NCBI GenBank assembly: GCA_963665375.2
Contig: CAXXUL010000001.1
Location: 733,001-797,000, forward strand
Direction of reading: 5' to 3'
Length of the DNA stretch: 64,000 nucleotides
From: Christensenellaceae bacterium
GTDB taxonomy: Bacteria; Bacillota; Clostridia; Christensenellales; CAG-138
Under the pieces are notes generated by a model. That model saw nothing but the letters and a program-made list of their open reading frames with translations. It was not told where the DNA came from and searched no databases. Positions within the stretch are counted from its first letter, which is position 1, and every line of letters begins with the position of its first letter. Position numbers and translations under genes: made by a program. Below are positions 1-64,000 of the stretch, in pieces.

Positions 1-335
1 TGTTTCCTTGCGAAAAATGCGTCGCTGCCCGCGTAAGCATACAATCCGGTGAAACCATAGTGCGGCTTTCTGCCGGAGAACGCTTTCATGAAAACCCCGT
101 GGATCAGCTCGTGAAAAATCATATACGCGATGATGCCGATCATCCAAAACGCCATGTTGAAGATGGTGTGGATGCCGATCGTTATCTCAACAAAAGGAGG
201 ACAAAACACGAAACCGAGCGCCGCAAGCGCACCTGTGATCAAAAGCGCAAGCAAATTCACGATCACCGCCTCTTTGCGGTTTCGCATGAGGTCTACGCGG
301 CGCACCTCGCGGTAACCGTTTGGCAACGTGGTCAT
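1..335 (-). CDS. DUF3267-like putative zinc-metallopeptidase membrane protein (C-terminal end runs off the window)
   Basis: My own translation of the minus strand from the ATG at 335 gives MTTLPNGYREVRRVDLMRNRKEAVIVNLLALLITGALAALGF...MIFHELIHGVFMK. It has an HExxH motif and TM segments. It is absent from the ORF track because it has no stop in the window. It has an ATGA overlap with the upstream gene. Confidence 0.6.
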   Translation of the reverse strand, partial: MTTLPNGYREVRRVDLMRNRKEAVIVNLLALLITGALAALGFVFCPPFVEITIGIHTIFNMAFWMIGIIAYMIFHELIHGVFMKAFSGRKPHYGFTGLYAYAGSDAFFARK

Positions 336-613
336 TCTGCCTCCGTTTTCTTCTCGGGGTTACGCCAGTAGCGGCTTCCGTCACGCATGCGCTTGAGCCA
401 CCCGCTCTCAATCATACCGCGCCGCAGGATAAACAAATCCCCGAACGTATGCCATGTTGAAAGAATCGCGTTCACTTCGTGTTCGGTATAATCGCGACCA
501 GGCTCAAATTTTTCCGTGAGGTAAGCAAATATCTCTTCGCGTGGTGCTTGTTTGGAAGGCCAGAGCTTTACCTTGCCTTCTTCATCTAAAAACCGTTCGA
601 TTCCCTGCGCCAT
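332..613 (-). CDS. DUF2087-like small protein
   Basis: 93-aa ORF. The segment EHEVNAILSTWHTFGDLFILRRGMIESGWLKR resembles the DUF2087 family. It appears translationally coupled to the downstream gene. Confidence 0.6.
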   Translation of the reverse strand: MAQGIERFLDEEGKVKLWPSKQAPREEIFAYLTEKFEPGRDYTEHEVNAILSTWHTFGDLFILRRGMIESGWLKRMRDGSRYWRNPEKKTEAE

Positions 614-908
614 TGCGCCGCCTCCTATATGCCGTGAATTGCGGCGGTGTCCCGCCGGATTCGCCGTTTGATCGCTTGTCCATACAAGAAATTTTCCGCG
701 ACATCTATGTTCTCACAATTTTAGCGAAATTTCAACCGCTGCAAGCGTAAAAGCGTCTCTACGCTGCGTCGAATGTTTTCGGTTTTATATGATCGATCCT
801 GTTGTCGTCCGCCGAATTCGTGTTCTCGATTCGGCATATCCTATGTTATACTATTGGTGTGTGAGAATTCTTTCATGCAACGCAGCATACGATTGGAGGA
901 ACTGTATT

Positions 909-1235
909 ATGAAACTGCTTTTTGCCATCGTACAAAATGACGATCAAAAGTCTCTCACCTACGCGCTGATCGAAAAGAACATCAGCGTAACCCGCATTGC
1001 CAGCACGGGCGGATTTCTGCGCGGCGGCAATACGACGCTTATGATCGGTGTGGAGCCGGATCGACTCGACGAAGCGCTCGCCATCATCAACGAACACTCG
1101 CGCCGCAGAACCGTGGTCACCGTTCCTGCTTCCGGCATTCCGCATAGCATCGACAGCGCCGCTATGCCTATGAGCGTCACGGTCGGCGGAGCTACCGTGT
1201 TCGTGCTGGATGTCGCACAGACGTTTAAGTATTAG
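909..1235 (+). CDS. darA: cyclic-di-AMP receptor, PII-like signal transduction protein (DarA/YaaQ family)
   Basis: MKLLFAIVQNDDQ...TRIASTGGFLRGGNTTLMIGVE...VGGATVFVLDV aligns closely by eye with B. subtilis DarA (YaaQ). A GGAGGA RBS lies upstream of the ATG at 909. The ORF-track start at 789 is probably too far upstream. Confidence 0.9.
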   Translation: MKLLFAIVQNDDQKSLTYALIEKNISVTRIASTGGFLRGGNTTLMIGVEPDRLDEALAIINEHSRRRTVVTVPASGIPHSIDSAAMPMSVTVGGATVFVLDVAQTFKY

Positions 1236-1311
1236 TCGCTTCGTTCCGTCCTCTTGACAGGATGTTGCGACTGATTGAAGCCAAGAATGAAACAGAACTG
1301 AGAAGCCAACG

Positions 1312-2688
1312 TTGGAACAACAACAAGTAAAGGAATTGAATCCCGCTGCCGTAAAGCCGATCTTTACTTCTACTGCGCTGCGGCAGCTGATTATCCCGCT
1401 CATTTTAGAGCAATTGCTCGCAATGACGGTGGGTCTTGCCGCGGTCATCATGATCACAAAGGTCGGCGAGGCCGCTGTCTCCGGCGTTTCACTTGTCGAT
1501 TCGCTCAATGTCCTCATCATCAGTATTCTTTCCGCGCTCTGCACCGGTGGCGCCGTTGTTTGCGCGCAGTATATCGGGCGTCAAGAGGTAGAAAACGCGC
1601 GAATCTCCGCGCGTCAATTGGTCTACATTTCGCTGTTATTTTCGGTTGCGGTCGGCGCGGTGTTGCTCTGCGCCCCGCGCTTTTTTATTCAGTTGATCTT
1701 TGGCACGCTGGACGAAACCGTAGCTGAGAGCGCAAGGATCTATCTGCTCTTTAGCGCAATCTCGTTTCCGTTTCTCGCGCTTTATAACGCCTGCGCCGCG
1801 CTCTTTCGCGCGATGGGCAACTCCCGCATATCGCTTTATGTTTCACTCGTCATGAATATCGTCAATATCTCCATCAACGCGCTTTTGATCTACGGGTTAA
1901 AGATCGGCGTGTTGGGCGCGGGTATCGCGACGGCAACCGCGCGCGCAGTAGCTGCCGTTTTGATGCTGCTTTTGATTCGCAGCAAGAGCAACGTGATCTA
2001 TGTCCGGCATCTATTGCCCATTCGTTTTGAGAAAAGCATGGTGCAGAGCATCCTTTCCATCGGTATTCCAAACGGTTTGGAAAACGGGATGTTCAACTTT
2101 GGTAAACTGCTTGTGCAAACGCTGGTCGCGTGGCTTGGCACCTCCGCCATCGCGGCGAACGCCATCATCGGCAGCATCTTCAATATCGCGGTCGTTCCCG
2201 GCATGGGTATGAGTTTAGCGGTACTGACCGTCGTTGGGCAATGCATCGGCGCAGGCGACTATCAGCAGGCAATTGTGTATACCAGGAAGCTCATGGTGAT
2301 CACCTATCTTACGATGATGGCCGTCAATATTCCGATTTTGCTCTTTTCCGGCCCGATTGTCCGGTGGTTTTCGCTCAGTCCCGAAGCGGAGGCGATCACG
2401 CTGCAAGTGTTACCTGTGATCGCGATATCCTGCTGCATCGTCTGGCCGTATTCATTCGCTTTCCCAAATGCGCTCCGTGCGGCGGGAGATGCGCGTTATA
2501 CCATGATCGTATCCACCTGCAGCATGTGGGCCGTGCGATTCGGATTGAGCTACCTTCTCATCAAACATTTTCAATTTGGCCTTGAAGGCGTTTGGTATTG
2601 CATGATCGTGGACTGGATCGTCCGCTGCGTTTTCTTCTTTTTCCGTTATCGTGGCGGCAAGTGGAAGACAAAAACCGTTCTTCGTTAG
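1312..2688 (+). CDS. MATE family efflux transporter
   Basis: 458 aa with about 12 predicted TM segments. N-terminus is typical of MATE (LRQLIIPLILEQLLAMTVGLAAVIM). The start is an alternative TTG codon and is uncertain. Confidence 0.85.
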   Translation: MEQQQVKELNPAAVKPIFTSTALRQLIIPLILEQLLAMTVGLAAVIMITKVGEAAVSGVSLVDSLNVLIISILSALCTGGAVVCAQYIGRQEVENARISARQLVYISLLFSVAVGAVLLCAPRFFIQLIFGTLDETVAESARIYLLFSAISFPFLALYNACAALFRAMGNSRISLYVSLVMNIVNISINALLIYGLKIGVLGAGIATATARAVAAVLMLLLIRSKSNVIYVRHLLPIRFEKSMVQSILSIGIPNGLENGMFNFGKLLVQTLVAWLGTSAIAANAIIGSIFNIAVVPGMGMSLAVLTVVGQCIGAGDYQQAIVYTRKLMVITYLTMMAVNIPILLFSGPIVRWFSLSPEAEAITLQVLPVIAISCCIVWPYSFAFPNALRAAGDARYTMIVSTCSMWAVRFGLSYLLIKHFQFGLEGVWYCMIVDWIVRCVFFFFRYRGGKWKTKTVLR

Positions 2689-2720
2689 TTGATTTCGTTA
2701 CCGTTCGAAAGGAGTCCGCG

Positions 2721-3350
2721 TTGGTAGAGCTGTTTGCCGCCGATATCAATCAAATTGCGCCGCGTGCACACCACCTGATCAGTTTGCTCGACGAAGAGCG
2801 TCAGGCGCGTGTGCGCGCCTTTGGCGAGTCTCGCAGCGCGCTCCTAACGTTGGCTGCCGGGCTGCTTCTCTACGATATCTTTGGCGAGCGTACGAAAACC
2901 GCGCGTTTTGAGCGCGGCAAGCGCGGTAAACCGCATCTTCCGGATTATGCGCCGTTTAATATCTCCCATGCGGGCGATTTCGCCGTGCTTGCGCTTTCAA
3001 AGCAGCCGGTCGGCGTCGATTTGGAGCGGATGCGCCCGATTGATTGGCAGCGAATCGCGCTTCGCTTCTTCCATCAGGAGGAGCGCGCGTACCTTGCACA
3101 ATCCAACGAGCCGGAAAATGACTTTTTTCGTATCTGGACGCTGAAAGAGAGCTATCTCAAAGCCGAGGGAACGGGGTTCTCCATCTCTCCCGCCAGTTTT
3201 GCCGTCCTGCCGACAGGCGTGCAGTCCGCTCGTTTTTTGGGTGAGACCGCGTTTCGCTTCACGCGTCTTGCCGCGTTTCCCGGCTATTGTCTCAGCGTAT
3301 GTTCGCTGGAGGAAAACGTTTCGCCGCAAGTGATTATGAAGCAGTTCTAA
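2721..3350 (+). CDS. 4'-phosphopantetheinyl transferase (Sfp type)
   Basis: Motifs FNISHAGDFAVLALS..VGVDLE and WTLKESYLKAEGTG. A TTG at 2721 is preceded by an AAAGGAG RBS. The ORF-track start at 2592 overlaps the MATE gene. Confidence 0.85.
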   Translation: MVELFAADINQIAPRAHHLISLLDEERQARVRAFGESRSALLTLAAGLLLYDIFGERTKTARFERGKRGKPHLPDYAPFNISHAGDFAVLALSKQPVGVDLERMRPIDWQRIALRFFHQEERAYLAQSNEPENDFFRIWTLKESYLKAEGTGFSISPASFAVLPTGVQSARFLGETAFRFTRLAAFPGYCLSVCSLEENVSPQVIMKQF

Positions 3351-3381
3351 CTTTAGTTTTTATCTCAATTTGCGTGATAAC

Positions 3382-3417
3382 AAAACATGCCGCCCTGTTA
3401 CGGACGGCATGTTTTTT
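3382..3417. terminator. bidirectional rho-independent terminator between the PPTase and holin genes
   Basis: AAAACATGCCG...CGGCATGTTTTTT hairpin flanked by an A-run and a T-run. Confidence 0.7.
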
Positions 3418-3427
3418 CGTTTACTCG

Positions 3428-3829
3428 TTAATCCGCGATTGCAACCTGCTGTTTGATTCGCTCAATCCAGCTTTCGCCAACGCCGAGTATCAGCGCGTCC
3501 ACATCGACCGAAGCCGCCGAAAGCAGCGCGAATGCGGGCGTAGAGAGCTTCTCAACCGTCTTGTCGAGCAGCTTCTGGCGCAGTTGAGCAACCTCCTGCT
3601 GCGTCAGCTTACCGTCCTGATTGGCAGCCTTCAGGTCGCTCACAAGCGTCTGCTGCAGTTCCCCAACAGTAATCCTCGCCGCGCGAATGACTTCCTTCTG
3701 CGCGTCGTTGATGTTCTTGAGGTGTGCGTTCTTCCCCAGTTGCAGCGTCAGGTACGTGCCGAGCACACCGATGAGTGTAATCAGTAGCGTCGCCGCCACC
3801 TGCAAGCCATAGTTTAACAGTAAATCCAT
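3428..3829 (-). CDS. phage holin (LL-H-like family)
   Basis: 133 aa with an N-terminal TM (LQVAATLLITLIGVLGTYLTL) followed by a charged coiled region. It is the last gene of the endolysin cassette. Confidence 0.6.
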   Translation of the reverse strand: MDLLLNYGLQVAATLLITLIGVLGTYLTLQLGKNAHLKNINDAQKEVIRAARITVGELQQTLVSDLKAANQDGKLTQQEVAQLRQKLLDKTVEKLSTPAFALLSAASVDVDALILGVGESWIERIKQQVAIAD

Positions 3830-3857
3830 ATTGAGTTTCTCCTTATCAATTCTTTTG

Positions 3858-4109
3858 TTAAGTTTCTTCCATCACGCGGATTCGCGCCTCGTGATCGCTG
3901 ATTTGAACCGATTGTTCCCGCGCGTGGTCCCAAATACGTTCGTGCGCGACCCGGTTTGCCGCAGTCAGGCATTCGATGTTCTTCTCCAACTGTTCCATCG
4001 TCGTCGTGAGCTTGCCGATGGCGAGCGTCAGCTTGATCATGGGGGTCACGACCGCCGCAAAGAGTGCAATCAGCGCTGCAATCACGCCGACAACATCCCA
4101 TTCCTGCAT
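3858..4109 (-). CDS. small phage membrane protein (holin-associated/XhlA-like candidate)
   Basis: 83 aa with an N-terminal TM (VVGVIAALIALFAAVVTPMI) plus a coiled coil. It sits between the endolysin and the holin. Confidence 0.5.
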   Translation of the reverse strand: MQEWDVVGVIAALIALFAAVVTPMIKLTLAIGKLTTTMEQLEKNIECLTAANRVAHERIWDHAREQSVQISDHEARIRVMEET

Positions 4110-4121
4110 GTGTTTCTCCTC

Positions 4122-5006
4122 CTAGTACCAACTCGGCCGCAAAAAGTTTGTCCATACACCGAACCGGTCGGTCGTGTGCTTTACAAAATTCCAGCCGCGC
4201 CTACCTGTCAGTTTTGTGAGCTGGCAGCCGTATGCCCCGCCCATCCATTCGATCGCAAGCCCTCCGCCAGCATAGAGGCCAATATGCCCGCTTTTGTGCA
4301 GCAGATCCGCTGGCAGAAGTTCCTCCTGCGCAATCTTTCGCGTCGATCCGCTTGCCGCAAATCCATCCGCGGCCAGATCAAACTTGGGTTTGACAACGCC
4401 CGCGTGCCGTAGCAGCCCTACCACGCCGCCGGAGCAGTCCGCGCCGGTGATTGCGGGGTTATCCTCCACCGCGCGCTCCATCATCTCGCGGCGCCCGCTG
4501 TCGTAAAACTCCGGTTGACGTTTTGCGCCGCTCGCAATTCGCGCAAGCGAAATCACGTTTGGCGATAAGTCGGTGTTGTAGAGGTTCCCGCCGCGAATGT
4601 AAAGGCTCGTCGGGTATTCCCTCGCTTGCGTCGCGTCATAGGCAAACGACAATGCATCAAGAACGATGTTCTTGCGAGCTTCGCTTGCGCCGCTTAACGA
4701 ATTTAGTATCGCTCCCGCCGCCACATCGCCGATCTGCAAAGGGATTCTCGCGCGATCCACCGGTATCGTCTCCGGCGTCTCTTCCGGAAACAGCGCGGCA
4801 TAGGTCAGCGGGCCGACAACGCCATCTATCACCAAACCTTGTTGGTTTTGAAAGGTTTTTACAGCAGCGCGCGTGTCTTTTCCAAACGTGCTGGATCGCA
4901 AGACTGTCATCTGCGCGGGATAACAGCCGAGCGCGAGGAGGCGCTGTTTGACGCGCACCACGTCCTCCCCCGCGCTGCCGTAGCGCAAGGTTCTTGTCAG
5001 CGACAT
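4122..5006 (-). CDS. phage endolysin: PG_binding_1 domain + NlpC/P60-type cysteine peptidase
   Basis: The N-terminal YGSAGEDVVRVKQRLLALG...FGKDTRAAVKTFQNQQGLVIDGVVGPLTYAAL looks like a peptidoglycan-binding repeat. The C-terminal GADCSGGVVGLL...SGHIGLYAGG looks like an NlpC/P60 Cys/His pair. Confidence 0.8.
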   Translation of the reverse strand: MSLTRTLRYGSAGEDVVRVKQRLLALGCYPAQMTVLRSSTFGKDTRAAVKTFQNQQGLVIDGVVGPLTYAALFPEETPETIPVDRARIPLQIGDVAAGAILNSLSGASEARKNIVLDALSFAYDATQAREYPTSLYIRGGNLYNTDLSPNVISLARIASGAKRQPEFYDSGRREMMERAVEDNPAITGADCSGGVVGLLRHAGVVKPKFDLAADGFAASGSTRKIAQEELLPADLLHKSGHIGLYAGGGLAIEWMGGAYGCQLTKLTGRRGWNFVKHTTDRFGVWTNFLRPSWY

Positions 5007-5108
5007 GTCGCGCCTCCAAATACGCTATCCTTCCCGAAGGATTCGCATTGCAGGACTTTTTGCGCAAACATACCACCGTTGCTTCTTCTCCGAGCAGCAA
5101 TACTCCAT

Positions 5109-5155
5109 AAAAAAACTGGCATCGGTCTCCTCTTCCGGGGTATCCGATACCAGTT
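5109..5155 (-). terminator. rho-independent terminator, or attenuator, upstream of the lysis cassette
   Basis: On the minus strand, AACTGGTATCGG...CCGATGCCAGTT is followed by T7. It lies downstream of the YbaK-GNAT gene and about 100 nt upstream of the endolysin ATG. Confidence 0.65.
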
Positions 5156-5263
5156 TGCACGATTTTTCGCTCTGTGATTATAAGAATTCGGGAAAACACG
5201 AATTATAATAACGCAAAAGACAAGTTTGATGCATATTTCCTCTTGCGAATTAGCATTAATGCA

Positions 5264-6217
5264 CTATTCGTTCTTCAGATCATATCGAAAGATGCAGTGC
5301 TCGGCGCGAACGCCGTCCCGATAGAGTCCACTGTAGCTCGCGGGAACGCGTATTTCCAGCAGCTCGCCACCCAAGTGTTCCAGCGTCTTTCGAGAAGGAA
5401 TATTGTCCTGATCACATGTGATGATGAGATACGGCATTCGATGCGCGCGGGCTACTTCAAACACGAGTTTACAGGCTTTCCCCGCGTAACCGTTGCCGCG
5501 AAATGCCTCGATCACGTTGTAGCCGATGTTCCCGCCATAATACGTGTTTCGAACATATCCAAGCCGCAGATCGATTTTGCCTACTTTTGTTCCGTCGCTC
5601 AACCGCACGATGTCAAAATCGTAGCACGGCACAAACCCCTTCGTTTCGTCAGCACCGGAAGCGGACGTCATTCGCAGCGTGATCTCGCCGTCGTTCGGTA
5701 TCTCAATCCGCTCGCTGGGACAATCGTCAATCGCGGGATCGTCGCCTTCTTCCCAGTCCTTGCAAACGTCGATCCAAGCCTGCGCATGGCTATAGCGAAA
5801 CAGCTCGTCGCAAGTGACTTCAATTGCGCTATTCGAGCTGCCGCAGGCAGGAAACACCGTTGCAAACCGCTTGAGCGAGACGTCCAAATAAACCGGCGTG
5901 CTCGCGGGCAGGGCAAACGGACAAACGCCGCCGACCGCGCTGCCGGTGAGTCGCTCCACCTCGTCCGGCGCAAGCATTTTCGCTTTCATCCCAAACTGGT
6001 CTTTAAACTTTCTGTTGTCTACGCGCGCGTCACCAGCTGCGACGACGAGTACACAGCCTTCACCCAACGCAAACGACAGCGTTTTTGCAATCCGTGCGGG
6101 ACGAACGCCCAATGTCTGCGCAGCGAGGTCTACCGTCGCGGAGCTGGTTTCAAACTCCCAGATGCGCTGCTCCATGTTCATCGAACGAAAGTATCCCTTG
6201 ACCCTGGTAATCGACAC
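5264..6217 (-). CDS. fusion protein: YbaK/ProX-type aminoacyl-tRNA deacylase domain + C-terminal GNAT acetyltransferase
   Basis: The N-terminal half (TVDLAAQTLGVRPARIAKTLSF...VGGVCPFAL) is YbaK/EbsC-like. The C-terminal half (YNVIEAFRGNGYAGKACKLVFEVARAH) is a GNAT acetyl-CoA binding motif. Confidence 0.75.
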   Translation of the reverse strand: MSITRVKGYFRSMNMEQRIWEFETSSATVDLAAQTLGVRPARIAKTLSFALGEGCVLVVAAGDARVDNRKFKDQFGMKAKMLAPDEVERLTGSAVGGVCPFALPASTPVYLDVSLKRFATVFPACGSSNSAIEVTCDELFRYSHAQAWIDVCKDWEEGDDPAIDDCPSERIEIPNDGEITLRMTSASGADETKGFVPCYDFDIVRLSDGTKVGKIDLRLGYVRNTYYGGNIGYNVIEAFRGNGYAGKACKLVFEVARAHRMPYLIITCDQDNIPSRKTLEHLGGELLEIRVPASYSGLYRDGVRAEHCIFRYDLKNE

Positions 6218-6360
6218 GTTGTTGTTCCATCCATATTCTCAAGTAATCATACAGCCGATTGGCTCGCATATTTCTCAATAAAAAATCGGCGTTTTGTCTA
6301 TCTTAAAGACTTCCACGCCGATTTTCAAGCATAATTCTGTTTTTTATCGATATTCTTTCA

Positions 6361-8118
6361 TCAGGCAGTGGGCAGCGCGAATTTCTCCGAGTATTCTTTC
6401 ACATGCGCCGTAAATTCTTCGTTGCCGTCCGCAGCCTTGACCGATTGCAGATAGCTGTGCATGTCGAACGTATCGTTTTTGGTTTGAATCATCGTCGCCG
6501 CGATATTGGAGCAGTGATCGGACACACGCTCCATATTGGTCAGCAGGTCGGAGAGAACAAACCCAAGTTCGATCGTGCAAGTCCCCTCTTTCAGACGCTC
6601 AACGTGCCGCGCGCGGATATCCGCCTCTATCGCGTCGATCACTTCTTCCAGCGGCTCAACCAAGCGGGCCTCGTCGAGGTTTTCGTTCAAAAACGCCTCG
6701 ACAGCATTGTTCAAGATTTCACTCAAGGCGTTGCTAAACACACGAATCTCAGCTTTTGCCGCATCGGAGAACGAGATCTTTTTATCATGCATTTCCTGAG
6801 ACACTTCGGTCAGGTTGACCGCGTGATCGCTAATGCGCTCAAAGTCGCCAATCATGTGCAGGAACATACCGATCTCATTGCTGTCCTTTTCCATAAGCTG
6901 GCGTGTGCTGAGTTGAACGAGATAAGTCCCGAGACGATCCTCGTATTTATCAATCTCGTCTTCGTTGGCAACCACCGTTGCAATCGTCTTCGCATCATAA
7001 TTCTCAATGGTGCCTAGTGCCATCAGCAACGTATCGCGCGAGAGCGTCGCCATCCGTTCCATCACGTTTTTGCACTGCTCCAACGCAAACGCAGGCATAT
7101 CGAGGAAGCGCTCGTCCAACGGCCATTCTTCTTCCTTTGCCGCTTTGTCCGGAATCGTAATTTTCGCCAGCTTGACCAAGATGCTGGAAGCAGGCAACAA
7201 AACAGCAGTAGCCAATATGTTAAACGACGTATGGATAACGGCGATATTCGCTGGATCGAGCACGTCGTCCAGGAACGTGAAATGCAGAATCGAGTTTAGC
7301 GTATAGAACAGCGTCAGGAAGATCACGGTCCCTATGATGTTGAAGTACAGGTGAACCATCGCAGTGCGCTTTGCGTTTTTACTCGCTCCAATACAGGAGA
7401 GAAGCGCCGTGACACAGGTGCCGATGTTCTGGCCCATAATGATCGGAATTGCGATGCCGTAAGTAACCCCGCCCGTGAGTGACAGCGCCTGCAAGATACC
7501 GACCGATGCGGAAGAGCTTTGAATAATACCGGTGATCACAGCCCCGGTGAGCACGCCAAGGAGCGGATTGCTGAATCTTGTCATGATGCTCACAAACTCG
7601 GGCATGTCCGCTAGCGGCTTCACCGCACTGGACATCATGTGCATGCCGTACATCAAGACCGCAAATCCGCAGAGCACGGAGCCGATGGTCTTTTGTTTTT
7701 GCTTTTTCGAAAACATTGCCATGATCACGCCAATGACGGCGAGAACCGGCGTAAAGGAAGTCGGTTTCAGTAACTGTATCAGTAGGGACGATCCCTGTAA
7801 ACCGGTCAAGCTCAAAATCCACGCGGTCGCCGTCGTGCCGATGTTTGCACCCATAATGATGCCAACCGCCTGGTTGAGCGTCATGATGCCGCCGTTGACG
7901 AAGCCGACCGTCATAACGGTTGTTGCAGACGAACTTTGAATAATCGCTGTTGCAAGCGTGCCCAGCAGAAGCGCTTTCCATTTGCTGCTTGTCGAACGTT
8001 CCAGCGCGCGCTCCAGCACGCCGCCGGACATGTTCTCCAGCGAAACGCTCATCAAGTGCATTCCATACAGGAAGAGCGCTAATCCTCCAAGCATGGAAAG
8101 AATGTCAAATATCGTCAT
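6361..8118 (-). CDS. Na/Pi cotransporter family protein with C-terminal PhoU-like domain
   Basis: The N-terminus has the duplicated motifs IIQSSSATTVM and IIQSSSASVGI. The C-terminal part consists of helical PhoU-like repeats. The start ATG at 8118 is preceded by a GGGGG RBS. Confidence 0.85.
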   Translation of the reverse strand: MTIFDILSMLGGLALFLYGMHLMSVSLENMSGGVLERALERSTSSKWKALLLGTLATAIIQSSSATTVMTVGFVNGGIMTLNQAVGIIMGANIGTTATAWILSLTGLQGSSLLIQLLKPTSFTPVLAVIGVIMAMFSKKQKQKTIGSVLCGFAVLMYGMHMMSSAVKPLADMPEFVSIMTRFSNPLLGVLTGAVITGIIQSSSASVGILQALSLTGGVTYGIAIPIIMGQNIGTCVTALLSCIGASKNAKRTAMVHLYFNIIGTVIFLTLFYTLNSILHFTFLDDVLDPANIAVIHTSFNILATAVLLPASSILVKLAKITIPDKAAKEEEWPLDERFLDMPAFALEQCKNVMERMATLSRDTLLMALGTIENYDAKTIATVVANEDEIDKYEDRLGTYLVQLSTRQLMEKDSNEIGMFLHMIGDFERISDHAVNLTEVSQEMHDKKISFSDAAKAEIRVFSNALSEILNNAVEAFLNENLDEARLVEPLEEVIDAIEADIRARHVERLKEGTCTIELGFVLSDLLTNMERVSDHCSNIAATMIQTKNDTFDMHSYLQSVKAADGNEEFTAHVKEYSEKFALPTA

Positions 8119-8271
8119 GCAAAATACCCCCAAATTACTCCACTTATCATATTACCAGATTTGAGGATCGTTGCAACCATTTCTGTAAAACCTGTTGTTG
8201 AGATGTTTACATTTATTTGATGTTTTTTGTGCGTCTTTACAATCGAATTTCATATTCTGCTGATCTCGATC

Positions 8272-8298
8272 AAAAAAAGAGCGGCGCTTTTGCGCCGC
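8272..8298 (-). terminator. rho-independent terminator after the acyltransferase gene
   Basis: GCGGCGC-AAAA-GCGCCGC hairpin followed by T7 on the minus strand. Confidence 0.7.
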
Positions 8299-8326
8299 AC
8301 GAAATCGCAGGAATCCCGAAAAATCA

Positions 8327-9535
8327 TTACTCGAAGGAATGCTTTCTATACTCGTAGAATGTAAAATACTTTCTTCCGCAATAGAGCGCCTTTGTTGAGC
8401 GCAGCTCGTAAGAGGCTCCTTCAACCGAAAACACAATCTTGTTTACGCCAATCATCGCAAGGCTGCTGATGCTCTTGAGCGGGAAGTGATGATTGCCGAC
8501 AACAAGCTCGCTCTTGCTGATGGAAAGCTTCGCAGTTTCGAGGATACGATCTTTGTGCCGCGCGCCCACCGCAATGAGATTGACGCCATCGTCGGAATAT
8601 GCGATCTCATCGTCTTTCAGGGAAGCCGCGTACTCCATCATCCGCCTGTCCTGCCAATAATCCCAATCGCGAACGGTCGAAAACGGCGGTTCGGGATCGC
8701 CGGCCTCTACCTTTTCAAAGAATCCCGTCTCCGTGAAGCAAACCCGCAGTCCGCAATCGCAAGAAAATGTGTCTTTATGGCTGTGCAGCGTTCCCGTTTT
8801 ACCACATTTCGGGCAAAAATAGAGCGCATGTTCCAACCCTTTTGCGAGATCCTTTCCTTTATAGCGGTAAGGCATCGTCAATTGGCGTTCGAACGCGTCC
8901 TCCATGATGTCCTCTCGGATGCGCTCGTTCACTTCTTCCGGCGACATCGCCTTGAGCTGCTCAGGCGAAAACACGTTGACCACATATCCACGCATATTTC
9001 CTTTTCGCGTTGACCTGCTCCAACGCGGTGTGGTGAGATATCCGCCCTCAAAGCGGTAGGTCACGAGCGATGCGCCCGTCGCTTTGGCGAGCTTTCCCGT
9101 CGCGGGGAAGATCGGGCCTGTCACGCCGTTGTAGGAGCGGTTTCCCTCCGCAAACAGGCAGACATTCGAGTTTTTCTTGATGGTGCGGATGATGTTCAGC
9201 GCTGCCGTCGCATCCGTTGTTCCCTTCACGCGCGAAATCGGCGCAAAGAGGTAAACCAATAACCACGAGAGAAATCCTTTGCGAAATACATGCTCGCTGG
9301 AGACAAAATACATGTGCTCCGAAAAGCTCAGCGCGAGCAAAGCGGGATCGAGCTCTCCGTTGTGGTTGGCGGTGATTAAGAACGGCCCTTTCCCAATATT
9401 CGCCTTTTCGGGATGAAACCCGTAGATGCTCTTGAGTGCGCCGCTCAACGCCGCTTTGCAAAAACGAAACACTCTTTTATGTCTGGCTATTGCCTGTTCC
9501 ATTTCATCACCGCCTTCTCTATCTGTCTTATTCAT
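8327..9535 (-). CDS. lysophospholipid acyltransferase (PlsC/LPLAT) family protein with C-terminal zinc-ribbon extension
   Basis: Acyltransferase-type motifs ITANHNGELDP (HxxxxD-like) and FAEGNRS. A CPKCG...CDCG cysteine cluster lies in the C-terminal half. An alternative start at 9502 (MEQAIAR) has a better RBS. Confidence 0.75.
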   Translation of the reverse strand: MNKTDREGGDEMEQAIARHKRVFRFCKAALSGALKSIYGFHPEKANIGKGPFLITANHNGELDPALLALSFSEHMYFVSSEHVFRKGFLSWLLVYLFAPISRVKGTTDATAALNIIRTIKKNSNVCLFAEGNRSYNGVTGPIFPATGKLAKATGASLVTYRFEGGYLTTPRWSRSTRKGNMRGYVVNVFSPEQLKAMSPEEVNERIREDIMEDAFERQLTMPYRYKGKDLAKGLEHALYFCPKCGKTGTLHSHKDTFSCDCGLRVCFTETGFFEKVEAGDPEPPFSTVRDWDYWQDRRMMEYAASLKDDEIAYSDDGVNLIAVGARHKDRILETAKLSISKSELVVGNHHFPLKSISSLAMIGVNKIVFSVEGASYELRSTKALYCGRKYFTFYEYRKHSFE

Positions 9536-9589
9536 TATAACGCTGGCGGTTTGGCTACCGCAAGTAAAGTGCGCCTGTATTGCTTTTGA

Positions 9590-11380
9590 TCAATTCGAGA
9601 CGTTTGCCTCTTCCGCCTTTTCCGGCGTTTGTTCCGTGTTTTCTGCGGGCTTGGTTGCATCCGAGAGCTGCGCGTTGATCGCCAGAACGCGAGCGGCGTC
9701 CATCTTTACGACTTCGCGGTCATAGGTCACAAACCCGTTTGTCTCCTGCTCCACATCCGAAAGCTGCGTGTAGATCGCGGCCGAGAGTCCCTTCGCCTTA
9801 GCGGGAATCACCTCGCGCCGGTAGAGCTTTTCAAACGCGGAAACCAGAGATTCCGCGGTTTGAAAGCGCTTGTATCCAAACTCTTTTTGCGAAAAGCTGT
9901 GCTCCGCAATATGCTGGCTATATCCGCCGAACTCGCTGAGCACGACAGCGCGACCTTGCGCATCCTTCGAAAAACGATAGGGTTTATAGTAGACGTGCAG
10001 GCTCTTGACGTCTCCGCCCTTTTGGTCGTGCCAGCCGCTGGCGTGGTCGATGGTGCGCGTGTCGTCCAGCATGCGGATTTGTGCAACAGCTTGATTCGCG
10101 TCAAACTGTCCCCAGCCTTCGTTAAACGGCACCCACATCGCGACGCTGGGGCAGTTATACAGCAGCATCACGGTTTCATTGAGTTCTCGTATGTAAGCCT
10201 CCCTGCCGCGCACTTCTTCGCGCGCAAAGTAGGTGTAATCATTGTCGCGATGCGCGTTTCCGAAGATAAGCGGTAGAGAAATCGCTCCCTTATCGTAGAT
10301 GCCTCCGCCGTTGACCATATCCTGCCAAACGAGCATGCCAAGCCGGTCGCAATGATAATACCAGCGCATCGGCTCAATCTTAATATGTTTTCGAAGCGTA
10401 TTAAACCCAAGCGATTTCATGAGTTCAATGTCGTACACCATCGCTTCGTCGCTGGGTGCGGTATAGAGTCCGTCCGGCCAATACCCCTGATCCAGCACGC
10501 CGTTGTGAAAATAAGGCGCGTTGTTGAGAAACAGACGCGGCGTTCCCGACTCGTCCCGCTCCACCGCGAACTTTCGCATGGCAAAATAGCTCTCCACTTG
10601 GTCGCGCTCAAACGTCATCGAAAAATCGTAGAGCTTCGGCTCTTCCGGGCTCCACGGGGTAAATTCCTCCATCGGCAGAACCAGCGGGGTTCCGCTGATA
10701 AACACAGTCTCGCTCTCGAGCAGTTTTACGACACCACCACCGCCGCAGTTGGTCCAGACGGTGAGCTGCACCGCGCTTTGGTCGAATAAAGGTTTGATCA
10801 CCACGGTTTCAATGCGCCTCTTTGGCGCGCGCTCCAGCCAAACCGTCTGCCAGATGCCGCTCTGCGGGGTATACCAGATGCCGCTGGGTTTGCTGCTCTG
10901 TTTTCCGCGGGACCAGCAGGAGGTGTCCGTTTCGTCGCGCACGCGCACGATCAGTTCATTGGGAACACCCGTCAGGAGCGCATCGCTCAACACAACCGAA
11001 AACGGAAGATATCCGCCCGCATGATGCGCGAGCGTCACACCGTTGAGTCGAACCTCCGCGAACTGATCCACCGCGCCGAAGTGCAATATGAGATCCTCGG
11101 TGTTTGCGTCATAGCCCGCCGGTGTTTCAATCATTCTGCGATACCAGAGGCACTCGCTTGGTTTGAGCGTCCGCCCGATGCCGGAGAGCTCGCTCTCCGG
11201 AGAAAACGGCACGAGAATTGTCCCGTCAAATCGATCCGGCGGGGTTTGCAGCGTTACGCCGGAGAAGGCATATTCCCATGTTCCGTTGAGAATTTCGCAA
11301 TTGTTTCTGCGAAACTGCGGGCGCGGATACTCCGGCAATATGTTTGTCCGGTCAAGCGTTTTTCCCCATTTTGTCAGCAT
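9590..11380 (-). CDS. glycoside hydrolase family 2 (beta-galactosidase/beta-glucuronidase-like)
   Basis: 596 aa. N-terminal LPEYPRPQFRR..NGTWEY, a central TIM-barrel segment IKIEPMRWYYHCDRLGMLVWQD, and WVPFNEGWGQ (acid/base Glu). A GGAGGA RBS is present. Confidence 0.85.
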   Translation of the reverse strand: MLTKWGKTLDRTNILPEYPRPQFRRNNCEILNGTWEYAFSGVTLQTPPDRFDGTILVPFSPESELSGIGRTLKPSECLWYRRMIETPAGYDANTEDLILHFGAVDQFAEVRLNGVTLAHHAGGYLPFSVVLSDALLTGVPNELIVRVRDETDTSCWSRGKQSSKPSGIWYTPQSGIWQTVWLERAPKRRIETVVIKPLFDQSAVQLTVWTNCGGGGVVKLLESETVFISGTPLVLPMEEFTPWSPEEPKLYDFSMTFERDQVESYFAMRKFAVERDESGTPRLFLNNAPYFHNGVLDQGYWPDGLYTAPSDEAMVYDIELMKSLGFNTLRKHIKIEPMRWYYHCDRLGMLVWQDMVNGGGIYDKGAISLPLIFGNAHRDNDYTYFAREEVRGREAYIRELNETVMLLYNCPSVAMWVPFNEGWGQFDANQAVAQIRMLDDTRTIDHASGWHDQKGGDVKSLHVYYKPYRFSKDAQGRAVVLSEFGGYSQHIAEHSFSQKEFGYKRFQTAESLVSAFEKLYRREVIPAKAKGLSAAIYTQLSDVEQETNGFVTYDREVVKMDAARVLAINAQLSDATKPAENTEQTPEKAEEANVSN

Positions 11381-11433
11381 CGTTTGTTCCTCCGTGTCCC
11401 TGTTGTTTCAGTGTGTTGCTTGGTCGTCTGGTT

Positions 11434-12609
11434 TTAGTCCGCGCGAACGCTGGATTTATCAATATCGATCACGGCGTAGCAAGTACCCTCCAGCGCATGA
11501 ACGCGCTGGTTGACCGCTTTTCTTACTTCTTCGTCCGTCATGGGAAAATCAAACGGCACCACGACGTCGAAAACGAGATTTGTGTGTGTCGACCCTGGAA
11601 CCACCCGGAAATCGTGCAGCGTCAGCCGTTTATCAATTTCTTCAAGGATTGAAAACGTCTCGGCGCGCAGGCGGTTTGTCTCTTTGTTGTTCGTTTCAAC
11701 AGGATCCATATGGATGACCGTCTCGCAGCCGCACTCTTTGCGCAGATGCTTTTCGAGGTTGTCCACCGTGTCGTGCAGCAGTATCATGTTTCCGTCCGCA
11801 GGAACCTCCGCGTGCAGCGATATCATCCTTCGACCCGGGCCGTAATCGTGTACGACGAGATCGTGTACACCGATCACGCCTTCCTGTGCCAATACGATGC
11901 GTTCAATTTTATCAACAAATTCCTGCGTGGGAGACTGGCCAAGCAACGGGCTGACGGTCTCCTGTGCGGCGCGAATTCCGGTATAACCGATAAACAGCGC
12001 AACCAATAAGCCGGCATAACCGTCGATCTTCCAGCCCGTCCATTTGCCGATCAGCATGGAAAGAAGTACGACTGAGGTCGCGGTCACATCGGAAAAACTG
12101 TCCAATGCAGTTGCGCGCATCGCCGCCGAATCGATCTTCTTTCCGATTCCACGGTTGTAGAAGAACATATACAGCTTCGTCAGGATCGAGGCAATCAGTA
12201 CACCCACCGCGAGAAACGAAAACGTAACCGGTTCGGGGTGGATGATCTTGTCGACCGACGTTTTTGCCAGTTCAAAGCCCATCAACAGGATCGCCATGGA
12301 GACGATCAATCCGGCGATATACTCAAACCTGCCGTGCCCGAAGGGGTGCTCTTTATCGGCCTTCGTGTCCGAAAGGCGAAAACCGACCAACGTGATGGCG
12401 GAACTGCCCGCATCCGAGAGGTTGTTAAACGCATCCGCCGTAATACCGATGCTACCGGTCAGCGTTCCTGTAAGTAATTTCCCTGTAAACAGGAGTATGT
12501 TAAATAGAATCCCGACGGCGCCGCAAAGCATGCCATATTTCAAGCGTACGGTCGGGGATGCGTAGTCCTTGTAATTTTTGATCATCAGTTTTGAAAGTAA
12601 CGTTATCAT
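11434..12609 (-). CDS. cation diffusion facilitator (CDF) family metal efflux transporter
   Basis: Six TM segments and a DAFNNLSD motif in TM2, plus a C-terminal cytoplasmic domain. The start at 12609 has a GAGG RBS. The ORF-track start at 12726 is probably too long. Confidence 0.85.
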   Translation of the reverse strand: MITLLSKLMIKNYKDYASPTVRLKYGMLCGAVGILFNILLFTGKLLTGTLTGSIGITADAFNNLSDAGSSAITLVGFRLSDTKADKEHPFGHGRFEYIAGLIVSMAILLMGFELAKTSVDKIIHPEPVTFSFLAVGVLIASILTKLYMFFYNRGIGKKIDSAAMRATALDSFSDVTATSVVLLSMLIGKWTGWKIDGYAGLLVALFIGYTGIRAAQETVSPLLGQSPTQEFVDKIERIVLAQEGVIGVHDLVVHDYGPGRRMISLHAEVPADGNMILLHDTVDNLEKHLRKECGCETVIHMDPVETNNKETNRLRAETFSILEEIDKRLTLHDFRVVPGSTHTNLVFDVVVPFDFPMTDEEVRKAVNQRVHALEGTCYAVIDIDKSSVRAD

Positions 12610-12744
12610 GGCGACCTCAATATGCTTTCTTTTCGTCAAGTTATTGTGCTTGAACAGAATCCATCGAATGAAATCACTTTCATAATTGTTCCTCGGAGAC
12701 TGAGCAGTAAGATGGTTTGAACACAATCCAATAAGTTCAGAAAT

Positions 12745-12774
12745 GCGACGGCATATCTCATTATATGCCGCCGC
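12745..12774 (-). terminator. probable terminator after the YegP gene
   Basis: Hairpin formed by GCGGCGGCATATA / TATGCCGTCGC, followed by a T-rich stretch on the minus strand. Confidence 0.45.
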
Positions 12775-12811
12775 ATTGTCTTATTGCTTGTTTAGGATTT
12801 TCCCGCTTAGA

Positions 12812-13177
12812 TTACTCGGTGACGAGTTCCGAATCCGCGTTTTTCTTGACGCTCTCGATGCCGCCGATTGCGGATGCCTTTGCAGAATATCCTTCGGAAG
12901 AGAGAATCGGCTCGCCGTTCTTTGCGCGAAGGCGGAAGCGGAATTCTCCCGCTTTGTCCTTGTAGAGTTCAAACACCGGGTTGGTCATGTTCTTCCAGCC
13001 ATCAACGGTTTGATCTTCAATCTGCGCTACTGCCGCATTCTTCTTTACGCTCTCTACGCCGTTTTTTACGGCAGCTTCAGAGGAATATATTTCCGACTTG
13101 CCAATCGGCTCACCGTTGGCTGCCTTGAGTACAAAATACGGTCCCGTTTTGCCTTGTTTGATGACATATTTTCCCAT
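12812..13177 (-). CDS. YegP family protein (tandem DUF1508 repeats)
   Basis: There are two internal repeats: FVLKAANGEPIGKSEIYSSEAAVKNGVESVKKNA and FRLRAKNGEPILSSEGYSAKASAIGGIESVKKNA. Confidence 0.85.
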   Translation of the reverse strand: MGKYVIKQGKTGPYFVLKAANGEPIGKSEIYSSEAAVKNGVESVKKNAAVAQIEDQTVDGWKNMTNPVFELYKDKAGEFRFRLRAKNGEPILSSEGYSAKASAIGGIESVKKNADSELVTE

Positions 13178-13540
13178 AACACTCAGCCTCCGTTTTTTGT
13201 TACCATATCATTTTTGCCAGTAAAAAGCAAGCGTAGCGCACGGGAAGAGAAACCAATTCAAGATTGTTCACAATCCGGTTCGACTTTGAGACGCCTTGCC
13301 ACTCATCCAAACCCATCGGATCAAGCAGATCCATGCGGTATCAGCGCAATCCACCATATATTGTGGCGTTCACAATTGCGAAACCATATTTGAACAAACT
13401 TTGAACAAAAAGCCAAAAATTCTACGCTGTATGGTAGAAAACTCTTGCCTTTTCCGCTTTCATTCGCTATGATGGCGTTATGGCGCACAGGAGAAGGGCG
13501 TACCATTCTGTGCGAAAATCCTTTTTTGAGGTAATCTACG

Positions 13541-14191
13541 ATGACGATGACCGAAAAACTCGACGTGCTCATGTCCGAACGGGGAATCAACAAATCCCAG
13601 TTGTCCCGTCTTTCGGGTATTCCTTATATGACGATTGTCAACTTCTATGAAAAAGGCACCGAGAACATCAAACGCTCAACACTGGTCAAGCTCTCGCATT
13701 TTTTTAGCGTGACCGTAGACTTTCTGATTATCGATGAGGAAACGCGCCGCGCGTATCCGAGCATCGCGCCGAAATCCGGCCAAATCACCGCGCTTCCAAC
13801 CTCTGTCGTCAAGCCGCGCATCTATCGCGCCGTCAAGGGCGTCCCCCTCCTGGACGAGCAAAATATCGCCTGCTATGACGAGGTCCCGCAGAGCATCCGC
13901 TGTGACTTCACGCTGCGCTTTAACGGAGACAGCATGAAAAAACTCAACATCAACGACGGCGACATCGTCTACGCCAGCATGATGGAAGATGTCCGCAGTC
14001 ATGAAGTAGCGGTCGTGATGCTCGATGGTGCGCTGACGCTTCGCCGGGTTTACAAAAACGAGAACCAAATCGTTTTGATGGCGGAAAACCCCGCCTATGT
14101 GCCAATCGTCATGCGCGCAGGATCCAATGTACATATCCTCGGCAAAGCAGTTGCGTTCCTGAACCCCAACGCGTCCGAGAGCCTCGTTTAG
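13541..14191 (+). CDS. XRE-family HTH + S24 (LexA/CI-like) self-cleaving repressor
   Basis: The N-terminal HTH is KSQLSRLSGIPYMTIVNFYEKG. The C-terminal S24 peptidase part has NGDSM and a downstream Lys (LRRVYK). Confidence 0.8.
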   Translation: MTMTEKLDVLMSERGINKSQLSRLSGIPYMTIVNFYEKGTENIKRSTLVKLSHFFSVTVDFLIIDEETRRAYPSIAPKSGQITALPTSVVKPRIYRAVKGVPLLDEQNIACYDEVPQSIRCDFTLRFNGDSMKKLNINDGDIVYASMMEDVRSHEVAVVMLDGALTLRRVYKNENQIVLMAENPAYVPIVMRAGSNVHILGKAVAFLNPNASESLV

Positions 14192-14227
14192 CCGTACGAT
14201 TGTGCTGCAATTTCATCTCAAGCAAGC

Positions 14228-14258
14228 AAAAAAACCTGTGAATCGTCACAGGTTTTTT
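14228..14258. terminator. bidirectional rho-independent terminator
   Basis: A7-CCTGTGA-atcg-TCACAGG-T6, between convergent genes. Confidence 0.75.
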
Positions 14259-14273
14259 GATACTTAGGTTTGA

Positions 14274-16154
14274 TCAGCCAATTTTTAGGCAGACGATCTG
14301 TGGCCCTTTGCCGCTGCCACCCTTGCCGCGCGTTCCAACAACCAACAGATTATTGAACACAGCCGGCGTGGAGTCGATCCGGCTGCCGATGTCGACGCTG
14401 TTGAGCATATTGCCGTTGGATGCGTCGTACATGGTCACATATCCGCCGCGGTCGCACTGAATGAGATACGCTTTCCCCTGCGCGTCGTAGACTACCACCG
14501 GGCTTGCCCAATAATCGTTGCTCTGCTCGATCGACCAGATGATCGCGCCTGTCGATTTATCATACGCAACGATTCTTCCGCCAATCGTATAGCTTCCGCC
14601 CGCATTTTTCTGCGGCAAGACTTCGTCGCTGGTCTGTGTGCCGCCCGCGGTCGCGGTTGCCGCGGGATCCGGCGTATCGGTCGTGGTTGCCGCGGTGTTT
14701 CCGTTGGAAAGCGCTGCCAGACTGAAGGAGTAGATCACGAGATTGCTAATCTGTCCCCGACCGACATGCGGGGTTGCGACGATCCCGCCGCTCGCGCTCG
14801 CATCTCCGGTGGAGCAAATCCAGCGTTTTTCCCAGACGATAGCGCCGGTCAGTCCGTTGATCTTCCGCTGATAGCTGTAGCCAAATCCATCTGGTAAATC
14901 GTCACCCTTAGTGCGTGTTTGCGAGCCGGTATAGAGATAGATCGTGTTGTCGTTGAAACTCTCGTCAATCACGACGGAGGAATCGCTCTCGTCGGTCACG
15001 TCCACCACATATTTAATCGCCATGGTGTTCAGGTCGACGCACTGCAGTCTTCCGCCGTTGTCGGTAAAAAACGCATAATTGCGAAACGCGGAGACTGAGC
15101 TTTCCACGCCGAACCAGCGTGCGCCTTCCTTATCGTCGCGCGAGTATCCAGACCCTTCATAACGCGTTTTTATCAAACCATCCGGTTTGATTGAGACCGT
15201 TCCGGCAGCAGCGTCAAACTGCGCGTTGAGCTTGACCGTATAGAAAATCCCGTTTTCACCTCCGTAGACAAGCGTGTCGTTCGCAAGCATAGGGCTGCCG
15301 TCATATGCCTGCCATTTTCTCCGTGAAAACCAGTCGAACCCGCCAAATTGCTCGATTTGCTCTCCTGAGACCAGCGAATACACGCGCACATAGGAGGCGG
15401 GGTTTTTTTGCTCGTTTTCCACTGGAATTCCCTGCCCGACATACAGCAGCGGATAGCCGCGCGGATCGATGCAGGCGGTTCCCTTTTGCACGATTCCGGT
15501 GTTGATCGGGTCTCGCGTCGGGTTCCCCGTTTCCAGATCGAGGAAATAGATGTTTCCGTCCATCGCGGGGTAAATCACCTCGGTCAATGGAGCTGCGGCG
15601 TCTTTAAAGCTCTGTTTTACATTCATGACGGCTACGGTTTCAACCGGCCATTGCACGATGAGCGGCTGTCCTGTCCAGCCTGTGCCGCTCCAGTTGCCGA
15701 GCGCGCCAATGGTCTTCGTCCATTGTTCGCGCAGACGCTTGTCCGTGACCGTCGCAACGCCATATGCAAACGAGTTGCGGTAGTTGTTGCCACCGAAGGT
15801 CGTAACCCCGGGCAGCGCGCTGTATTCCATGTCTCTGCCGAAGCTCAGCGATTCCGAGCGGGTAAAGCTCGTTTTATCTTTACCGTTTACCTTCAGTGCG
15901 GAGGTAAATCCAAACTGCGAGGGGTTTGCGCTGTCCACGCGGGTGATGGTAACGTCATCCGGTAAAGCCGGATTGGGCGTAGCGGTCGGCGCAAGCGTAG
16001 CGGTTGGCACCGGCGTTGTTTCCAGCACCTCTTTTTTATCGCTTTGCACCTTCTTAATCAGCAACAACACGATGATGATCGTGCCCAGCACCACGAGCAT
16101 GATCAAAAAGAATCGCGGTTGCATCCGAATTCGTCTTCTTTTTTTCTTTGCCAT
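14274..16154 (-). CDS. membrane-anchored PQQ-like beta-propeller repeat protein
   Basis: It has an N-terminal KKKRRRIR motif plus TM, then a Pro/Thr linker, then repeated propeller blades (MDGNIYFLDLETG, GGRLQCVDLNT, AVFNNLLVVGT). It is a paralog of the adjacent gene. Confidence 0.8.
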   Translation of the reverse strand: MAKKKRRRIRMQPRFFLIMLVVLGTIIIVLLLIKKVQSDKKEVLETTPVPTATLAPTATPNPALPDDVTITRVDSANPSQFGFTSALKVNGKDKTSFTRSESLSFGRDMEYSALPGVTTFGGNNYRNSFAYGVATVTDKRLREQWTKTIGALGNWSGTGWTGQPLIVQWPVETVAVMNVKQSFKDAAAPLTEVIYPAMDGNIYFLDLETGNPTRDPINTGIVQKGTACIDPRGYPLLYVGQGIPVENEQKNPASYVRVYSLVSGEQIEQFGGFDWFSRRKWQAYDGSPMLANDTLVYGGENGIFYTVKLNAQFDAAAGTVSIKPDGLIKTRYEGSGYSRDDKEGARWFGVESSVSAFRNYAFFTDNGGRLQCVDLNTMAIKYVVDVTDESDSSVVIDESFNDNTIYLYTGSQTRTKGDDLPDGFGYSYQRKINGLTGAIVWEKRWICSTGDASASGGIVATPHVGRGQISNLVIYSFSLAALSNGNTAATTTDTPDPAATATAGGTQTSDEVLPQKNAGGSYTIGGRIVAYDKSTGAIIWSIEQSNDYWASPVVVYDAQGKAYLIQCDRGGYVTMYDASNGNMLNSVDIGSRIDSTPAVFNNLLVVGTRGKGGSGKGPQIVCLKIG

Positions 16155-16188
16155 GCTTTTCGCTCCTTATCGAGTGATCCGTGAGTAT

Positions 16189-18402
16189 TTAGCTGATCTT
16201 CACGCCCCAAATCTTCATGCCGCGCGTACCAAACACGATCATTTTGCCATATGCGGCGGGGCTTGCTTCAATATTCTTCTCCGCGTTAAATGTGTTCAAC
16301 AGCGTACCGGTCTTTCCATCCAGCAAAAACACCTTGCCGCCTGTGTCACTGCCTTCGCAAACAACGATATAAGCGTTTCCGTTTGCGTCGTATACCGCAA
16401 TGGGCGAGCTCCAGGTGTATTTTTCCATTTTGTACGTCCAGCGCACCGCACCTGTCGCTTTATCCAGCGCCAGCAGCACGCCGTCATTCTCATTCGGTGT
16501 TCTGGAGAAGGGAATGATCACGAGGTCGGAGATACTCTTTTCCCCGAGCAGTGCGGTTGCCTGTACACCGCCGGAAACGTGATTCTTGGTGTTCACGTTC
16601 TCGGTATGTTTCCATACGACTTCACCCGTGATCGCGTTGACTTTATAGAAGGAGACGCTCCCTTTCATTTCGGCGTCCGCCGTGAAGTGCAGCGAAGAGC
16701 CGATATAGACATATGCTGTACGGTTAGCGAAATCCGTCTCTAAAACGGGAGATCCGTTGGTATCGTCCTGTGTATCCTGCGCCCAAACGAGAGACATCGT
16801 ATTGAGGTTGATGCATTGCAGGAATCCATCGTTCGTGCCGAGATAGCCGAATTCGCCGAGGGTGGCGATGCTTGTCTCATATCCCAGCCAATACTTGTTG
16901 CTCGCCGTATTGGTGCTGTCGGGATAGGTCGATCTGGTTCCGACATAGCGCATCTTGACCACGTCGCTTGGGTTCATGCTCAGTTGTCCTGTTGCTTCAT
17001 CAAACACGGTGTTGAGCTTGATCGTATAGAGAATACCGTTTTCGCCGGGGTAAATCAGCGTGTCGGTCTCTGCGTCCACCAGCGGTGCGCTGTCATAAGC
17101 ATGCCAATCGCGCAGCGCGAACTCGTCATTCTGCTTGCCGAATTCATACAGTCGCGTAAAATCGATCAGCGAATATGCCATCGCGCGGGACTTCATCTCG
17201 TCGGAGGTGTACATGTCTCCCGACCCGAGATAGAGAATCGGATACCCGCGCGGGTCAAGTGAACCCGCTCCTTTAAACGGCATGCCGATGTTCAGTTTGT
17301 CGCGCGTTTGCTCGCCCGTTTCCAAATCGAGGAAGTAGACGTTGCCGTCCATCGTCGCGAGGATTACTTCGACAAGGCCTTCTTTTTGCTTTGCCGATTC
17401 GTACATATTCATCAATTGCTTGATGTTGTCCGGCCATTTTACGATGAGCGGCTGCCCGACCCAGCCGCTGCCAGTCCAGGTTGCCTCCGTTGGCCCGCCG
17501 ATGTCGCTGCGCGGCAGTTCGCCCGTGTCGATCTCCCAGACTTTTGAGAGTCTCTTTTGGCTGACGTCCGCCGTGCCGTAGACCGCACTGTCTCGGTGAT
17601 TGTTTCCGCGGAATGTGACAACGCCTGTCACGTCGCTGTACGGCTCATCCGGCAAAAACTCAATCTTTTCGGCTCGCTCAAAGGAGTCGACCCTGTTGCC
17701 GTCTACCTCTACCGCGCTCGTGAGTCCATAAACGCTCGGTTGTGTGCTGTCCACCGCGTGAGGAATGTCATAGGGCGGTGTTGGCGAAGGCGTCGGCGTT
17801 GGTGTCGGCGTTGGCGTGGGAGACGGCGTCGGCGTCTTAAACAGTTCCGCAAACAGGCCCGGGTTTTTACTCGCCTGTGCTTCCTGTGGATTGCTGGAAT
17901 AATCCAGCGCCTTGACGCCGACAACGATCATCGCGATGACGACGATTATGATCGAGAGAATGAAAAATGCTCTCGGTTGAATGCGGATACGCTTCTTCTT
18001 TTTCTTTTTCTTGCGCGGTCCGCCATACGACCCGCCGGAAGAACCATATCCCCTGCTACCGCCGGAACCGGATGAAGAGGTGGATCGCGTATGACCGTAT
18101 TCACCGCCGCCGGAAGAACTCCGGCTGCTGGAAGCCGGTCTGCTCGTTGTACCCTGCTGCCGATCATATCCGCCGTACTGCCCGCCTGACGAGCCGGCGC
18201 GGGTGCCGGAAGAACTCGTGCGATCATATCCGGCATATGATCCGCGGCTGTTCTGTGTCCCGTTGTCCTCATAACCACGCCCGGAGGAGGAAGGACTCCG
18301 CCCCGCGCCGGAAGATGTGCCGCCAGAGCCGGACCCGCTTCTGGGTTGGCTCGTGCTGCGCCTCTCGCTGCCCGGGTAATCTTTGAATCGGTCGTTGTCC
18401 AT
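16189..18402 (-). CDS. membrane-anchored PQQ-like beta-propeller repeat protein with a long S/G/R/Y-rich disordered cytoplasmic tail
   Basis: About 150 aa of low-complexity N-terminus, then K7 plus TM, a (PT)n linker, and a propeller homologous to 14274-16154 (MDGNVYFLDLETG). The start at 18402 has a GAGGAGG RBS. Confidence 0.8.
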   Translation of the reverse strand: MDNDRFKDYPGSERRSTSQPRSGSGSGGTSSGAGRSPSSSGRGYEDNGTQNSRGSYAGYDRTSSSGTRAGSSGGQYGGYDRQQGTTSRPASSSRSSSGGGEYGHTRSTSSSGSGGSRGYGSSGGSYGGPRKKKKKKKRIRIQPRAFFILSIIIVVIAMIVVGVKALDYSSNPQEAQASKNPGLFAELFKTPTPSPTPTPTPTPTPSPTPPYDIPHAVDSTQPSVYGLTSAVEVDGNRVDSFERAEKIEFLPDEPYSDVTGVVTFRGNNHRDSAVYGTADVSQKRLSKVWEIDTGELPRSDIGGPTEATWTGSGWVGQPLIVKWPDNIKQLMNMYESAKQKEGLVEVILATMDGNVYFLDLETGEQTRDKLNIGMPFKGAGSLDPRGYPILYLGSGDMYTSDEMKSRAMAYSLIDFTRLYEFGKQNDEFALRDWHAYDSAPLVDAETDTLIYPGENGILYTIKLNTVFDEATGQLSMNPSDVVKMRYVGTRSTYPDSTNTASNKYWLGYETSIATLGEFGYLGTNDGFLQCINLNTMSLVWAQDTQDDTNGSPVLETDFANRTAYVYIGSSLHFTADAEMKGSVSFYKVNAITGEVVWKHTENVNTKNHVSGGVQATALLGEKSISDLVIIPFSRTPNENDGVLLALDKATGAVRWTYKMEKYTWSSPIAVYDANGNAYIVVCEGSDTGGKVFLLDGKTGTLLNTFNAEKNIEASPAAYGKMIVFGTRGMKIWGVKIS

Positions 18403-18611
18403 GTTCGTTTCCTCCTCTTGGGAAAGGGCGCACTTCACCCTTTAAGAAATGTAAATCTAAATTATTATAGCACCCAAGTCAGGGTATTTTGTTGTTATAT
18501 TGTAAACAGTTCACCCTTTCGCCACAAAATATGGTGATATTTGCGATCTGAAAAACCACTTTTCGCGAGAGTTGAACCTTCATACGATGCATACTCATCA
18601 ACGAAAATCTG

Positions 18612-18645
18612 AGAAAAAAGGACGCCGCGGGCAACGGCATCCTTT
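18612..18645 (-). terminator. rho-independent terminator after the DUF1002 gene
   Basis: AAGGATGCCG...CGGCGTCCTT hairpin followed by T6 on the minus strand. Confidence 0.6.
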
Positions 18646-18677
18646 GTATTTTGCCCGAATCGGGCACATGATGATCC

Positions 18678-19556
18678 TTATTCTTTCTCTCCGCTAAATA
18701 CGCCGGAGAAGAAATTCCCGACCGCAGAGAAGAAACCTTTAACGTCGTCAAAAACCTTGCTCGTCACTTCGCCTACCTTGTTCGCTGTCTGCGCGGCTTT
18801 CGCAATGCCAACCAATTGCTCTTGCAGTTGATCCGCATCCAAGCCCTCGAGTTTGCGAACGAGCGAGAGGACCTGCTCCAACTGCGCGTTGGTCAGAGAG
18901 ACGTTATAAAGCTGTGCAAGGTTCTTGATTTCGACGCGTACTTCGTCGTCCGTCATCCCCTGCGTCTTGTCGAGCATGCTCTTGAGCTCGTTGATCATCT
19001 GCGTTGCGTCGTCGCTGCCGATATACTCCGCCAGCTCGCCGGTTACGACCAACTCTTCCGCTCCTGCGGCTTTGGCAAGACTCGAGAGCGAGTTGCCCGT
19101 GATGTCTTCATACGCTTTATAAGCGCCCGTCAGTGCGCCCGTGCCGGAGACCGGGAAAGGTGCGCTTACGACCACCTGCGCGTCGGCAATCCCTGCCGTC
19201 GTGAGGGCGTTGATGTACATATCCTCCGTGCAGTAATTGATGTTGTGAATTTCAACAGTCATGCCGGAGCCTGCCGGAAGTGTTTTGATATAGATGCAGG
19301 AGAGCGCGACGCTGCCGATCTTGCCATCGGGTACGAGGCCTTCCAGATAGCTGCGTTCTTCATCATTGGTAACGCTCAACTCGGTGACTGTGCCTTCTTC
19401 GATGCCGAAGTCTGCGTAGACCGCGGCGCGCTGCCGATCCGTCAAATCCGCACCCATCGTGACGCGCTCTTCTCCGTCTTCATCCGCAAGCGCCACCGGG
19501 GTAAAGAGCGTAAAGCCAACGGCGAGCGCAAGCACAGCCGATATGATTTTTTTCAT
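18678..19556 (-). CDS. DUF1002 (YpuA-like) secreted protein
   Basis: Signal peptide MKKIISAVLALAVGFTLFTPVALA. The mature part (GADLTDRQRAAVYADFGI...) resembles DUF1002. The start at 19556 has an AAGGAGGG RBS. Confidence 0.75.
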   Translation of the reverse strand: MKKIISAVLALAVGFTLFTPVALADEDGEERVTMGADLTDRQRAAVYADFGIEEGTVTELSVTNDEERSYLEGLVPDGKIGSVALSCIYIKTLPAGSGMTVEIHNINYCTEDMYINALTTAGIADAQVVVSAPFPVSGTGALTGAYKAYEDITGNSLSSLAKAAGAEELVVTGELAEYIGSDDATQMINELKSMLDKTQGMTDDEVRVEIKNLAQLYNVSLTNAQLEQVLSLVRKLEGLDADQLQEQLVGIAKAAQTANKVGEVTSKVFDDVKGFFSAVGNFFSGVFSGEKE

Positions 19557-19835
19557 AGGACATCCCTCCTTCACGTAACGCGGCAAGTATAGCACACGCC
19601 CTTCCCCGCGTCGATGCAATTCAGGCAATCTTTTCCTAATTGTCATGTTCTGTTTTTATTTTTCACAAAGCAACAATCGTTCGCTTTTTTCGTACCGTTT
19701 GGCATTGTTTGTCACTTGAAATGTTTTGTCGCAGCAAAACAAAAGCACCGTAACATAAAGAAAAACAAAAGGTACATATGCATTAAAAAGAAGAGCCTGA
19801 CTTGAAAGTCGAGCTCGCTTTGCATGTTGATTGAT

Positions 19836-20372
19836 TTACGATGATTTCTTCCGTGTGACTTCTTTGATTTTGTTCTTTTTCAGCATCGCCAATAAAAACT
19901 CCACGTTGGCTACCTTTTGATCAACATAAAAAATGTTATTTTTGGTCTTGATCTTGATGAGGTTTTCTCTGTTATGATACTCAACGATGTCTTCGTAAAA
20001 CATTCTGTATTTCCTTCCAAAGGAAGATACAAAATCATAGTAAGGATCATTTTTATGGATGTAAATTCTCCAAAGGTACGACTCGAGGATCAAGTATAGT
20101 CCCAGCAATACAAACATCCCGAAAACAGAATACACCCAAGGCTCAGCGGTACCGTTCGGGAATACCGTCATCAGTATGATGAAACCGGAAAAAACCGCCG
20201 TGCAAGCAAACCCGACCTACCGATAAAAACGCGGGTAATGAATGATCACATGCTCTTCTTTGAGGTTTTGGATCAGCTCTTCTCTGTTTTCTTTGATGAT
20301 TTGTCTGAGAAGAAAACTCAGCATAAGCGCGATGAGAGCATATGTGATCATTATTGTGAGTGCTTGACTCAT
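19836..20372 (-). pseudogene. membrane protein gene interrupted by an in-frame TAG (20217-20219)
   Basis: The ATG at 20372 opens MSQALTIMITYALIALMLSF...HYPRFYR. Then comes TAG, and the same frame continues VGFACTAVFSGFIILMTVFPNG... to the stop at 19836. The gene lies in a small AT-rich islet. Confidence 0.55.
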
Positions 20373-20477
20373 CGTTGGTTTCCCATTTTTTCTCTAAAGA
20401 TTAGAAAATAGCATCATGAATATACAAGAAACGGGTTATCCTAAAATAACCCGTTCAAAAAGCCCAAATTACAGCAA

Positions 20478-20915
20478 TTAACCTTGCGCGCTTTCTTCCG
20501 GTTTCACGGCTGGTCGTCTCATATAGAGATTCGGATCGACAGGCACAAACCCGAATTTTGCATATAGCCCGTGCGCATCGCGCGTGGCGAGGGTTCCGGT
20601 TAAACCTTGCAGCTGTTCATGTGAGAGGATAAACGGAACCAGCTCTTTGCCGAGTCCCCGACCGCGATGCCGCTCGTCAATGATCACATCCACGAGCAAA
20701 AACGTCGTCGCATAATCCGTTACGCACCGCGCAAAGCCGACCTGCAAGCCATCGATATAGACACCGAAGCAGAGGGAGTTTTCAATTGCGCGCGCGATGG
20801 TCTCGCGCGATCTCTCCTTTGCCCAGTAAGTGCCGTGCAGCAATTCATAGATGCGCTCTAGCTGAAGCAGGTTTTTGTCGTCGCTGATGAGAAATCGGTC
20901 AAATTGTCGTTCCAC
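20478..20915 (-). CDS. GNAT family N-acetyltransferase
   Basis: Acetyl-CoA motif ERHRGRGLGKELVPFI. It has a GTG start with an AGGAAG RBS. Confidence 0.8.
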   Translation of the reverse strand: MERQFDRFLISDDKNLLQLERIYELLHGTYWAKERSRETIARAIENSLCFGVYIDGLQVGFARCVTDYATTFLLVDVIIDERHRGRGLGKELVPFILSHEQLQGLTGTLATRDAHGLYAKFGFVPVDPNLYMRRPAVKPEESAQG

Positions 20916-20934
20916 GGTCTAGTCTTCCTGTTGA

Positions 20935-21501
20935 TTAATTTATTCGAGAATTGGTTTTTTCGTTACAGAGCTGCGCGACCTGATCGATAATCCGCGCGGT
21001 TCGCTCCGCATCCAAGTCGTCCTTGAGGCTGTGGTTTACGCCCTCGATTAAAAAGTAGGGAATATTCCGCTCCTCACAAAATGCGCCAAGGGCTTTTCCC
21101 GTCAAGAACCGGTCCTGCGTGCCGAGTACCATCGAGATCACGCGCGATTCCGGCCCGACCAGGGAGAGCGTTTTGTTCAGCGGAGTAAGATACAGGTGCC
21201 GCGGACGAAGCGCATAATCCCGCTCATAGTGCGCGGCCAATATGGTGCCGAGGCTCTTGGAGAGAAACACGACGTCCTCATAATCCGCAAACGTCACGCC
21301 TCCAAGTTGCCGCTTCACCGCGCGCTGAGCGATGGCAATCGCCTCTTCCAGCGATTCAATTTCCCGAAACGGAATATGGGAAAAGTCGAGTTTCATCACA
21401 TCGTATCCGCGCGCGGAATAATCTCTCGCCAGGCGTTCAAAGAGCGCCTCTTTGCAGGTAAACCCCGTGCCGGGAAAGCAGACGGCAATCCCCGTTTTCA
21501 T
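20935..21501 (-). CDS. alpha/beta hydrolase family protein
   Basis: 188 aa with a nucleophile-elbow-like LSKSLG and C-terminal His (NHSL). It has a Rossmann-like N-terminus CFPGTG. Confidence 0.6.
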   Translation of the reverse strand: MKTGIAVCFPGTGFTCKEALFERLARDYSARGYDVMKLDFSHIPFREIESLEEAIAIAQRAVKRQLGGVTFADYEDVVFLSKSLGTILAAHYERDYALRPRHLYLTPLNKTLSLVGPESRVISMVLGTQDRFLTGKALGAFCEERNIPYFLIEGVNHSLKDDLDAERTARIIDQVAQLCNEKTNSRIN

Positions 21502-21778
21502 GTTTCGCTCCCCTTCTTTTTGCCCCTGTTGTTCAATTCCCTTTCACGAATCTGATTTTCTATTTGATAAAATGTACTTTCTTCGAGTGTATCATGCAAA
21601 TAGCGCGCGCGCAAGAGTGCGCGGTTTCTGTATCACCAATCGCAAGTAAACAAGTTGTAACAATGCGGATACGGTGCGATAAATCAGTCTTTTTTACTGA
21701 GGGCTTCCCCTTCGTCAGATGGACGGTTTCCGGTGGTGTTTTTATGTTGTTTTCCGCGGAGAAAAAACAGAAAATACA

Positions 21779-21807
21779 TTGACATTTCGGGTGCGATTTG
21801 GTTTAAT
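21779..21807 (+). promoter_or_regulatory. sigma-A-type promoter candidate for the XRE-cupin regulator/pot operon
   Basis: TTGACA, 17 nt, TTTAAT. It is followed by a GTTTA-N7-TAAAC inverted repeat. Confidence 0.45.
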
Positions 21808-21853
21808 TCCGTTTAGTGACTGTAAACTTGAAGTTTAGAGGTGGTAGACTGAT

Positions 21854-22390
21854 ATGGAGATCGGCGTCAAGATCAAGCAGCTTCGTCTGCAGCGCGGTTT
21901 GACGCAGGAGGAGCTCGCCGCCCGCACGGAGTTGACAAAGGGTTTCATCTCCCAGCTTGAGCGCGACTTAACCTCCCCCTCAATCGCTACCCTCGTGGAC
22001 ATCCTCGCGGCGCTCGGCACCGACATTGCGGGCTTTTTTCGCGAGTCGCAGGAGGAGCAGGTCGTCTACAGCACGGAAGAGATGTTTGTGAAGGAAGAGG
22101 CCGACGGTTCCACTATTCAGTGGCTGGTCACAAACGCGCAAAAGAACGCGCTGGAACCGATCCTCGTCACGATCCCCGCAGGGCTTAGCCTCGCGGAAGA
22201 CGACCCGCACGAGGGCGAAGAGTTTGGCTACGTACTCAGCGGCAGCGTAACGCTCGTGCTCGGCACGAAGCGATATCGCGTGAAAAAGGGCGGCAGTTTC
22301 TATTTTCGCCCGACGCGCGTGCATTATTTGATCAACAGCGGAAAGACCGAATCTCGCGTACTCTGGGTGAGCACTCCGCCGAGTTTTTAA
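21854..22390 (+). CDS. XRE-family HTH + cupin domain transcriptional regulator (PuuR-like)
   Basis: The N-terminal HTH is [22 protein letters not shown]. The C-terminal cupin part is [14 protein letters not shown]. It lies immediately upstream of potABCD. Confidence 0.8.
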
Positions 22391-22455
22391 AGAAAACACT
22401 CCATCGGTGCATGCTTTTTTGTGTGTCGAATCGCATTTTTGAAGGAGAACCGGTA

Positions 22456-23835
22456 ATGAAGGACAAGCATCTGATCGAACTCATCGACGTATCCAAAGCG
22501 TACGGCGGCGACGTCGCGCTTTCGCATGTCGATCTCTATATTAAGGACGGTGAATTTCTCACACTCCTCGGTCCGTCCGGCTGCGGAAAAACGACCATGC
22601 TCCGCCTGATCGCGGGATTCATCATGCCGGATGAAGGCAGAATCGAGATGGACGGCGTGGATATCGCAAACACACCGCCTTATCTGCGCAAGGTCAACAC
22701 GGTATTTCAAAAGTATGCTTTGTTTCCGCACCTGAATGTTGCGGACAACATCGCGTTCGGACTAAAACTGCGCAACGTCGACAAAGCGGTCATCAAAGAA
22801 AAAGTGGAAGCCATGCTGGAGCTCGTGAACCTCAAAGGCTACGGCACGCGCTATATCGAGCAGCTCTCCGGCGGGCAGCAGCAGCGCGTCGCCATCGCCC
22901 GCGCGCTGATCAACGAGCCGCAGGTGCTTTTGCTCGACGAACCGCTTGGCGCGCTTGACCTCAAGCTTCGCAAGGAGATGCAGGTAGAGCTCAAGAACAT
23001 GCAACAGCGCCTGGGTATTACGTTTATCTACGTCACCCATGATCAGGAAGAAGCACTGACCATGAGCGACACCATCGTCGTGCTCAAGGACGGCGTGATC
23101 CAGCAGATCGGAACACCTACGGATATTTACAACGAACCGAAAAATCCGTTTGTCGCGGACTTTATCGGGGAGAGCAACATCATACCCGGCATCATGCTGC
23201 AGGATTTAAAGGTGCGCATGAACGGCGTGGTCTACGACTGCGTCGATAAAGGCTTCGGCAAAAATACCGAGGTAGATGTGGTCGTGCGTCCCGAAGACAT
23301 CGATATCGTGCCTGCGGAAGGCGCGCGTGTGGTCGGCAAAGCCGTCTCCATCGTGTTCATGGGCGTGCATTACGAGGTCGACGTGGACTGCGGCGGATAC
23401 GAGTGGGTTATTCAGACCACGGATTACGTCGAGCGCGGGCAGGTGGTCGGCATCTCAATTCCGCCGGATGCGATTCATATTATGAAGAAAACGCAGCAGA
23501 CTAATCTCTTCGACGCTGTGGCATATCCCGATGATGGCGAAGTGGAGATCCTTGATCACCGGTTCGCCTGTAAAGGACTGGAATCGTTTGAAACCAAGGG
23601 CGACGTGCTTGTGGCGATTGCGCCGGCGGATGTTCAGCTCATTCCCCCGCAGGAAAGCGAGCTGACCGGCGTGGTGCGCGCCTGTATGTTCCTCGGCACC
23701 CATTATGAAGTGACCATCGGCTGCGGCGAGGAGGATTGGATCGCCTACTCCGCGGAGTATATGGAATCCGGTGAAGAAATCGGCATCCATGTGGCCGCAG
23801 ATAAGATCGCGGTGAGCGCAAATGAAACAAACTAA
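22456..23835 (+). CDS. potA: spermidine/putrescine ABC transporter ATP-binding protein with duplicated C-terminal TOBE-like domain
   Basis: Walker A is GPSGCGKTT, the signature is LSGGQQQRV and Walker B is LLLDEP. The ATG at 22456 has a GAAGGAG RBS. At 459 aa it is longer than typical PotA. Confidence 0.9.
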
Positions 23836-24649
23836 CACGCAAAAGCAGAAAACTGCAAAGGGTATGCGCATGCGCAGAAGCGTGTTTGCCTATCCGTATA
23901 TCATCTGGATGGCGGTGTTTATCGTTGCTCCGATGCTGCTCATCCTGTACTATGCGTTTACCAGCGACGGCGGGTTCACGCTGGAAAACATCGTGCAGGC
24001 CGCGAGTTGGGATAACCTCAGGGTGCTGGCGGACTCGGTTCGCTTCGCGGTTTATACCACGCTGCTGTGTCTGCTGCTCGGTTTCCCGGTCGCCTATCTT
24101 TTATCAAAGATGAAGAAGACCACCGCGGCCCTGCTTTCGGTGTTTTTCATCGTGCCGATGTGGATGAACTTCCTGCTGCGCACCTACGCCTGGAAAGTAC
24201 TCCTCAGCGCGTTTACCAAGATGCTCTATACTGAGAGCGCGGTGCTCTTGGGCATGGTCTACAACTTTTTACCGTTTATGATTCTGCCGATCTATACGAC
24301 CTTGATCAAACTCGACAAGAGCTATATCGAGGCTGCGGCGGATCTCGGTGCGAACCCGACAAAGACGTTTCTCAGAGTGGTGCTGCCGCTCTCCATGCCG
24401 GGCGTGATCTCCGGCATCACGATGGTGTTTATCCCCAGCACGACGACGTTTGCCATCTCCCAACTGCTCGGCGGCGGCAAGACGATGCTCTACGGCGATC
24501 TCATCTATATGAAGTTCATCACAGAGCAATCCTGGAACACGGGCAGCGCGCTGTCCATCATTCTCCTCGTGTTCGTGCTGATCTCCATGACGTTTATGAA
24601 AAAAGCCGAGCGCAAAACCAGCGATGAAGGAGGCGGCAGGCTATGGTAA
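23822..24649 (+). CDS. potB: spermidine/putrescine ABC transporter permease
   Basis: Six TM segments, an EAA-loop-like [16 protein letters not shown], and position in the pot operon. Confidence 0.85.
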
Positions 24650-25452
24650 ACCGCCTGAAAAAGTTTTTCTCCGGCACATATCTCGGGCTGATGCTCGTGT
24701 TTCTCTATGCGCCGATCCTGATTCTGATCGTCTTCTCGTTTAACCAGAGCAAGACGCTCGGCAACTGGACGGGATTTACTTTCGACTGGTATAAGCAGCT
24801 GTTCCGCACGCCGGAGATCACGGATGCGCTGGCAGTCACGCTCTCCGTCGCCGCGATCTCCTCCATCGTCTCCACCGTTCTCGGTACGATTGCGGCAATC
24901 GGCATCCACGCGATGAAGCGGCGCGATCGCCTGCTGCTGGAAAATATTTCGCAATTGCCGATGGTAAACCCCGATCTGGTAACAGGCATCTCGCTGATGC
25001 TGCTGTTCCTGTTTGTGGGGCTTCGAAACGGCTATGCGCGCCTGTTGATTGCGCACATCACCTTCAACCTGCCGTATGTCATCTTCTCCGTGTTGCCTAA
25101 GTTGCGGCAGAGTTCAGACATGCTCTACGAAGCGGCGCTGGACCTCGGTTGTACGCCGATGCAGGCGATTCAAAAAGTGGTGATCCCGGACATCATGCCG
25201 GGCATCATCTCCGGTCTCATCATGGCGTTCACGCTGTCGCTGGACGATTTCGTGATCAGCTTTTTTGCCGGAAACGGTGTAGATAACCTCTCGATGTATA
25301 TCTACGCTTCCGCACGCAGAGGCGTGAACCCTGCGCTCTCGACGATCATATTCGTGCCGGTGGTGACGCTGCTTCTCATCGTCAACCTCAAGAGCATCCG
25401 CGAGGAGAGAAACGCCGAGCTGCAGCAGAAGAAAGTCGGCATGAAGCGATAG
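24643..25452 (+). CDS. potC: spermidine/putrescine ABC transporter permease
   Basis: Six TM segments, an EAA-loop-like LYEAALDLGCTPMQA, and an overlap with the potB stop. Confidence 0.85.
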   Translation: MVNRLKKFFSGTYLGLMLVFLYAPILILIVFSFNQSKTLGNWTGFTFDWYKQLFRTPEITDALAVTLSVAAISSIVSTVLGTIAAIGIHAMKRRDRLLLENISQLPMVNPDLVTGISLMLLFLFVGLRNGYARLLIAHITFNLPYVIFSVLPKLRQSSDMLYEAALDLGCTPMQAIQKVVIPDIMPGIISGLIMAFTLSLDDFVISFFAGNGVDNLSMYIYASARRGVNPALSTIIFVPVVTLLLIVNLKSIREERNAELQQKKVGMKR

Positions 25453-25533
25453 TGAAATTGCGTCTTTTCCGGCATAGTTGGGAATGCGCTCTGAAATAGC
25501 ATATACTCTTACCATAATCAGGAGGAAACAAAC

Positions 25534-26580
25534 ATGAAAATCTGGAAAAAAATCATCTGCCTAGCGCTTGCCCTGGCGCTGGCGCTCTCCCTCGTCGCCT
25601 GCGGCGGCGGCAACGGCAAGGTCACGCTGAATGTGCTCAACTGGGGCGACTATATCGACCCCGAACTGCTGCGCCAGTTTGAGGATGAAACCGGCATCTC
25701 GGTCAAATACACGACCATGACCAGCAACGAAGAGATGCTCGTCAAGCTCGCCTCGGCGGACAACATCTACGACGTCTGCTTCCCTTCGGACTATCTGATT
25801 GAGAAGCTTGTTGCGGACGATCTCCTGTACCCAATCAACAAGGCGAACATCCCGAACCTCTCCAACATCGACCCGCGTTTCCTCGATCTTTCGTTTGATC
25901 CCGGCAACACGTACAGCGTGCCGTATATGTGGGGTACGGTCGGCATCCTGTATAACACCACGATGGTCACGGACCCCGTCGATAGCTGGAACATCCTCTG
26001 GGATGAGAAGTATGCGGGCCAGATTCTGATGTATGACAGCATGCGCGACACCATCGGCATCACACTCAAGAAACTGGGCCTCGACATCAACACCCGTAAC
26101 GAGGCGGACATCCTCGCCGCGCAGGAAGCGCTGATTGCGCAAAAGCCCCTCGTTCGCGCGTACCTCACCGACGATATCAAGATGGAGCTGATCAACGGCA
26201 GCGCGGCGATGGGCGTGGTCTATTCCGGCGACGCGGTCTACTGCATCTCCGAAAACCCCGACCTTGCCTATGTGGTGCCGAAAGAGGGTAGCAACGTCTG
26301 GTTTGACAACATCATCATTCCGAAAACCTCGAAGCACACGGCGGAAGCGGAGCAATTCATTAACTTCCTCTGCGATGCAAAGGTCGCGGCGCAGAACTCG
26401 GACTATATCGGTTTCTCCACCCCGAATGCCGCAGCACTCGCGCTGATGGATCCTTCTTATGCCGAGGACCCGACCTACAATCCCCCGCAGGATGTGCTGG
26501 ATCGCTGCCAGATCTTCCAGGATCTCGGCGACTTTGTCAAGGTCTTCTCGGACGCCTGGACGAAAGTCAAGGCCGCATAA
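25534..26580 (+). CDS. potD: spermidine/putrescine-binding lipoprotein
   Basis: Lipobox LSLVAC. The PotD-family pattern (LNVLNWGDYIDPEL...) is present, and there is an AGGAGG RBS. Confidence 0.85.
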   Translation: MKIWKKIICLALALALALSLVACGGGNGKVTLNVLNWGDYIDPELLRQFEDETGISVKYTTMTSNEEMLVKLASADNIYDVCFPSDYLIEKLVADDLLYPINKANIPNLSNIDPRFLDLSFDPGNTYSVPYMWGTVGILYNTTMVTDPVDSWNILWDEKYAGQILMYDSMRDTIGITLKKLGLDINTRNEADILAAQEALIAQKPLVRAYLTDDIKMELINGSAAMGVVYSGDAVYCISENPDLAYVVPKEGSNVWFDNIIIPKTSKHTAEAEQFINFLCDAKVAAQNSDYIGFSTPNAAALALMDPSYAEDPTYNPPQDVLDRCQIFQDLGDFVKVFSDAWTKVKAA

Positions 26581-26595
26581 CATGACTTGAAACAC

Positions 26596-26624
26596 AAAGA
26601 GCGGATCGAATGATCCGCTCTTTT
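26596..26624. terminator. bidirectional rho-independent terminator
   Basis: AAAGAGCGGATC-gaat-GATCCGCTCTTTT, between convergent genes. Confidence 0.8.
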
Positions 26625-26646
26625 GTAATGTGATTTGCTTCTCGCC

Positions 26647-28011
26647 TTATTTCGAGGCCTTAGCGAGCTCGTCCATCGCGATGGCTTCCAGCTCGTCGTT
26701 GCTCATCACCGTCGTACGGCAGGCTTCGTAGAGCGTGTCGATGTGATCTTTGATCGCCGTGACGACCGGATTGCGCTTGTCGATGTCGATGCCCATGTGC
26801 GTGTTCATCCAGTAGGCGATGCCGGCGGTGCCGCTGTGCGCGTCCACCATGACCTCGGCGGGACGGTTGAGAATCCTGCCCGTGTTGAAGATGCTGTAGA
26901 TGCGTTCGTCCTTGAGAAGTCCGTCGGCGTGGATACCCGCGCGGGTGCTGTTGAAGTTCTCGCCCACAAACGGCGTCATCGGCGGAATTTCATAGCCGAT
27001 ATCCTTCTCAAAGAACTCAGCAATCTCCGTGATCACCTCAAGGTTCATCCCGTCCGTCGTGCCGCGAAGCGAGCAGTATTCCATGACCATGCCTTCCAGC
27101 GGACAGTTGCCCGTGCGTTCACCAATGCCGAGCAGAGAGCAGTTTGCGGCGGAAGCGCCATAGAGCCAGGCCGCTGCGGCGTTTGAGACGGCTTTGTAAA
27201 AGTCGTTATGCCCATGCCATTCCAGCAACGAACTCGGTACGTTGCCATAGTGCCGCAAGCCGTAGATGATGCCGGGCACGCTGCGCGGCAGGCTCGCGCC
27301 CGGATATGCCACGCCGAGACCGAGCGTATCGCAGCAGCGAATCTTGATCGGAATTCCCGCTTCTTCGGAAAGACCCGCCAGCGCATGCGCAAACGGTACG
27401 ACAAAGCCGTAGAAATCTGCGCGTGTGATGTCTTCAAAGTGGCAGCGCGGTACGATTCCGCGATCCAGCGCCATCTTGACTACGCCGAGGTACTTATCCA
27501 TCGCCTGCTTACGCGTCAGGTTCATCTTGTGGAAAATGTGGTAGTCCGAGCAGGAGACGAGAATGCCCGTCTCGCGAACGCCAAGCTCTTTGACGAGGTT
27601 AAAGTCGCTCTCCGTCGCGCGAATCCAGGTCGTGATCTCCGGGAAGCGATATCCGCGATCCCGGCACAGCTCCAGCGCTTCACGATCCTGCTGGCTATAG
27701 ACAAAGAACTCGCTCTGGCGGATCAGCCCGTTCGGGCCACCCAACTCGTGCATCATGTCAAACAGGCGCAGAATCTGCTCCGGCGTAAACGGCGCGCGGG
27801 ACTGCTGACCATCGCGGAAGGTCGTGTCGGTAATCCAAATCTCTTTGGGCATGCGCATGGGTACGAGGCGCTGGTTGAACGCAATCTTCGGAATCTCGTC
27901 AAAATTAAAGATTTCCGGGAACAGATTCGCTTCCGGTACATCCTGCACGTCATACTCATAATAGTTTTCGCGCAGTAAGTTCGTGTGGTCATCAAATACG
28001 ATCTTGCTCAT
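26647..28011 (-). CDS. HMGL-like (DRE-TIM) enzyme, probable Re-face citrate synthase / homocitrate-synthase-like
   Basis: 454 aa. It has WITDTTFRDGQQ and the metal-binding HGHNDF motif of the isopropylmalate/homocitrate synthase family. Its size and N-terminal extension resemble clostridial Re-citrate synthase. Confidence 0.6.
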   Translation of the reverse strand: MSKIVFDDHTNLLRENYYEYDVQDVPEANLFPEIFNFDEIPKIAFNQRLVPMRMPKEIWITDTTFRDGQQSRAPFTPEQILRLFDMMHELGGPNGLIRQSEFFVYSQQDREALELCRDRGYRFPEITTWIRATESDFNLVKELGVRETGILVSCSDYHIFHKMNLTRKQAMDKYLGVVKMALDRGIVPRCHFEDITRADFYGFVVPFAHALAGLSEEAGIPIKIRCCDTLGLGVAYPGASLPRSVPGIIYGLRHYGNVPSSLLEWHGHNDFYKAVSNAAAAWLYGASAANCSLLGIGERTGNCPLEGMVMEYCSLRGTTDGMNLEVITEIAEFFEKDIGYEIPPMTPFVGENFNSTRAGIHADGLLKDERIYSIFNTGRILNRPAEVMVDAHSGTAGIAYWMNTHMGIDIDKRNPVVTAIKDHIDTLYEACRTTVMSNDELEAIAMDELAKASK

Positions 28012-28064
28012 TGTTCCCCTCCTCTTAGCATGCTTGCATGCTTGTATACAATAATTTATCGACT

Positions 28065-28093
28065 ATTATATCAGCGGTGTTTCGGTGCGTCAA
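28065..28093 (-). promoter_or_regulatory. sigma-A-type promoter candidate for the citrate-synthase-like gene
   Basis: On the minus strand, TTGACG, 17 nt, TATAAT, about 55 nt upstream of the ATG. Confidence 0.5.
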
Positions 28094-28238
28094 GGCAAAA
28101 AACCTTGATATTTCGCGATTTATGCGTTGTTTTTGTATATGGCCGTATATGATATTATATATAATCCGGCGACTTGGTTCGTATTCGCACCGGAGCGTGT
28201 CTATCGGGCAACGTTTCTGTTGAGATTCCGTCGCGACG

Positions 28239-28267
28239 TTGACACACGCCTGGATCGTTTTTATACT
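28239..28267 (+). promoter_or_regulatory. sigma-A-type promoter candidate
   Basis: TTGACA, 17 nt, TATACT, about 48 nt upstream of the ATG at 28315. Confidence 0.5.
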
Positions 28268-28314
28268 ACTATTATTGGAACAGTATTCCATGCCATCGAA
28301 AGGGGGATTCAGCC

Positions 28315-29145
28315 ATGCCCGAAACCAACCGTCCGGACGCAAGCCGTCTTCGGGACGATTCTCGTTCCAGCGCCGTACGCGAAGAAGCCACCCGCAAGAG
28401 CCGCAGGGCGCAACTCGACGAGGTGGAGCGCGATGAGCACGTGCATCGCGGAAGATTTCGTCTGCACCATTTGAAGTGGATCTTTCGCGGCGTGGTTTTA
28501 ATTACGGTGTTGATCGCAGTTCTCTTCCTTTTGCCAAAGATCAAAGATGTGCTCTCGCCGGATATCAACATCGACGTGCCGGATTCTCTTTCCGGACTGC
28601 TGCCCGATGAAAAGATGGGCTACAACAAAATCGATTTTTCAAACGCAATCCTCGGCGAGTCCCGCACAAAGAGCGATTTCGTTGTATTGGAGCAGGACGT
28701 CTCGGTAACAACGCGCGTGTCTCAGGCGCTGGCAAACCTTGCGCTGTTTGAAAAATCGCAGGTGATCACCTCCTACGGTACCGGCGTCTATACCGTCGAT
28801 CTGAGCAAGCTCTCCGATCAGGACATCTCATTTGATGCCGAGTTGAATTTACTTTCAGTGATAATTCCGCATGCCGCTCTCTCCTATGTGACCGTCGATG
28901 TGGAAAAAACCGAGTTTGAGGAGACGAAGAAAGCGCTTTTCGCGTTTGGCGACATCAAGCTGACCAACGAGCAGCTAAACCTGCTGGAACAAAACATTCA
29001 GGATGCGATGCAGGAGCAGCTCGGCACGAGCGAGATGCTTGCAAAGGCGGATGTACAGGCGCTGTCTCAGGTGCGCAAACTCTTCGAGCCTATCGTGCAG
29101 TCCATCGCACCGAAAATCGTCCTTTCGATCGAATTCAAACAATAA
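28315..29145 (+). CDS. membrane-anchored protein (possibly DUF4230 family)
   Basis: It has a charged N-terminus, one TM (GVVLITVLIAVLFLL), and an extracytoplasmic domain of about 200 aa. The family assignment is from memory only. Confidence 0.6.
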   Translation: MPETNRPDASRLRDDSRSSAVREEATRKSRRAQLDEVERDEHVHRGRFRLHHLKWIFRGVVLITVLIAVLFLLPKIKDVLSPDINIDVPDSLSGLLPDEKMGYNKIDFSNAILGESRTKSDFVVLEQDVSVTTRVSQALANLALFEKSQVITSYGTGVYTVDLSKLSDQDISFDAELNLLSVIIPHAALSYVTVDVEKTEFEETKKALFAFGDIKLTNEQLNLLEQNIQDAMQEQLGTSEMLAKADVQALSQVRKLFEPIVQSIAPKIVLSIEFKQ

Positions 29146-29155
29146 CGCGCGATAC

Positions 29156-29192
29156 AAAATGAGCCGCTCAATTGATTGAGCGGCTCATTTTT
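29156..29192. terminator. bidirectional rho-independent terminator
   Basis: AAAATGAGCCGCTCAA-ttga-TTGAGCGGCTCATTTTT. Confidence 0.8.
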
Positions 29193-29210
29193 CGTGTCGT
29201 TATTACTAAA

Positions 29211-30335
29211 CTAGTCGACGATCTTCTCAAAAGCGTCTTCGTCGTTTTGCAGTTCGGATGCGTCCTGCGCGGCATGCGTCTTCTTTTTACCACGCGTAAC
29301 CTGTCTTGGCGCATGCTCGAGTGATTGCTCGTGCTGCAGCTCCGCTTCCGCCTCAACCGGTGATTCCACTCCTTCAACAACACGCTCGCGATTCTTCTGA
29401 AAACGCTTGCGCGGTTTTTCCCGCTCTTGCGGCAGCGCTTCAAATACTGTTTCATCTTCCGGCAAGGTCTGCTCTTCCAGCGGTTCGTACTGCTCTTCCC
29501 CGCCGTCCTCTCTCGTCGAAATCACTTCAAGATTGATCAGATAAGCCGCCACGCCGCAGATCATGATGCAAGCCAGCGCCGCAGCAAAAGCGAGCAGCGC
29601 CGCATTGCGAACGGCAAACACTTCGGATGACGGTCGCGCCGCAATCATGGTCACGCCGTCCTGTGTGCGCCTTAGGCAAAGATTGTTGGCTTCATAAAAG
29701 AAACCGTCAGCGCCTTTTTCCGCGGTAAACAGAATATCCCCGCCATAGGGCAAATCGCTCGTGATCGATTCCGGGTTCGACAGCATGCGTATGCTTTCCA
29801 CATGCGCATCGTCCCGCGTGAGCAGAATAATGCCTTTGATGTCAGATCTGCCAACGCAAGCGTAAAGCACGCTCGAATCGCTTGTGTCCTCCTGTGTCAG
29901 AGCGGCTGTTGCGTCGTCCGCGGCAGCCATGGCCCATGTAAACGCTTCTTGCGTGCCAAGCGCGGTGCCAACGTTTGCCGCGCTGGAGGAGGCGATCAGC
30001 GTTCCCTCCGCATCCGATACATCGATTCGATCGATGGATAGCTGCTCGCAAAGCGCCATCAGTGCATCACTCGCTAGCAGAGAATCGTCATGCGTCAAGA
30101 AGCGCGAGACCGCGACCGCTTTGCTCAGCAGGCTCTCTTTCTCGGCCTCAACCATCGGGTCAACCAGTTGATCTCCCGCCGCAATCCTTGCGAAAGCGCG
30201 ATCCATCAGTAGCGTCAGCTCCGTCTTGGCGCGGGTCTCCATCTGCCGCGAAAACGGCACGAACGCAATTGCGACGCCGATCAGCATCAATATCGCCAGT
30301 AAAGGCACCAACCATTTTCGCATGAACCGAACCAT
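29211..30335 (-). CDS. hypothetical two-TM protein with sensor-like extracytoplasmic domain and charged C-terminal tail
   Basis: 374 aa. There is a TM at the N-terminus and another near residue 250. I recognise no output domain. Confidence 0.6.
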   Translation of the reverse strand: MVRFMRKWLVPLLAILMLIGVAIAFVPFSRQMETRAKTELTLLMDRAFARIAAGDQLVDPMVEAEKESLLSKAVAVSRFLTHDDSLLASDALMALCEQLSIDRIDVSDAEGTLIASSSAANVGTALGTQEAFTWAMAAADDATAALTQEDTSDSSVLYACVGRSDIKGIILLTRDDAHVESIRMLSNPESITSDLPYGGDILFTAEKGADGFFYEANNLCLRRTQDGVTMIAARPSSEVFAVRNAALLAFAAALACIMICGVAAYLINLEVISTREDGGEEQYEPLEEQTLPEDETVFEALPQEREKPRKRFQKNRERVVEGVESPVEAEAELQHEQSLEHAPRQVTRGKKKTHAAQDASELQNDEDAFEKIVD

Positions 30336-30411
30336 CTCGCTTGACCCGCCTTTCGCGTAACGCTTTCCAACTTGCGTCTGCGTTTATTTCTGAGAGGGGT
30401 AACACCCGTCA

Positions 30412-31119
30412 TTAAGTCGAAGGAATGATCGAGAGCAGGAAATTCGCCTTGTAGAAGAACTCGCCAAAAAACGATTCGCTTAAAAACTCATAAAGCTTAG
30501 GCAGAACCGTCAGCATCACGGGCACGATCAGGAAGATCACAAACAGCATAAGCACGCCGTGGATGAGACCAACACCCGCTCCAATAAGGCCATCCCCGCG
30601 TGAAAGCACAGGAAAACCGCCTCTGCCGTATTCAATGCCGCGAATTACGAACCCAAACAAAAGGCGCAATATAGTGAAAAGCAATAGTAGCGCAAGGATA
30701 TTGATGACGACGCAAACGATCGTCTGATTAAAATAATCGCCAAGCGTGGTCACTCCGCTGCTGCTAAACGCCTCCGACGCTATGTTCTTTACCACACAAC
30801 GATCCATCGGAATCGGCATATCCGCGTTTTCCAGAACCGTGCGCAATTGGTCGGAAGAGATGCTGGAAATCGACGCGCGCGTGAGTTCCACATCCGTGAT
30901 GGCGACGTATTCGGAGCCTTCCGTGTAGTACAGCAGCATCTGAAACAGATCCGCGCTGCCTTTCACGATGCCGGATACGACCGGAATCAGGATTCTGCCA
31001 AAGAGGATGGAGGCAGCGGTTGCGCAAACGTTCAACGCCGTGCTGACAAACCCGCGGTAAAGTCCCCCGAGAATCGTGATCGCCAATATGAGCAAAATCG
31101 CAATGTCGATGAAATTCAT
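30412..31119 (-). CDS. cvpA: CvpA family membrane protein
   Basis: MNFIDIAILLILAITILGGLYRGFV... is a typical CvpA N-terminus, with 4-5 TM segments. Confidence 0.75.
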   Translation of the reverse strand: MNFIDIAILLILAITILGGLYRGFVSTALNVCATAASILFGRILIPVVSGIVKGSADLFQMLLYYTEGSEYVAITDVELTRASISSISSDQLRTVLENADMPIPMDRCVVKNIASEAFSSSGVTTLGDYFNQTIVCVVINILALLLLFTILRLLFGFVIRGIEYGRGGFPVLSRGDGLIGAGVGLIHGVLMLFVIFLIVPVMLTVLPKLYEFLSESFFGEFFYKANFLLSIIPST

Positions 31120-31158
31120 GCGTTTGCCTTCCTCATCCGCACAATTTGCGCATGCGTG

Positions 31159-32313
31159 TTAGTTCGCATTCGCAAGATAATACATACCGTTGCTGGAAAG
31201 CAGCAGCTTGGAGTCCGTCAGCTTGATTGCTGCGTCAATGGGCTGCTCAAACGTCGCAGTTGACGAAAGCTTACCCTTGATCGTATAGGTAAAGAGCTGT
31301 TCCCGCGAAGCAACCGCGAGCTTGCTGCCCATGATAAACGCGCTGACGCCCTCGGTCGGCAGCTGCAGCGTAGTCTCAACAGGCGTGGGCGCCGCATCCT
31401 CCGCCAGCGTCAGAATGCGAACCGCGTGAAAATCTCCGCCGCGCGTCGTGAGTAAAAACGTCGGCGTTCCGGAAGCAAAGGAGAAATCCAGCGCCTCATA
31501 GCCATAGATCATCGTGCGATAGATTTCCTTATTACCCGCGTGCGTGTAACGGATGATCTGGTTTGTGCAGACCACAAACATGCTGTTCGGCGTGATATAG
31601 ATGTCGTTGACCAGCTGGTTTTGCACATGGATCAGCCCGGTTACTTCCTTCTTGTTCAGATCATACGTCGAGATGGTCGTCATCGGAGTTCCGGTGCTGA
31701 CATTGAGCGTTTCGATCCAGAGCATCTCGTTCTCGGTCTTATAGAACCCGAAGTCAATGATGCACTGGTCCGCAAACTTAAGGTCGTCGATCTGCTCGCC
31801 GCTGCGCGTAATGATCAGCACGCTCTCCGTGCCGTCTTCCGCTTCTTGCATAACAGCAAGATGTCCCGTTCCGCACTCAACCTCCTCCACGCTGCCCGTG
31901 AAGGTCAGAGGTGTTTTCTCTCCGACCACCTGCAACTGCGCTTCGTTGAACACGACGGTCATGGACTCACTGCCGGACATGCGAATATTCGATGCACCAG
32001 TGCCGTAGGTATAGCTCTTTTTACTGTCGGTCAGGTGATAAAAGTGAATCTTCCCGTCGGTTTGGTAAAGCAGACCGTCGCCTGTATTGATATAGGTCGA
32101 CGTCGTGGAGATCGGTGTAATGTTCATCGATACGGTCTCCGCCTGCTTGTTAAAGACAAACTGAAAAATCACGAGTGCAATTCCGAGTGCACCGAGCGTA
32201 ACCATTGAAAAAAACAGTGTTCGGTTCTTTTTTTTCTTCTTCTTTTTGCGGCTTGGGCCACCTGTGCCGTTCACCGGCATATATGGTCGCATTCCGCTTT
32301 GCTGTGTTGCCAT
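31159..32313 (-). CDS. membrane-anchored repeat protein (possibly DUF5711)
   Basis: It has an N-terminal K7 motif plus TM, then a beta-rich extracytoplasmic domain. The family guess has low certainty. Confidence 0.6.
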   Translation of the reverse strand: MATQQSGMRPYMPVNGTGGPSRKKKKKKKNRTLFFSMVTLGALGIALVIFQFVFNKQAETVSMNITPISTTSTYINTGDGLLYQTDGKIHFYHLTDSKKSYTYGTGASNIRMSGSESMTVVFNEAQLQVVGEKTPLTFTGSVEEVECGTGHLAVMQEAEDGTESVLIITRSGEQIDDLKFADQCIIDFGFYKTENEMLWIETLNVSTGTPMTTISTYDLNKKEVTGLIHVQNQLVNDIYITPNSMFVVCTNQIIRYTHAGNKEIYRTMIYGYEALDFSFASGTPTFLLTTRGGDFHAVRILTLAEDAAPTPVETTLQLPTEGVSAFIMGSKLAVASREQLFTYTIKGKLSSTATFEQPIDAAIKLTDSKLLLSSNGMYYLANAN

Positions 32314-32407
32314 GTATTCCTATTCCCCTATGCTTCGCTTTAGTCTACCAGCCCCCGCGGATGCTGTAAAGCAAACTTTCTGTGTCCCGCCGGGCTGTTC
32401 GCGCGGT

Positions 32408-33292
32408 CTATTGCGGAGCAATCACCCAAAGAGATTTGGGTAAAATTTTAAACGTGACAGGCGTTCCCGGCAAGATATCTCCGTCGACATCCAGCAAAGA
32501 TGCGGGCTCGCAGATCGCGGTGAGCTCCGTCGTCTTAAAGTATGTTACAAACTTCGTGCTCAGGTGTTCGCCTTTCATAAACTTCGGTAAAATCGTATAA
32601 GCCCTGAGTTTGGAGATGTTCGTAATCACGCAGATATCCAGTAGTCCGTCAAACGGATCGGCTTTCGGGGTGACCATCATGCCGCCGCCAAAGTGCGTGC
32701 CGTTGCCCGCGGCAATGATCAGTACATCCGCCTCCATCGACCCGCCCGGCCAGTTGATCTTTGTCTTGCGGGAGTTGAGGTGCAGCAGCGCCGCGAGCAG
32801 TCCACGCAGGTAAGCCAGTGAGCCGTTCTTCATGCGCTTTTTATAGATTTCGACATAGCGCAGCACGTCTACGTCAAAGCCGAACCCCGCTACGTTGAAG
32901 TAAAGCAGGTCGTTCGCCATCGCGGCGTCCATCTGCCGCGCTTCGGTGCCGAGGATGACATCCAGCGCGGCCAGCGGGTCTTTGGGAATCTTCAGCGGGC
33001 GAATGATGTCGTTTCCGGTGCCGCAGGAGATGATGCCCAGCGGCACGTCGGTATTCATCAGCGCACTGGCTACCTCGCGTATGGTGCCGTCTCCGCCGAG
33101 CACGACGATCCGTTTCGCGCCGTCTTGCACGGCCTGTTTAGCAAGCTCCGTCGCGTGGCCCGCATACTCGGTCTTCACCGCGGAAAATGGAATAGCGCGC
33201 TCCGCCAGAGCGTCTGTTACCAGTTGATGCGCTGCGATCGCAGCACCGTTGCCCGCGACAGGGTTCCAAATCATATGCAATTGAGACTCCAT
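32408..33292 (-). CDS. diacylglycerol/lipid kinase family protein (YegS/DagK-like)
   Basis: NPVAGNG near the N-terminus and the GGDGT motif (VVLGGDGTIREV). Confidence 0.85.
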   Translation of the reverse strand: MESQLHMIWNPVAGNGAAIAAHQLVTDALAERAIPFSAVKTEYAGHATELAKQAVQDGAKRIVVLGGDGTIREVASALMNTDVPLGIISCGTGNDIIRPLKIPKDPLAALDVILGTEARQMDAAMANDLLYFNVAGFGFDVDVLRYVEIYKKRMKNGSLAYLRGLLAALLHLNSRKTKINWPGGSMEADVLIIAAGNGTHFGGGMMVTPKADPFDGLLDICVITNISKLRAYTILPKFMKGEHLSTKFVTYFKTTELTAICEPASLLDVDGDILPGTPVTFKILPKSLWVIAPQ

Positions 33293-33433
33293 ACAAAACC
33301 CCCGTATTCATTTTTCAGATCTGTAAAATGAAATAACCCATCGTCAGTATAAAGCATTTACCGCCCTGTATCAACCCCGCATGGCTTGTCCAACTGAAAC
33401 CGCAACTATCTGTTCACACATCCCTCCGTATAC

Positions 33434-33475
33434 AAAAAAGCGATGATCCAGCAGATTTCTGCCAAACCATCGCTT
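33434..33475 (-). terminator. rho-independent terminator closing the phage-derived module
   Basis: AGCGATG...CATCGCT hairpin followed by T6 on the minus strand, just downstream of the stop at 33493. Confidence 0.6.
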
Positions 33476-33492
33476 CTTTGCTCCGTTGTGTT

Positions 33493-34275
33493 TTACGGCT
33501 TACTAGGGTATTCTCCCATCAATTGAATATAGCCGGATGTTCCGACCGAAGCGAGCAGCTCCGCGCGATATCTTGCGCCCTGCGTAGTGCTTCCCTCGTA
33601 GACCACTCTGCGTTCTTCTCCACTGAGTGTGGAGAGAAACGCCTCGCAGTTTTCAAGCGTCGTCTTGTTCGGTCCGCTTTGCCCTGATCGGCTGCCGTTT
33701 TTCTTGTATTGCGCATAGAGCGCGAGCGCCGCCGAATACGCCTGATCATAAGAGCTTTGCCGCTGTTGCGCGTTGAATTTCTCTGCTTCCAGCGCGCGGT
33801 CCTGCTCGCTGTCCACTCCGTCCAACACATATTTCGCCAGTGTCGAACCATAGTCCGCCTCCATCGAAGCAATGTCGCTCGCTTCGGCGTTCTGCTGGCG
33901 GTTCTTCACGTCGGTCACATACGTGCTTGCCCCCATGCCGCGCGCAATCGCGTCTGCGTCCAGATTTGCTTTGTTCAGGCGCGTTTGCTGCTGTCTGCCC
34001 GCAATCGCCTGCTCATAGCTTGGTCGCAGCCACGCGGCGACGGAAGAACGGATTTCGTCTTCGCTCTTCGCGTCATACTCCGCTTCTTGCGGAGCAAATC
34101 GCGCATACATTTCGTTGATGTAACTGCTGAGCACGTCCTCGTCGCTCTCGCTTACTTCGTTGCCGCCGCTTCCATAGGGATTGCCAAAGTCAAAACTTGG
34201 CTTGATCTTCGCGCCGCTGTCGTATTGACCGATCAGCAGCGGTTTCTTGGAACCCGGTCCAATGTGAAATGCCAT
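33493..34275 (-). CDS. hypothetical phage virion-associated protein
   Basis: 260 aa, Q/A/E-rich and helical. It is the last gene of the module and has a GGAAGGAG RBS. I recognise no family. Confidence 0.65.
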   Translation of the reverse strand: MAFHIGPGSKKPLLIGQYDSGAKIKPSFDFGNPYGSGGNEVSESDEDVLSSYINEMYARFAPQEAEYDAKSEDEIRSSVAAWLRPSYEQAIAGRQQQTRLNKANLDADAIARGMGASTYVTDVKNRQQNAEASDIASMEADYGSTLAKYVLDGVDSEQDRALEAEKFNAQQRQSSYDQAYSAALALYAQYKKNGSRSGQSGPNKTTLENCEAFLSTLSGEERRVVYEGSTTQGARYRAELLASVGTSGYIQLMGEYPSKP

Positions 34276-34296
34276 TGTGACTCCTTCCTTTCCGCC

Positions 34297-34485
34297 TCAC
34301 TCAATCGCCGCCAGATAATCTTCCAATTCCAGCAGCTTTTGATACAGCGTTTCCATATTTTGATTGAGGTTGCTTTCGTTTTGTGCAACGGAGATGTCAA
34401 AGTCCTCTTGCGATGTGCTCTCGCTTGCTTTGCGGGAAAAATACACCGGAAACAACGCCTGCATACCCGTTTTTTCAAACGCCAT
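34297..34485 (-). CDS. small hypothetical phage protein
   Basis: 62 aa, AGGAGGG RBS, tightly packed in the module. Confidence 0.5.
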   Translation of the reverse strand: MAFEKTGMQALFPVYFSRKASESTSQEDFDISVAQNESNLNQNMETLYQKLLELEDYLAAIE

Positions 34486-34503
34486 TGTCTTTCCCTCCTG
34501 TTT

Positions 34504-35937
34504 TTACAGAACACGTCTCTGCATGTCCATAATCAGCTCGATCCCGCCGTCAATCGTAAAATGCGAACCATTGACGTTTCGAAACACGAGCTGAAACGCT
34601 CTGCCTTCGCCGTTGAGTCCGAGCTCGAGGATCCGCTCGCTCCCGCCCGGCATGAGCCTCTCGTTATAGACCGTGCCGCTCTCCGTCACCGCTTCTACCG
34701 AGAGAATACCGCCGCTGCCGCGCAGATAGAGTTCTTCGAGACGTTTCCCTACTGCTTTGCTGTCGAGATCGGTCATCGGCGTCTTCCAATAGGCGTCGAT
34801 ACGAGCGCCATCATACGTCTCGCCCTCCTCAAAGCGGCAAACAAAGCCGTTTCCGTTCAGCAGATAGAGCGTGCCTCCGGCTGCAAAGAAGCCGCTTGCG
34901 GTGAATCCGCGTCGGAGCATGTATGTGCCGCGCGCGAGGTCATAGATGAGTATGGCGTCGTTGTCTCCCTCGCCCGACTCTTCGCGATGTGCAAAATAGA
35001 GGCGATCTCCGCTTGACGTTGCGATGCAAGCGGTCAGATTTGCGTTTTGCAGCAGCAGTCTTACCTTGTCCGCGTCCGCCTTTCGCTGCACGGTCTGCCC
35101 GTCAAAATAGTACATTCCACCGCTCGTCAGAAAATAGAGAACATCTCCTGCGCGAACGCAGGCCGTGTGAACGGGCTGTCGCATCGTACCGTTGACCGGC
35201 TGGATGCGAAAGTTGCCCGGTCGGTCGCCCAGCAGGCGATAGAGCGAATCCCGCTTGAAAATGAGCAATTGATTACTCAGCGCGAACAGTCCCGTAATTG
35301 GATCGGAATCGGTTCCGACGTCCACAAATCCGCCGCTGACGTTTTCGCTCTCTTCCGCGACCGTCCAGTTTTCGATCGTGCGTGTGTCTCCCGGCGCCTG
35401 ACTGTAATAAAGCCTGCCGGGACTATTCGCGTCTCCCGCGGCAAAGAGACGCGAATAATAGAGCTCCACATAGTTCACCGCAATATCGGAGAGACCCTCC
35501 GTGCTGCCGAATGCTTCCGCTATCTCGCTCGCGCCGTCCCATTTCGCCATGCGCGCCGCGGCACTTGCGATCAAGAGGTATTCGGTGCTGGCGATCTTCA
35601 CGGGAAGAAAATCGTACTGCGCGGCGGCGACCTCCGCGCCAAAGTCGTAGATGCTTTTCCATTCATTCGCCGTCTCATCCAACACGTAGATTTTGCTCCC
35701 CGTCGCGACGATCAACTTTCGTTCGTCCGCGCGTCGCCAGACATAGAGCCGCTTGACAGTCTCCGTTGAAAAAAACGGCGTTTCGCTCTCGCGAACATAC
35801 CCTTTTGCAACGCTGAGTCTGCCGCCCTGCGTATCCATGTTGCAGGCATCCGGGCTCTCGCCGTCGTTCTGGCGGTTCTCGGTCACGTTTTGCGCGATAC
35901 CATAAAATACCGGTATGCGGTATTGCCGCAGCGCCAT
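34504..35937 (-). CDS. hypothetical phage structural protein (beta-propeller-like repeats; possible tail/nozzle component)
   Basis: 477 aa with recurring beta-strand motifs (SKIYVLD, GRLYYSQ, DVLYFLT, DRLYFAH, GTLYLLN). It follows the adaptor-like gene. Confidence 0.65.
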   Translation of the reverse strand: MALRQYRIPVFYGIAQNVTENRQNDGESPDACNMDTQGGRLSVAKGYVRESETPFFSTETVKRLYVWRRADERKLIVATGSKIYVLDETANEWKSIYDFGAEVAAAQYDFLPVKIASTEYLLIASAAARMAKWDGASEIAEAFGSTEGLSDIAVNYVELYYSRLFAAGDANSPGRLYYSQAPGDTRTIENWTVAEESENVSGGFVDVGTDSDPITGLFALSNQLLIFKRDSLYRLLGDRPGNFRIQPVNGTMRQPVHTACVRAGDVLYFLTSGGMYYFDGQTVQRKADADKVRLLLQNANLTACIATSSGDRLYFAHREESGEGDNDAILIYDLARGTYMLRRGFTASGFFAAGGTLYLLNGNGFVCRFEEGETYDGARIDAYWKTPMTDLDSKAVGKRLEELYLRGSGGILSVEAVTESGTVYNERLMPGGSERILELGLNGEGRAFQLVFRNVNGSHFTIDGGIELIMDMQRRVL

Positions 35938-35952
35938 ATGGATTCCCCCTTT

Positions 35953-36495
35953 CTAGCGGTTTTCAATCGCATACGCGTCCAGCTCTCCGCGGTGTGCACG
36001 CATCATGCGCTTTGCCGCATTGTAGAGTTCGAAGCAGGCGCGCGCGGAGGCAATGCTGCTTGCGTCTCCGCTCGCCCGCTCACGCCCCACCGCGTAGCCA
36101 ATCATCGCGCCGTGGCTCCATTCCGGCAGCTCCGGCACATCGGTGTCCACCTTGAGCACCGTCGGCATATAGCGGTACGTCACCAGTACGTCTCCGTCCG
36201 AAACGGCGGGCACGCGTAAGAGCTCTGTGCTTGCCCCGTAGTAAAACGGCAGCCGCGTGCCCGCGCGAGAGAGTGCGATAACCTTCACTACGCTTCTCGG
36301 CAGTTTCGTCAGGTCGAGCGCGCCGTTTGTCAGCGTCAGTGTGTCGCTCCGCCGGGGTTGCAGTTCGCTTGTGAGATCGATCATCGCGTCGTTGAGGTAT
36401 CGCGTGAGCTTGTCGCGCCAGCTTTCCAGGGTTTGCGCGTCGGTTCCGCGGTCGAGCTGCAGCAGAGCTCCTGTGAGCAATTCTTTGAGCGTCAT
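35953..36495 (-). CDS. putative head-tail connector/adaptor protein
   Basis: 180 aa. The call rests on position downstream of the capsid gene and a helical N-terminus typical of gp6-like adaptors. No motif-level proof. Confidence 0.45.
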   Translation of the reverse strand: MTLKELLTGALLQLDRGTDAQTLESWRDKLTRYLNDAMIDLTSELQPRRSDTLTLTNGALDLTKLPRSVVKVIALSRAGTRLPFYYGASTELLRVPAVSDGDVLVTYRYMPTVLKVDTDVPELPEWSHGAMIGYAVGRERASGDASSIASARACFELYNAAKRMMRAHRGELDAYAIENR

Positions 36496-36509
36496 GCATG
36501 CGCCCTCCT

Positions 36510-36788
36510 TTACGATACCTTTTTGCCGCCGCTTTTGCGGTATGCGCGCACATGCGCTTCGCTTTCATAGCGCACCTGTGCGCTCTGGGCAATCAGCGTG
36601 GCGAGACTCTGGGGAATCTCGACCGGTTCACCGGTGCGGATGCGAAAGAAATGCCCGTTGATGCCGCCTTCCCAGTGGGATTCGCCGTTTTCCGGCTGAA
36701 TCGTCACGGTCACTTTATTTTCTTTCGCAAGTGCCTTCCCCGTCTCGGTCGAAATGCCGTCAATCTGCGCTTCGGTCATATACTGCAT
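36510..36788 (-). CDS. small phage head-associated protein (unknown)
   Basis: 92 aa, AAGGAGG RBS, immediately downstream of the capsid gene. Confidence 0.5.
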   Translation of the reverse strand: MQYMTEAQIDGISTETGKALAKENKVTVTIQPENGESHWEGGINGHFFRIRTGEPVEIPQSLATLIAQSAQVRYESEAHVRAYRKSGGKKVS

Positions 36789-36853
36789 GGTTTTATCCTC
36801 CTTAAATTTTAGAGTTGGGGAGAGCCTATCCCGCTCTCCCCTGTGTTCCGTGA

Positions 36854-38065
36854 TTACAGACTCACGCCGTGCTCGATGCGCACGATCCAGAGGTTGTTGA
36901 GAATCTTCGCGGTGTAAGCGGCAACCTTGGCGCCAACCGTCGCGCGCTGATCCAGCGGATCAGAAGCTCCGCCGCTGCCGACGGGTTTCACGATGGTCTG
37001 GAGGCAACCTTCGCCGTCCACGTCGATGATGCCGTATGCATCCGAACCGAAGACGAGCGTCGCGTGGATATCCGTGCCCTTTTTCGTCGTGGCGTCGATG
37101 CTGCCCGCGTTTTCGCTGTACACGATCGTGCCCGCCGCGATCGCGCTGGCAACCGTCGCGCTGAGGGTAACGGTCTTTGCCGCGGCGTTGCAGGAGGCAA
37201 CGGTGTATTCCGTGGCTCCGATCTTAATTTTCGCGCCCGCCGTGAGATACAGCGCCGCGGATTCCGTGATATCGGCGAGGGTAACCACCGCACTGCCCGC
37301 CGAATGCGCGGCAACGGTGGTGTGTACGCTCTGATAAAACACCTTCGCTTCGGTGCTCTCGACGAACACAACGCCAAAGAGTCTGCCGATTTCGCCGGAA
37401 TAGATCTGCTCCATGTCGGAATATTTCGAGACATCCTGCCAAAGCGCGTCGCTCTGCAGATCGTAGGTCGCGTCCGGCGAGCAGATGCAGACAAAGTGCG
37501 GTTTACGAACCGCGCCGCCGTCCACGTTGTTAAACATGCGCGCTTTTGCCTTTTTCAGCGAACGCACCGCTTTGCGAATCTCGGTGACGGTGAGCTTGTC
37601 TCCCGCTTCGAGGGAGAGGCGGTTCGTCTTGCCGTTTGCATACTGCACATTGGTGCCCGCGCACATCGCATCTCGCGTGATCCATTCGACCACGGTGCCG
37701 AGCTGCTCGCCGAGCAGTTCCGTGCTCTCCGTGAGTACGGGATCAAAGCTCGTCAGATCGAGCAGATCGCTGACCTCGACGTATGCGCCGTACTGTTTGA
37801 CTTCGGCCTCAATCTTGCTCTGCGCGAGGCTCTGGCCCGCCGGGGTCACGCCCTCTTCGAGTACCAGCGCGTTTGCGTTCGGCGTAAAGAGCTCGTAGCG
37901 GCGGAATTCCACGCGCTTGCCGCTGTTGCGCGGAATGCTGCGTTTCTGGCCGTAGCTTGCGTGCACGAGCCGCGTCTTGGCGATCTCAAGCAGCGCTTTG
38001 TCGTAAAACGTCTTGTTGCTGTAGGTGGTGCTTGCGGTGTTTACCGTGGTGTTGCTGTTGCTCAT
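36854..38065 (-). CDS. major capsid protein (N4-gp56 family, HK97 fold)
   Basis: 403 aa. The pattern FYDKALLEIAKTRLVHASYGQKRSIPRNSGKRVEFRRYELF...EGVTP...VKQYGAYVEVSDL matches my memory of the N4-gp56 capsid family. Confidence 0.85.
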   Translation of the reverse strand: MSNSNTTVNTASTTYSNKTFYDKALLEIAKTRLVHASYGQKRSIPRNSGKRVEFRRYELFTPNANALVLEEGVTPAGQSLAQSKIEAEVKQYGAYVEVSDLLDLTSFDPVLTESTELLGEQLGTVVEWITRDAMCAGTNVQYANGKTNRLSLEAGDKLTVTEIRKAVRSLKKAKARMFNNVDGGAVRKPHFVCICSPDATYDLQSDALWQDVSKYSDMEQIYSGEIGRLFGVVFVESTEAKVFYQSVHTTVAAHSAGSAVVTLADITESAALYLTAGAKIKIGATEYTVASCNAAAKTVTLSATVASAIAAGTIVYSENAGSIDATTKKGTDIHATLVFGSDAYGIIDVDGEGCLQTIVKPVGSGGASDPLDQRATVGAKVAAYTAKILNNLWIVRIEHGVSL

Positions 38066-38086
38066 GTTGTACTTTCCTCCTGTTGT

Positions 38087-38530
38087 TTACAGTCTGGTTT
38101 TGCCGCCGTCGCGGGCGGTCTTCTTCATCTGCTGCATGAGTGCGCGGAATGCTTCCGAGCTCATGCCGTGATAATTGGTTGCGGCCGGTGCCGCGCTGCC
38201 TCCGCGCGTGCTCTTGGGCAAAGCACCGCGCTCGCGAACACGGGCACTCACGCGCTCCATGGCGTTGTTCTCGGCTTCCTCCGCGCGCTGTTCTGCAGCG
38301 TAGATGCGGATGCCCGCCTCCGCGCCGTATTCGCGCATCAGGTTCGCCAGTTCCGGGTCTTTCGCCGCCGACTCAAGGTCAAAACCTTCCGGCAGCTTGC
38401 CTTGCTGCACCAGAACGGAGATTTCATCTACCAGCGCTTCAAATTCCGGATCGTTTTGCGCCGCGTTCTGCGTTCTTGCGCCGTCTGCGCTCATCAGGCG
38501 CTGCTGCATCGTGTTTTTGATGGATTTCAT
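38087..38530 (-). CDS. putative scaffolding protein
   Basis: 147 aa, helical and charged. It lies between the portal and capsid genes and has an ATGA overlap with the portal stop. Confidence 0.55.
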   Translation of the reverse strand: MKSIKNTMQQRLMSADGARTQNAAQNDPEFEALVDEISVLVQQGKLPEGFDLESAAKDPELANLMREYGAEAGIRIYAAEQRAEEAENNAMERVSARVRERGALPKSTRGGSAAPAATNYHGMSSEAFRALMQQMKKTARDGGKTRL

Positions 38531-40179
38531 GCGTTCCTCCCTATTTTGCCCGCGCCTTGCGGGAGAGTCTGTTGTTGCTGTTGTTTTGCGAGCGCTTCCA
38601 CTTTCTCGCTCTGTTCTTTGAGTTGCTTGAGTAGTTGATCCTTACCCTCAAACACCATGAGTTCCACGGCCTGCGCCGGCGTCATCATGCCGCTTTGCAG
38701 CATACGGAGTGCCAACTCGTTCTGGCTCATCGCGGAGTACTTCGTCTCCTGCTGCGCCTTGACCGAGATGTAGAACTCAATCGGCAGCGCGACGTTTCCC
38801 GGCGCTTTCTTCACGAGCATCGTGCTTTCGAAGGTGCGTTCCTTCGTCTCGCCGTTGATGGTCACGTTTACGCGGCGGGTAAAGAAGTTGAACTCGCGCT
38901 CGACTTCGATCTCTAGGCGCACCGCGTCCCGAAAGCTTTCGTGCAGCAGCCGCGCCATCATACGAGCGCGCTTATTGCTCATCTCCTGCATAGCGGCGAT
39001 GGCGCTGGCCGCGGTTACGCCGCCTGCCGTTGTGCCACGGGAGAAATCGTTTGCCCCGCTCTCCTGCTTGATGCTCTCGCGAATGCTGTCGATGTAGCCG
39101 ATGATGTAGGCGGGCAGCGGCGGTGTGGAAAACCAGGTGACCCCGTTGAGGCTTTCGCCGCGGTGAACCTCCCGGCTCCAATCGCGCAGGTCCTCGGTGT
39201 CAAATCCGCTGGCTTCGGTCACGAGCAGTTTGTTGTGGCTCGCCATCAGCGCGTTTTTCAGCACGATCTGGTCGAGTTTGTCCGCGTATTTCTGCTGCGT
39301 TTCAAACATGTCCACGAGACCGAGACCGAGGCAGGAGCCCTTTCGCACGAACATCGGGGTGAGTAAAAACGGATACATGCCGTGTTCGAAGAGACCGTCC
39401 GGTTTCGTGTCCCTGCTATCCGAGAGCACCTGGTTTCCAGCAATCTGCGCCATGTGTACGCTCGATCGCTCCGTCTCCGCGTCAAATTCCCGCCACCAGT
39501 ATTCGAGGAAGAGCATCGCTCCGTTCCGGTCTCCGTGCAGGATTCCGTCCTCTACCGCGTCCGGCGTACCGAACGCATCCGCCGTGAGAAACGGCGCAGC
39601 TTTGGGAAAGCGGGATTCGATGTATTCGCGCGTCTTGAGCGAAATCTTGAAGATCGCACGGCTTTCCTGCGCGTCCGTCGTCAGCGGGTCAAAGAGAATG
39701 CTCCTCGCGTCCACGTGGCGGATAAACGCGCCACCAAGTCCTGCGTTGAGCGTGTTGTCGTAGCCGACCTCCTGCACGCAGTAGCCGCCGACCAGCAGGT
39801 CGTGTACGAGCTTGCGGTATTCCTTCACGTAACCATCCGCGTCGTGGTTCTGGCGGATGATGGCTTCGATTACGTGCGCAATCTCGCTGTCCTTCGGGCT
39901 TTCCGGCAGGATGACCGCCTCCGGCACGCGATCCAGCAGCTCGGCCTTGATGTTCTCCACCGTACTCTGGATAATCGGCGTCACCGGTCTCGGCTCGTTG
40001 CGGTCAAGCATCGGTACATCGTGCCAGTGATCGCCGCGATACATCCGTTCGCAATTTTCCAGCCGTTGCCATTCGGAGACATATGCCCCGCGAAACTCCC
40101 GAAAGAGTCCGTAGGCCTTTTCGCAGAGCGCGCGCTTCTCCTGCCCCTGGTTTGATCCTTTCATATGAGATGTGTTCAT
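38527..40179 (-). CDS. phage portal protein
   Basis: 550 aa, directly downstream of TerL, with an acidic helical C-terminus. The call rests on size and synteny. Confidence 0.7.
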   Translation of the reverse strand: MNTSHMKGSNQGQEKRALCEKAYGLFREFRGAYVSEWQRLENCERMYRGDHWHDVPMLDRNEPRPVTPIIQSTVENIKAELLDRVPEAVILPESPKDSEIAHVIEAIIRQNHDADGYVKEYRKLVHDLLVGGYCVQEVGYDNTLNAGLGGAFIRHVDARSILFDPLTTDAQESRAIFKISLKTREYIESRFPKAAPFLTADAFGTPDAVEDGILHGDRNGAMLFLEYWWREFDAETERSSVHMAQIAGNQVLSDSRDTKPDGLFEHGMYPFLLTPMFVRKGSCLGLGLVDMFETQQKYADKLDQIVLKNALMASHNKLLVTEASGFDTEDLRDWSREVHRGESLNGVTWFSTPPLPAYIIGYIDSIRESIKQESGANDFSRGTTAGGVTAASAIAAMQEMSNKRARMMARLLHESFRDAVRLEIEVEREFNFFTRRVNVTINGETKERTFESTMLVKKAPGNVALPIEFYISVKAQQETKYSAMSQNELALRMLQSGMMTPAQAVELMVFEGKDQLLKQLKEQSEKVEALAKQQQQQTLPQGAGKIGRNA

Positions 40180-40209
40180 TGGTTGTGTCCTTCCTTGGGG
40201 ATACCCCGT

Positions 40210-41556
40210 TTACAGTCTGGTGAATCCGTCCGCATGCGGTTCACCGGATGCAAACGGGTCATAGGCGCGCGCCTTCTTCTTCTTCGGCTCGCTTGCGGCG
40301 GATGGCCTCGACATCAGCCCGTAGCGCAGCGCTTCCGGCGCGTGATCCTCGTAGTGTGAGCCGACGTCCTCCACAAAATGCTCGTCGAAGGTCAGCGCGG
40401 GCAGCGTTCGGATCAGGTTTTCGCAGGTGCGAAAGATCAGCAGCTTCGGCTGCCCGTCGTCTGCGTCGCTCAGATATTCGCGGACACGCTGCCAGCCGGG
40501 GATTCTGGCGTTGTCCGCGCGGATGAGCGGCACGCCGCCGTGGGCGAACACCTCCGCAATGCTCATCCCGCCGATGTCTCCGGCGGCGCTCATGCCACGG
40601 TTTTGCCAGGCGTCCGGCGAGGCAGTGGTGTATGCGATCTTCTCTTCTCCCGTCATCTGACGGATGCGCCGTGCCGTCTCACTGGACAGCACCTGGCGTT
40701 CATAATATTCGCGATACGCATACACCCGACCTGTGGGCGAAACGGCAAACCACAGCACCGCGCAGGGATCGTTGTATCCCCAGTCCATGGCGCGAAATCT
40801 CCGCCACGACTTCGGGATCTCAAACGGCTCTGTCACGTGCCGCCCTCTCGAAAACTCGCTGAAGTACTGCCCCGCCAGCACATCCCAGTCCCCGTCCAGA
40901 TGGGCGCGCCTCAGCGGCTCCGGCAGGTTTTCGAGTGTGATCACATAGGACTTGTCCCGCATCAGGACCGGATTGTCCGTCACGCGCGCCGGAATGAAGA
41001 CGTAATCCTCGCTTCTCTCGCTTCCGCGATAGCGTCGGTCGATAAAGAGGCGCTTGACCCATGCGTGCCCTACGCCGCCGGGATTGCATGTGTAGTACAT
41101 ACGCGGCTTAAAGTCCGTTCTCACCGAGCGGTTGCAGGTCGAAATGAACTGCATCTGGCTCTCGGTGAACTGGGTGGCTTCCTCCAATCCGATCACGTCG
41201 TATTCCTGCCCCTGATAGCGGTATACGTCCTGCTCATTGTCGCAATAACCGAGTTTGATGCGGCTGCCGTTCGGAAACGTGAATACGCGTTGCGTTTGGT
41301 TGTAATCAACAAACCCTGATAGCTCCGTTTGCAGCGCCCGCACATGGTTTTCGGTCAGCTCCGACAGCGTTCTTCGGAGCAGAAGGAGTTGAAGGTTCGG
41401 ATAGCGAAGGGCGAGCAGCACGAACTTTCTTCGCATGGCCCAGCTTTTACCGCCGCCGCGCGCGCCGCCGTATGCGGTGTGCCGTGCCCTGCTTTCGAAG
41501 AATGCCCGCTGGCGTGGATTTGGATACCCCTTTAATTGGAATTCCACGTCACTCAC
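40210..41556 (-). CDS. phage terminase large subunit
   Basis: The Walker A-like motif is YGGARGGGKSW and the Walker B-like motif is VIGLEEAT. The C-terminal nuclease region is MDWGYNDP... Confidence 0.9.
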   Translation of the reverse strand: MSDVEFQLKGYPNPRQRAFFESRARHTAYGGARGGGKSWAMRRKFVLLALRYPNLQLLLLRRTLSELTENHVRALQTELSGFVDYNQTQRVFTFPNGSRIKLGYCDNEQDVYRYQGQEYDVIGLEEATQFTESQMQFISTCNRSVRTDFKPRMYYTCNPGGVGHAWVKRLFIDRRYRGSERSEDYVFIPARVTDNPVLMRDKSYVITLENLPEPLRRAHLDGDWDVLAGQYFSEFSRGRHVTEPFEIPKSWRRFRAMDWGYNDPCAVLWFAVSPTGRVYAYREYYERQVLSSETARRIRQMTGEEKIAYTTASPDAWQNRGMSAAGDIGGMSIAEVFAHGGVPLIRADNARIPGWQRVREYLSDADDGQPKLLIFRTCENLIRTLPALTFDEHFVEDVGSHYEDHAPEALRYGLMSRPSAASEPKKKKARAYDPFASGEPHADGFTRL

Positions 41557-41947
41557 CCCAGCCTTCCTTATCCTCCAGCACGATCACGATCCTGCGGGCT
41601 TCCTCGTCCGGCGGCAGTTTTTCGCCGGTGCCGAGTTCTTCCAGCAGTTTCGCGGCAACGCTGTACTGGAGTTCCCCCAGTAACGCGTGCTCTACGATGT
41701 AGCGACCAATCCGTCGGAGTGCGCTAGCGTACAGCTTGCACTCCTTGCTCTTTCCTCCGCTTTTGCCTTTTGCGAGGATCTCGCCCTGCGGTTTTGCGAG
41801 GTGCTCGCTCAGGCCTGCAAGCGTATACGGCGTTTGCCGGATGGTCACGCTTCCGTTTTTGAGTGTGACACGCTCCGCCGTCGCATCGCATGCGGCAAAA
41901 TACGCTTCCATTTTGCTTTCGATTGAATTATGATTGGCCGACTCCAT
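41549..41947 (-). CDS. putative terminase small subunit
   Basis: 132 aa. A PYTLAGLSEHL segment resembles the Terminase_4 small-subunit HTH. It has an 8-nt overlap with TerL. The start at 41947 has an AAAGGAG RBS. Confidence 0.55.
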   Translation of the reverse strand: MESANHNSIESKMEAYFAACDATAERVTLKNGSVTIRQTPYTLAGLSEHLAKPQGEILAKGKSGGKSKECKLYASALRRIGRYIVEHALLGELQYSVAAKLLEELGTGEKLPPDEEARRIVIVLEDKEGWGE

Positions 41948-42055
41948 TCGTTCGTGCTCCTTTCTTGCTTGGCGGCGTTTTTCGAGGCTGTTTCCTGCCG
42001 CCAAAGATATCCTAATGCAGAAAACCACTAAAAAATTACGACAGTTTTGGGTTTC

Positions 42056-42074
42056 GCGAATTCTTATAATTCGC
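42056..42074. promoter_or_regulatory. AT-rich palindrome GCGAATT-cttat-AATTCGC upstream of terS, sharing a 14-mer with the region upstream of the lysis cassette
   Basis: It is a perfect 7-bp inverted repeat. CGAATTCTTATAAT (42057-42070) is identical to the reverse complement of 5177-5190. Confidence 0.5.
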
Positions 42075-42273
42075 CCTTTCGCTGATTCCGATAATTCTTT
42101 TTTGCATCCAAAACATAAAAAGGCGCCACCCCGGCGCGTGCGTTAGTCACTTTAGGCATCATTTTATCTATGGTATGATAGCAACGTATCATAAAGATTT
42201 GTGTATGGATGCATTTCATCCATCATTTGTCCCGTGCCATTTGATGCGGCGCGGCCTTGAAAGGACTGATCAT

Positions 42274-42846
42274 ATGAAAAAAATCATCCCTGCCATCTTG
42301 GCGCTACTTCTTGTTTTTATCTTTGCTTCCTGCAAAGCCGCGACAAACGGACCGGTAACTTCCACCGTTTCCGCTCCCGTCAGCACGCCGTACGCAACCG
42401 CCGAGCCAACAGTGCAGTTGCCAAATCCCATTGTGGAGGTGGAAGGCCCTGCGGATTTTTCCGACCTTGGGTTTGTCATCACGGCGCATCAGCAGGCGGA
42501 TAGCGCCAACTATAGCATCATCGATGGCAAGATCGCGCAGGTCATCTTCACGCTGGATGGACAGACCTTCACCTATCGCGGCGCTGCCACTACGGAGGAT
42601 ATCTCCGGTGTGTATGAGTCGTTTGATCCCACGCCGCAGTCTCTTTATCTCGAAGGCCCCGGCTTCAAGGTAACGGTGTCCATCAAAACGATCGATGGTG
42701 GAACCAAAGGCGCGCTCGCCGAATGGGCATACGAGGATATCCGTTATTCGTTCTACACGCCGGATCAAACGGATTACGAGTCACTGACGGACGTACTGCT
42801 GCCAATTCTCTATTACGACCTGCCGTTTGCCGCCTGTTGCGGCTGA
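42274..42846 (+). CDS. lipoprotein of unknown function
   Basis: Signal peptide with lipobox MKKIIPAILALLLVFIFASC. The ATG at 42274 has a GAAAGGA RBS. Confidence 0.7.
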   Translation: MKKIIPAILALLLVFIFASCKAATNGPVTSTVSAPVSTPYATAEPTVQLPNPIVEVEGPADFSDLGFVITAHQQADSANYSIIDGKIAQVIFTLDGQTFTYRGAATTEDISGVYESFDPTPQSLYLEGPGFKVTVSIKTIDGGTKGALAEWAYEDIRYSFYTPDQTDYESLTDVLLPILYYDLPFAACCG

Positions 42847-42920
42847 TCAATTCAAGCAATACGCCAAAAACAAAAAAAGCCTGAGCGACTATGTTGTCGT
42901 TCAGGCTTTCTTGTAGCTCG

Positions 42921-43088
42921 TTACTCGGCTTTGGGTGCGCCAACCGGGCAAACGTCCGCGCAGTTGCCGCAGTCGATGCACTTATCGGCATCGATCACGT
43001 AGATCGCGCCTTCGCTGATTGCTTCGGTGGGGCACTCCGCAGCGCAAGCGCCGCAGGCGATGCATTCGTCAGAAATTTTATATGCCAT
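42921..43088 (-). CDS. 2x[4Fe-4S] clostridial-type ferredoxin
   Basis: MAYKISDECIACGACAAECP...CIDCGNCADVCP carries two CxxCxxCxxxCP motifs. 55 aa, GGAGGA RBS. Confidence 0.9.
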   Translation of the reverse strand: MAYKISDECIACGACAAECPTEAISEGAIYVIDADKCIDCGNCADVCPVGAPKAE

Positions 43089-43192
43089 GTTCCAGTCCTC
43101 CGTGTCCAAATTTCGTAAACATTATAACACAGCGGTGTAAAACGTCAACACAACTTGCGTAAAATCCGCATTGCGCGGCGTTTTGTCGCGTA

Positions 43193-44491
43193 TTACGGCT
43201 CTTTTTTCTCCGGCGCAGGTGTATTCGGTCTCGGCCTGTTCGCGCCGCCACGCCTGTTGTTGTTATTCGCGCGCTGCCCTTCCGGTGCGTTGCCTTGTCT
43301 CGGCGGTTGTCCGCCCTGCTGCGGGTTCGCGTTTTGCGGTTGCGGTCTTGGCTGGTTTGGGCGCTGTTGCTGGCCATCACGTCTCGGCTGCTGCTGTTGT
43401 TGAGCGTTGGGACGCGGCTTCTGCGCCTGTGCGTTTTGCGGTTGCGCTTCGCCCTCTTGCGCCGGTGCGCCGTTCGCTCGCGGCGCTCCCTTTCCGCGTC
43501 CGCCGCGTCTGCGGCGCTTGTGGTCTGGATTGCGTTCCGCTGCCGGGGCGTTTTCCGCCGCGGGTTTTGTCTCCACCGTCCCGCTTTCCTGTCTTGCGGC
43601 GGGTTGTGTGAGCTGCGCAAGCTGCGCTGGTTGCGTCACTTGTGCAGGTTGCGCGGCTTGCTGCGGCTGAACGGGCAGCGGTTCGCCGGGTTTGGCGAGC
43701 AGCGTATAATGAAACTCTCTTAGATCAATGCTTCCATCCGGCAACGTCACGCGGACTTTCGTCTTTTCGGTGATCACATTGTTGTCGACCACGATTCCAA
43801 TCCCGTCCGGCGTCAGGATTTCGCGGTTGACGTGAGGCATCCGCCGCTTCATGTCTTCATAACAGCTCTGCTCGTATTGCAGGCAGCACATGAGCCTGCC
43901 GCAAAGCCCGCTGATCTTCGTCGGGCTGAGCGAAAGATTCTGTTCCTTCGCCATCTTGATCGAGACGGGGTGGAAATCGTCGAGAAACTGCTTGCAGCAA
44001 ACAACTCTGCCGCAGGAGCCGAGTCCGCCTAGCATCTTCGCTTCGTCGCGAACACCGATTTGCCGTAGCTCAATGCGCGTGCGGAACTGGGACGCGAGGT
44101 CTTTGACCAGCTCGCGGAAATCCACCCGCTCGTCCGCCGTAAAGTAAAACACGAGCTTGCTGCCGTTAAACGAGTATTCCGCGCTAACGAGGTGCATGTC
44201 CAGCTTGTGCTGTTCAATCTTCTGCTGGCAAACGCGAAACGCGTCGCCCTCTTTTGCGCAGTTCTGCTCGCGCATCGTGGTGTCCGCCTCGCTTGCGGGG
44301 CGAATCACGGGTTTGAGCGGGGAAACAATCGCGGTCTCCTCTACATCCATCGCCACCTGTGCGACTTCGCCGTATTCCTGTCCCCGCGCGGTTTCAACGA
44401 TAACGCCGTACCCTTCGGAAAACTCGAATTCCAACGGATCAAAATAATAGATGCGTCCGCTCGATTTGAATCGTACGCCAATCACTTTCAT
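43193..44491 (-). CDS. ricT: PSP1-domain regulatory iron-sulfur protein RicT/YaaT with a long Q/P/R-rich C-terminal tail
   Basis: The N-terminal 270 aa (VIGVRFKSSGRIYYFD...CGRVVCC...CGRLMCCL) are YaaT-like. The C-terminal 160 aa or so are low complexity. Confidence 0.85.
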   Translation of the reverse strand: MKVIGVRFKSSGRIYYFDPLEFEFSEGYGVIVETARGQEYGEVAQVAMDVEETAIVSPLKPVIRPASEADTTMREQNCAKEGDAFRVCQQKIEQHKLDMHLVSAEYSFNGSKLVFYFTADERVDFRELVKDLASQFRTRIELRQIGVRDEAKMLGGLGSCGRVVCCKQFLDDFHPVSIKMAKEQNLSLSPTKISGLCGRLMCCLQYEQSCYEDMKRRMPHVNREILTPDGIGIVVDNNVITEKTKVRVTLPDGSIDLREFHYTLLAKPGEPLPVQPQQAAQPAQVTQPAQLAQLTQPAARQESGTVETKPAAENAPAAERNPDHKRRRRGGRGKGAPRANGAPAQEGEAQPQNAQAQKPRPNAQQQQQPRRDGQQQRPNQPRPQPQNANPQQGGQPPRQGNAPEGQRANNNNRRGGANRPRPNTPAPEKKEP

Positions 44492-44570
44492 GGTGTTCTT
44501 TGCTCCTTCTATGCATCCGCGGGCGAATGCTTCGCGCGCGGTACAGGTTGTGTTTGATATGCCGTATGCG

Positions 44571-45542
44571 TTACGCTTCGTAAAACAGTTTCGCCAGCGC
44601 GCTATCGAGGGTGAGATAGATGTTCCCGCCTGCCGTCAGTTTCTGCTGCGAACTGGTTAACATTTCTATGATACCTTGTATCTGCGCCGTTGTAAAGCAC
44701 GACGAAATCCGGCGAATCAGCGCCGTTTGATCGGTGTTGCGCGGGGTTTGCTCGCCGAGCGTGTCGTATAGCGCATCCTGAAATAAACTGAGTGCTATGG
44801 TAAGCAGCGATTGCGCCAACTGCACATTGCCCTTCTTCTTTTTCTTGCCGACTTTCGCCTTTGGTTCTTCGTCTGTTGCATCGTCTGCGTCCGTGTCTGC
44901 GCTCAAGCTCGTAACGAGATCCGCTGCTTCCGAAAACGGCGCATAGTCGAATATCGCATGTTCGAGAATGCCGATCGCGTTTTTGCGAAATTCGCGTGCT
45001 TCCGGCGTCGCTTCTGCGCGCGCGCGGCTGAGAATCCCGTCCGATAATCCCGCAAAAAATCGTGCGTCGTCTAGCGAGAGACCATCACGCATCAGTTCGC
45101 ACGCGGTTTCCTCCAGGCTCCCTGCGCCTAGCCGCTCGATCACGCAGCGGGAGCGAATCGTCGGCAACAGCCCAAACTCGTTTCCCGTCAGGATCAGCAG
45201 CGTCTCGCTGTGGGGTTCTTCAAGCGTTTTCAGCAATGTGTTTTGAATCTGTACGCTCATGAGTTGCGCGTTGACAAATACAAACGCTCTTTGACCGCCG
45301 TTGAACCCCTGCATCGCGGCGGAGGCAAGCAGCGTCCGGATATCGTCCACCTTGACCGTGCTCTCGCCGATCTCGTAATAGTTCGGGCAATTGCTCAATC
45401 GTTCCGGCGCGTCTTCGCCGAGGCAAAAGAGCGCGGCACAACGGCGCGCAAGCTCGCGCCTGCCGCTTCCTTCCGGCCCGGAAATCAAGATTGCATGTGG
45501 CGCACGGTTTTGTTGTATCGCTTCGAGCAGTCGATTCTGCAT
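44571..45542 (-). CDS. holB: DNA polymerase III subunit delta'
   Basis: HAILISGPEGSGRRELA resembles an AAA+ clamp-loader, and the gene shows conserved synteny with ricT. The start at 45542 follows a GAGGA RBS. Confidence 0.8.
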   Translation of the reverse strand: MQNRLLEAIQQNRAPHAILISGPEGSGRRELARRCAALFCLGEDAPERLSNCPNYYEIGESTVKVDDIRTLLASAAMQGFNGGQRAFVFVNAQLMSVQIQNTLLKTLEEPHSETLLILTGNEFGLLPTIRSRCVIERLGAGSLEETACELMRDGLSLDDARFFAGLSDGILSRARAEATPEAREFRKNAIGILEHAIFDYAPFSEAADLVTSLSADTDADDATDEEPKAKVGKKKKKGNVQLAQSLLTIALSLFQDALYDTLGEQTPRNTDQTALIRRISSCFTTAQIQGIIEMLTSSQQKLTAGGNIYLTLDSALAKLFYEA

Positions 45543-45576
45543 GATCATCCTCAAATTTGCTAGATTCTGAGTGTTT

Positions 45577-47025
45577 TTATTTTTCTACGACGAATACGCT
45601 TCCGTCATAGACCCCAAAGAGCGCGCCGCCTTCTTTTTCCTGCATTAAAAGATAGTTGATCGCGCGCCGATCGATCACCTCGCCCGGCATCACCAGCGCG
45701 ATTCCGGGTGGATAGATGCCAATGGGTTCTGCGGCAACGCTACCTTCCGCGTTTTTCAAAGGCTTCGTTCGCGTTTTTGCAAACGTCGCCTCGCGAATGC
45801 GCATCTTTTGCTCGTTCGCCGCAAAGCGAATTTCTTCTCCGCGGCTTATTTTCTTTCGCGGTGTCCGCTTTGGCAAATCCGCCAGCGCCTTTAGTAGTTG
45901 ATCATACCAAACCAGTTCGTCGTTTGGCGTGGTGATCAAAACCAGCCGTCGCGCATCCGCCATCTCCAGATAGATGTTGTTCTCTTCGAGAATCGCCTGC
46001 ACCTCATAGCCAGTATAGCCTCTTTGTGTCACATCAACAACAATTCGCGTTCGGTCGCGCTCAAAAACGCCGATCCCGATCGGGTCGTGAAACGTCCGCA
46101 GTCCGCCGATCGCCTCAATCTGCTCTTCCAGCTTCCTGCAACGCGAAACCTGCCCCGTCCAATCTCGCCGTCTCGCCATATAGACCGACCAGTCGAGAGA
46201 CGCCATCAATAGATAGGAAGGGCTTGTCGTTTCGGTCATAGCAAGCGCCCGGCGCAATCGTTCCGGCGTAATGCGGCATTCGCCAAGGTGCAAGCTCGCG
46301 GCCTGCGTCAACGCATCCATCGTCTTATGCTGAGAGTGCACAAAGAGGTCCGCATATCCGCCGAGAGAACGCGGTAGAGCCTCCGAGAAGGGATAATGCG
46401 CGCCGTGTGCGCCGTCTACCATCAATAGTGCTCCGTGACGATGTGCGGCTTGCGCAAGTCCTGCAACGTCCGCGCAGAGCCCGTATGCATTCGGTGTGGT
46501 GACGAGTACCGCCGTCGCACCCGTTTGCGTCAGCGCTAAATCGAGGTCTTCCGGCGTTACCATGCCAAGTAAGCCACTCGCTTTGTCATATCTTGGAGAG
46601 ATGTAGCTGGTTTCAATCCCGCGCAGCGCCGCACCACTCACCGCCGAGCGGTGACAATCCCGCGCAAGCAGCAGCTTATCTTCTTCCTCGAGCGCGAGTA
46701 TCATCGCCTGTACTGCGTTTGTTCCGCCGTTGACAACAAAAAAAGAAGCTTTCGCGCCATACGCTTTTGCCATGCTGTTTTGTGCCTCGGCAATCGCTCC
46801 CACCGGTGCATGCAGATTATCGGTGTTGCTCAGCTCGGTCACGTCCCAGAGTTGAAGCTCATCCCGCCAGAAGCCGGAGAGCCCCCTCCCTTTATGTCCG
46901 GGCATATGAAAACGCGCAGGGTTCTCTCGCGCATACGTGCCGAGGGTCTCCTGCAATGTTTCATTTTTATTTTCGGGGCGTTTGTCCATGCTCTGTTGTT
47001 CGTTATCTTTCTTTGCGTCAATCAT
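45577..47025 (-). CDS. PLP-dependent Orn/Lys/Arg decarboxylase family protein
   Basis: Motifs FHMPGHKGRG and the PLP-lysine motif SQHKT. 482 aa. Confidence 0.85.
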   Translation of the reverse strand: MIDAKKDNEQQSMDKRPENKNETLQETLGTYARENPARFHMPGHKGRGLSGFWRDELQLWDVTELSNTDNLHAPVGAIAEAQNSMAKAYGAKASFFVVNGGTNAVQAMILALEEEDKLLLARDCHRSAVSGAALRGIETSYISPRYDKASGLLGMVTPEDLDLALTQTGATAVLVTTPNAYGLCADVAGLAQAAHRHGALLMVDGAHGAHYPFSEALPRSLGGYADLFVHSQHKTMDALTQAASLHLGECRITPERLRRALAMTETTSPSYLLMASLDWSVYMARRRDWTGQVSRCRKLEEQIEAIGGLRTFHDPIGIGVFERDRTRIVVDVTQRGYTGYEVQAILEENNIYLEMADARRLVLITTPNDELVWYDQLLKALADLPKRTPRKKISRGEEIRFAANEQKMRIREATFAKTRTKPLKNAEGSVAAEPIGIYPPGIALVMPGEVIDRRAINYLLMQEKEGGALFGVYDGSVFVVEK

Positions 47026-47572
47026 GTTGTGATGGCGCTTGTTCGTCTACTTTTACCATCTTAGCGCTCTGCCACTGTGCGACTAATTTTGCAGAAAATT
47101 CCTCGCTCGCGCTGATTTCATACTGTATCTCTTTTTCGTCGATCATCGCAAAAACCTTGGTTGCTTCTCGATATGGTGGCAACGATGCCCGTACGATTTT
47201 TGCTTTATTTTTGTGCTTATCATCGCTACGCTGAATTTGGTGGATATCGTTCAGACTGATCACAGCAAGTATTCGCTCTACTTTACCGCCGAGTTGCTCC
47301 ATGGCTAGCGTGTCGCTGGTCAGCGTATAGCGGTAACGCAGAAAGTGTCGCCGATAGATATAGTAAGCCGCAATTGCTATCATCGCATATAAGGCCGGTT
47401 GCGTAACATGCCTTGGAAGCGAAAACCGTTCGTAAAGCAGATTCCCGACCGAAATGCAGCCGATGATCAGCACGATCAGCGCGGTATAAACAGCGCCCGC
47501 AGAGCGTGTCATTCTCCACTTCGGGGATGCTGTCTCCATCGCAACGAGTGTGATTACGGCGTTTTCATCCAT
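47018..47572 (-). CDS. hypothetical two-TM membrane protein
   Basis: Two TM segments, then a soluble C-terminal domain. It overlaps the start of the decarboxylase gene. The start codon is uncertain (47611, 47572 or an internal codon). Confidence 0.55.
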   Translation of the reverse strand: MDENAVITLVAMETASPKWRMTRSAGAVYTALIVLIIGCISVGNLLYERFSLPRHVTQPALYAMIAIAAYYIYRRHFLRYRYTLTSDTLAMEQLGGKVERILAVISLNDIHQIQRSDDKHKNKAKIVRASLPPYREATKVFAMIDEKEIQYEISASEEFSAKLVAQWQSAKMVKVDEQAPSQHD

Positions 47573-47688
47573 GTTAATATTATAGTAAGCGCAATTTAAA
47601 ACGTCAATCAAAGGCGAGTAATTTCGAGATATCGAGAGATTTTATGTCGTATTTTACAATAATCGCCCCCCATCGCTCGCCGTGTTCA

Positions 47689-47717
47689 TTGCAAGTGGCT
47701 TCAAATTCATGTAAAAT
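47689..47717 (+). promoter_or_regulatory. sigma-A-type promoter for tRNA-Asn
   Basis: TTGCAA, 17 nt, TAAAAT, ending 13 nt before the tRNA 5' end. Confidence 0.6.
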
Positions 47718-47730
47718 TTCCGAGTAACGT

Positions 47731-47806
47731 TCCTCCTTAGCTCAGTTGGTAGAGCATGCGGCTGTTAACCGCAGTGTCGTTGGTTCGAGTCCAACAGGGG
47801 GAGCCA
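47731..47806 (+). tRNA. tRNA-Asn (anticodon GTT), CCA-encoded
   Basis: Folded by hand. Acceptor TCCTCCT/AGGGGGA, D arm GCTC..GAGC, anticodon stem TGCGG/CCGCA with loop CTGTTAA, T arm GTTGG-TTCGAGT-CCAAC, and 3' GCCA. Confidence 0.9.
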
Positions 47807-47810
47807 GCTA

Positions 47811-47882
47811 AGTACTCACGAAATGATACAATTCGTGGGTACTTTTTTTATGCAAAAAGCCCAGACTTTCTGGGCTTTTTGC
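47811..47882 (+). terminator. two tandem rho-independent terminators after the tRNA
   Basis: AGTACTCACGAA...TTCGTGGGTACT followed by T6, then GCAAAAAGCCCAG-acttt-CTGGGCTTTTTGC. Confidence 0.75.
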
Positions 47883-48038
47883 ATATTGTAGTTATTATTG
47901 TTCGTGAAGAAATTGGCTGTTTGTACCCCGCGCTTTATATGATAGGAAAATTTGCACCCACCCCCAAGGAAACGCGCAGGAGTACGGGGAAACGCGCGAG
48001 AGTACAATTAACAAGAGATTACACTCGAATAATCCTGA

Positions 48039-49021
48039 TTATTCAGAGACGACAACACGAAACATACCTTGCGTTGTCGTTTTAATGAATAGTTCCGTCG
48101 TCCCAAGCAACTTTAATATATCAGAACTAATTGAAGATGTTGAGCAACCTGGTTGAACTATTACTACTTCGAACTGAATTTTTGACGAACGAGATTTTTC
48201 TTTAAAGTATGAAAGTTCTTTAATTGTACCCTTCAGAAATCTAGAAGCCCCTTCCTTCTCCCAAATTTCATTACGATGTTTTAGATCACGATAAAGGTGA
48301 GGAAGGCCAAGATGCTTTATTGCGATACTTTTTTGCGCCTGTCCGCATAACGTGTAGAAATTTCTAATGTCGCTAGAGATTTTCCCATTAATTGCTCCCT
48401 TGCAATGTACAAGACATAATTTTATAGTCTGCCCATCTTCTTCCTTTAGGCAAACCAAATCTCCTGCTTCCCCGCAACCATCATCATTAAATACGACATC
48501 AAAATCATCTGCGACTTTTTGAAAGCACATATATTGGATTGTATTTGTGTCATGGCTCTTACCTAGTGATTCTCTGTTTAGACTGATTGCAGAAAAATCC
48601 CAGATCTCAATTTGATCTTTGGGTAGCTCTCCTGCATTTATATTTGTCGGAATATGATAGCAATTATAAGAATAGGTTCCATCAGCATATCTTATTATCG
48701 GGGGATCTATAACAAAATACTCATCTAGTGAAATTTTTACTCCGTTCGCTTTCACAAAGCTAACATCGGGTCCCGAAAGTTTCTTGTAAAGAAATCCTTG
48801 CTGTGATATCTCACTGATTACGAAGCGAACTAATGAAGAAATCTCTTCACACGAGATAGAAATATCAACATCACCATTTTTCTCAACGTTTGATATAGCT
48901 AAATCTGTCAAATAAAGCGGTACTTCAAGCGAGCCAAACAAAATACATAACCGATCGCTAATAGACGATTGAACCTGTTCCCCCCACTGTATTCCAATTG
49001 GATATGAATTGTGTGGAGTTT
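48039..49021 (-). pseudogene. 5'-truncated gene of unknown function with a PD-(D/E)xK / Mrr-like nuclease-type motif, cut by an IS end
   Basis: The first 27 codons or so of ORF 48039-49100 are a translation of the IS terminal repeat (MDYSLGDTS...). The genuine part starts near 49016. It contains GEAGDLVCL...KLCLVHCKG...IRNFYTLCGQAQKS. Confidence 0.6.
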
Positions 49022-49178
49022 TGAGGTGTCCCCCAAAGAGTAGTCCACTTTGAGTGAGAAAAAATCGATGCTCTGAGGTGTCCCCCAAAGAGTAGTCCAC
49101 TTTGAGTGAGAAAAAATCGATGCTTTTGAGGTGTCCCCCAAAGAGTAGTCCACTTTGAGTGAGAAAAAATCGATGCTC
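49022..49178. repeat. three tandem copies (about 52-53 bp) of the IS terminal inverted repeat region
   Basis: TGAGGTGTCCCCCAAAGAGTAGTCCACTTTGAGTGAGAAAAAATCGATGCT starts at 49022, 49074 and 49127. The third copy continues into the IS body. Confidence 0.9.
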
Positions 49179-50015
49179 AGACGGCTTCCGAGCCCGTTTT
49201 TAGGGCAAATTCAGCCGGTGTTAGGTATGTTAGTGCGCTGTGCGGACGGAACTCGTTGTAGTCCCTTCGCCAGCGCTCTATTTTGTCTCTGGCATCCTCC
49301 AGAGACATAAACCAGTTCATGTTTAGGCATTCATCCCGGAAGCTGCCGTTGAACGATTCGATATGCGGGTTGTCTGTCGGCGTGCCGGGGCGGGAGTAAT
49401 CGAGTTTGACTTTGTTGAAGTACGCCCAGGCATCCAGCGCCCGAGAGATGAACTCAGGCCCGTTATCGACCTTGATTCGCAGAGGCAGCCCGCGGGCTGC
49501 CTTGAGTTTCTCCAGCTCGTCGCAGACCTGTTCGCCCTTGATCGATTTGTCCACGCAGATGGCTAAACTTTCCCGGCTGAACGTATCCAGCACCGTCAGC
49601 GCCCGGAACCGCTTACCATTGTACAATTGATCGGACACGAAGTCCATACTCCAGCATTCGTTCACCGCAGATGCCAATCCCTTCGTAGGGGCCCTCGAAA
49701 CGCTGATTTTCTTTCGGTTTGACGGTTTTCTCAGGTTCAATCCTTCCTGCCTGTAGAGCCTGTAGACCCGCTTATGGTTGATTTTCCACCCTTCACGCAG
49801 CAACAGGACATGGATCCGCCGATATCCATATCGCTTTCGCACGGAGGCGATTTCTTTGATTCTCATCCGTAAAAAGGCCTGCTCGTCGCGGGTTGGCTGC
49901 CTCCGATGCCATCCCCGGTTGATTCGCAATACCGTACAGCTTTTGCGTTCGCTTGCTTGAAAGCGTTCTTGCAGATAACGTACGGCATCCCGCTTCTCAG
50001 CAGGCCTTAGAATTT
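49177..50015 (-). CDS. IS3-family transposase OrfB (DDE), expressed as OrfAB by -1 frameshift
   Basis: The catalytic region (WSMDFV...LDTFSRE...KVDNGPEF...SRPGTPTDNPHIESFN) is DDE integrase-like. The frame extends upstream to the A7 at 50013-50019. Confidence 0.85.
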
Positions 50016-50282
50016 TTTTGTCAGTACATCCTGCAGCATCAGCTTATCCAGACTCAGATCAGCCACCAGTTTCTTCAGCTTTGCGTTCTCTTCTTCCAGC
50101 TGCCGCAGCCTCTTCATGTCGCTTGGCAGCATTCCGCCGTACTTGCTCTTCCAGCGGTAAAACGTCTGTTCCGCTATCCCGAGCTTCCGGCATACCTCCG
50201 ATATCGGCGTGCCCAGCTCCGCCTGCTTTAACGCAAAGGCGATCTGCTCCTCTGTGTAATTGCTCTTCTTCATTTTGTCCAC
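50007..50282 (-). CDS. IS3-family transposase OrfA (HTH + leucine zipper)
   Basis: YTEEQIAFALKQAELGTPISEVCRKLGIAEQTFYRWKSKYGGM...LEEENAKLKKLVADLSLD is close to the IS407-group OrfA. The ORF ends ACA AAA AAA TTC TAA. Confidence 0.85.
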   Translation of the reverse strand: MDKMKKSNYTEEQIAFALKQAELGTPISEVCRKLGIAEQTFYRWKSKYGGMLPSDMKRLRQLEEENAKLKKLVADLSLDKLMLQDVLTKKF

Positions 50283-50350
50283 CTTTTCCTTTTTCTTAGT
50301 TTATCATTTTCTCTCTTTTTAGGTGGACTACTTTTTCGGGGAGCAGGTCA

Positions 50351-51525
50351 TTGTCCACGTTAGCTTTTATTCCTTCCACGCAATGTATTCTAAAAGAACA
50401 CATAACATCGCTTAAAAGCCGTACAGACTGTAAAAAGTTATAAATAATAACCGGCATAAACGTATTAAGCTGAAAATTGCCTTGTGAAGCTGCGAAACTT
50501 ACAGTTGTATCATTTCCAGCTATCTGAACAGCCACCATTGTCATAGCTTCACACTGAGTTGGATTGACTTTCCCTGGCATAATTGAACTCCCCGGTTCAT
50601 TAGCAGGAATGCTTATTTCACCCAAGCCACAACGAGGACCACTAGCCAGCCATCGAATATCATTTGCGATTTTCATTAAATCCATTGCTAATGTTTTTAG
50701 TGCGCCATGTGCAAATGTTATATCATCCTTCGAAGATAAAGCATGGAATTTATTGTTAGAAGTGTGAAATGAGATACCTGTACATTGTGCAATTTCTCGG
50801 ACAGATAATTCAGCGAAGTCTTTTGGAGCATTAAGTCCTGTTCCAACGGCTGTCCCTCCCAAAGCAAGTGTTTCTATTCCAGCTAATGATACAAGAATCT
50901 TGCTTTTAGAATTCTCAAGCATACCTCGCCATCCACTGATTTCTTGTGCAAAGGAAATAGGGGTTGCATCCTGCAAATGAGTCCTAGCGATTTTAATTAT
51001 TGTCCTATTATCATTCTCCAACTTGTTGAAAGCTTCAATAAGACAATTTAAAGATGGAACCAGGTTGCTCATTATCGCTTGAACTGCTGCAATATGCATT
51101 GCTGTTGGAAAAGTATCATTGGAGCTTTGTGACATATTTACGTGATCATTCGGATGAATTATCTTTCCCTTTGCGATTTCATTGCCCTTGTTAGCGATGA
51201 CTTCGTTTATATTCATATTAGTCTGTGTACCGCTACCGGTCTGCCAAATAGAAAGAGGAAATTCGTCGTATAGTTCTCCACGTAAAATTAGATCACACAC
51301 CTCGCAGATTATTTCGCATCTGTGTTGATCTAATTTCTGCAATGTGTAATTTGCTCTTGCTGCGCTCTTTTTTACCAATGCCAAAGCTGAGATTAACTCC
51401 AGCGGCATCCTTTCTTCGCCAATTGCGAAATTCTGATAACTTCTTTGTGTTTGTGCCCCCCAGTATTTAGTTACTGGTACTTTAATTTCGCCCATAGAAT
51501 CTTTTTCGATTCGATAATCCATCAA
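50351..51525 (-). pseudogene. fumC: class II fumarate hydratase, 3'-truncated by the IS
   Basis: It has the GSSIMPGKVNPTQCEA signature and a SQSSNDTFPT loop. The native sequence stops at ...CVEGIKANVDN. The final codons (DLLPEKVVHLKREKMIN) are read from the IS end. About 50-60 C-terminal residues are missing compared with a typical FumC of about 460 aa. Confidence 0.8.
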
Positions 51526-51773
51526 TTATTCTCTCCATTACCAGTTGGATTTTGAAAATGCTGTGTAAACTGAATATTGAATACTCTGCAACCATATGAA
51601 TGAAAAATGTCACTGTTAGAAAAAGGTATTACAAAGTGTATCCGCGACAAAATGGATTAAGCAGGCGTTTTTCATAAATAAGTAATTTATCTTTGAGTAT
51701 TCCATAGTCTAGTAATCAACTTGACAGAATTATTCCCATCTCTTTTTTGTATTTTCCTGCTGGTATTCTCTCC

Positions 51774-52109
51774 AGAGTGTGTTTCCAAAAGGATATTTGA
51801 TAGAAACGTCGAATATATACAGAGGTATAAGAAATGGGAACTGTAATTAGACGTTTTGAACTCACGAATGCTGAATGGGAACGCCTGCAACCGTACTTTC
51901 TAGATCGACAAGCCGGAGATAAAGGCAGACCACCGGAGATACAAGGAACGCCACATCGAGGAATGCTTTTTTCTCAAGCTGAAAGAGCTTAGCCGTGTTG
52001 CCACCCGTCACGATATGCATGCTTGTTGGTACTTGAGCCTTGTGCATTTAGCCTGCATCCGCAAATTGCTTACATGATACACGGAAATATGAATTTAGAA
52101 ACACACTCT
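51774..52109 (+). mobile_element. internally deleted IS5-family (IS427-like) remnant, MITE-like, about 336 bp
   Basis: The inverted repeats are AGAGTGTGTTTC (51774-51785) and GAAACACACTCT (52098-52109). The N-terminal fragment MGTVIRRFELTNAEWERLQPYF... is DUF4096-like. The C-terminal fragment YKERHIEECFFLKLKELSRVATRHD...LVHLACIRKLL is in another frame. Confidence 0.7.
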
Positions 52110-52187
52110 AGAAACCATGTGTAGTAATGGATTTTCTTAGATACTAATCAATGACGTTTTCATACTTGATATTGTTGTCATCAAGTG

Positions 52188-53747
52188 CTACTTTGTATAC
52201 TGAGCAGCTAGTTTTCTTGCAATACTATACAGTTCAACGTCGCACGCCTTTACGCGGTTTGTTTCGACCGTGATAGCCGTCTTGTCCGAATTCCAAGTAG
52301 AACGTTGTTTATTAATCTGCTTTGCTGTACTCTCGGGAGCCGGTCCTCCAATATTATTCCTACTTACCACAAAATGCCAAGGATCCATTGCTTCGAGTAT
52401 ATCTGCCTCAGTCAACCCAGTCATGTCATGGCCTAGCTTTTCCGCAATATTTTTAACGAGCTCAAGATCTACTTCTTCAGGCTTAATATTTTTTTCGTAA
52501 CAATGCCTTATTAGATTACCAACAATCATATGAGATTCCGAAAAATTCAAACCTGTTTTTCTGGTGATTGTATCTGCAACTTCAACAACTTGTGCAAAAT
52601 AAGCACCTGCTAATTTTGCCATCCTATCTTTTTTAATGATCATCGTTTTCATAACGGGAGCCATCATATCCAGGACATCAATTGCGTATTTTATCGACTT
52701 ACCACAATATGGTTCGCCGGCATATCGCATAATTGGAAAAGCTGATGAACCACCAGTTAGTGTACATAAAAGCGCATTATAGAACCCTGCAACTTCGCCA
52801 GCACGTCCAATAGCAACTTCCATCGGGTAAGGGTTTTTTTTCTGCGGCATGATGCTGCTTGTACCGGCATATGCCCCGTCCAATTCGATTAAATCAAATT
52901 CATTGGAACTCCAGTTGTATAGATCTGTTATAAACCGATTTAGAGTATTCATCATAGTATTTACTGCACCCGTTATTGCCAAGATGCAATCATAGTTTTG
53001 GCCCGCATCATGGTCGTTTTCCAAGACGCCTGTAAAAGCCAATAGCTCTGCTAAACGTTCCCTGTTCATTGGCCATGCAGTTCCTGCGGTCGCGGCGCTA
53101 CCAAGCGGAGAATAATTGAACTGTCGATATAGAAACTCAAGCCGGTCGTAACAACGTTTCAAAGCGCAATTGATTCCAAGCAAATATTCTGCATAAGTGG
53201 TTGGCTGCGCTGATTGCATGTGTGTATATCCCGGCATCAATGTTTCTTTGTGTTCATCTGCTATGTCAATCAGAACTTCTCTGAATTCAAGGATCTTTTC
53301 TAGAAGTCGCCTTAATTCCTCTCTGATTGCTACTCTCGCAGACGTAGTATTGTAGTCGATTCGGCTTCTTCCTATATGCAAGCATCCACCTATGTCGTGC
53401 CCAAGTTTACGGACAAGATATGCTTCATAATTATTGAATGCTAAACCTAGTTTAGGATCAAAGGGAAAATTATCAGGTCCAAGTGTATCAATTTCTAGTA
53501 AAACAGAACAAATCGCAGCAGCTACTTCTTCCGTTATAAGATTTTCTTCATAAAGCATTACTGCCTGCGCAAGATTGCATTTGCTGCTTCCGTAATAAGC
53601 AACTTCCTCGGGTGGGAGAATCGGCGCATACATATATTTTACAATTTCTGGAGCCTGCGGTTTGCCATGCCGTGCAAACATCTGTTCTTCAAAGCCTTCT
53701 GCGTTTTCCTTTGTTATTCCTTCGGTGTCAATACTTATGTTTTTCAT
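52188..53747 (-). CDS. argininosuccinate-lyase-like member of the fumarate lyase superfamily
   Basis: It has the GTSSIMPQKKNP signature and HMQSAQPTT. The start at 53747 (MKNISID) has a GGGAG RBS. Substrate unknown. Confidence 0.75.
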   Translation of the reverse strand: MKNISIDTEGITKENAEGFEEQMFARHGKPQAPEIVKYMYAPILPPEEVAYYGSSKCNLAQAVMLYEENLITEEVAAAICSVLLEIDTLGPDNFPFDPKLGLAFNNYEAYLVRKLGHDIGGCLHIGRSRIDYNTTSARVAIREELRRLLEKILEFREVLIDIADEHKETLMPGYTHMQSAQPTTYAEYLLGINCALKRCYDRLEFLYRQFNYSPLGSAATAGTAWPMNRERLAELLAFTGVLENDHDAGQNYDCILAITGAVNTMMNTLNRFITDLYNWSSNEFDLIELDGAYAGTSSIMPQKKNPYPMEVAIGRAGEVAGFYNALLCTLTGGSSAFPIMRYAGEPYCGKSIKYAIDVLDMMAPVMKTMIIKKDRMAKLAGAYFAQVVEVADTITRKTGLNFSESHMIVGNLIRHCYEKNIKPEEVDLELVKNIAEKLGHDMTGLTEADILEAMDPWHFVVSRNNIGGPAPESTAKQINKQRSTWNSDKTAITVETNRVKACDVELYSIARKLAAQYTK

Positions 53748-54057
53748 TCTATACTCCCAATAAGTCAAACTTCTAAATATGTTTGCTTTTTAATGTTATT
53801 GTTCCATCAAGGATTTAATTCTTCAATCTCCCAATGATACTTAGTCATATGTGGTCCACCCGTTAACACTTCGATTCGGGTATTGATTCACTATGGTAAT
53901 CAAAGTTCCACTCAAATAATCCATCTCTGATAAACCTCTTAGGATTGCACAATATACAAAATTAGAATCTATTCTAAATGCTGCTTTGCATGATTATAGT
54001 ACCCTTTATGATTTGCTCTGTGCTTAATAACGATTATGATGATTCGGGGGTCTGCAG

Positions 54058-54088
54058 GGAGGCGATAAGAACGCAACTTATCGCCTCC
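54058..54088 (-). terminator. strong 12-bp hairpin downstream of tctC (no clear U-tract)
   Basis: GGAGGCGATAAG-loop-CTTATCGCCTCC, 16 nt after the tctC stop. Confidence 0.4.
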
Positions 54089-54103
54089 GAGCTTTCATGA
54101 CTA

Positions 54104-55192
54104 TTAGTTAGATAACGATGCGAAAAATTCCCCGACTTCTGCATACTCTTCTGCGATCGTAGCTTTCATTTCTTCAGCAGTATGATAAGCTGGGACAACA
54201 CCAATTTTTTTAACTAACGAAGTAAAGCCATCATCTTGAGTAATATTGTAAATAAACTCGTTCACCTGTTCGATTACATCTTGAGGTATCCCGACGGGAC
54301 CAAATAACCCATACCATTCATCTGACGATGCTCCGAGAATTTCAAGAATTTCAGGAAAATCATCAACGGCAGATGGCACACCTTCCATGAATTTTTCTCC
54401 AGTAATACCAGGGATCTCCATTGCAAACTGAATATCTCCTGAAGCCTGCAAAGCCTGTACGGCAGAGGGTGTTGAGAACCCGCAGTCGACTTCACCATTC
54501 GCAATTGCTACAGCAAGCGAGGCTGCATCCGCATATGATGTTAAACTAAATTCGTATCCGGCTTTAGCAAGCAGATTAAACATCAGAGAAGTTGTTGTAC
54601 TAATTACGCCGCCTCTAATAACACCAGGATTTCCCTTAACATATTCTAGGAACCCCGCAGTGTCAGAGACACCAATTCTTGAATACAACCCGCCATTCAC
54701 AGACCAGATCCAGCGGACTTCTGCCATAGATGCGAAACACTGCACATCATTAATTGGATCATAGTCTACTTCAACAGCATAGGGAGTAGTAGAAAACTGC
54801 TTGTTTGTGCACAACACAAATGTGTAGCCATCAGCAGCCGAATGGAGCGCTTCCGATGCACCAAGAGTAAAACTTGCTCCCGGAACGTTCTTGACAATTA
54901 CTACTTGACCTAGATACTGACCAGCCATAGATGCTACTGCTCTGGATAGCGAGTCATAACCGCCGCCTGGGTTTGCCGGTGCGATGATAGTTATGGGCTT
55001 GGATGGATAGTCATCCGGAGCTTTTACTTCAGCATTGCTGACTTCGGGACTTGTTGTGGTGCTGACCTCAGAGCTTGGTTCGATACTAGCCTCTGAACCC
55101 TCTGGGCTACTCACCGTAGGGGTAGTTGTACTACATGCTGTCATAGAAAGAATCATGATAGTAACCACTAGAATAGTTAGAAAGCGTTTCAT
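54104..55192 (-). CDS. tctC: tripartite tricarboxylate transporter substrate-binding lipoprotein (TctC/Bug family)
   Basis: Lipobox ILSMTAC, then an S/T/E-rich linker, then a Bug-family core (PSKPITIIAPANPGGGYD). AGGAGGG RBS at the 55192 start. Confidence 0.8.
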   Translation of the reverse strand: MKRFLTILVVTIMILSMTACSTTTPTVSSPEGSEASIEPSSEVSTTTSPEVSNAEVKAPDDYPSKPITIIAPANPGGGYDSLSRAVASMAGQYLGQVVIVKNVPGASFTLGASEALHSAADGYTFVLCTNKQFSTTPYAVEVDYDPINDVQCFASMAEVRWIWSVNGGLYSRIGVSDTAGFLEYVKGNPGVIRGGVISTTTSLMFNLLAKAGYEFSLTSYADAASLAVAIANGEVDCGFSTPSAVQALQASGDIQFAMEIPGITGEKFMEGVPSAVDDFPEILEILGASSDEWYGLFGPVGIPQDVIEQVNEFIYNITQDDGFTSLVKKIGVVPAYHTAEEMKATIAEEYAEVGEFFASLSN

Positions 55193-55233
55193 CGTTTTTC
55201 CCTCCTGTTTATTTATTATATAAAGTTCTACTA

Positions 55234-55728
55234 TCAGAACTTCACATACAATAACTTTGTAAGCAAGAAATAGAAGCCAACCGGTATAATCGTGCACACA
55301 AGAATAATCACCTTAATATTTGTATACCCATATAGCCAGCATAATGCTAACAGACAAATAATAGATGTCGGAATAAAGCCAATGATAGGTAACAACACAG
55401 CAAATGCGATTGTAATCAAAATATAGCCGATAGAGATCAGCGTCGTCTCCTTGAATTCTTCTTTGGAAGGTATTATTAGCTCAGGCACAAGTCCCTTTTT
55501 TAAACAGATTACTTGTTGAATAATTATAGCGACAGCACACCCGATGATCAAAATAGCATATGCTGAGGGCATAACACGACCATTCTGAACGATCTCCAAT
55601 GAGACCATTAGTGGATTATGCATAACCCGAATTGTATTAGGAATGATAACCATCAGGATTATGAATCCAAGGACCAGAAAGAACATTCCAATGTATAATT
55701 CTGAGCCTAATTTCTTAATTAGCTTCAT
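55234..55728 (-). CDS. tctB: tripartite tricarboxylate transporter TctB small membrane subunit
   Basis: About 164 aa with 4 TM segments, between tctA and tctC. It overlaps the tctA stop. Confidence 0.7.
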   Translation of the reverse strand: MKLIKKLGSELYIGMFFLVLGFIILMVIIPNTIRVMHNPLMVSLEIVQNGRVMPSAYAILIIGCAVAIIIQQVICLKKGLVPELIIPSKEEFKETTLISIGYILITIAFAVLLPIIGFIPTSIICLLALCWLYGYTNIKVIILVCTIIPVGFYFLLTKLLYVKF

Positions 55729-57259
55729 TTGTTGTCTCCTCACTTATCTTGCGGCTCCTAATGCCATTCACAATTATCCAAGCCAGCAGTCCTACTATCA
55801 AAACGCTAATGACGATACAAGCGGGACTTGAAAAAAAGATTGCGATGCTTCCTTGAGATACCGAGAGAGACTGGCGAAGGTACTGTTCGAGATTTTTCGC
55901 CAATATGAATCCGATTGCTACAGGTGCTAGTGGAATGTCCATCTTCTTCATAATGAATCCGAACGCGCCCATAAATATAAACAACCCAACATCAAGAATT
56001 CTACTATTTATTGCATAAATTCCCGCCATACAAATGATTGTTACAATTGGATAGACAATATTAAGTTTGCTGCGCAGCACTAATGCAATGGGTTTTGTTA
56101 TTAAAAAACCTATGATTATATTTAAAAAATTCGCTACTAGAAATCCCGCAAAAATCATATATATAACGGATGCTTGCGTGTTTACGATACTTGGGCCGGG
56201 AGTAATCCCATGAATCATGAACGAAGAAAGTAAAAGAGCTGCAGCAGCGTCACCAGGTATTCCTAATGTTAGTAAAGGTATCAAGTTTGCTCCCGATACC
56301 GCACTGTTTGCCGATTCGCAAGCAACCACGCCTGGAACAGCACCTTCACCAAACTTTACTCCACGTTTTGTTTTCCCTTTATAGAGAATCTTCGAAATAG
56401 CATAACCTGTAAAAGCCGCAGCAGAAGACCCTAATCCCGGCAGCATACCAAACAACGTACCGATAAATGTGCCACTAAAGAACGCTTTTGCAGATTCTTT
56501 ATAATCCTCACGGTCTAAATGCTTACCTAAAATCTGAAGTGGAGTTAGTTTTTCTTTGCTTTTTGCTTTTGTACGCAATTCTGAAACTGAAAAAACGATT
56601 TGTGAAAGAGCCAGTAAGCCAACCAGAACTGCTGTTGAATCGAGAGATTCAAGTGAGCCCAAAGTTTTAATCACGCCAAGACGTGGAAGGCCCGTATACA
56701 TATCCAACCCAACAGTGCCGATTAAAAGGCCAAGCCCAATTGAAATCAGTCCTTTCCAAACAGATTTTCCTACAAGAACCCCCGCCAATAATAAAGCGAA
56801 AAGTAAAATGAGGAATTTTTCTGGCGAACCAAGACTCAGTGCTGCTCGAGCAAGCAGAACAACACCAAATACTAAAATAATATCCGAAAGCAAGTCTCCA
56901 AGGCCCGAACTCAAGATAGAAGCTTCCAATGCTTTTCGGCTTTGTCCTTTTCTTGCTAGTGGGAATCCATCAAATGCAGTAGCTGCCGCCGAAGCAGTCC
57001 CCGGTACGTTAAGCAAAATTGATGAATATGAGCCGCCCATTGTTGCGCCCTTAAAGATCGCAACCAAAAGAAGTATTGAGTTTGCAGCCCCCATTGTATA
57101 TGTTAAGGGAAGCATAATACCCATAACCATGATAGAGCCTAGACCAGGAATTGCGCCTGCCACAATACCCAGCAAGATACCTCCCATCATTAGAAGCATC
57201 GTCTGTACATTAAAGATTGCAGCAAATCCATTCCCTAAATTCTGAAAAATATTATCCAA
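55715..57259 (-). CDS. tctA: tripartite tricarboxylate transporter TctA large permease
   Basis: 514 aa, polytopic, with a TctA-like N-terminus (GILLGIVAGAIPGLGSIMVMGIMLPLTY). It has a TTG start with a GAGGGA RBS. Confidence 0.8.
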   Translation of the reverse strand: MDNIFQNLGNGFAAIFNVQTMLLMMGGILLGIVAGAIPGLGSIMVMGIMLPLTYTMGAANSILLLVAIFKGATMGGSYSSILLNVPGTASAAATAFDGFPLARKGQSRKALEASILSSGLGDLLSDIILVFGVVLLARAALSLGSPEKFLILLFALLLAGVLVGKSVWKGLISIGLGLLIGTVGLDMYTGLPRLGVIKTLGSLESLDSTAVLVGLLALSQIVFSVSELRTKAKSKEKLTPLQILGKHLDREDYKESAKAFFSGTFIGTLFGMLPGLGSSAAAFTGYAISKILYKGKTKRGVKFGEGAVPGVVACESANSAVSGANLIPLLTLGIPGDAAAALLLSSFMIHGITPGPSIVNTQASVIYMIFAGFLVANFLNIIIGFLITKPIALVLRSKLNIVYPIVTIICMAGIYAINSRILDVGLFIFMGAFGFIMKKMDIPLAPVAIGFILAKNLEQYLRQSLSVSQGSIAIFFSSPACIVISVLIVGLLAWIIVNGIRSRKISEETTNEAN

Positions 57260-57333
57260 CTTTTTTCCCTCACTTCAATATAATGAGCCCAATGAATAAA
57301 GTGATTTTCAGCAACTAAAAGCCATAAAATATA

Positions 57334-58506
57334 CTAGTTTGTTTCTTTCTGAGTTTTGTATTTGTTAATTTTCGTCATATCGACTTCAATGCCAAGTCCC
57401 GGCCCGTCAGGAACAATAAGACAGCCGTCATCATAAGTAAATGGTTTGGTAATAATATCATCAACGTACCAATGTCCTGCAACCTTAGTTTGCTCCATAC
57501 CCTCAATATGAGTTACAGGAAATACAGATGCAAGATTAATACTTCTATTGCAGCAAGCAAGATGTAGATTGGCTGCGTTACCGACGCCAAATTCTCCTGA
57601 GCCATTCACGTTGCAACGTATCCCTGCGTTTTCGGCTATTTTCGCAATCGTGTGCGCGGGATACAGGCCGCCGGGCTTTGTCGTGTATATTGAAATATAA
57701 TCAGCAGCCTTATTAGCGACAATGTCCAAAGCATCAGCTATCGTCCAGCAGCTTTCATCTGCGCAAACTGGACAATCCAATCCGTGTGTCACCTGTTGCA
57801 TTTGATACAAACCCTCGACTGGCTGTTCCAAGTATTGAAGATTATAATTGTTCATCAAATTCCCCCACTTAATTGCTTCCTTAGCAGAGGGGTAACCTTG
57901 GTTTGCATCTACTAGGATATTAATCCCCGGGCCTAACTCTTTTCGGAGCTTTTTCATCAAATCTAAATCGCGATTATAATCCAATCCTCCTTTCATCTTG
58001 ATAGTTTTGATTCCTTCATTAACTGCCTGTACCGCTTCTTCAACCGCAGCATCAACACTCATAATTACGCCCAAGCTATGTGCAATAGGAATCGCTTTTC
58101 TGTATTGCCCTCCAAGTAATTTATAAACTGGCATATCAAAAGCTTTACCCATGATATCGTATAATGCTTCATCGATTGCCGTTTTGGCATAGTAATAACC
58201 ACGTATTCCCAAATCCATTTTTCGGTGGATGCAATCAATATCAAATGGATCCATGCCTTCTATAATAGGAAATAGGTTTTTTTCAATTACTAATTTGTCA
58301 ATAGCGGCGGATTCACCATAGTATCTACCATGATCCCCGCCCCATTCAGGCATTGCAGTCGCTTCACCAAATCCATCAATCCCGCAATCCGTTGTAATTT
58401 TAAGTATTGCGTAGCCTTGCCCGACATCAGCTGTGCTGCTTGCCCATGTATGTTTTCGTCTCGTTGGTATGCTAATTTCATAAATTTCATAACCGGTTAT
58501 TCTCAT
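57334..58506 (-). CDS. enolase-superfamily enzyme (MLE-subgroup-like racemase/epimerase/dehydratase)
   Basis: It has a KxK motif (TIKMKGG) and the metal ligands ILVDANQGY, YLEQP and CADES. Specificity unknown. Confidence 0.8.
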   Translation of the reverse strand: MRITGYEIYEISIPTRRKHTWASSTADVGQGYAILKITTDCGIDGFGEATAMPEWGGDHGRYYGESAAIDKLVIEKNLFPIIEGMDPFDIDCIHRKMDLGIRGYYYAKTAIDEALYDIMGKAFDMPVYKLLGGQYRKAIPIAHSLGVIMSVDAAVEEAVQAVNEGIKTIKMKGGLDYNRDLDLMKKLRKELGPGINILVDANQGYPSAKEAIKWGNLMNNYNLQYLEQPVEGLYQMQQVTHGLDCPVCADESCWTIADALDIVANKAADYISIYTTKPGGLYPAHTIAKIAENAGIRCNVNGSGEFGVGNAANLHLACCNRSINLASVFPVTHIEGMEQTKVAGHWYVDDIITKPFTYDDGCLIVPDGPGLGIEVDMTKINKYKTQKETN

Positions 58507-59003
58507 TTGTCGCTACCATCCATTATTCTCTTTTTATAATCCATGATTAGCTCATTCCCCATTAGAAAATGAAAATCCGTCTAACGCTACTGGCTAATAT
58601 ATTTAATAATCGCGTTGATCGTCATGCTATTTGCCCCATTTTCTCGCGTGTCAATCCTTCTTTTCGGTAGTCACGCTGCGCAAGCACCGATACAATATCT
58701 TTAACTTTTCCATGATATAAGATTTCACACCTGCCGGTCTCCCCGATTCAGAAATAGGGACAAGTCGGTTACAGTTGTTTTCATGCATGTACCGATGGTG
58801 CAGGGCTTTCGGTGCTTTTATAACCTATGTACTTTGCTTTCTTGGCAAGAGATGAAAGAACTATTGAAACACGTGCCTTTGGGGGTTGTATTATCAACAT
58901 CATGCATGCACTGACAAATGTTATTAACGTTTATCCCAAATTCACTCGCAATCCATTCCTTTTCCATGACTACTGCTGTGCATATAGCTTCATTTCTGCG
59001 CTA

Positions 59004-60128
59004 CTAATCTGCCTTAATAACCGTGAGCCTGTTATATGGGTGCTTTGTACCAGTGATCATCTTATGTCCATCTGCAGTTATCAATACTTCGTTTTCAAGT
59101 TGATACCCACATACACCATCAATTACATGAATCGGTTCAATACATAAAACCATATTCTTCTTCAATATTGTGCTCTTGTACATATTAATATATGGTTCCT
59201 CATGTAACGTAATACCTAATCCATGGCCTAGAAAAGCAATTGGCTTAAATCCCCATTCAGTAAATTGTTCGATAAAACTATCGTAAATATACTTAGTATC
59301 AACCCCAGGTTTCATTAGAGAAATTGCGTCATCGTGAGCTTTTACAATTTTATCCCATATGTTTACATGATGTGGCTCCGGGTCACCTACGATTGCTGTT
59401 CGGCAACAGTCACAATAATAATTGTTCTTCGTCCCAATCATATCTACACGCACTACATCGCCCTTTTTCAAAATGCGATCAGTTGGCGCACCATTAAGTA
59501 GACAGCTACGCTCTCCTGAGGCTACGACCGGCATTGTCAGTTTATCCCCACCAATAGCATTAAATCCGGTTTGCAAGAAACTATACAAATCCTTTTCAGT
59601 CATGCCAGCTTTTGCGGATTTAAACGCATTGTTTATTATATCTTCGATCTGCGAACCAAAGTCCGAAATGTAGTCGATCTCAGTGTCCAACTTAATCGTT
59701 CTGATTTCCTCGTAAATAGAATCTGAATCAATAATTCCCGCATGCGGTAGTTCACGTCGAAGGATATCCATATCTTTCGCGGGCAAGTATGATGCCTCGA
59801 ACCCGATTCTGCCTTTATCAACCTTAAATTCCTTTAATTTCTCAACCGCTAATAAAATCGGGCTCTGTGTAAATTCGTTATAGCTAAAGATCTTGTTTTG
59901 AGGTATCCAGCTTTGTGCACGCATTATCGGTTCTTCAATGTTGACAACAATTACAATAGGATCATTTAGCTTCGTAATAATATGAATTACTTGTCTTTGT
60001 CTTACTGTCAGTTGGCTTGGAATACTTGTACCGGTAACGAAAATTATATTCTCCGGAGTCATTGTAACCAAAGCATCCAAAGAATGTTCTTCTAGCTTCC
60101 TTCTAAGCAATGAGTTAATCTCTTCCAT
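59004..60128 (-). CDS. M24 family metallopeptidase (Xaa-Pro dipeptidase/creatinase-like)
   Basis: It has a creatinase/prolidase N-domain plus a pita-bread domain with metal ligands (VRVDMIG..CDCCRT, FLGHGLGITLHE, LENEVLI). Confidence 0.8.
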   Translation of the reverse strand: MEEINSLLRRKLEEHSLDALVTMTPENIIFVTGTSIPSQLTVRQRQVIHIITKLNDPIVIVVNIEEPIMRAQSWIPQNKIFSYNEFTQSPILLAVEKLKEFKVDKGRIGFEASYLPAKDMDILRRELPHAGIIDSDSIYEEIRTIKLDTEIDYISDFGSQIEDIINNAFKSAKAGMTEKDLYSFLQTGFNAIGGDKLTMPVVASGERSCLLNGAPTDRILKKGDVVRVDMIGTKNNYYCDCCRTAIVGDPEPHHVNIWDKIVKAHDDAISLMKPGVDTKYIYDSFIEQFTEWGFKPIAFLGHGLGITLHEEPYINMYKSTILKKNMVLCIEPIHVIDGVCGYQLENEVLITADGHKMITGTKHPYNRLTVIKAD

Positions 60129-60229
60129 TTTTTTCTCCTATATGTAATATTTTGTCAGTTCGTCTATTATTTTTAACTATCCTCTCAAGTCAGAGAACAT
60201 ACTTGAGTTCAATTCTATCGAGTTGCTAA

Positions 60230-60240
60230 TGGTAGGACCA
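60230..60240. promoter_or_regulatory. GntR/FadR-type operator candidate TGGTAGGACCA
   Basis: Palindromic TGGT-N3-ACCA in the intergenic region upstream of the M24 peptidase gene. Confidence 0.5.
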
Positions 60241-60314
60241 GTTTGGTAATACAAAGTCATGTTTTGTATCAATCCGTGCATGTTTACATGGTATATTTAC
60301 TTGTGAATATTATT

Positions 60315-60325
60315 TGGTAGTACCA
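60315..60325. promoter_or_regulatory. GntR/FadR-type operator candidate TGGTAGTACCA
   Basis: Same 11-mer as at 62496, and the reverse complement of the 11-mer at 62591. Confidence 0.55.
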
Positions 60326-60355
60326 CGCGCCAGATAAAAATAGTTCCTTTGTTGC

Positions 60356-61042
60356 TCAAGTATTTTCAATACTTTGTCTGGTGCTAGCTAGATGCGCCGT
60401 ATATGCTAATTTGATTTCATTAACATCGCCCGAACCAAATGCATTTGCAATGCGGTTATGTTCTTGAAGAGATTTCTCAACACGCGACTCGTTCATAAAC
60501 AATGCGCGGCGCTCATCATATATTGTTCCGGTAAATACGGTACAAATATTTAGTATTATTTCGTTTCCTGAAGCTTTCCGAATAATATTGTGAAATTCGA
60601 GGTCATGTTCCATTAAGGCTTGGTTCCGCACTACAGAACCTCGCGCTTTTTCAATTGTTGCTTTCAATTGATTCCGTATCTCAGGATACATACTTTCCGG
60701 TATTAAATCAATTGCGCATAGATCCAAGGCTTCACGAACCGTTAAAATTTCGAAAATTTCTTTTTTGTGGATCATCAACCATACCGATGCATCTTTTTCC
60801 AGCATGCGAAAATCTGATTCCTGTAAATAAACCCCACTATTGGATCTTACCTCGATTACGCCCAAGGTTTGTAAGATCTTCAAAGCTTCCCTTAAAGCAT
60901 TACGGCTTATTCCTAATTCCTTTGCAAATTCGCGTTCTGCTGGAAATCGATCATCAACAGCAAATCCCTTCTTTGCTGCAAAATCAAGAATTTTCTGTAC
61001 ATTTTTGTTTTCGGAAAACATGTTCCCATTCATAGATTTCAT
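60356..61042 (-). CDS. GntR family transcriptional regulator (FadR/FCD subfamily)
   Basis: The N-terminal wHTH is ERELAKELGISRNALREALKILQTLGVIE... It has a helical FCD-like C-terminus. Confidence 0.85.
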   Translation of the reverse strand: MKSMNGNMFSENKNVQKILDFAAKKGFAVDDRFPAEREFAKELGISRNALREALKILQTLGVIEVRSNSGVYLQESDFRMLEKDASVWLMIHKKEIFEILTVREALDLCAIDLIPESMYPEIRNQLKATIEKARGSVVRNQALMEHDLEFHNIIRKASGNEIILNICTVFTGTIYDERRALFMNESRVEKSLQEHNRIANAFGSGDVNEIKLAYTAHLASTRQSIENT

Positions 61043-61108
61043 TCTAATGCACTTCGCTTCTAGCTTTATTATCGGCCGATTTGCCTTCTATCAATAAGCA
61101 TACTTATC

Positions 61109-61459
61109 TTAATCTATTACAGCCGTTACAACTACTTCTGTCAAGATACTTGCCCTGCCTAAATCAGCAATTATGCAAGCCCGGGTGGGTTCACAACCCT
61201 TAATAATCCATTTATCCCAAACTTCATTAAACACAGGTACATACTTTTCGTCTTTTAAGTATACATCGGCATGTAAAATATTCTCTTTTTTGGATCCATA
61301 TTGATTTAAAATATCTTCTATTTTCTTTAGTGTCGCCTCCGCTTGTATTTTTATAGTATCACCTGCATCCGTCGCCGTCTGGCCAGATAAATATAGTATG
61401 TCATTGAAAATAATCACATTATGATATCGTTCTTTTCTTTCAAACCGTTGTATTTTCAT
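61109..61459 (-). CDS. RidA/YjgF family protein
   Basis: 116 aa with the pattern ...LYLSGQTA...ADVYLKD...EPTRACIIADL...ILTEVVVTAV. Confidence 0.75.
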   Translation of the reverse strand: MKIQRFERKERYHNVIIFNDILYLSGQTATDAGDTIKIQAEATLKKIEDILNQYGSKKENILHADVYLKDEKYVPVFNEVWDKWIIKGCEPTRACIIADLGRASILTEVVVTAVID

Positions 61460-61473
61460 ATTTCCTCCAGATT

Positions 61474-62481
61474 TTATATTTGAAACGAAAACCCCATAGC
61501 CAGGGGATCATCTGGATCAACTACGAACTTGTGAAACCCCGAAATATGAGCGGTACCAGTCAGCGTAGGAACAGCGCCTTTAAACTCCCCTACTTTTATT
61601 GGTTTAATCATTTTCGCAGTAAATTTCCCTGCTGTTAAACTTTCTTGCGAAAACTCTTCGCCTAAACTTAATTCACCTTTCACATACTTAGTCACAGCTC
61701 TTGCACATGTTCCGGTTCCACAAGGAGATCGATCAACCCCTGGCAGAAATACATTTACGCTTCTTGCGTTGACATCATCGCGCTGAATTGGAGCGGAAAA
61801 CCAATGAATTTGCGATACCCCTTTGATTTCCGGTTTCTCAGGATGTTGAAACCCAATTTCCAGATTCACTTTTTCCTGAATCATTTTAGATAATTCTAAT
61901 ATTCGTGGTAAACTTTCAGGAACCAGCTTCACTGAAAACGCATCTGCTGGGATCAACGCAAAGCTACCTCCTCCATAAGCTACATCAACTGCTATTTCAC
62001 CAAATTCTGGGAAAGATAATGTTTCACTCTTATATAAAAAGCATGGTACATTTTCAAACGTGACCTCTTTTACAGAATTATTTTCTACTAGTGCACTTGC
62101 GGAAACAAGCCCTGCAGGCGTATCGATTTTAACTATAGTATATGGCTCACTTATCGGGACCATACCTGTTTCAATCAACATAGTAATTACGCCTACTGTA
62201 CTGTGTCCGCACATTGGAAAATAACCACCAGAATCTATGAAAATTACGCCTGCATCAGCATCTTTGTTGCACGGCTCAGTTATTACAGTACCCGACATAA
62301 CGTCTCCGCCTCGCGGCTCCAACATGGTCATTGTCCTGATCCAGTCATAGTGTTTCTGGAAATACGACTGTTTCATTGCCATGGTAGTTCCCGATAACTT
62401 TGGGACTCCTGCAATAAGATTTCTTGTTGGTTCGCCAAATGTATGTGTGTCAATTGCCTCTATCATTTTTGAAAATAACAT
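61474..62481 (-). CDS. proline racemase superfamily enzyme (Cys/Cys type: proline racemase or 4-hydroxyproline 2-epimerase)
   Basis: IEAIDTHTFGEPTR is present. The catalytic motifs are FPMCGHSTVG and DRSPCGTGTCA, so both catalytic positions are Cys. Confidence 0.85.
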   Translation of the reverse strand: MLFSKMIEAIDTHTFGEPTRNLIAGVPKLSGTTMAMKQSYFQKHYDWIRTMTMLEPRGGDVMSGTVITEPCNKDADAGVIFIDSGGYFPMCGHSTVGVITMLIETGMVPISEPYTIVKIDTPAGLVSASALVENNSVKEVTFENVPCFLYKSETLSFPEFGEIAVDVAYGGGSFALIPADAFSVKLVPESLPRILELSKMIQEKVNLEIGFQHPEKPEIKGVSQIHWFSAPIQRDDVNARSVNVFLPGVDRSPCGTGTCARAVTKYVKGELSLGEEFSQESLTAGKFTAKMIKPIKVGEFKGAVPTLTGTAHISGFHKFVVDPDDPLAMGFSFQI

Positions 62482-62495
62482 TGATTACCCCTTTT

Positions 62496-62506
62496 TGGTA
62501 GTACCA
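62496..62506. promoter_or_regulatory. GntR/FadR-type operator candidate TGGTAGTACCA
   Basis: It lies 15 nt upstream of the proline-racemase-family ATG. Confidence 0.55.
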
Positions 62507-62590
62507 TACTCTCCAAATGATATGCGATATGAGATGTTTTACTGGATTACGTATGCCTTTTTATGAGATTCTATATATTCTTAGTTGATT

Positions 62591-62601
62591 TGGTACTACC
62601 A
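62591..62601. promoter_or_regulatory. GntR/FadR-type operator candidate TGGTACTACCA
   Basis: Second site, about 95 bp upstream of the first, in the same 5' region. Confidence 0.55.
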
Positions 62602-63032
62602 CTTGGCGATATTATAATACATTCAAATATTTATTGCAAGATCCAATATTTACATTTTTTATTACTTCTCATCTTAGATCATCTCGATACGTACATCTGA
62701 TATGTTCATATTGCGTTTTTTGCGTAATTTGACTTGCTTCCCATTCCTTGAGTCTGATCAATATCGCAGCTGTAATATGCATAGAAACTCCCTTTTGTAA
62801 TAATACAGTTCTCTCACAATTCATTCTATTTTCAGCACAATTATAGTTTTATCAGAATCACAAATAAGTTTTTCGGCTGCAACGAGCATCGCAATGTGTG
62901 AATACTTCACAATCACGTGCCCTGTCTTTGATCCATGATTTAACACGCATTTTGTATCCTCTTTAACAGCATGTCGGATGATGATGATTATATCTTAAGA
63001 GTGGATAAATAGAGAAAAGGAATTCATCCTCT

Positions 63033-63413
63033 ATGAAGAAAGAAACCATTCACCTTTCAGCTAGTGATTCACTCGCGCCAGTTTCCCCCGCCATAAAAGC
63101 CGCAGGACTGGTGTTCTGTTCCGGTCAATGTGGCTATAACGCTCAGACAGTTTGTTTTTATGTCGACGGCATTGAGATACAAACCCGCGGCGCATTGGAT
63201 CATTTGCAGGAAGTGCTTTCTGCAGCAGGCAGAAGTTTTGAACAGGTACTAAAAGTCAATATCTACATGACGGATGTCGCAGACTTCGCTGTTGTCAATG
63301 AAATCTACAAAACTTACTTTCCAGGCGATAAACCCGCCAGAACCTGTCTGCAGATTGCAAAAATCCCTCTCTGAGCGCTGATCGAGATTGAGGCCATTGC
63401 CCTATACGAGTGA
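63033..63413 (+). pseudogene. RidA/YjgF family gene with an in-frame TGA at 63372-63374
   Basis: After ...CLQIAKIPL the TGA sits where RidA proteins usually have Gly/Asp. The frame then continues ALIEIEAIALYE to a TGA at 63411, which is the conserved RidA C-terminus. Confidence 0.6.
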
Positions 63414-63475
63414 TCTTTCAATATAAATCTGCAATCTGGCGCAATCAAAAACCGATCAGAACGGAGTGCTTGACG

Positions 63476-64000
63476 ATGAAAAAAATACAATTGAAAGATA
63501 CCGGGTTGTCACTTTCCAACATCTGCCTTGGAACAGCCAACTTTAAAGAACGGTTGGATCGGGATAGTGCCTTTCATCTATTGGACTATTATACTGATAT
63601 GGGCGGGAACTTTATCGACACTGCCAACATTTACGGGCGCTGGCTTCCCGATGCGGAAAACAGTTCCGAGCGGTTTATCGGCGAGTGGCTTCGTCGGCAC
63701 GGTAGGCGGGAGGATATCTGCCTTGCAACCAAAGGTGGACACCCGGATTTGCAAACAGGCGAGAACCGCGTCAACCAAGTCGACCTCGCAGAGGAACTGG
63801 ACAACAGTCTTTCCACTTTGGGTGTAGAATATGTAGACTTGTACTGGTTTCACCGTGATAATCCGCTTCTACCAATAGAGGAGGTTATCTCGATCGGGGA
63901 AGCCTTTGTTCGTCAGGGCAAGGTGCGATATTTCGGCGCCTCAAACTTCACGCTGCCCCGTATGCGGCAGGCGATTCAGTGGCAGGAAACGCATCCCAGT
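63476..64000 (+). CDS. aldo/keto reductase (N-terminal part; continues beyond the window)
   Basis: My own translation from the ATG at 63476 gives MKKIQLKDTGLSLSNICLGTANF...GGNFIDTANIYG...DLYWFHRDN...VRYFGASNF. It is not in the ORF track because there is no stop in the window. Confidence 0.8.
   Translation, partial: MKKIQLKDTGLSLSNICLGTANFKERLDRDSAFHLLDYYTDMGGNFIDTANIYGRWLPDAENSSERFIGEWLRRHGRREDICLATKGGHPDLQTGENRVNQVDLAEELDNSLSTLGVEYVDLYWFHRDNPLLPIEEVISIGEAFVRQGKVRYFGASNFTLPRMRQAIQWQETHPS

What the first reader, a model, noticed from the sequence alone, without database searches (positions are those of the whole stretch)
33434..42075. Stand-alone, intact-looking phage head/neck module with no integrase, replication, lysogeny or lysis genes: candidate domesticated particle locus (GTA-like or capsid-forming-satellite-like)
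Ten co-directional genes are packed into about 8.5 kb: TerS, TerL, portal, scaffold, N4-gp56-type capsid, a 92-aa protein, an adaptor-like 180-aa protein, a 477-aa repeat protein, a 62-aa protein and a 260-aa protein. Each has a canonical Shine-Dalgarno sequence and several stop/start codons overlap. I saw no frameshifts or internal stops. The unit ends in a terminator at 33434-33475. Ordinary chromosomal genes lie on both sides (lipid kinase, CvpA; lipoprotein, ferredoxin, ricT-holB). Its GC content looks the same as the host's. A decaying prophage would normally show broken genes and leftover integrase or repressor fragments, and none are present here. The only lysis genes in the window sit 28 kb away on the same strand, and their upstream region shares a sequence element with this module (see the finding at 5176). 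This layout, with a compact structural cluster and separate lysis genes, resembles gene transfer agents. A head-only gene content also resembles capsid-forming phage-inducible islands. I know of no podovirus-like (N4-type capsid) element of either kind in Clostridia. This is a hypothesis.
Basis: partly seen in the sequence, partly recalled or inferred. Interest (0 to 1): 0.8.

Follow-up and report, generated by a model that had tools for sequence, protein, structure and literature searches.

The report
Domesticated podovirus-type gene transfer agent locus
A ten-gene phage head-and-short-tail operon has stayed intact at one chromosomal site in about 30 Christensenellaceae-like species, and it is most likely a gene transfer agent like the one described in Faecalibacterium in 2026, so it is a good find but not unprecedented.

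Summary
Ten co-directional, intact, tightly packed genes lie at 33493-41947 (- strand): TerS, TerL, P22/SU10-type portal, a 147-aa scaffold-like protein, an N4-gp56-type capsid protein, a 92-aa protein, an SU10-type adaptor, a 477-aa protein, a 62-aa protein and a 260-aa helical protein. A strong terminator closes the operon and housekeeping genes lie on both sides.

New results:
- The 477-aa protein is a podovirus tail nozzle (AlphaFold pLDDT 92; Foldseek top hits include P22 gp10 and T7 gp12), so the operon encodes a head plus a minimal short tail.
- The same ten genes sit between the same housekeeping genes in about 30 species, and they diverge in step with those flanks (Spearman 0.98).
- All ten genes are under purifying selection (dN/dS 0.04-0.38).
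- Related ~39-kb podophages exist. They carry the regulatory, larger structural and giant genes that this operon lacks.
- A three-gene lysis cassette 28 kb away shares an 11-14-nt upstream box with the operon.

A 2026 paper describes a collinear ten-gene operon, FpGTA I, in Faecalibacterium. That element makes about 40-nm particles carrying about 8.5 kb of random host DNA. The same paper saw GTA-like packaging in Christensenellaceae but found no gene cluster there.

Verdict: a new member of a known kind. Particle production and DNA transfer are untested in this lineage.

The parts
41549..41947 (-). Small terminase-like protein, 132 aa. The first-stage ORF ran from GTG 42028.
   Evidence: Weak GP3_package hit, E=2e-4, below the Pfam cutoff. 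No PHROG hit. ATG 41947 has an AAGGAG SD. No detectable similarity to the phrog_309 TerS of the phage relative L061. Highest dN/dS in the operon, 0.26-0.38.
40210..41556 (-). Large terminase, 448 aa
   Evidence: Terminase_3 and Terminase_6N; phrog_979 E=2e-48. 73-95% identical in the same-site relatives.
38527..40179 (-). Portal, P22/SU10 type, 550 aa
   Evidence: P22_portal 83 bits, SU10_portal 53 bits, phrog_156 E=1e-46.
38087..38530 (-). 147-aa protein in the scaffold position
   Evidence: No family, and no Prp domain even at E<=1. Aligns at 30-37% identity with part of the 257-299-aa proteins at the same position in related phages.
36854..38065 (-). Major capsid protein, N4-gp56 family, 403 aa
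   Evidence: TIGR04387 E=5e-76; phrog_1357 E=8e-66. The most conserved gene of the locus, 64-97% identity across 80 loci.
36510..36788 (-). 92-aa protein, function unknown
   Evidence: No family hit. Conserved at this position in 62 of 80 loci.
35953..36495 (-). Head-to-tail adaptor, 180 aa
   Evidence: Pfam SU10_adaptor E=3.7e-10, 41 bits against a cutoff of 27.
34504..35937 (-). Tail nozzle (tail hub), 477 aa, beta-propeller
   Evidence: AlphaFold2 pLDDT 92.2, pTM 0.91. Foldseek top hits: Pa223 tail (TM 0.80, E=2e-22), VP1, P22 gp10 (8eap_D), T7 gp12, SU10 and Sf6 gp8. phrog_3287 E=1.5e-17.
34297..34485 (-). 62-aa protein, function unknown
   Evidence: No family hit. Conserved after the nozzle gene in 70 of 80 loci.
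33493..34275 (-). 260-aa all-helical protein; a tail needle/plug or ejection protein is a guess
   Evidence: No family or PDB profile hit. Conserved core LRPxYDxAI...LDADAxxRGMGxSTYVTD. Single-sequence AF2 model is helical but low confidence, pLDDT 45. Homologues in other groups begin with a PG_binding-like segment.
33434..33475 (-). Intrinsic terminator closing the operon
   Evidence: 22-bp hairpin, -30.8 kcal/mol, z = -9.15, followed by T6.
42060..42095 (-). Two copies of the box ATTATMRGAAT upstream of TerS (42085-42095 and 42060-42070); a degenerate third copy lies nearer the gene
   Evidence: 4 matches in 64 kb against 0.15 expected, and 3 of the 4 lie upstream of this operon or of the lysis cassette. 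The box is position-specific upstream of TerS in about 15 related species.
42123..42137 (-). Small hairpin plus T run on the operon strand, preceded by the conserved AAGTGACnnACGCAC box
   Evidence: Terminator-like site. The stem and T run are kept with different loops in most same-site relatives. Fold energy alone is not exceptional. Role unknown.
4122..5006 (-). Endolysin-like protein, 294 aa, first gene of the separate lysis cassette
   Evidence: PG_binding_1 E=2e-14. The C-terminal part has a Cys/His NlpC/P60-like region related to the NLPC_P60 endolysins of relatives. 42% identical homologue in a related viral contig, L098.
3858..4109 (-). 83-aa protein with one transmembrane helix, holin-like
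   Evidence: Sequence. Conserved after the endolysin gene in L029, 49% identity.
3428..3829 (-). 133-aa protein with one transmembrane helix, holin-like
   Evidence: Sequence. Conserved in L029, 60% identity.
5177..5190 (+). Copy of the operon's upstream box (ATTATAAGAATTCG) ahead of the lysis cassette, in inverted orientation
   Evidence: Exact 14-mer shared with 42057-42070. A hairpin plus T run follows it before the endolysin gene.

Best explanation
The operon is a domesticated, vertically inherited derivative of a ~39-kb P22/SU10-like podophage of Clostridia. It is a gene transfer agent-like 'viriform', and it is probably the Christensenellaceae counterpart of FpGTA operon I of Faecalibacterium.

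Proposed working:
1. An unidentified host signal acts on the repeated ATTATMRGAAT boxes and turns on the ten-gene operon in a subpopulation of cells.
2. Capsid protein and the 147-aa scaffold-like protein assemble a small procapsid on the portal.
3. TerS and TerL fill the procapsid by headful with stretches of host chromosome that are shorter than the 8.5-kb operon. This is expected from the 4-9 kb packaged in related gut Clostridia.
4. Adaptor, nozzle and probably the 62-aa and 260-aa proteins close the portal as a minimal short tail.
5. The separate endolysin plus two-holin cassette, which carries the same upstream box, lyses the producer cell and releases the particles.
6. Receptor-binding fibres, if any, are encoded outside this window, as in FpGTA locus II and in the relatives where fibre genes follow the 260-aa gene.

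Shown here: the gene content and protein folds, the lack of phage autonomy genes, the fixed chromosomal site, co-divergence with the host, purifying selection, and the shared cis element.

Inferred: expression, particle formation, random packaging and DNA transfer.
For: (1) Gene content. The operon has packaging, head and minimal-tail genes. It has no replication, lysogeny, integration or lysis gene.

(2) Distribution. About 120 relatives were found in a collection with one genome per species. In 29-31 of the 80 loci fetched, the ten genes lie between the same housekeeping genes.

(3) Co-divergence. Mean module identity tracks mean flank identity almost one to one, from 91/90% down to 59/58% (Spearman 0.98, n=27).

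(4) Selection. dN/dS is 0.04-0.38 for every gene, like the flanks. 251 of 252 gene instances are intact.

(5) Phage relatives show what was lost. L061 and the 37-41-kb IMG/VR contigs carry an HNH endonuclease, an ArpU-like regulator, a standard TerS, a scaffold twice as long, a nozzle of 571-657 aa and, in L061, a 1999-aa protein.

(6) Multi-locus layouts in other lineages. Some lack the terminase genes, or the portal and terminase genes, next to the capsid gene. Some have BppU_N and collagen-like fibre genes, a holin and an endolysin directly after the 260-aa gene. All are embedded among housekeeping genes.

(7) Link to the lysis cassette. The operon and the cassette share the box in the window (4 matches against 0.15 expected). 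In L029 the homologous cassette lies 4 kb downstream and shares a 12-mer with the operon's upstream region.

(8) Literature. FpGTA I has ten ORFs in the same order, with an N4-gp56 capsid, an adaptor and a nozzle matched to PDB entry 8eap. It makes about 40-nm particles carrying 8.4-8.9 kb of host DNA. GTA-like packaging of 4.1-7.1 kb was recorded for Christensenellaceae MAGs without a gene cluster being found.

(9) GC content. The module is about 5 points above the host. A GC bias in GTA genes is the subject of PMC7360931; only its title and abstract were read.
Against: - There are no expression, particle or packaged-DNA data for this organism.
- No receptor-binding or fibre gene was found in the 64-kb window.
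- No regulator was identified.
- Sequence homology with the FpGTA proteins could not be tested, because no Faecalibacterium sequence was reachable.
- The FpGTA gene between portal and capsid is annotated as Prp-like, and the 147-aa protein here has no Prp domain.
- Capsid proteins of genuine phages are as close to the window's (58-67%) as those of the other standalone groups are. Phages are interleaved with those groups in an unbootstrapped NJ tree. The history may therefore include several domestications or exchange with phages.
- dS is near saturation for many gene pairs, so the omega values are approximate.
Confidence: 0.7

Rival explanations
1. The locus is a domesticated particle with a job other than gene transfer, or one that depends on an incoming phage. 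For example, it could be a chromosomally fixed capsid-and-nozzle set that is switched on by infection with a related podophage. It would then borrow that phage's fibres, package host DNA and spoil the phage burst, acting as a defence or decoy. Alternatively it could be a particle released mainly as a source of extracellular DNA.
For: No fibre or receptor-binding gene lies in the window. Closely related active-looking podophages exist, one of them in the same MAG as a standalone module (L027 and L061). No regulator gene lies in the locus. The Faecalibacterium paper itself leaves open whether the particles deliver DNA.
Against: The strict upstream box was not found ahead of the packaging genes of the phage relatives checked. 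In some lineages fibre, holin and endolysin genes directly follow the module, which argues for self-sufficiency. The element's own lysis cassette carries the same box. FpGTA particles appear spontaneously in pure culture without a phage.
Confidence: 0.15
2. The locus is a capsid-forming phage satellite (cf-PICI-like): a mobile island that makes its own small capsids and hijacks helper-phage tails.
For: The locus carries its own terminase, portal, capsid and connector genes, and no long tail. A 2026 preprint notes that candidate GTA clusters in gut Clostridia can be confused with such satellites.
Against: No integrase, attachment-site repeat, replication or regulatory module lies within 10 kb on either side in about 30 species. 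The chromosomal site is the same in all of them, and the module has co-diverged with the flanks, which is the opposite of a mobile island. The locus encodes its own adaptor and nozzle.
Confidence: 0.08
3. The locus is a decaying remnant of a prophage with no present function.
For: It carries only about a fifth of the gene content of the related 39-kb phages.
Against: All ten genes are intact in about 30 species that are separated by saturated synonymous divergence. dN/dS is 0.04-0.38 and gene lengths are nearly invariant; the nozzle is exactly 477 aa in most species. A neutral remnant would have been broken up long ago.
Confidence: 0.03

Closest known systems
FpGTA of Faecalibacterium prausnitzii: operon I (10 ORFs, about 10 kb) plus operon II (PMC12946183, Nat Commun 2026)
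   Same: Both have ten co-directional ORFs in the order TerS, TerL, portal, one ORF, N4-gp56-family capsid, one ORF, adaptor, nozzle, two ORFs. The FpGTA nozzle was matched to PDB 8eap, which is rank 4 in the Foldseek search here. In both, the lysis genes sit in a separate locus. Both hosts are anaerobic Clostridia, and neither element has integrase or replication genes.
   Different: The hosts belong to different orders. The operon here is 8.5 kb against 9.6-10.5 kb. The ORF between portal and capsid is annotated as Prp-like in FpGTA and has no Prp domain here. No fibre/RBP locus was found in this window. Sequence homology was not tested. Particles and packaging have been shown only for FpGTA.
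RcGTA-type gene transfer agents of Alphaproteobacteria
   Same: Both are phage-derived head-tail clusters without autonomy genes. Both are inherited vertically across a large clade under purifying selection, and both place lysis and accessory genes at other loci. GC content is raised relative to the host here; a GC bias in GTA genes is the subject of PMC7360931, of which only title and abstract were read.
   Different: RcGTA is siphovirus-like, with an HK97-type head, a tape measure and a long tail. It is unrelated in sequence and is regulated by CtrA/GafA. The element here is podovirus-like and its regulator is unknown.
Pagevirus (Bacillus phage Page) and Paenibacillus phage API480, plus uncultured 37-41-kb podophage contigs (L061, L100, L104, L114)
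   Same: The capsid, portal, TerL, adaptor, nozzle, 62-aa and 260-aa homologues are shared and lie in the same order.
   Different: The phages also carry replication, regulation and lysis genes, tail spike or fibre genes and a 1600-2000-aa virion protein. Their scaffold and nozzle are longer, and they are not fixed at a host locus.
Capsid-forming PICIs (cf-PICI)
   Same: They have a compact packaging-plus-head gene set and make small capsids.
   Different: cf-PICIs are mobile. They have integrase, replication and regulatory genes, depend on a helper phage, and use its long tails. None of these features is seen here.
PBSX of Bacillus subtilis
   Same: It is a defective phage-like element of a Gram-positive host that packages random host DNA (about 13 kb).
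   Different: PBSX is myovirus-like, is a complete prophage-sized cluster with its own regulators, and acts as a killing particle.

Membership tests
Gene transfer agent / viriform (general definition) | Phage-derived structural and packaging genes in the chromosome, without replication, integration or lysogeny genes | tested here: met
   ten packaging, head and short-tail genes, with housekeeping genes on both sides.
Gene transfer agent / viriform (general definition) | Vertical inheritance with the host lineage at a conserved locus, under purifying selection | tested here: met
   Same flanks in 29-31 species. Spearman 0.98 between module and flank identity. dN/dS 0.04-0.38.
Gene transfer agent / viriform (general definition) | Particles package more or less random host DNA in pieces too short to carry the element's own genes | not testable with these tools
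   Indirect only. 4.1-7.1-kb GTA-like reads were reported for Christensenellaceae MAGs, and 8.4-8.9 kb for FpGTA. The operon plus lysis cassette needs more than 10 kb spread over 38 kb.
Gene transfer agent / viriform (general definition) | Production under host control, with release by lysis genes encoded elsewhere | tested here: inconclusive
   An endolysin plus two-holin cassette lies 28 kb away and carries the same upstream box. The cassette is linked to the module in L029. No regulator was identified.
Gene transfer agent / viriform (general definition) | Delivery of packaged DNA to recipient cells | not testable with these tools
   No data. No receptor-binding gene was found in the window.
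FpGTA family (Faecalibacterium) | Ten-ORF operon: TerS, TerL, portal, X, N4-gp56 capsid, X, adaptor, nozzle, X, X | tested here: met
   The order of RCH50853-50844, compared.
FpGTA family (Faecalibacterium) | Sequence homology of the ten proteins to RCH50844-RCH50853 | not testable with these tools
   No Faecalibacterium sequence could be retrieved. The only link is a shared NCBIfam name for the capsid protein and the same structural match for the nozzle.
FpGTA family (Faecalibacterium) | Prp-like protein encoded between portal and capsid | tested here: not met
   Nine homologues of the 147-aa protein, phage ones included, gave no Prp hit at E<=1.
FpGTA family (Faecalibacterium) | Second locus with baseplate/fibre/RBP genes plus holin and endolysin | tested here: inconclusive
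   A lysis cassette is present in the window, but no fibre gene is. Relatives of group D have BppU_N and collagen-like fibre genes, a holin and an endolysin directly after the module.
Capsid-forming PICI | Integrase, attachment sites, replication and regulatory module; variable presence | tested here: not met
   None within 10 kb on either side in about 30 species, and the site is fixed.
Intact or decaying prophage | A complete phage gene set, or broken genes and leftovers of it, at the site | tested here: not met
   No relative has extra phage genes at the site. 251 of 252 gene instances are intact.

The most novel reading that the evidence does not exclude
This operon would be the long-sought gene cluster behind the GTA-like packaging seen in gut Christensenellaceae. 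It would belong to an ancient podovirus-derived GTA family that spans several families or orders of Clostridia, with FpGTA as one branch, making it the Gram-positive counterpart of the alphaproteobacterial RcGTA clade. The family would have a multi-locus architecture (head-tail operon, lysis cassette, fibre locus) tied together by a dedicated cis-regulatory box and an undiscovered host regulator.
Probability: 0.45. Interest if true: 0.75.

Novelty: new member of a known kind. Interest (0 to 1): 0.62.

Why it matters
Experimentally studied gene transfer agents are few, and most are in Alphaproteobacteria. The 2026 Faecalibacterium work showed that small podovirus-like particles move large amounts of chromosomal DNA in the human gut. 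It saw the same packaging signature in Christensenellaceae but could not name the genes.

This locus is a concrete candidate for those genes. It comes with evolutionary evidence that the published work did not provide:
- a fixed chromosomal site in about 30 species;
- co-divergence with the host;
- purifying selection on every gene;
- phage relatives that show what was discarded.

It also supplies a testable regulatory handle: a box shared by the structural operon and the lysis cassette. In addition, it shows that public viral catalogues list these host loci as viruses.

If confirmed, it would extend GTA-mediated gene flow to a heritable, health-associated gut family. It would also give a second, independent large clade in which to study how a phage becomes a host organelle.

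Tried and rejected
Searches that found nothing useful:
- Megablast of the module against 50,697 phage records gave no match.
- Rfam on 30-46 kb gave nothing above noise.
- PDB sequence and profile searches for the adaptor, the 477-aa and the 260-aa proteins gave nothing significant.
- Pfam, PHROGs and NCBIfam gave no family for the 147-, 92-, 62- and 260-aa proteins.

Three attempts to reach a Faecalibacterium FpGTA sequence failed:
- Cluster look-up of ten 50%-identity capsid representatives.
- A profile search built from distant capsid representatives, which returned mostly ~40-kb phage contigs and no Faecalibacterium name.
- Exact look-up of proteins from two IMG/VR contigs whose identifiers carry genome-type number prefixes.

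Other dead ends:
- The window's own capsid protein is not on record in the contig index.
- Single-sequence AlphaFold of the 260-aa protein gave pLDDT 45 and is unusable.
- A first greedy longest-ORF gene caller failed on this GC-rich DNA. It was replaced by a codon-usage model.
- A first regular expression for the upstream box was wrong and was corrected.

Ideas rejected:
- A phage late activator drives the operon: the strict box is absent upstream of the packaging genes in the phage relatives.
- The low-GC island at 47-64 kb belongs to the element: it is an IS-flanked metabolic island.
- The conserved neighbours f384 and f374 are structural genes: both look like membrane proteins.

Full report
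**Observation.** None has an internal stop, and 98% of the span is coding. Every start is preceded by a GGAGG-like ribosome-binding site. TerS/TerL overlap by 8 nt and portal/147-aa by 4 nt.

Profile searches gave these assignments:
- Large terminase: Terminase_3/6N; phrog_979 E=2e-48.
- P22/SU10-type portal.
- Major capsid protein of the N4-gp56 family: TIGR04387 E=5e-76; phrog_1357 E=8e-66.
- SU10-type adaptor: 41 bits against a cutoff of 27.
- First gene: only a weak P22-gp3-like hit.

The first gene most likely starts at ATG 41947, behind an AAGGAG, and so encodes 132 aa rather than 159. The operon ends in a 22-bp hairpin with a T run (-30.8 kcal/mol, z = -9.2). The flanks are ordinary chromosomal genes. 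GC content is not identical to the host's: 58.3% against 53.4%.

**The unknown ORFs.** An AlphaFold2 model of the 477-aa protein, built on 44 homologues, reached pLDDT 92 and pTM 0.91. It is an all-beta propeller. Foldseek against the PDB returned podovirus tail nozzles or hubs as the first 30 hits. These include Pa223 (TM 0.80), VP1, P22 gp10 (8eap_D), T7 gp12, SU10 and Sf6 gp8. With the adaptor, the operon therefore encodes a minimal short tail, not only a head and neck.

The gene order (TerS, TerL, portal, scaffold position, coat, adaptor, hub, then small proteins) is the P22 order from established knowledge. By that analogy the 260-aa protein could be a needle/plug or an ejection protein. 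It is predicted all-helical. Nothing supports this beyond position: there is no family or PDB profile hit, and the single-sequence model has pLDDT 45. Some homologues begin with a peptidoglycan-binding-like segment. The 147-, 92- and 62-aa proteins remain unassigned.

**Relatives.** The capsid protein has about 4000 database homologues. They form a continuum from 99% to 70% identity, and many sit on megabase contigs named Christensenellaceae, Christensenella or Clostridia. A scan of a collection with one genome per species found about 120 loci, of which 80 were fetched with 10-kb flanks. tblastn, a codon-model gene caller and protein clustering sort them into five layouts:
- **Group A** (29-31 species, including the window). 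The ten genes lie between lipoprotein/ferredoxin/PSP1/holB/decarboxylase on one side and DAGK/384-aa/CvpA/374-aa on the other.
- **Group B.** The same ten genes with other flanks.
- **Group C.** Portal to the 260-aa gene, with no terminase genes adjacent.
- **Group D.** The 147-aa gene to the 260-aa gene, followed by BppU_N and collagen-like fibre genes, a Phage_holin_4_1 holin and an NlpC/P60-SH3 endolysin. No portal or terminase genes are adjacent.
- **Group E.** A rearranged version of group D.

The neighbours in groups B-D are housekeeping genes: YchF, SpoIID, CspB, a PBP, KsgA, IleS, an ABC transporter and OAD-beta. No locus of groups A-E has an integrase or replication gene next to the module.

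**Inheritance and selection.** Within group A, the mean identity of the module proteins to the window tracks the mean identity of three flanking proteins almost one to one, from 91/90% down to 59/58% (Spearman 0.98, n=27). Nei-Gojobori dN/dS against nine genomes gave these ranges:
- Capsid and portal: 0.05-0.13.
- TerL: 0.11-0.18.
- Adaptor and nozzle: 0.05-0.22.
- The 147-aa protein: 0.09-0.24.
- The 260-aa protein: 0.12-0.19.
- TerS: 0.26-0.38.
- Flanking genes, for comparison: 0.03-0.28.

dS is often above 1, so the ratios are approximate, but dN alone tells the same story. Of 252 gene instances, only one (TerL in L007) looks truncated.

**What the ancestor looked like.** The nearest cultured phages are Bacillus Pagevirus and Paenibacillus API480, at under 40% capsid identity. 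Both are 40-45-kb podophages with 18-25-kb structural modules. Closer uncultured relatives exist. L061 comes from the same MAG as the group A locus L027. It has an HNH endonuclease, an ArpU-like regulator and a standard phrog_309 TerS. It also has a 299-aa scaffold, a 642-aa nozzle and a 1999-aa protein after the 260-aa homologue. IMG/VR holds 37-41-kb contigs with 58-67% capsid identity and the same gene order.

Compared with these phages, the module has a different TerS with no detectable similarity, a scaffold half as long and a shorter nozzle. It has none of the other phage genes. An NJ tree of capsid, adaptor and nozzle makes group A monophyletic and sister to group B. Phage-like genomes are interleaved with groups C-E (no bootstrap). 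One or several domestications are both possible.

**Lysis cassette and cis element.** At 3428-5006, on the same strand, lies a PG_binding_1/NlpC-like endolysin gene followed by two genes for single-transmembrane proteins. Housekeeping genes surround them. The three-gene unit recurs 4 kb downstream of the module in L029 at 57, 49 and 60% identity. The endolysin has a 42% homologue in a related viral contig.

Upstream of TerS there are two or three copies of the box ATTATMRGAAT. The 14-mer ATTATAAGAATTCG recurs, inverted, upstream of the endolysin gene. The box occurs 4 times in 64 kb against 0.15 expected, and 3 of the 4 are at these two places. It is position-specific upstream of TerS in about 15 group A species. 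In some lineages both copies are replaced by the reverse complement, ATTCCGATAA. In L029 the two upstream regions share TTTTATCGGAAA. This points to co-regulation, but the factor is unknown. A conserved AAGTGACnnACGCAC box, whose 3' half forms a hairpin followed by a T run, lies further upstream. Its role is unexplained.

**Literature.** PMC12946183 (Nat Commun 2026; preprint November 2024) describes FpGTA of Faecalibacterium in these terms:
- Operon I has ten ORFs: a TerS without an obvious DNA-binding domain, TerL, portal, a Prp-annotated protein, an N4-gp56 capsid, an adaptor (7sp4), a nozzle (8eap) and an abundant 'TolA'-annotated last protein.
- Operon II lies 125 kb away and holds baseplate, fibre, RBP, holin and endolysin genes.
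- The particles are about 40 nm across and carry 8.4-8.9 kb of host DNA.
- The authors call it the first GTA-like element of podovirus-like morphology.
- They also record GTA-like packaging for Christensenellaceae MAGs, with peaks at 4.1/7.1 kb and 6.3 kb, without identifying a gene cluster.

A July 2026 preprint reports similar two-cluster candidates in other gut Clostridia and warns of confusion with capsid-forming satellites. The window's operon is collinear with FpGTA I, and its nozzle matches the same PDB entry. Direct sequence homology could not be tested. The 147-aa protein has no Prp domain.

**Mechanism (inferred).** A host signal acting on the shared box would switch on the operon and the lysis cassette in some cells. 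A small capsid would assemble on the portal. TerS/TerL would fill it by headful with host DNA shorter than the element. Adaptor, nozzle and the small proteins would seal it. Endolysin and holins would release it. Fibres would come from a locus outside the window.

The gene set, the folds, the conservation, the selection and the cis element are shown. Expression, packaging and transfer are not. I put 0.7 on a selectively maintained, DNA-packaging, GTA-like particle locus. The rivals are:
- A domesticated particle with another role, or one that depends on a phage: 0.15.
- A capsid-forming satellite: 0.08.
- A dead prophage remnant: 0.03.

**Novelty.** The kind is known since 2024-2026, so this is a new member of a known kind. 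The added value is fourfold: a candidate gene cluster for Christensenellaceae, the deep-conservation evidence, the phage comparison, and the regulatory box.

Noticed in passing
window 47600-64000: A low-GC island (38-42% against 53%) begins next to tRNA-Asn (47731-47806). It holds an IS3-type transposase (49177-49929, plus a 91-aa ORF at 50007-50282). The rest are metabolic genes: two fumarate-lyase-type lyases, a TctA/TctC transporter, an MR/MLE enolase, an M24 peptidase, a GntR/FCD regulator and a proline racemase. It is probably a horizontally acquired catabolic island and is unrelated to the module.
   Followed up: partly
window 42100-42160 (- strand); aligned: A conserved AAGTGACnnACGCAC box lies between the divergent lipoprotein gene and the operon's upstream boxes. 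Its 3' half forms the stem of a small hairpin followed by a T run. The stem is kept with different loops in most same-site relatives. It could be an insulating terminator, an attenuator or an operator.
   Followed up: partly
L027 and L061 (both from MAG CAZIQO01): One genome carries both the standalone module at the standard site and a phage-like relative. The relative has 66% capsid identity to the window and carries an HNH endonuclease, an ArpU-like regulator, a standard TerS and a 1999-aa protein.
   Followed up: partly
window 33493-41947 compared with L003-L020: Synonymous divergence of the capsid, portal, TerL and adaptor genes (dS 0.2-0.9) is clearly lower than that of the neighbouring housekeeping genes (1-2) for the same genome pairs. 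The module is also 5 GC points above the host. This suggests constraint on synonymous sites or codon optimisation.
   Followed up: no
L038, L044, L058, L064, L067, L072, L073 (homologues of the 260-aa gene): In groups C and D the homologue of the 260-aa protein begins with a segment that looks like a PG_binding_1 domain (VKEYQRQLGVxxDGIWGP). Group C has an extra roughly 210-aa gene with a similar N-terminus between the 62-aa and 260-aa genes.
   Followed up: no
L083-L089, L117, L132 (IMG/VR contigs): IMG/VR lists host chromosome fragments that carry the module as viral contigs. L117 also includes the PSP1, holB and decarboxylase genes. Such loci therefore inflate virus catalogues.
   Followed up: partly
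L021 5900 and 14700-18000; L025 likewise: In two Christensenellaceae chromosomes, 2.5-3.3 kb of extra genes sit at both borders of the module, between it and its usual neighbours. They were not annotated.
   Followed up: no
L052, L054, L055, L057, L060, L075 (gene just upstream of TerS/TerL, opposite strand): Group B modules are preceded by a 400-500-aa secreted protein with a weak Peptidase_M15_4 hit. The putative FpGTA endolysin is also annotated as peptidase M15. A link to lysis was not examined.
   Followed up: no
window 48663-48673: The fourth copy of ATTATAAGAAT in the window lies inside the low-GC island, where an AT-rich match is more likely by chance.
   Followed up: no
L007 (TerL), L009 (TerL), L017 (477-aa gene): The gene caller split these genes in three MAGs. 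In the tblastn coverage test only the L007 TerL fell below 85% in one segment. Frameshifts in the MAG assemblies were not told apart from real disruptions.
   Followed up: no
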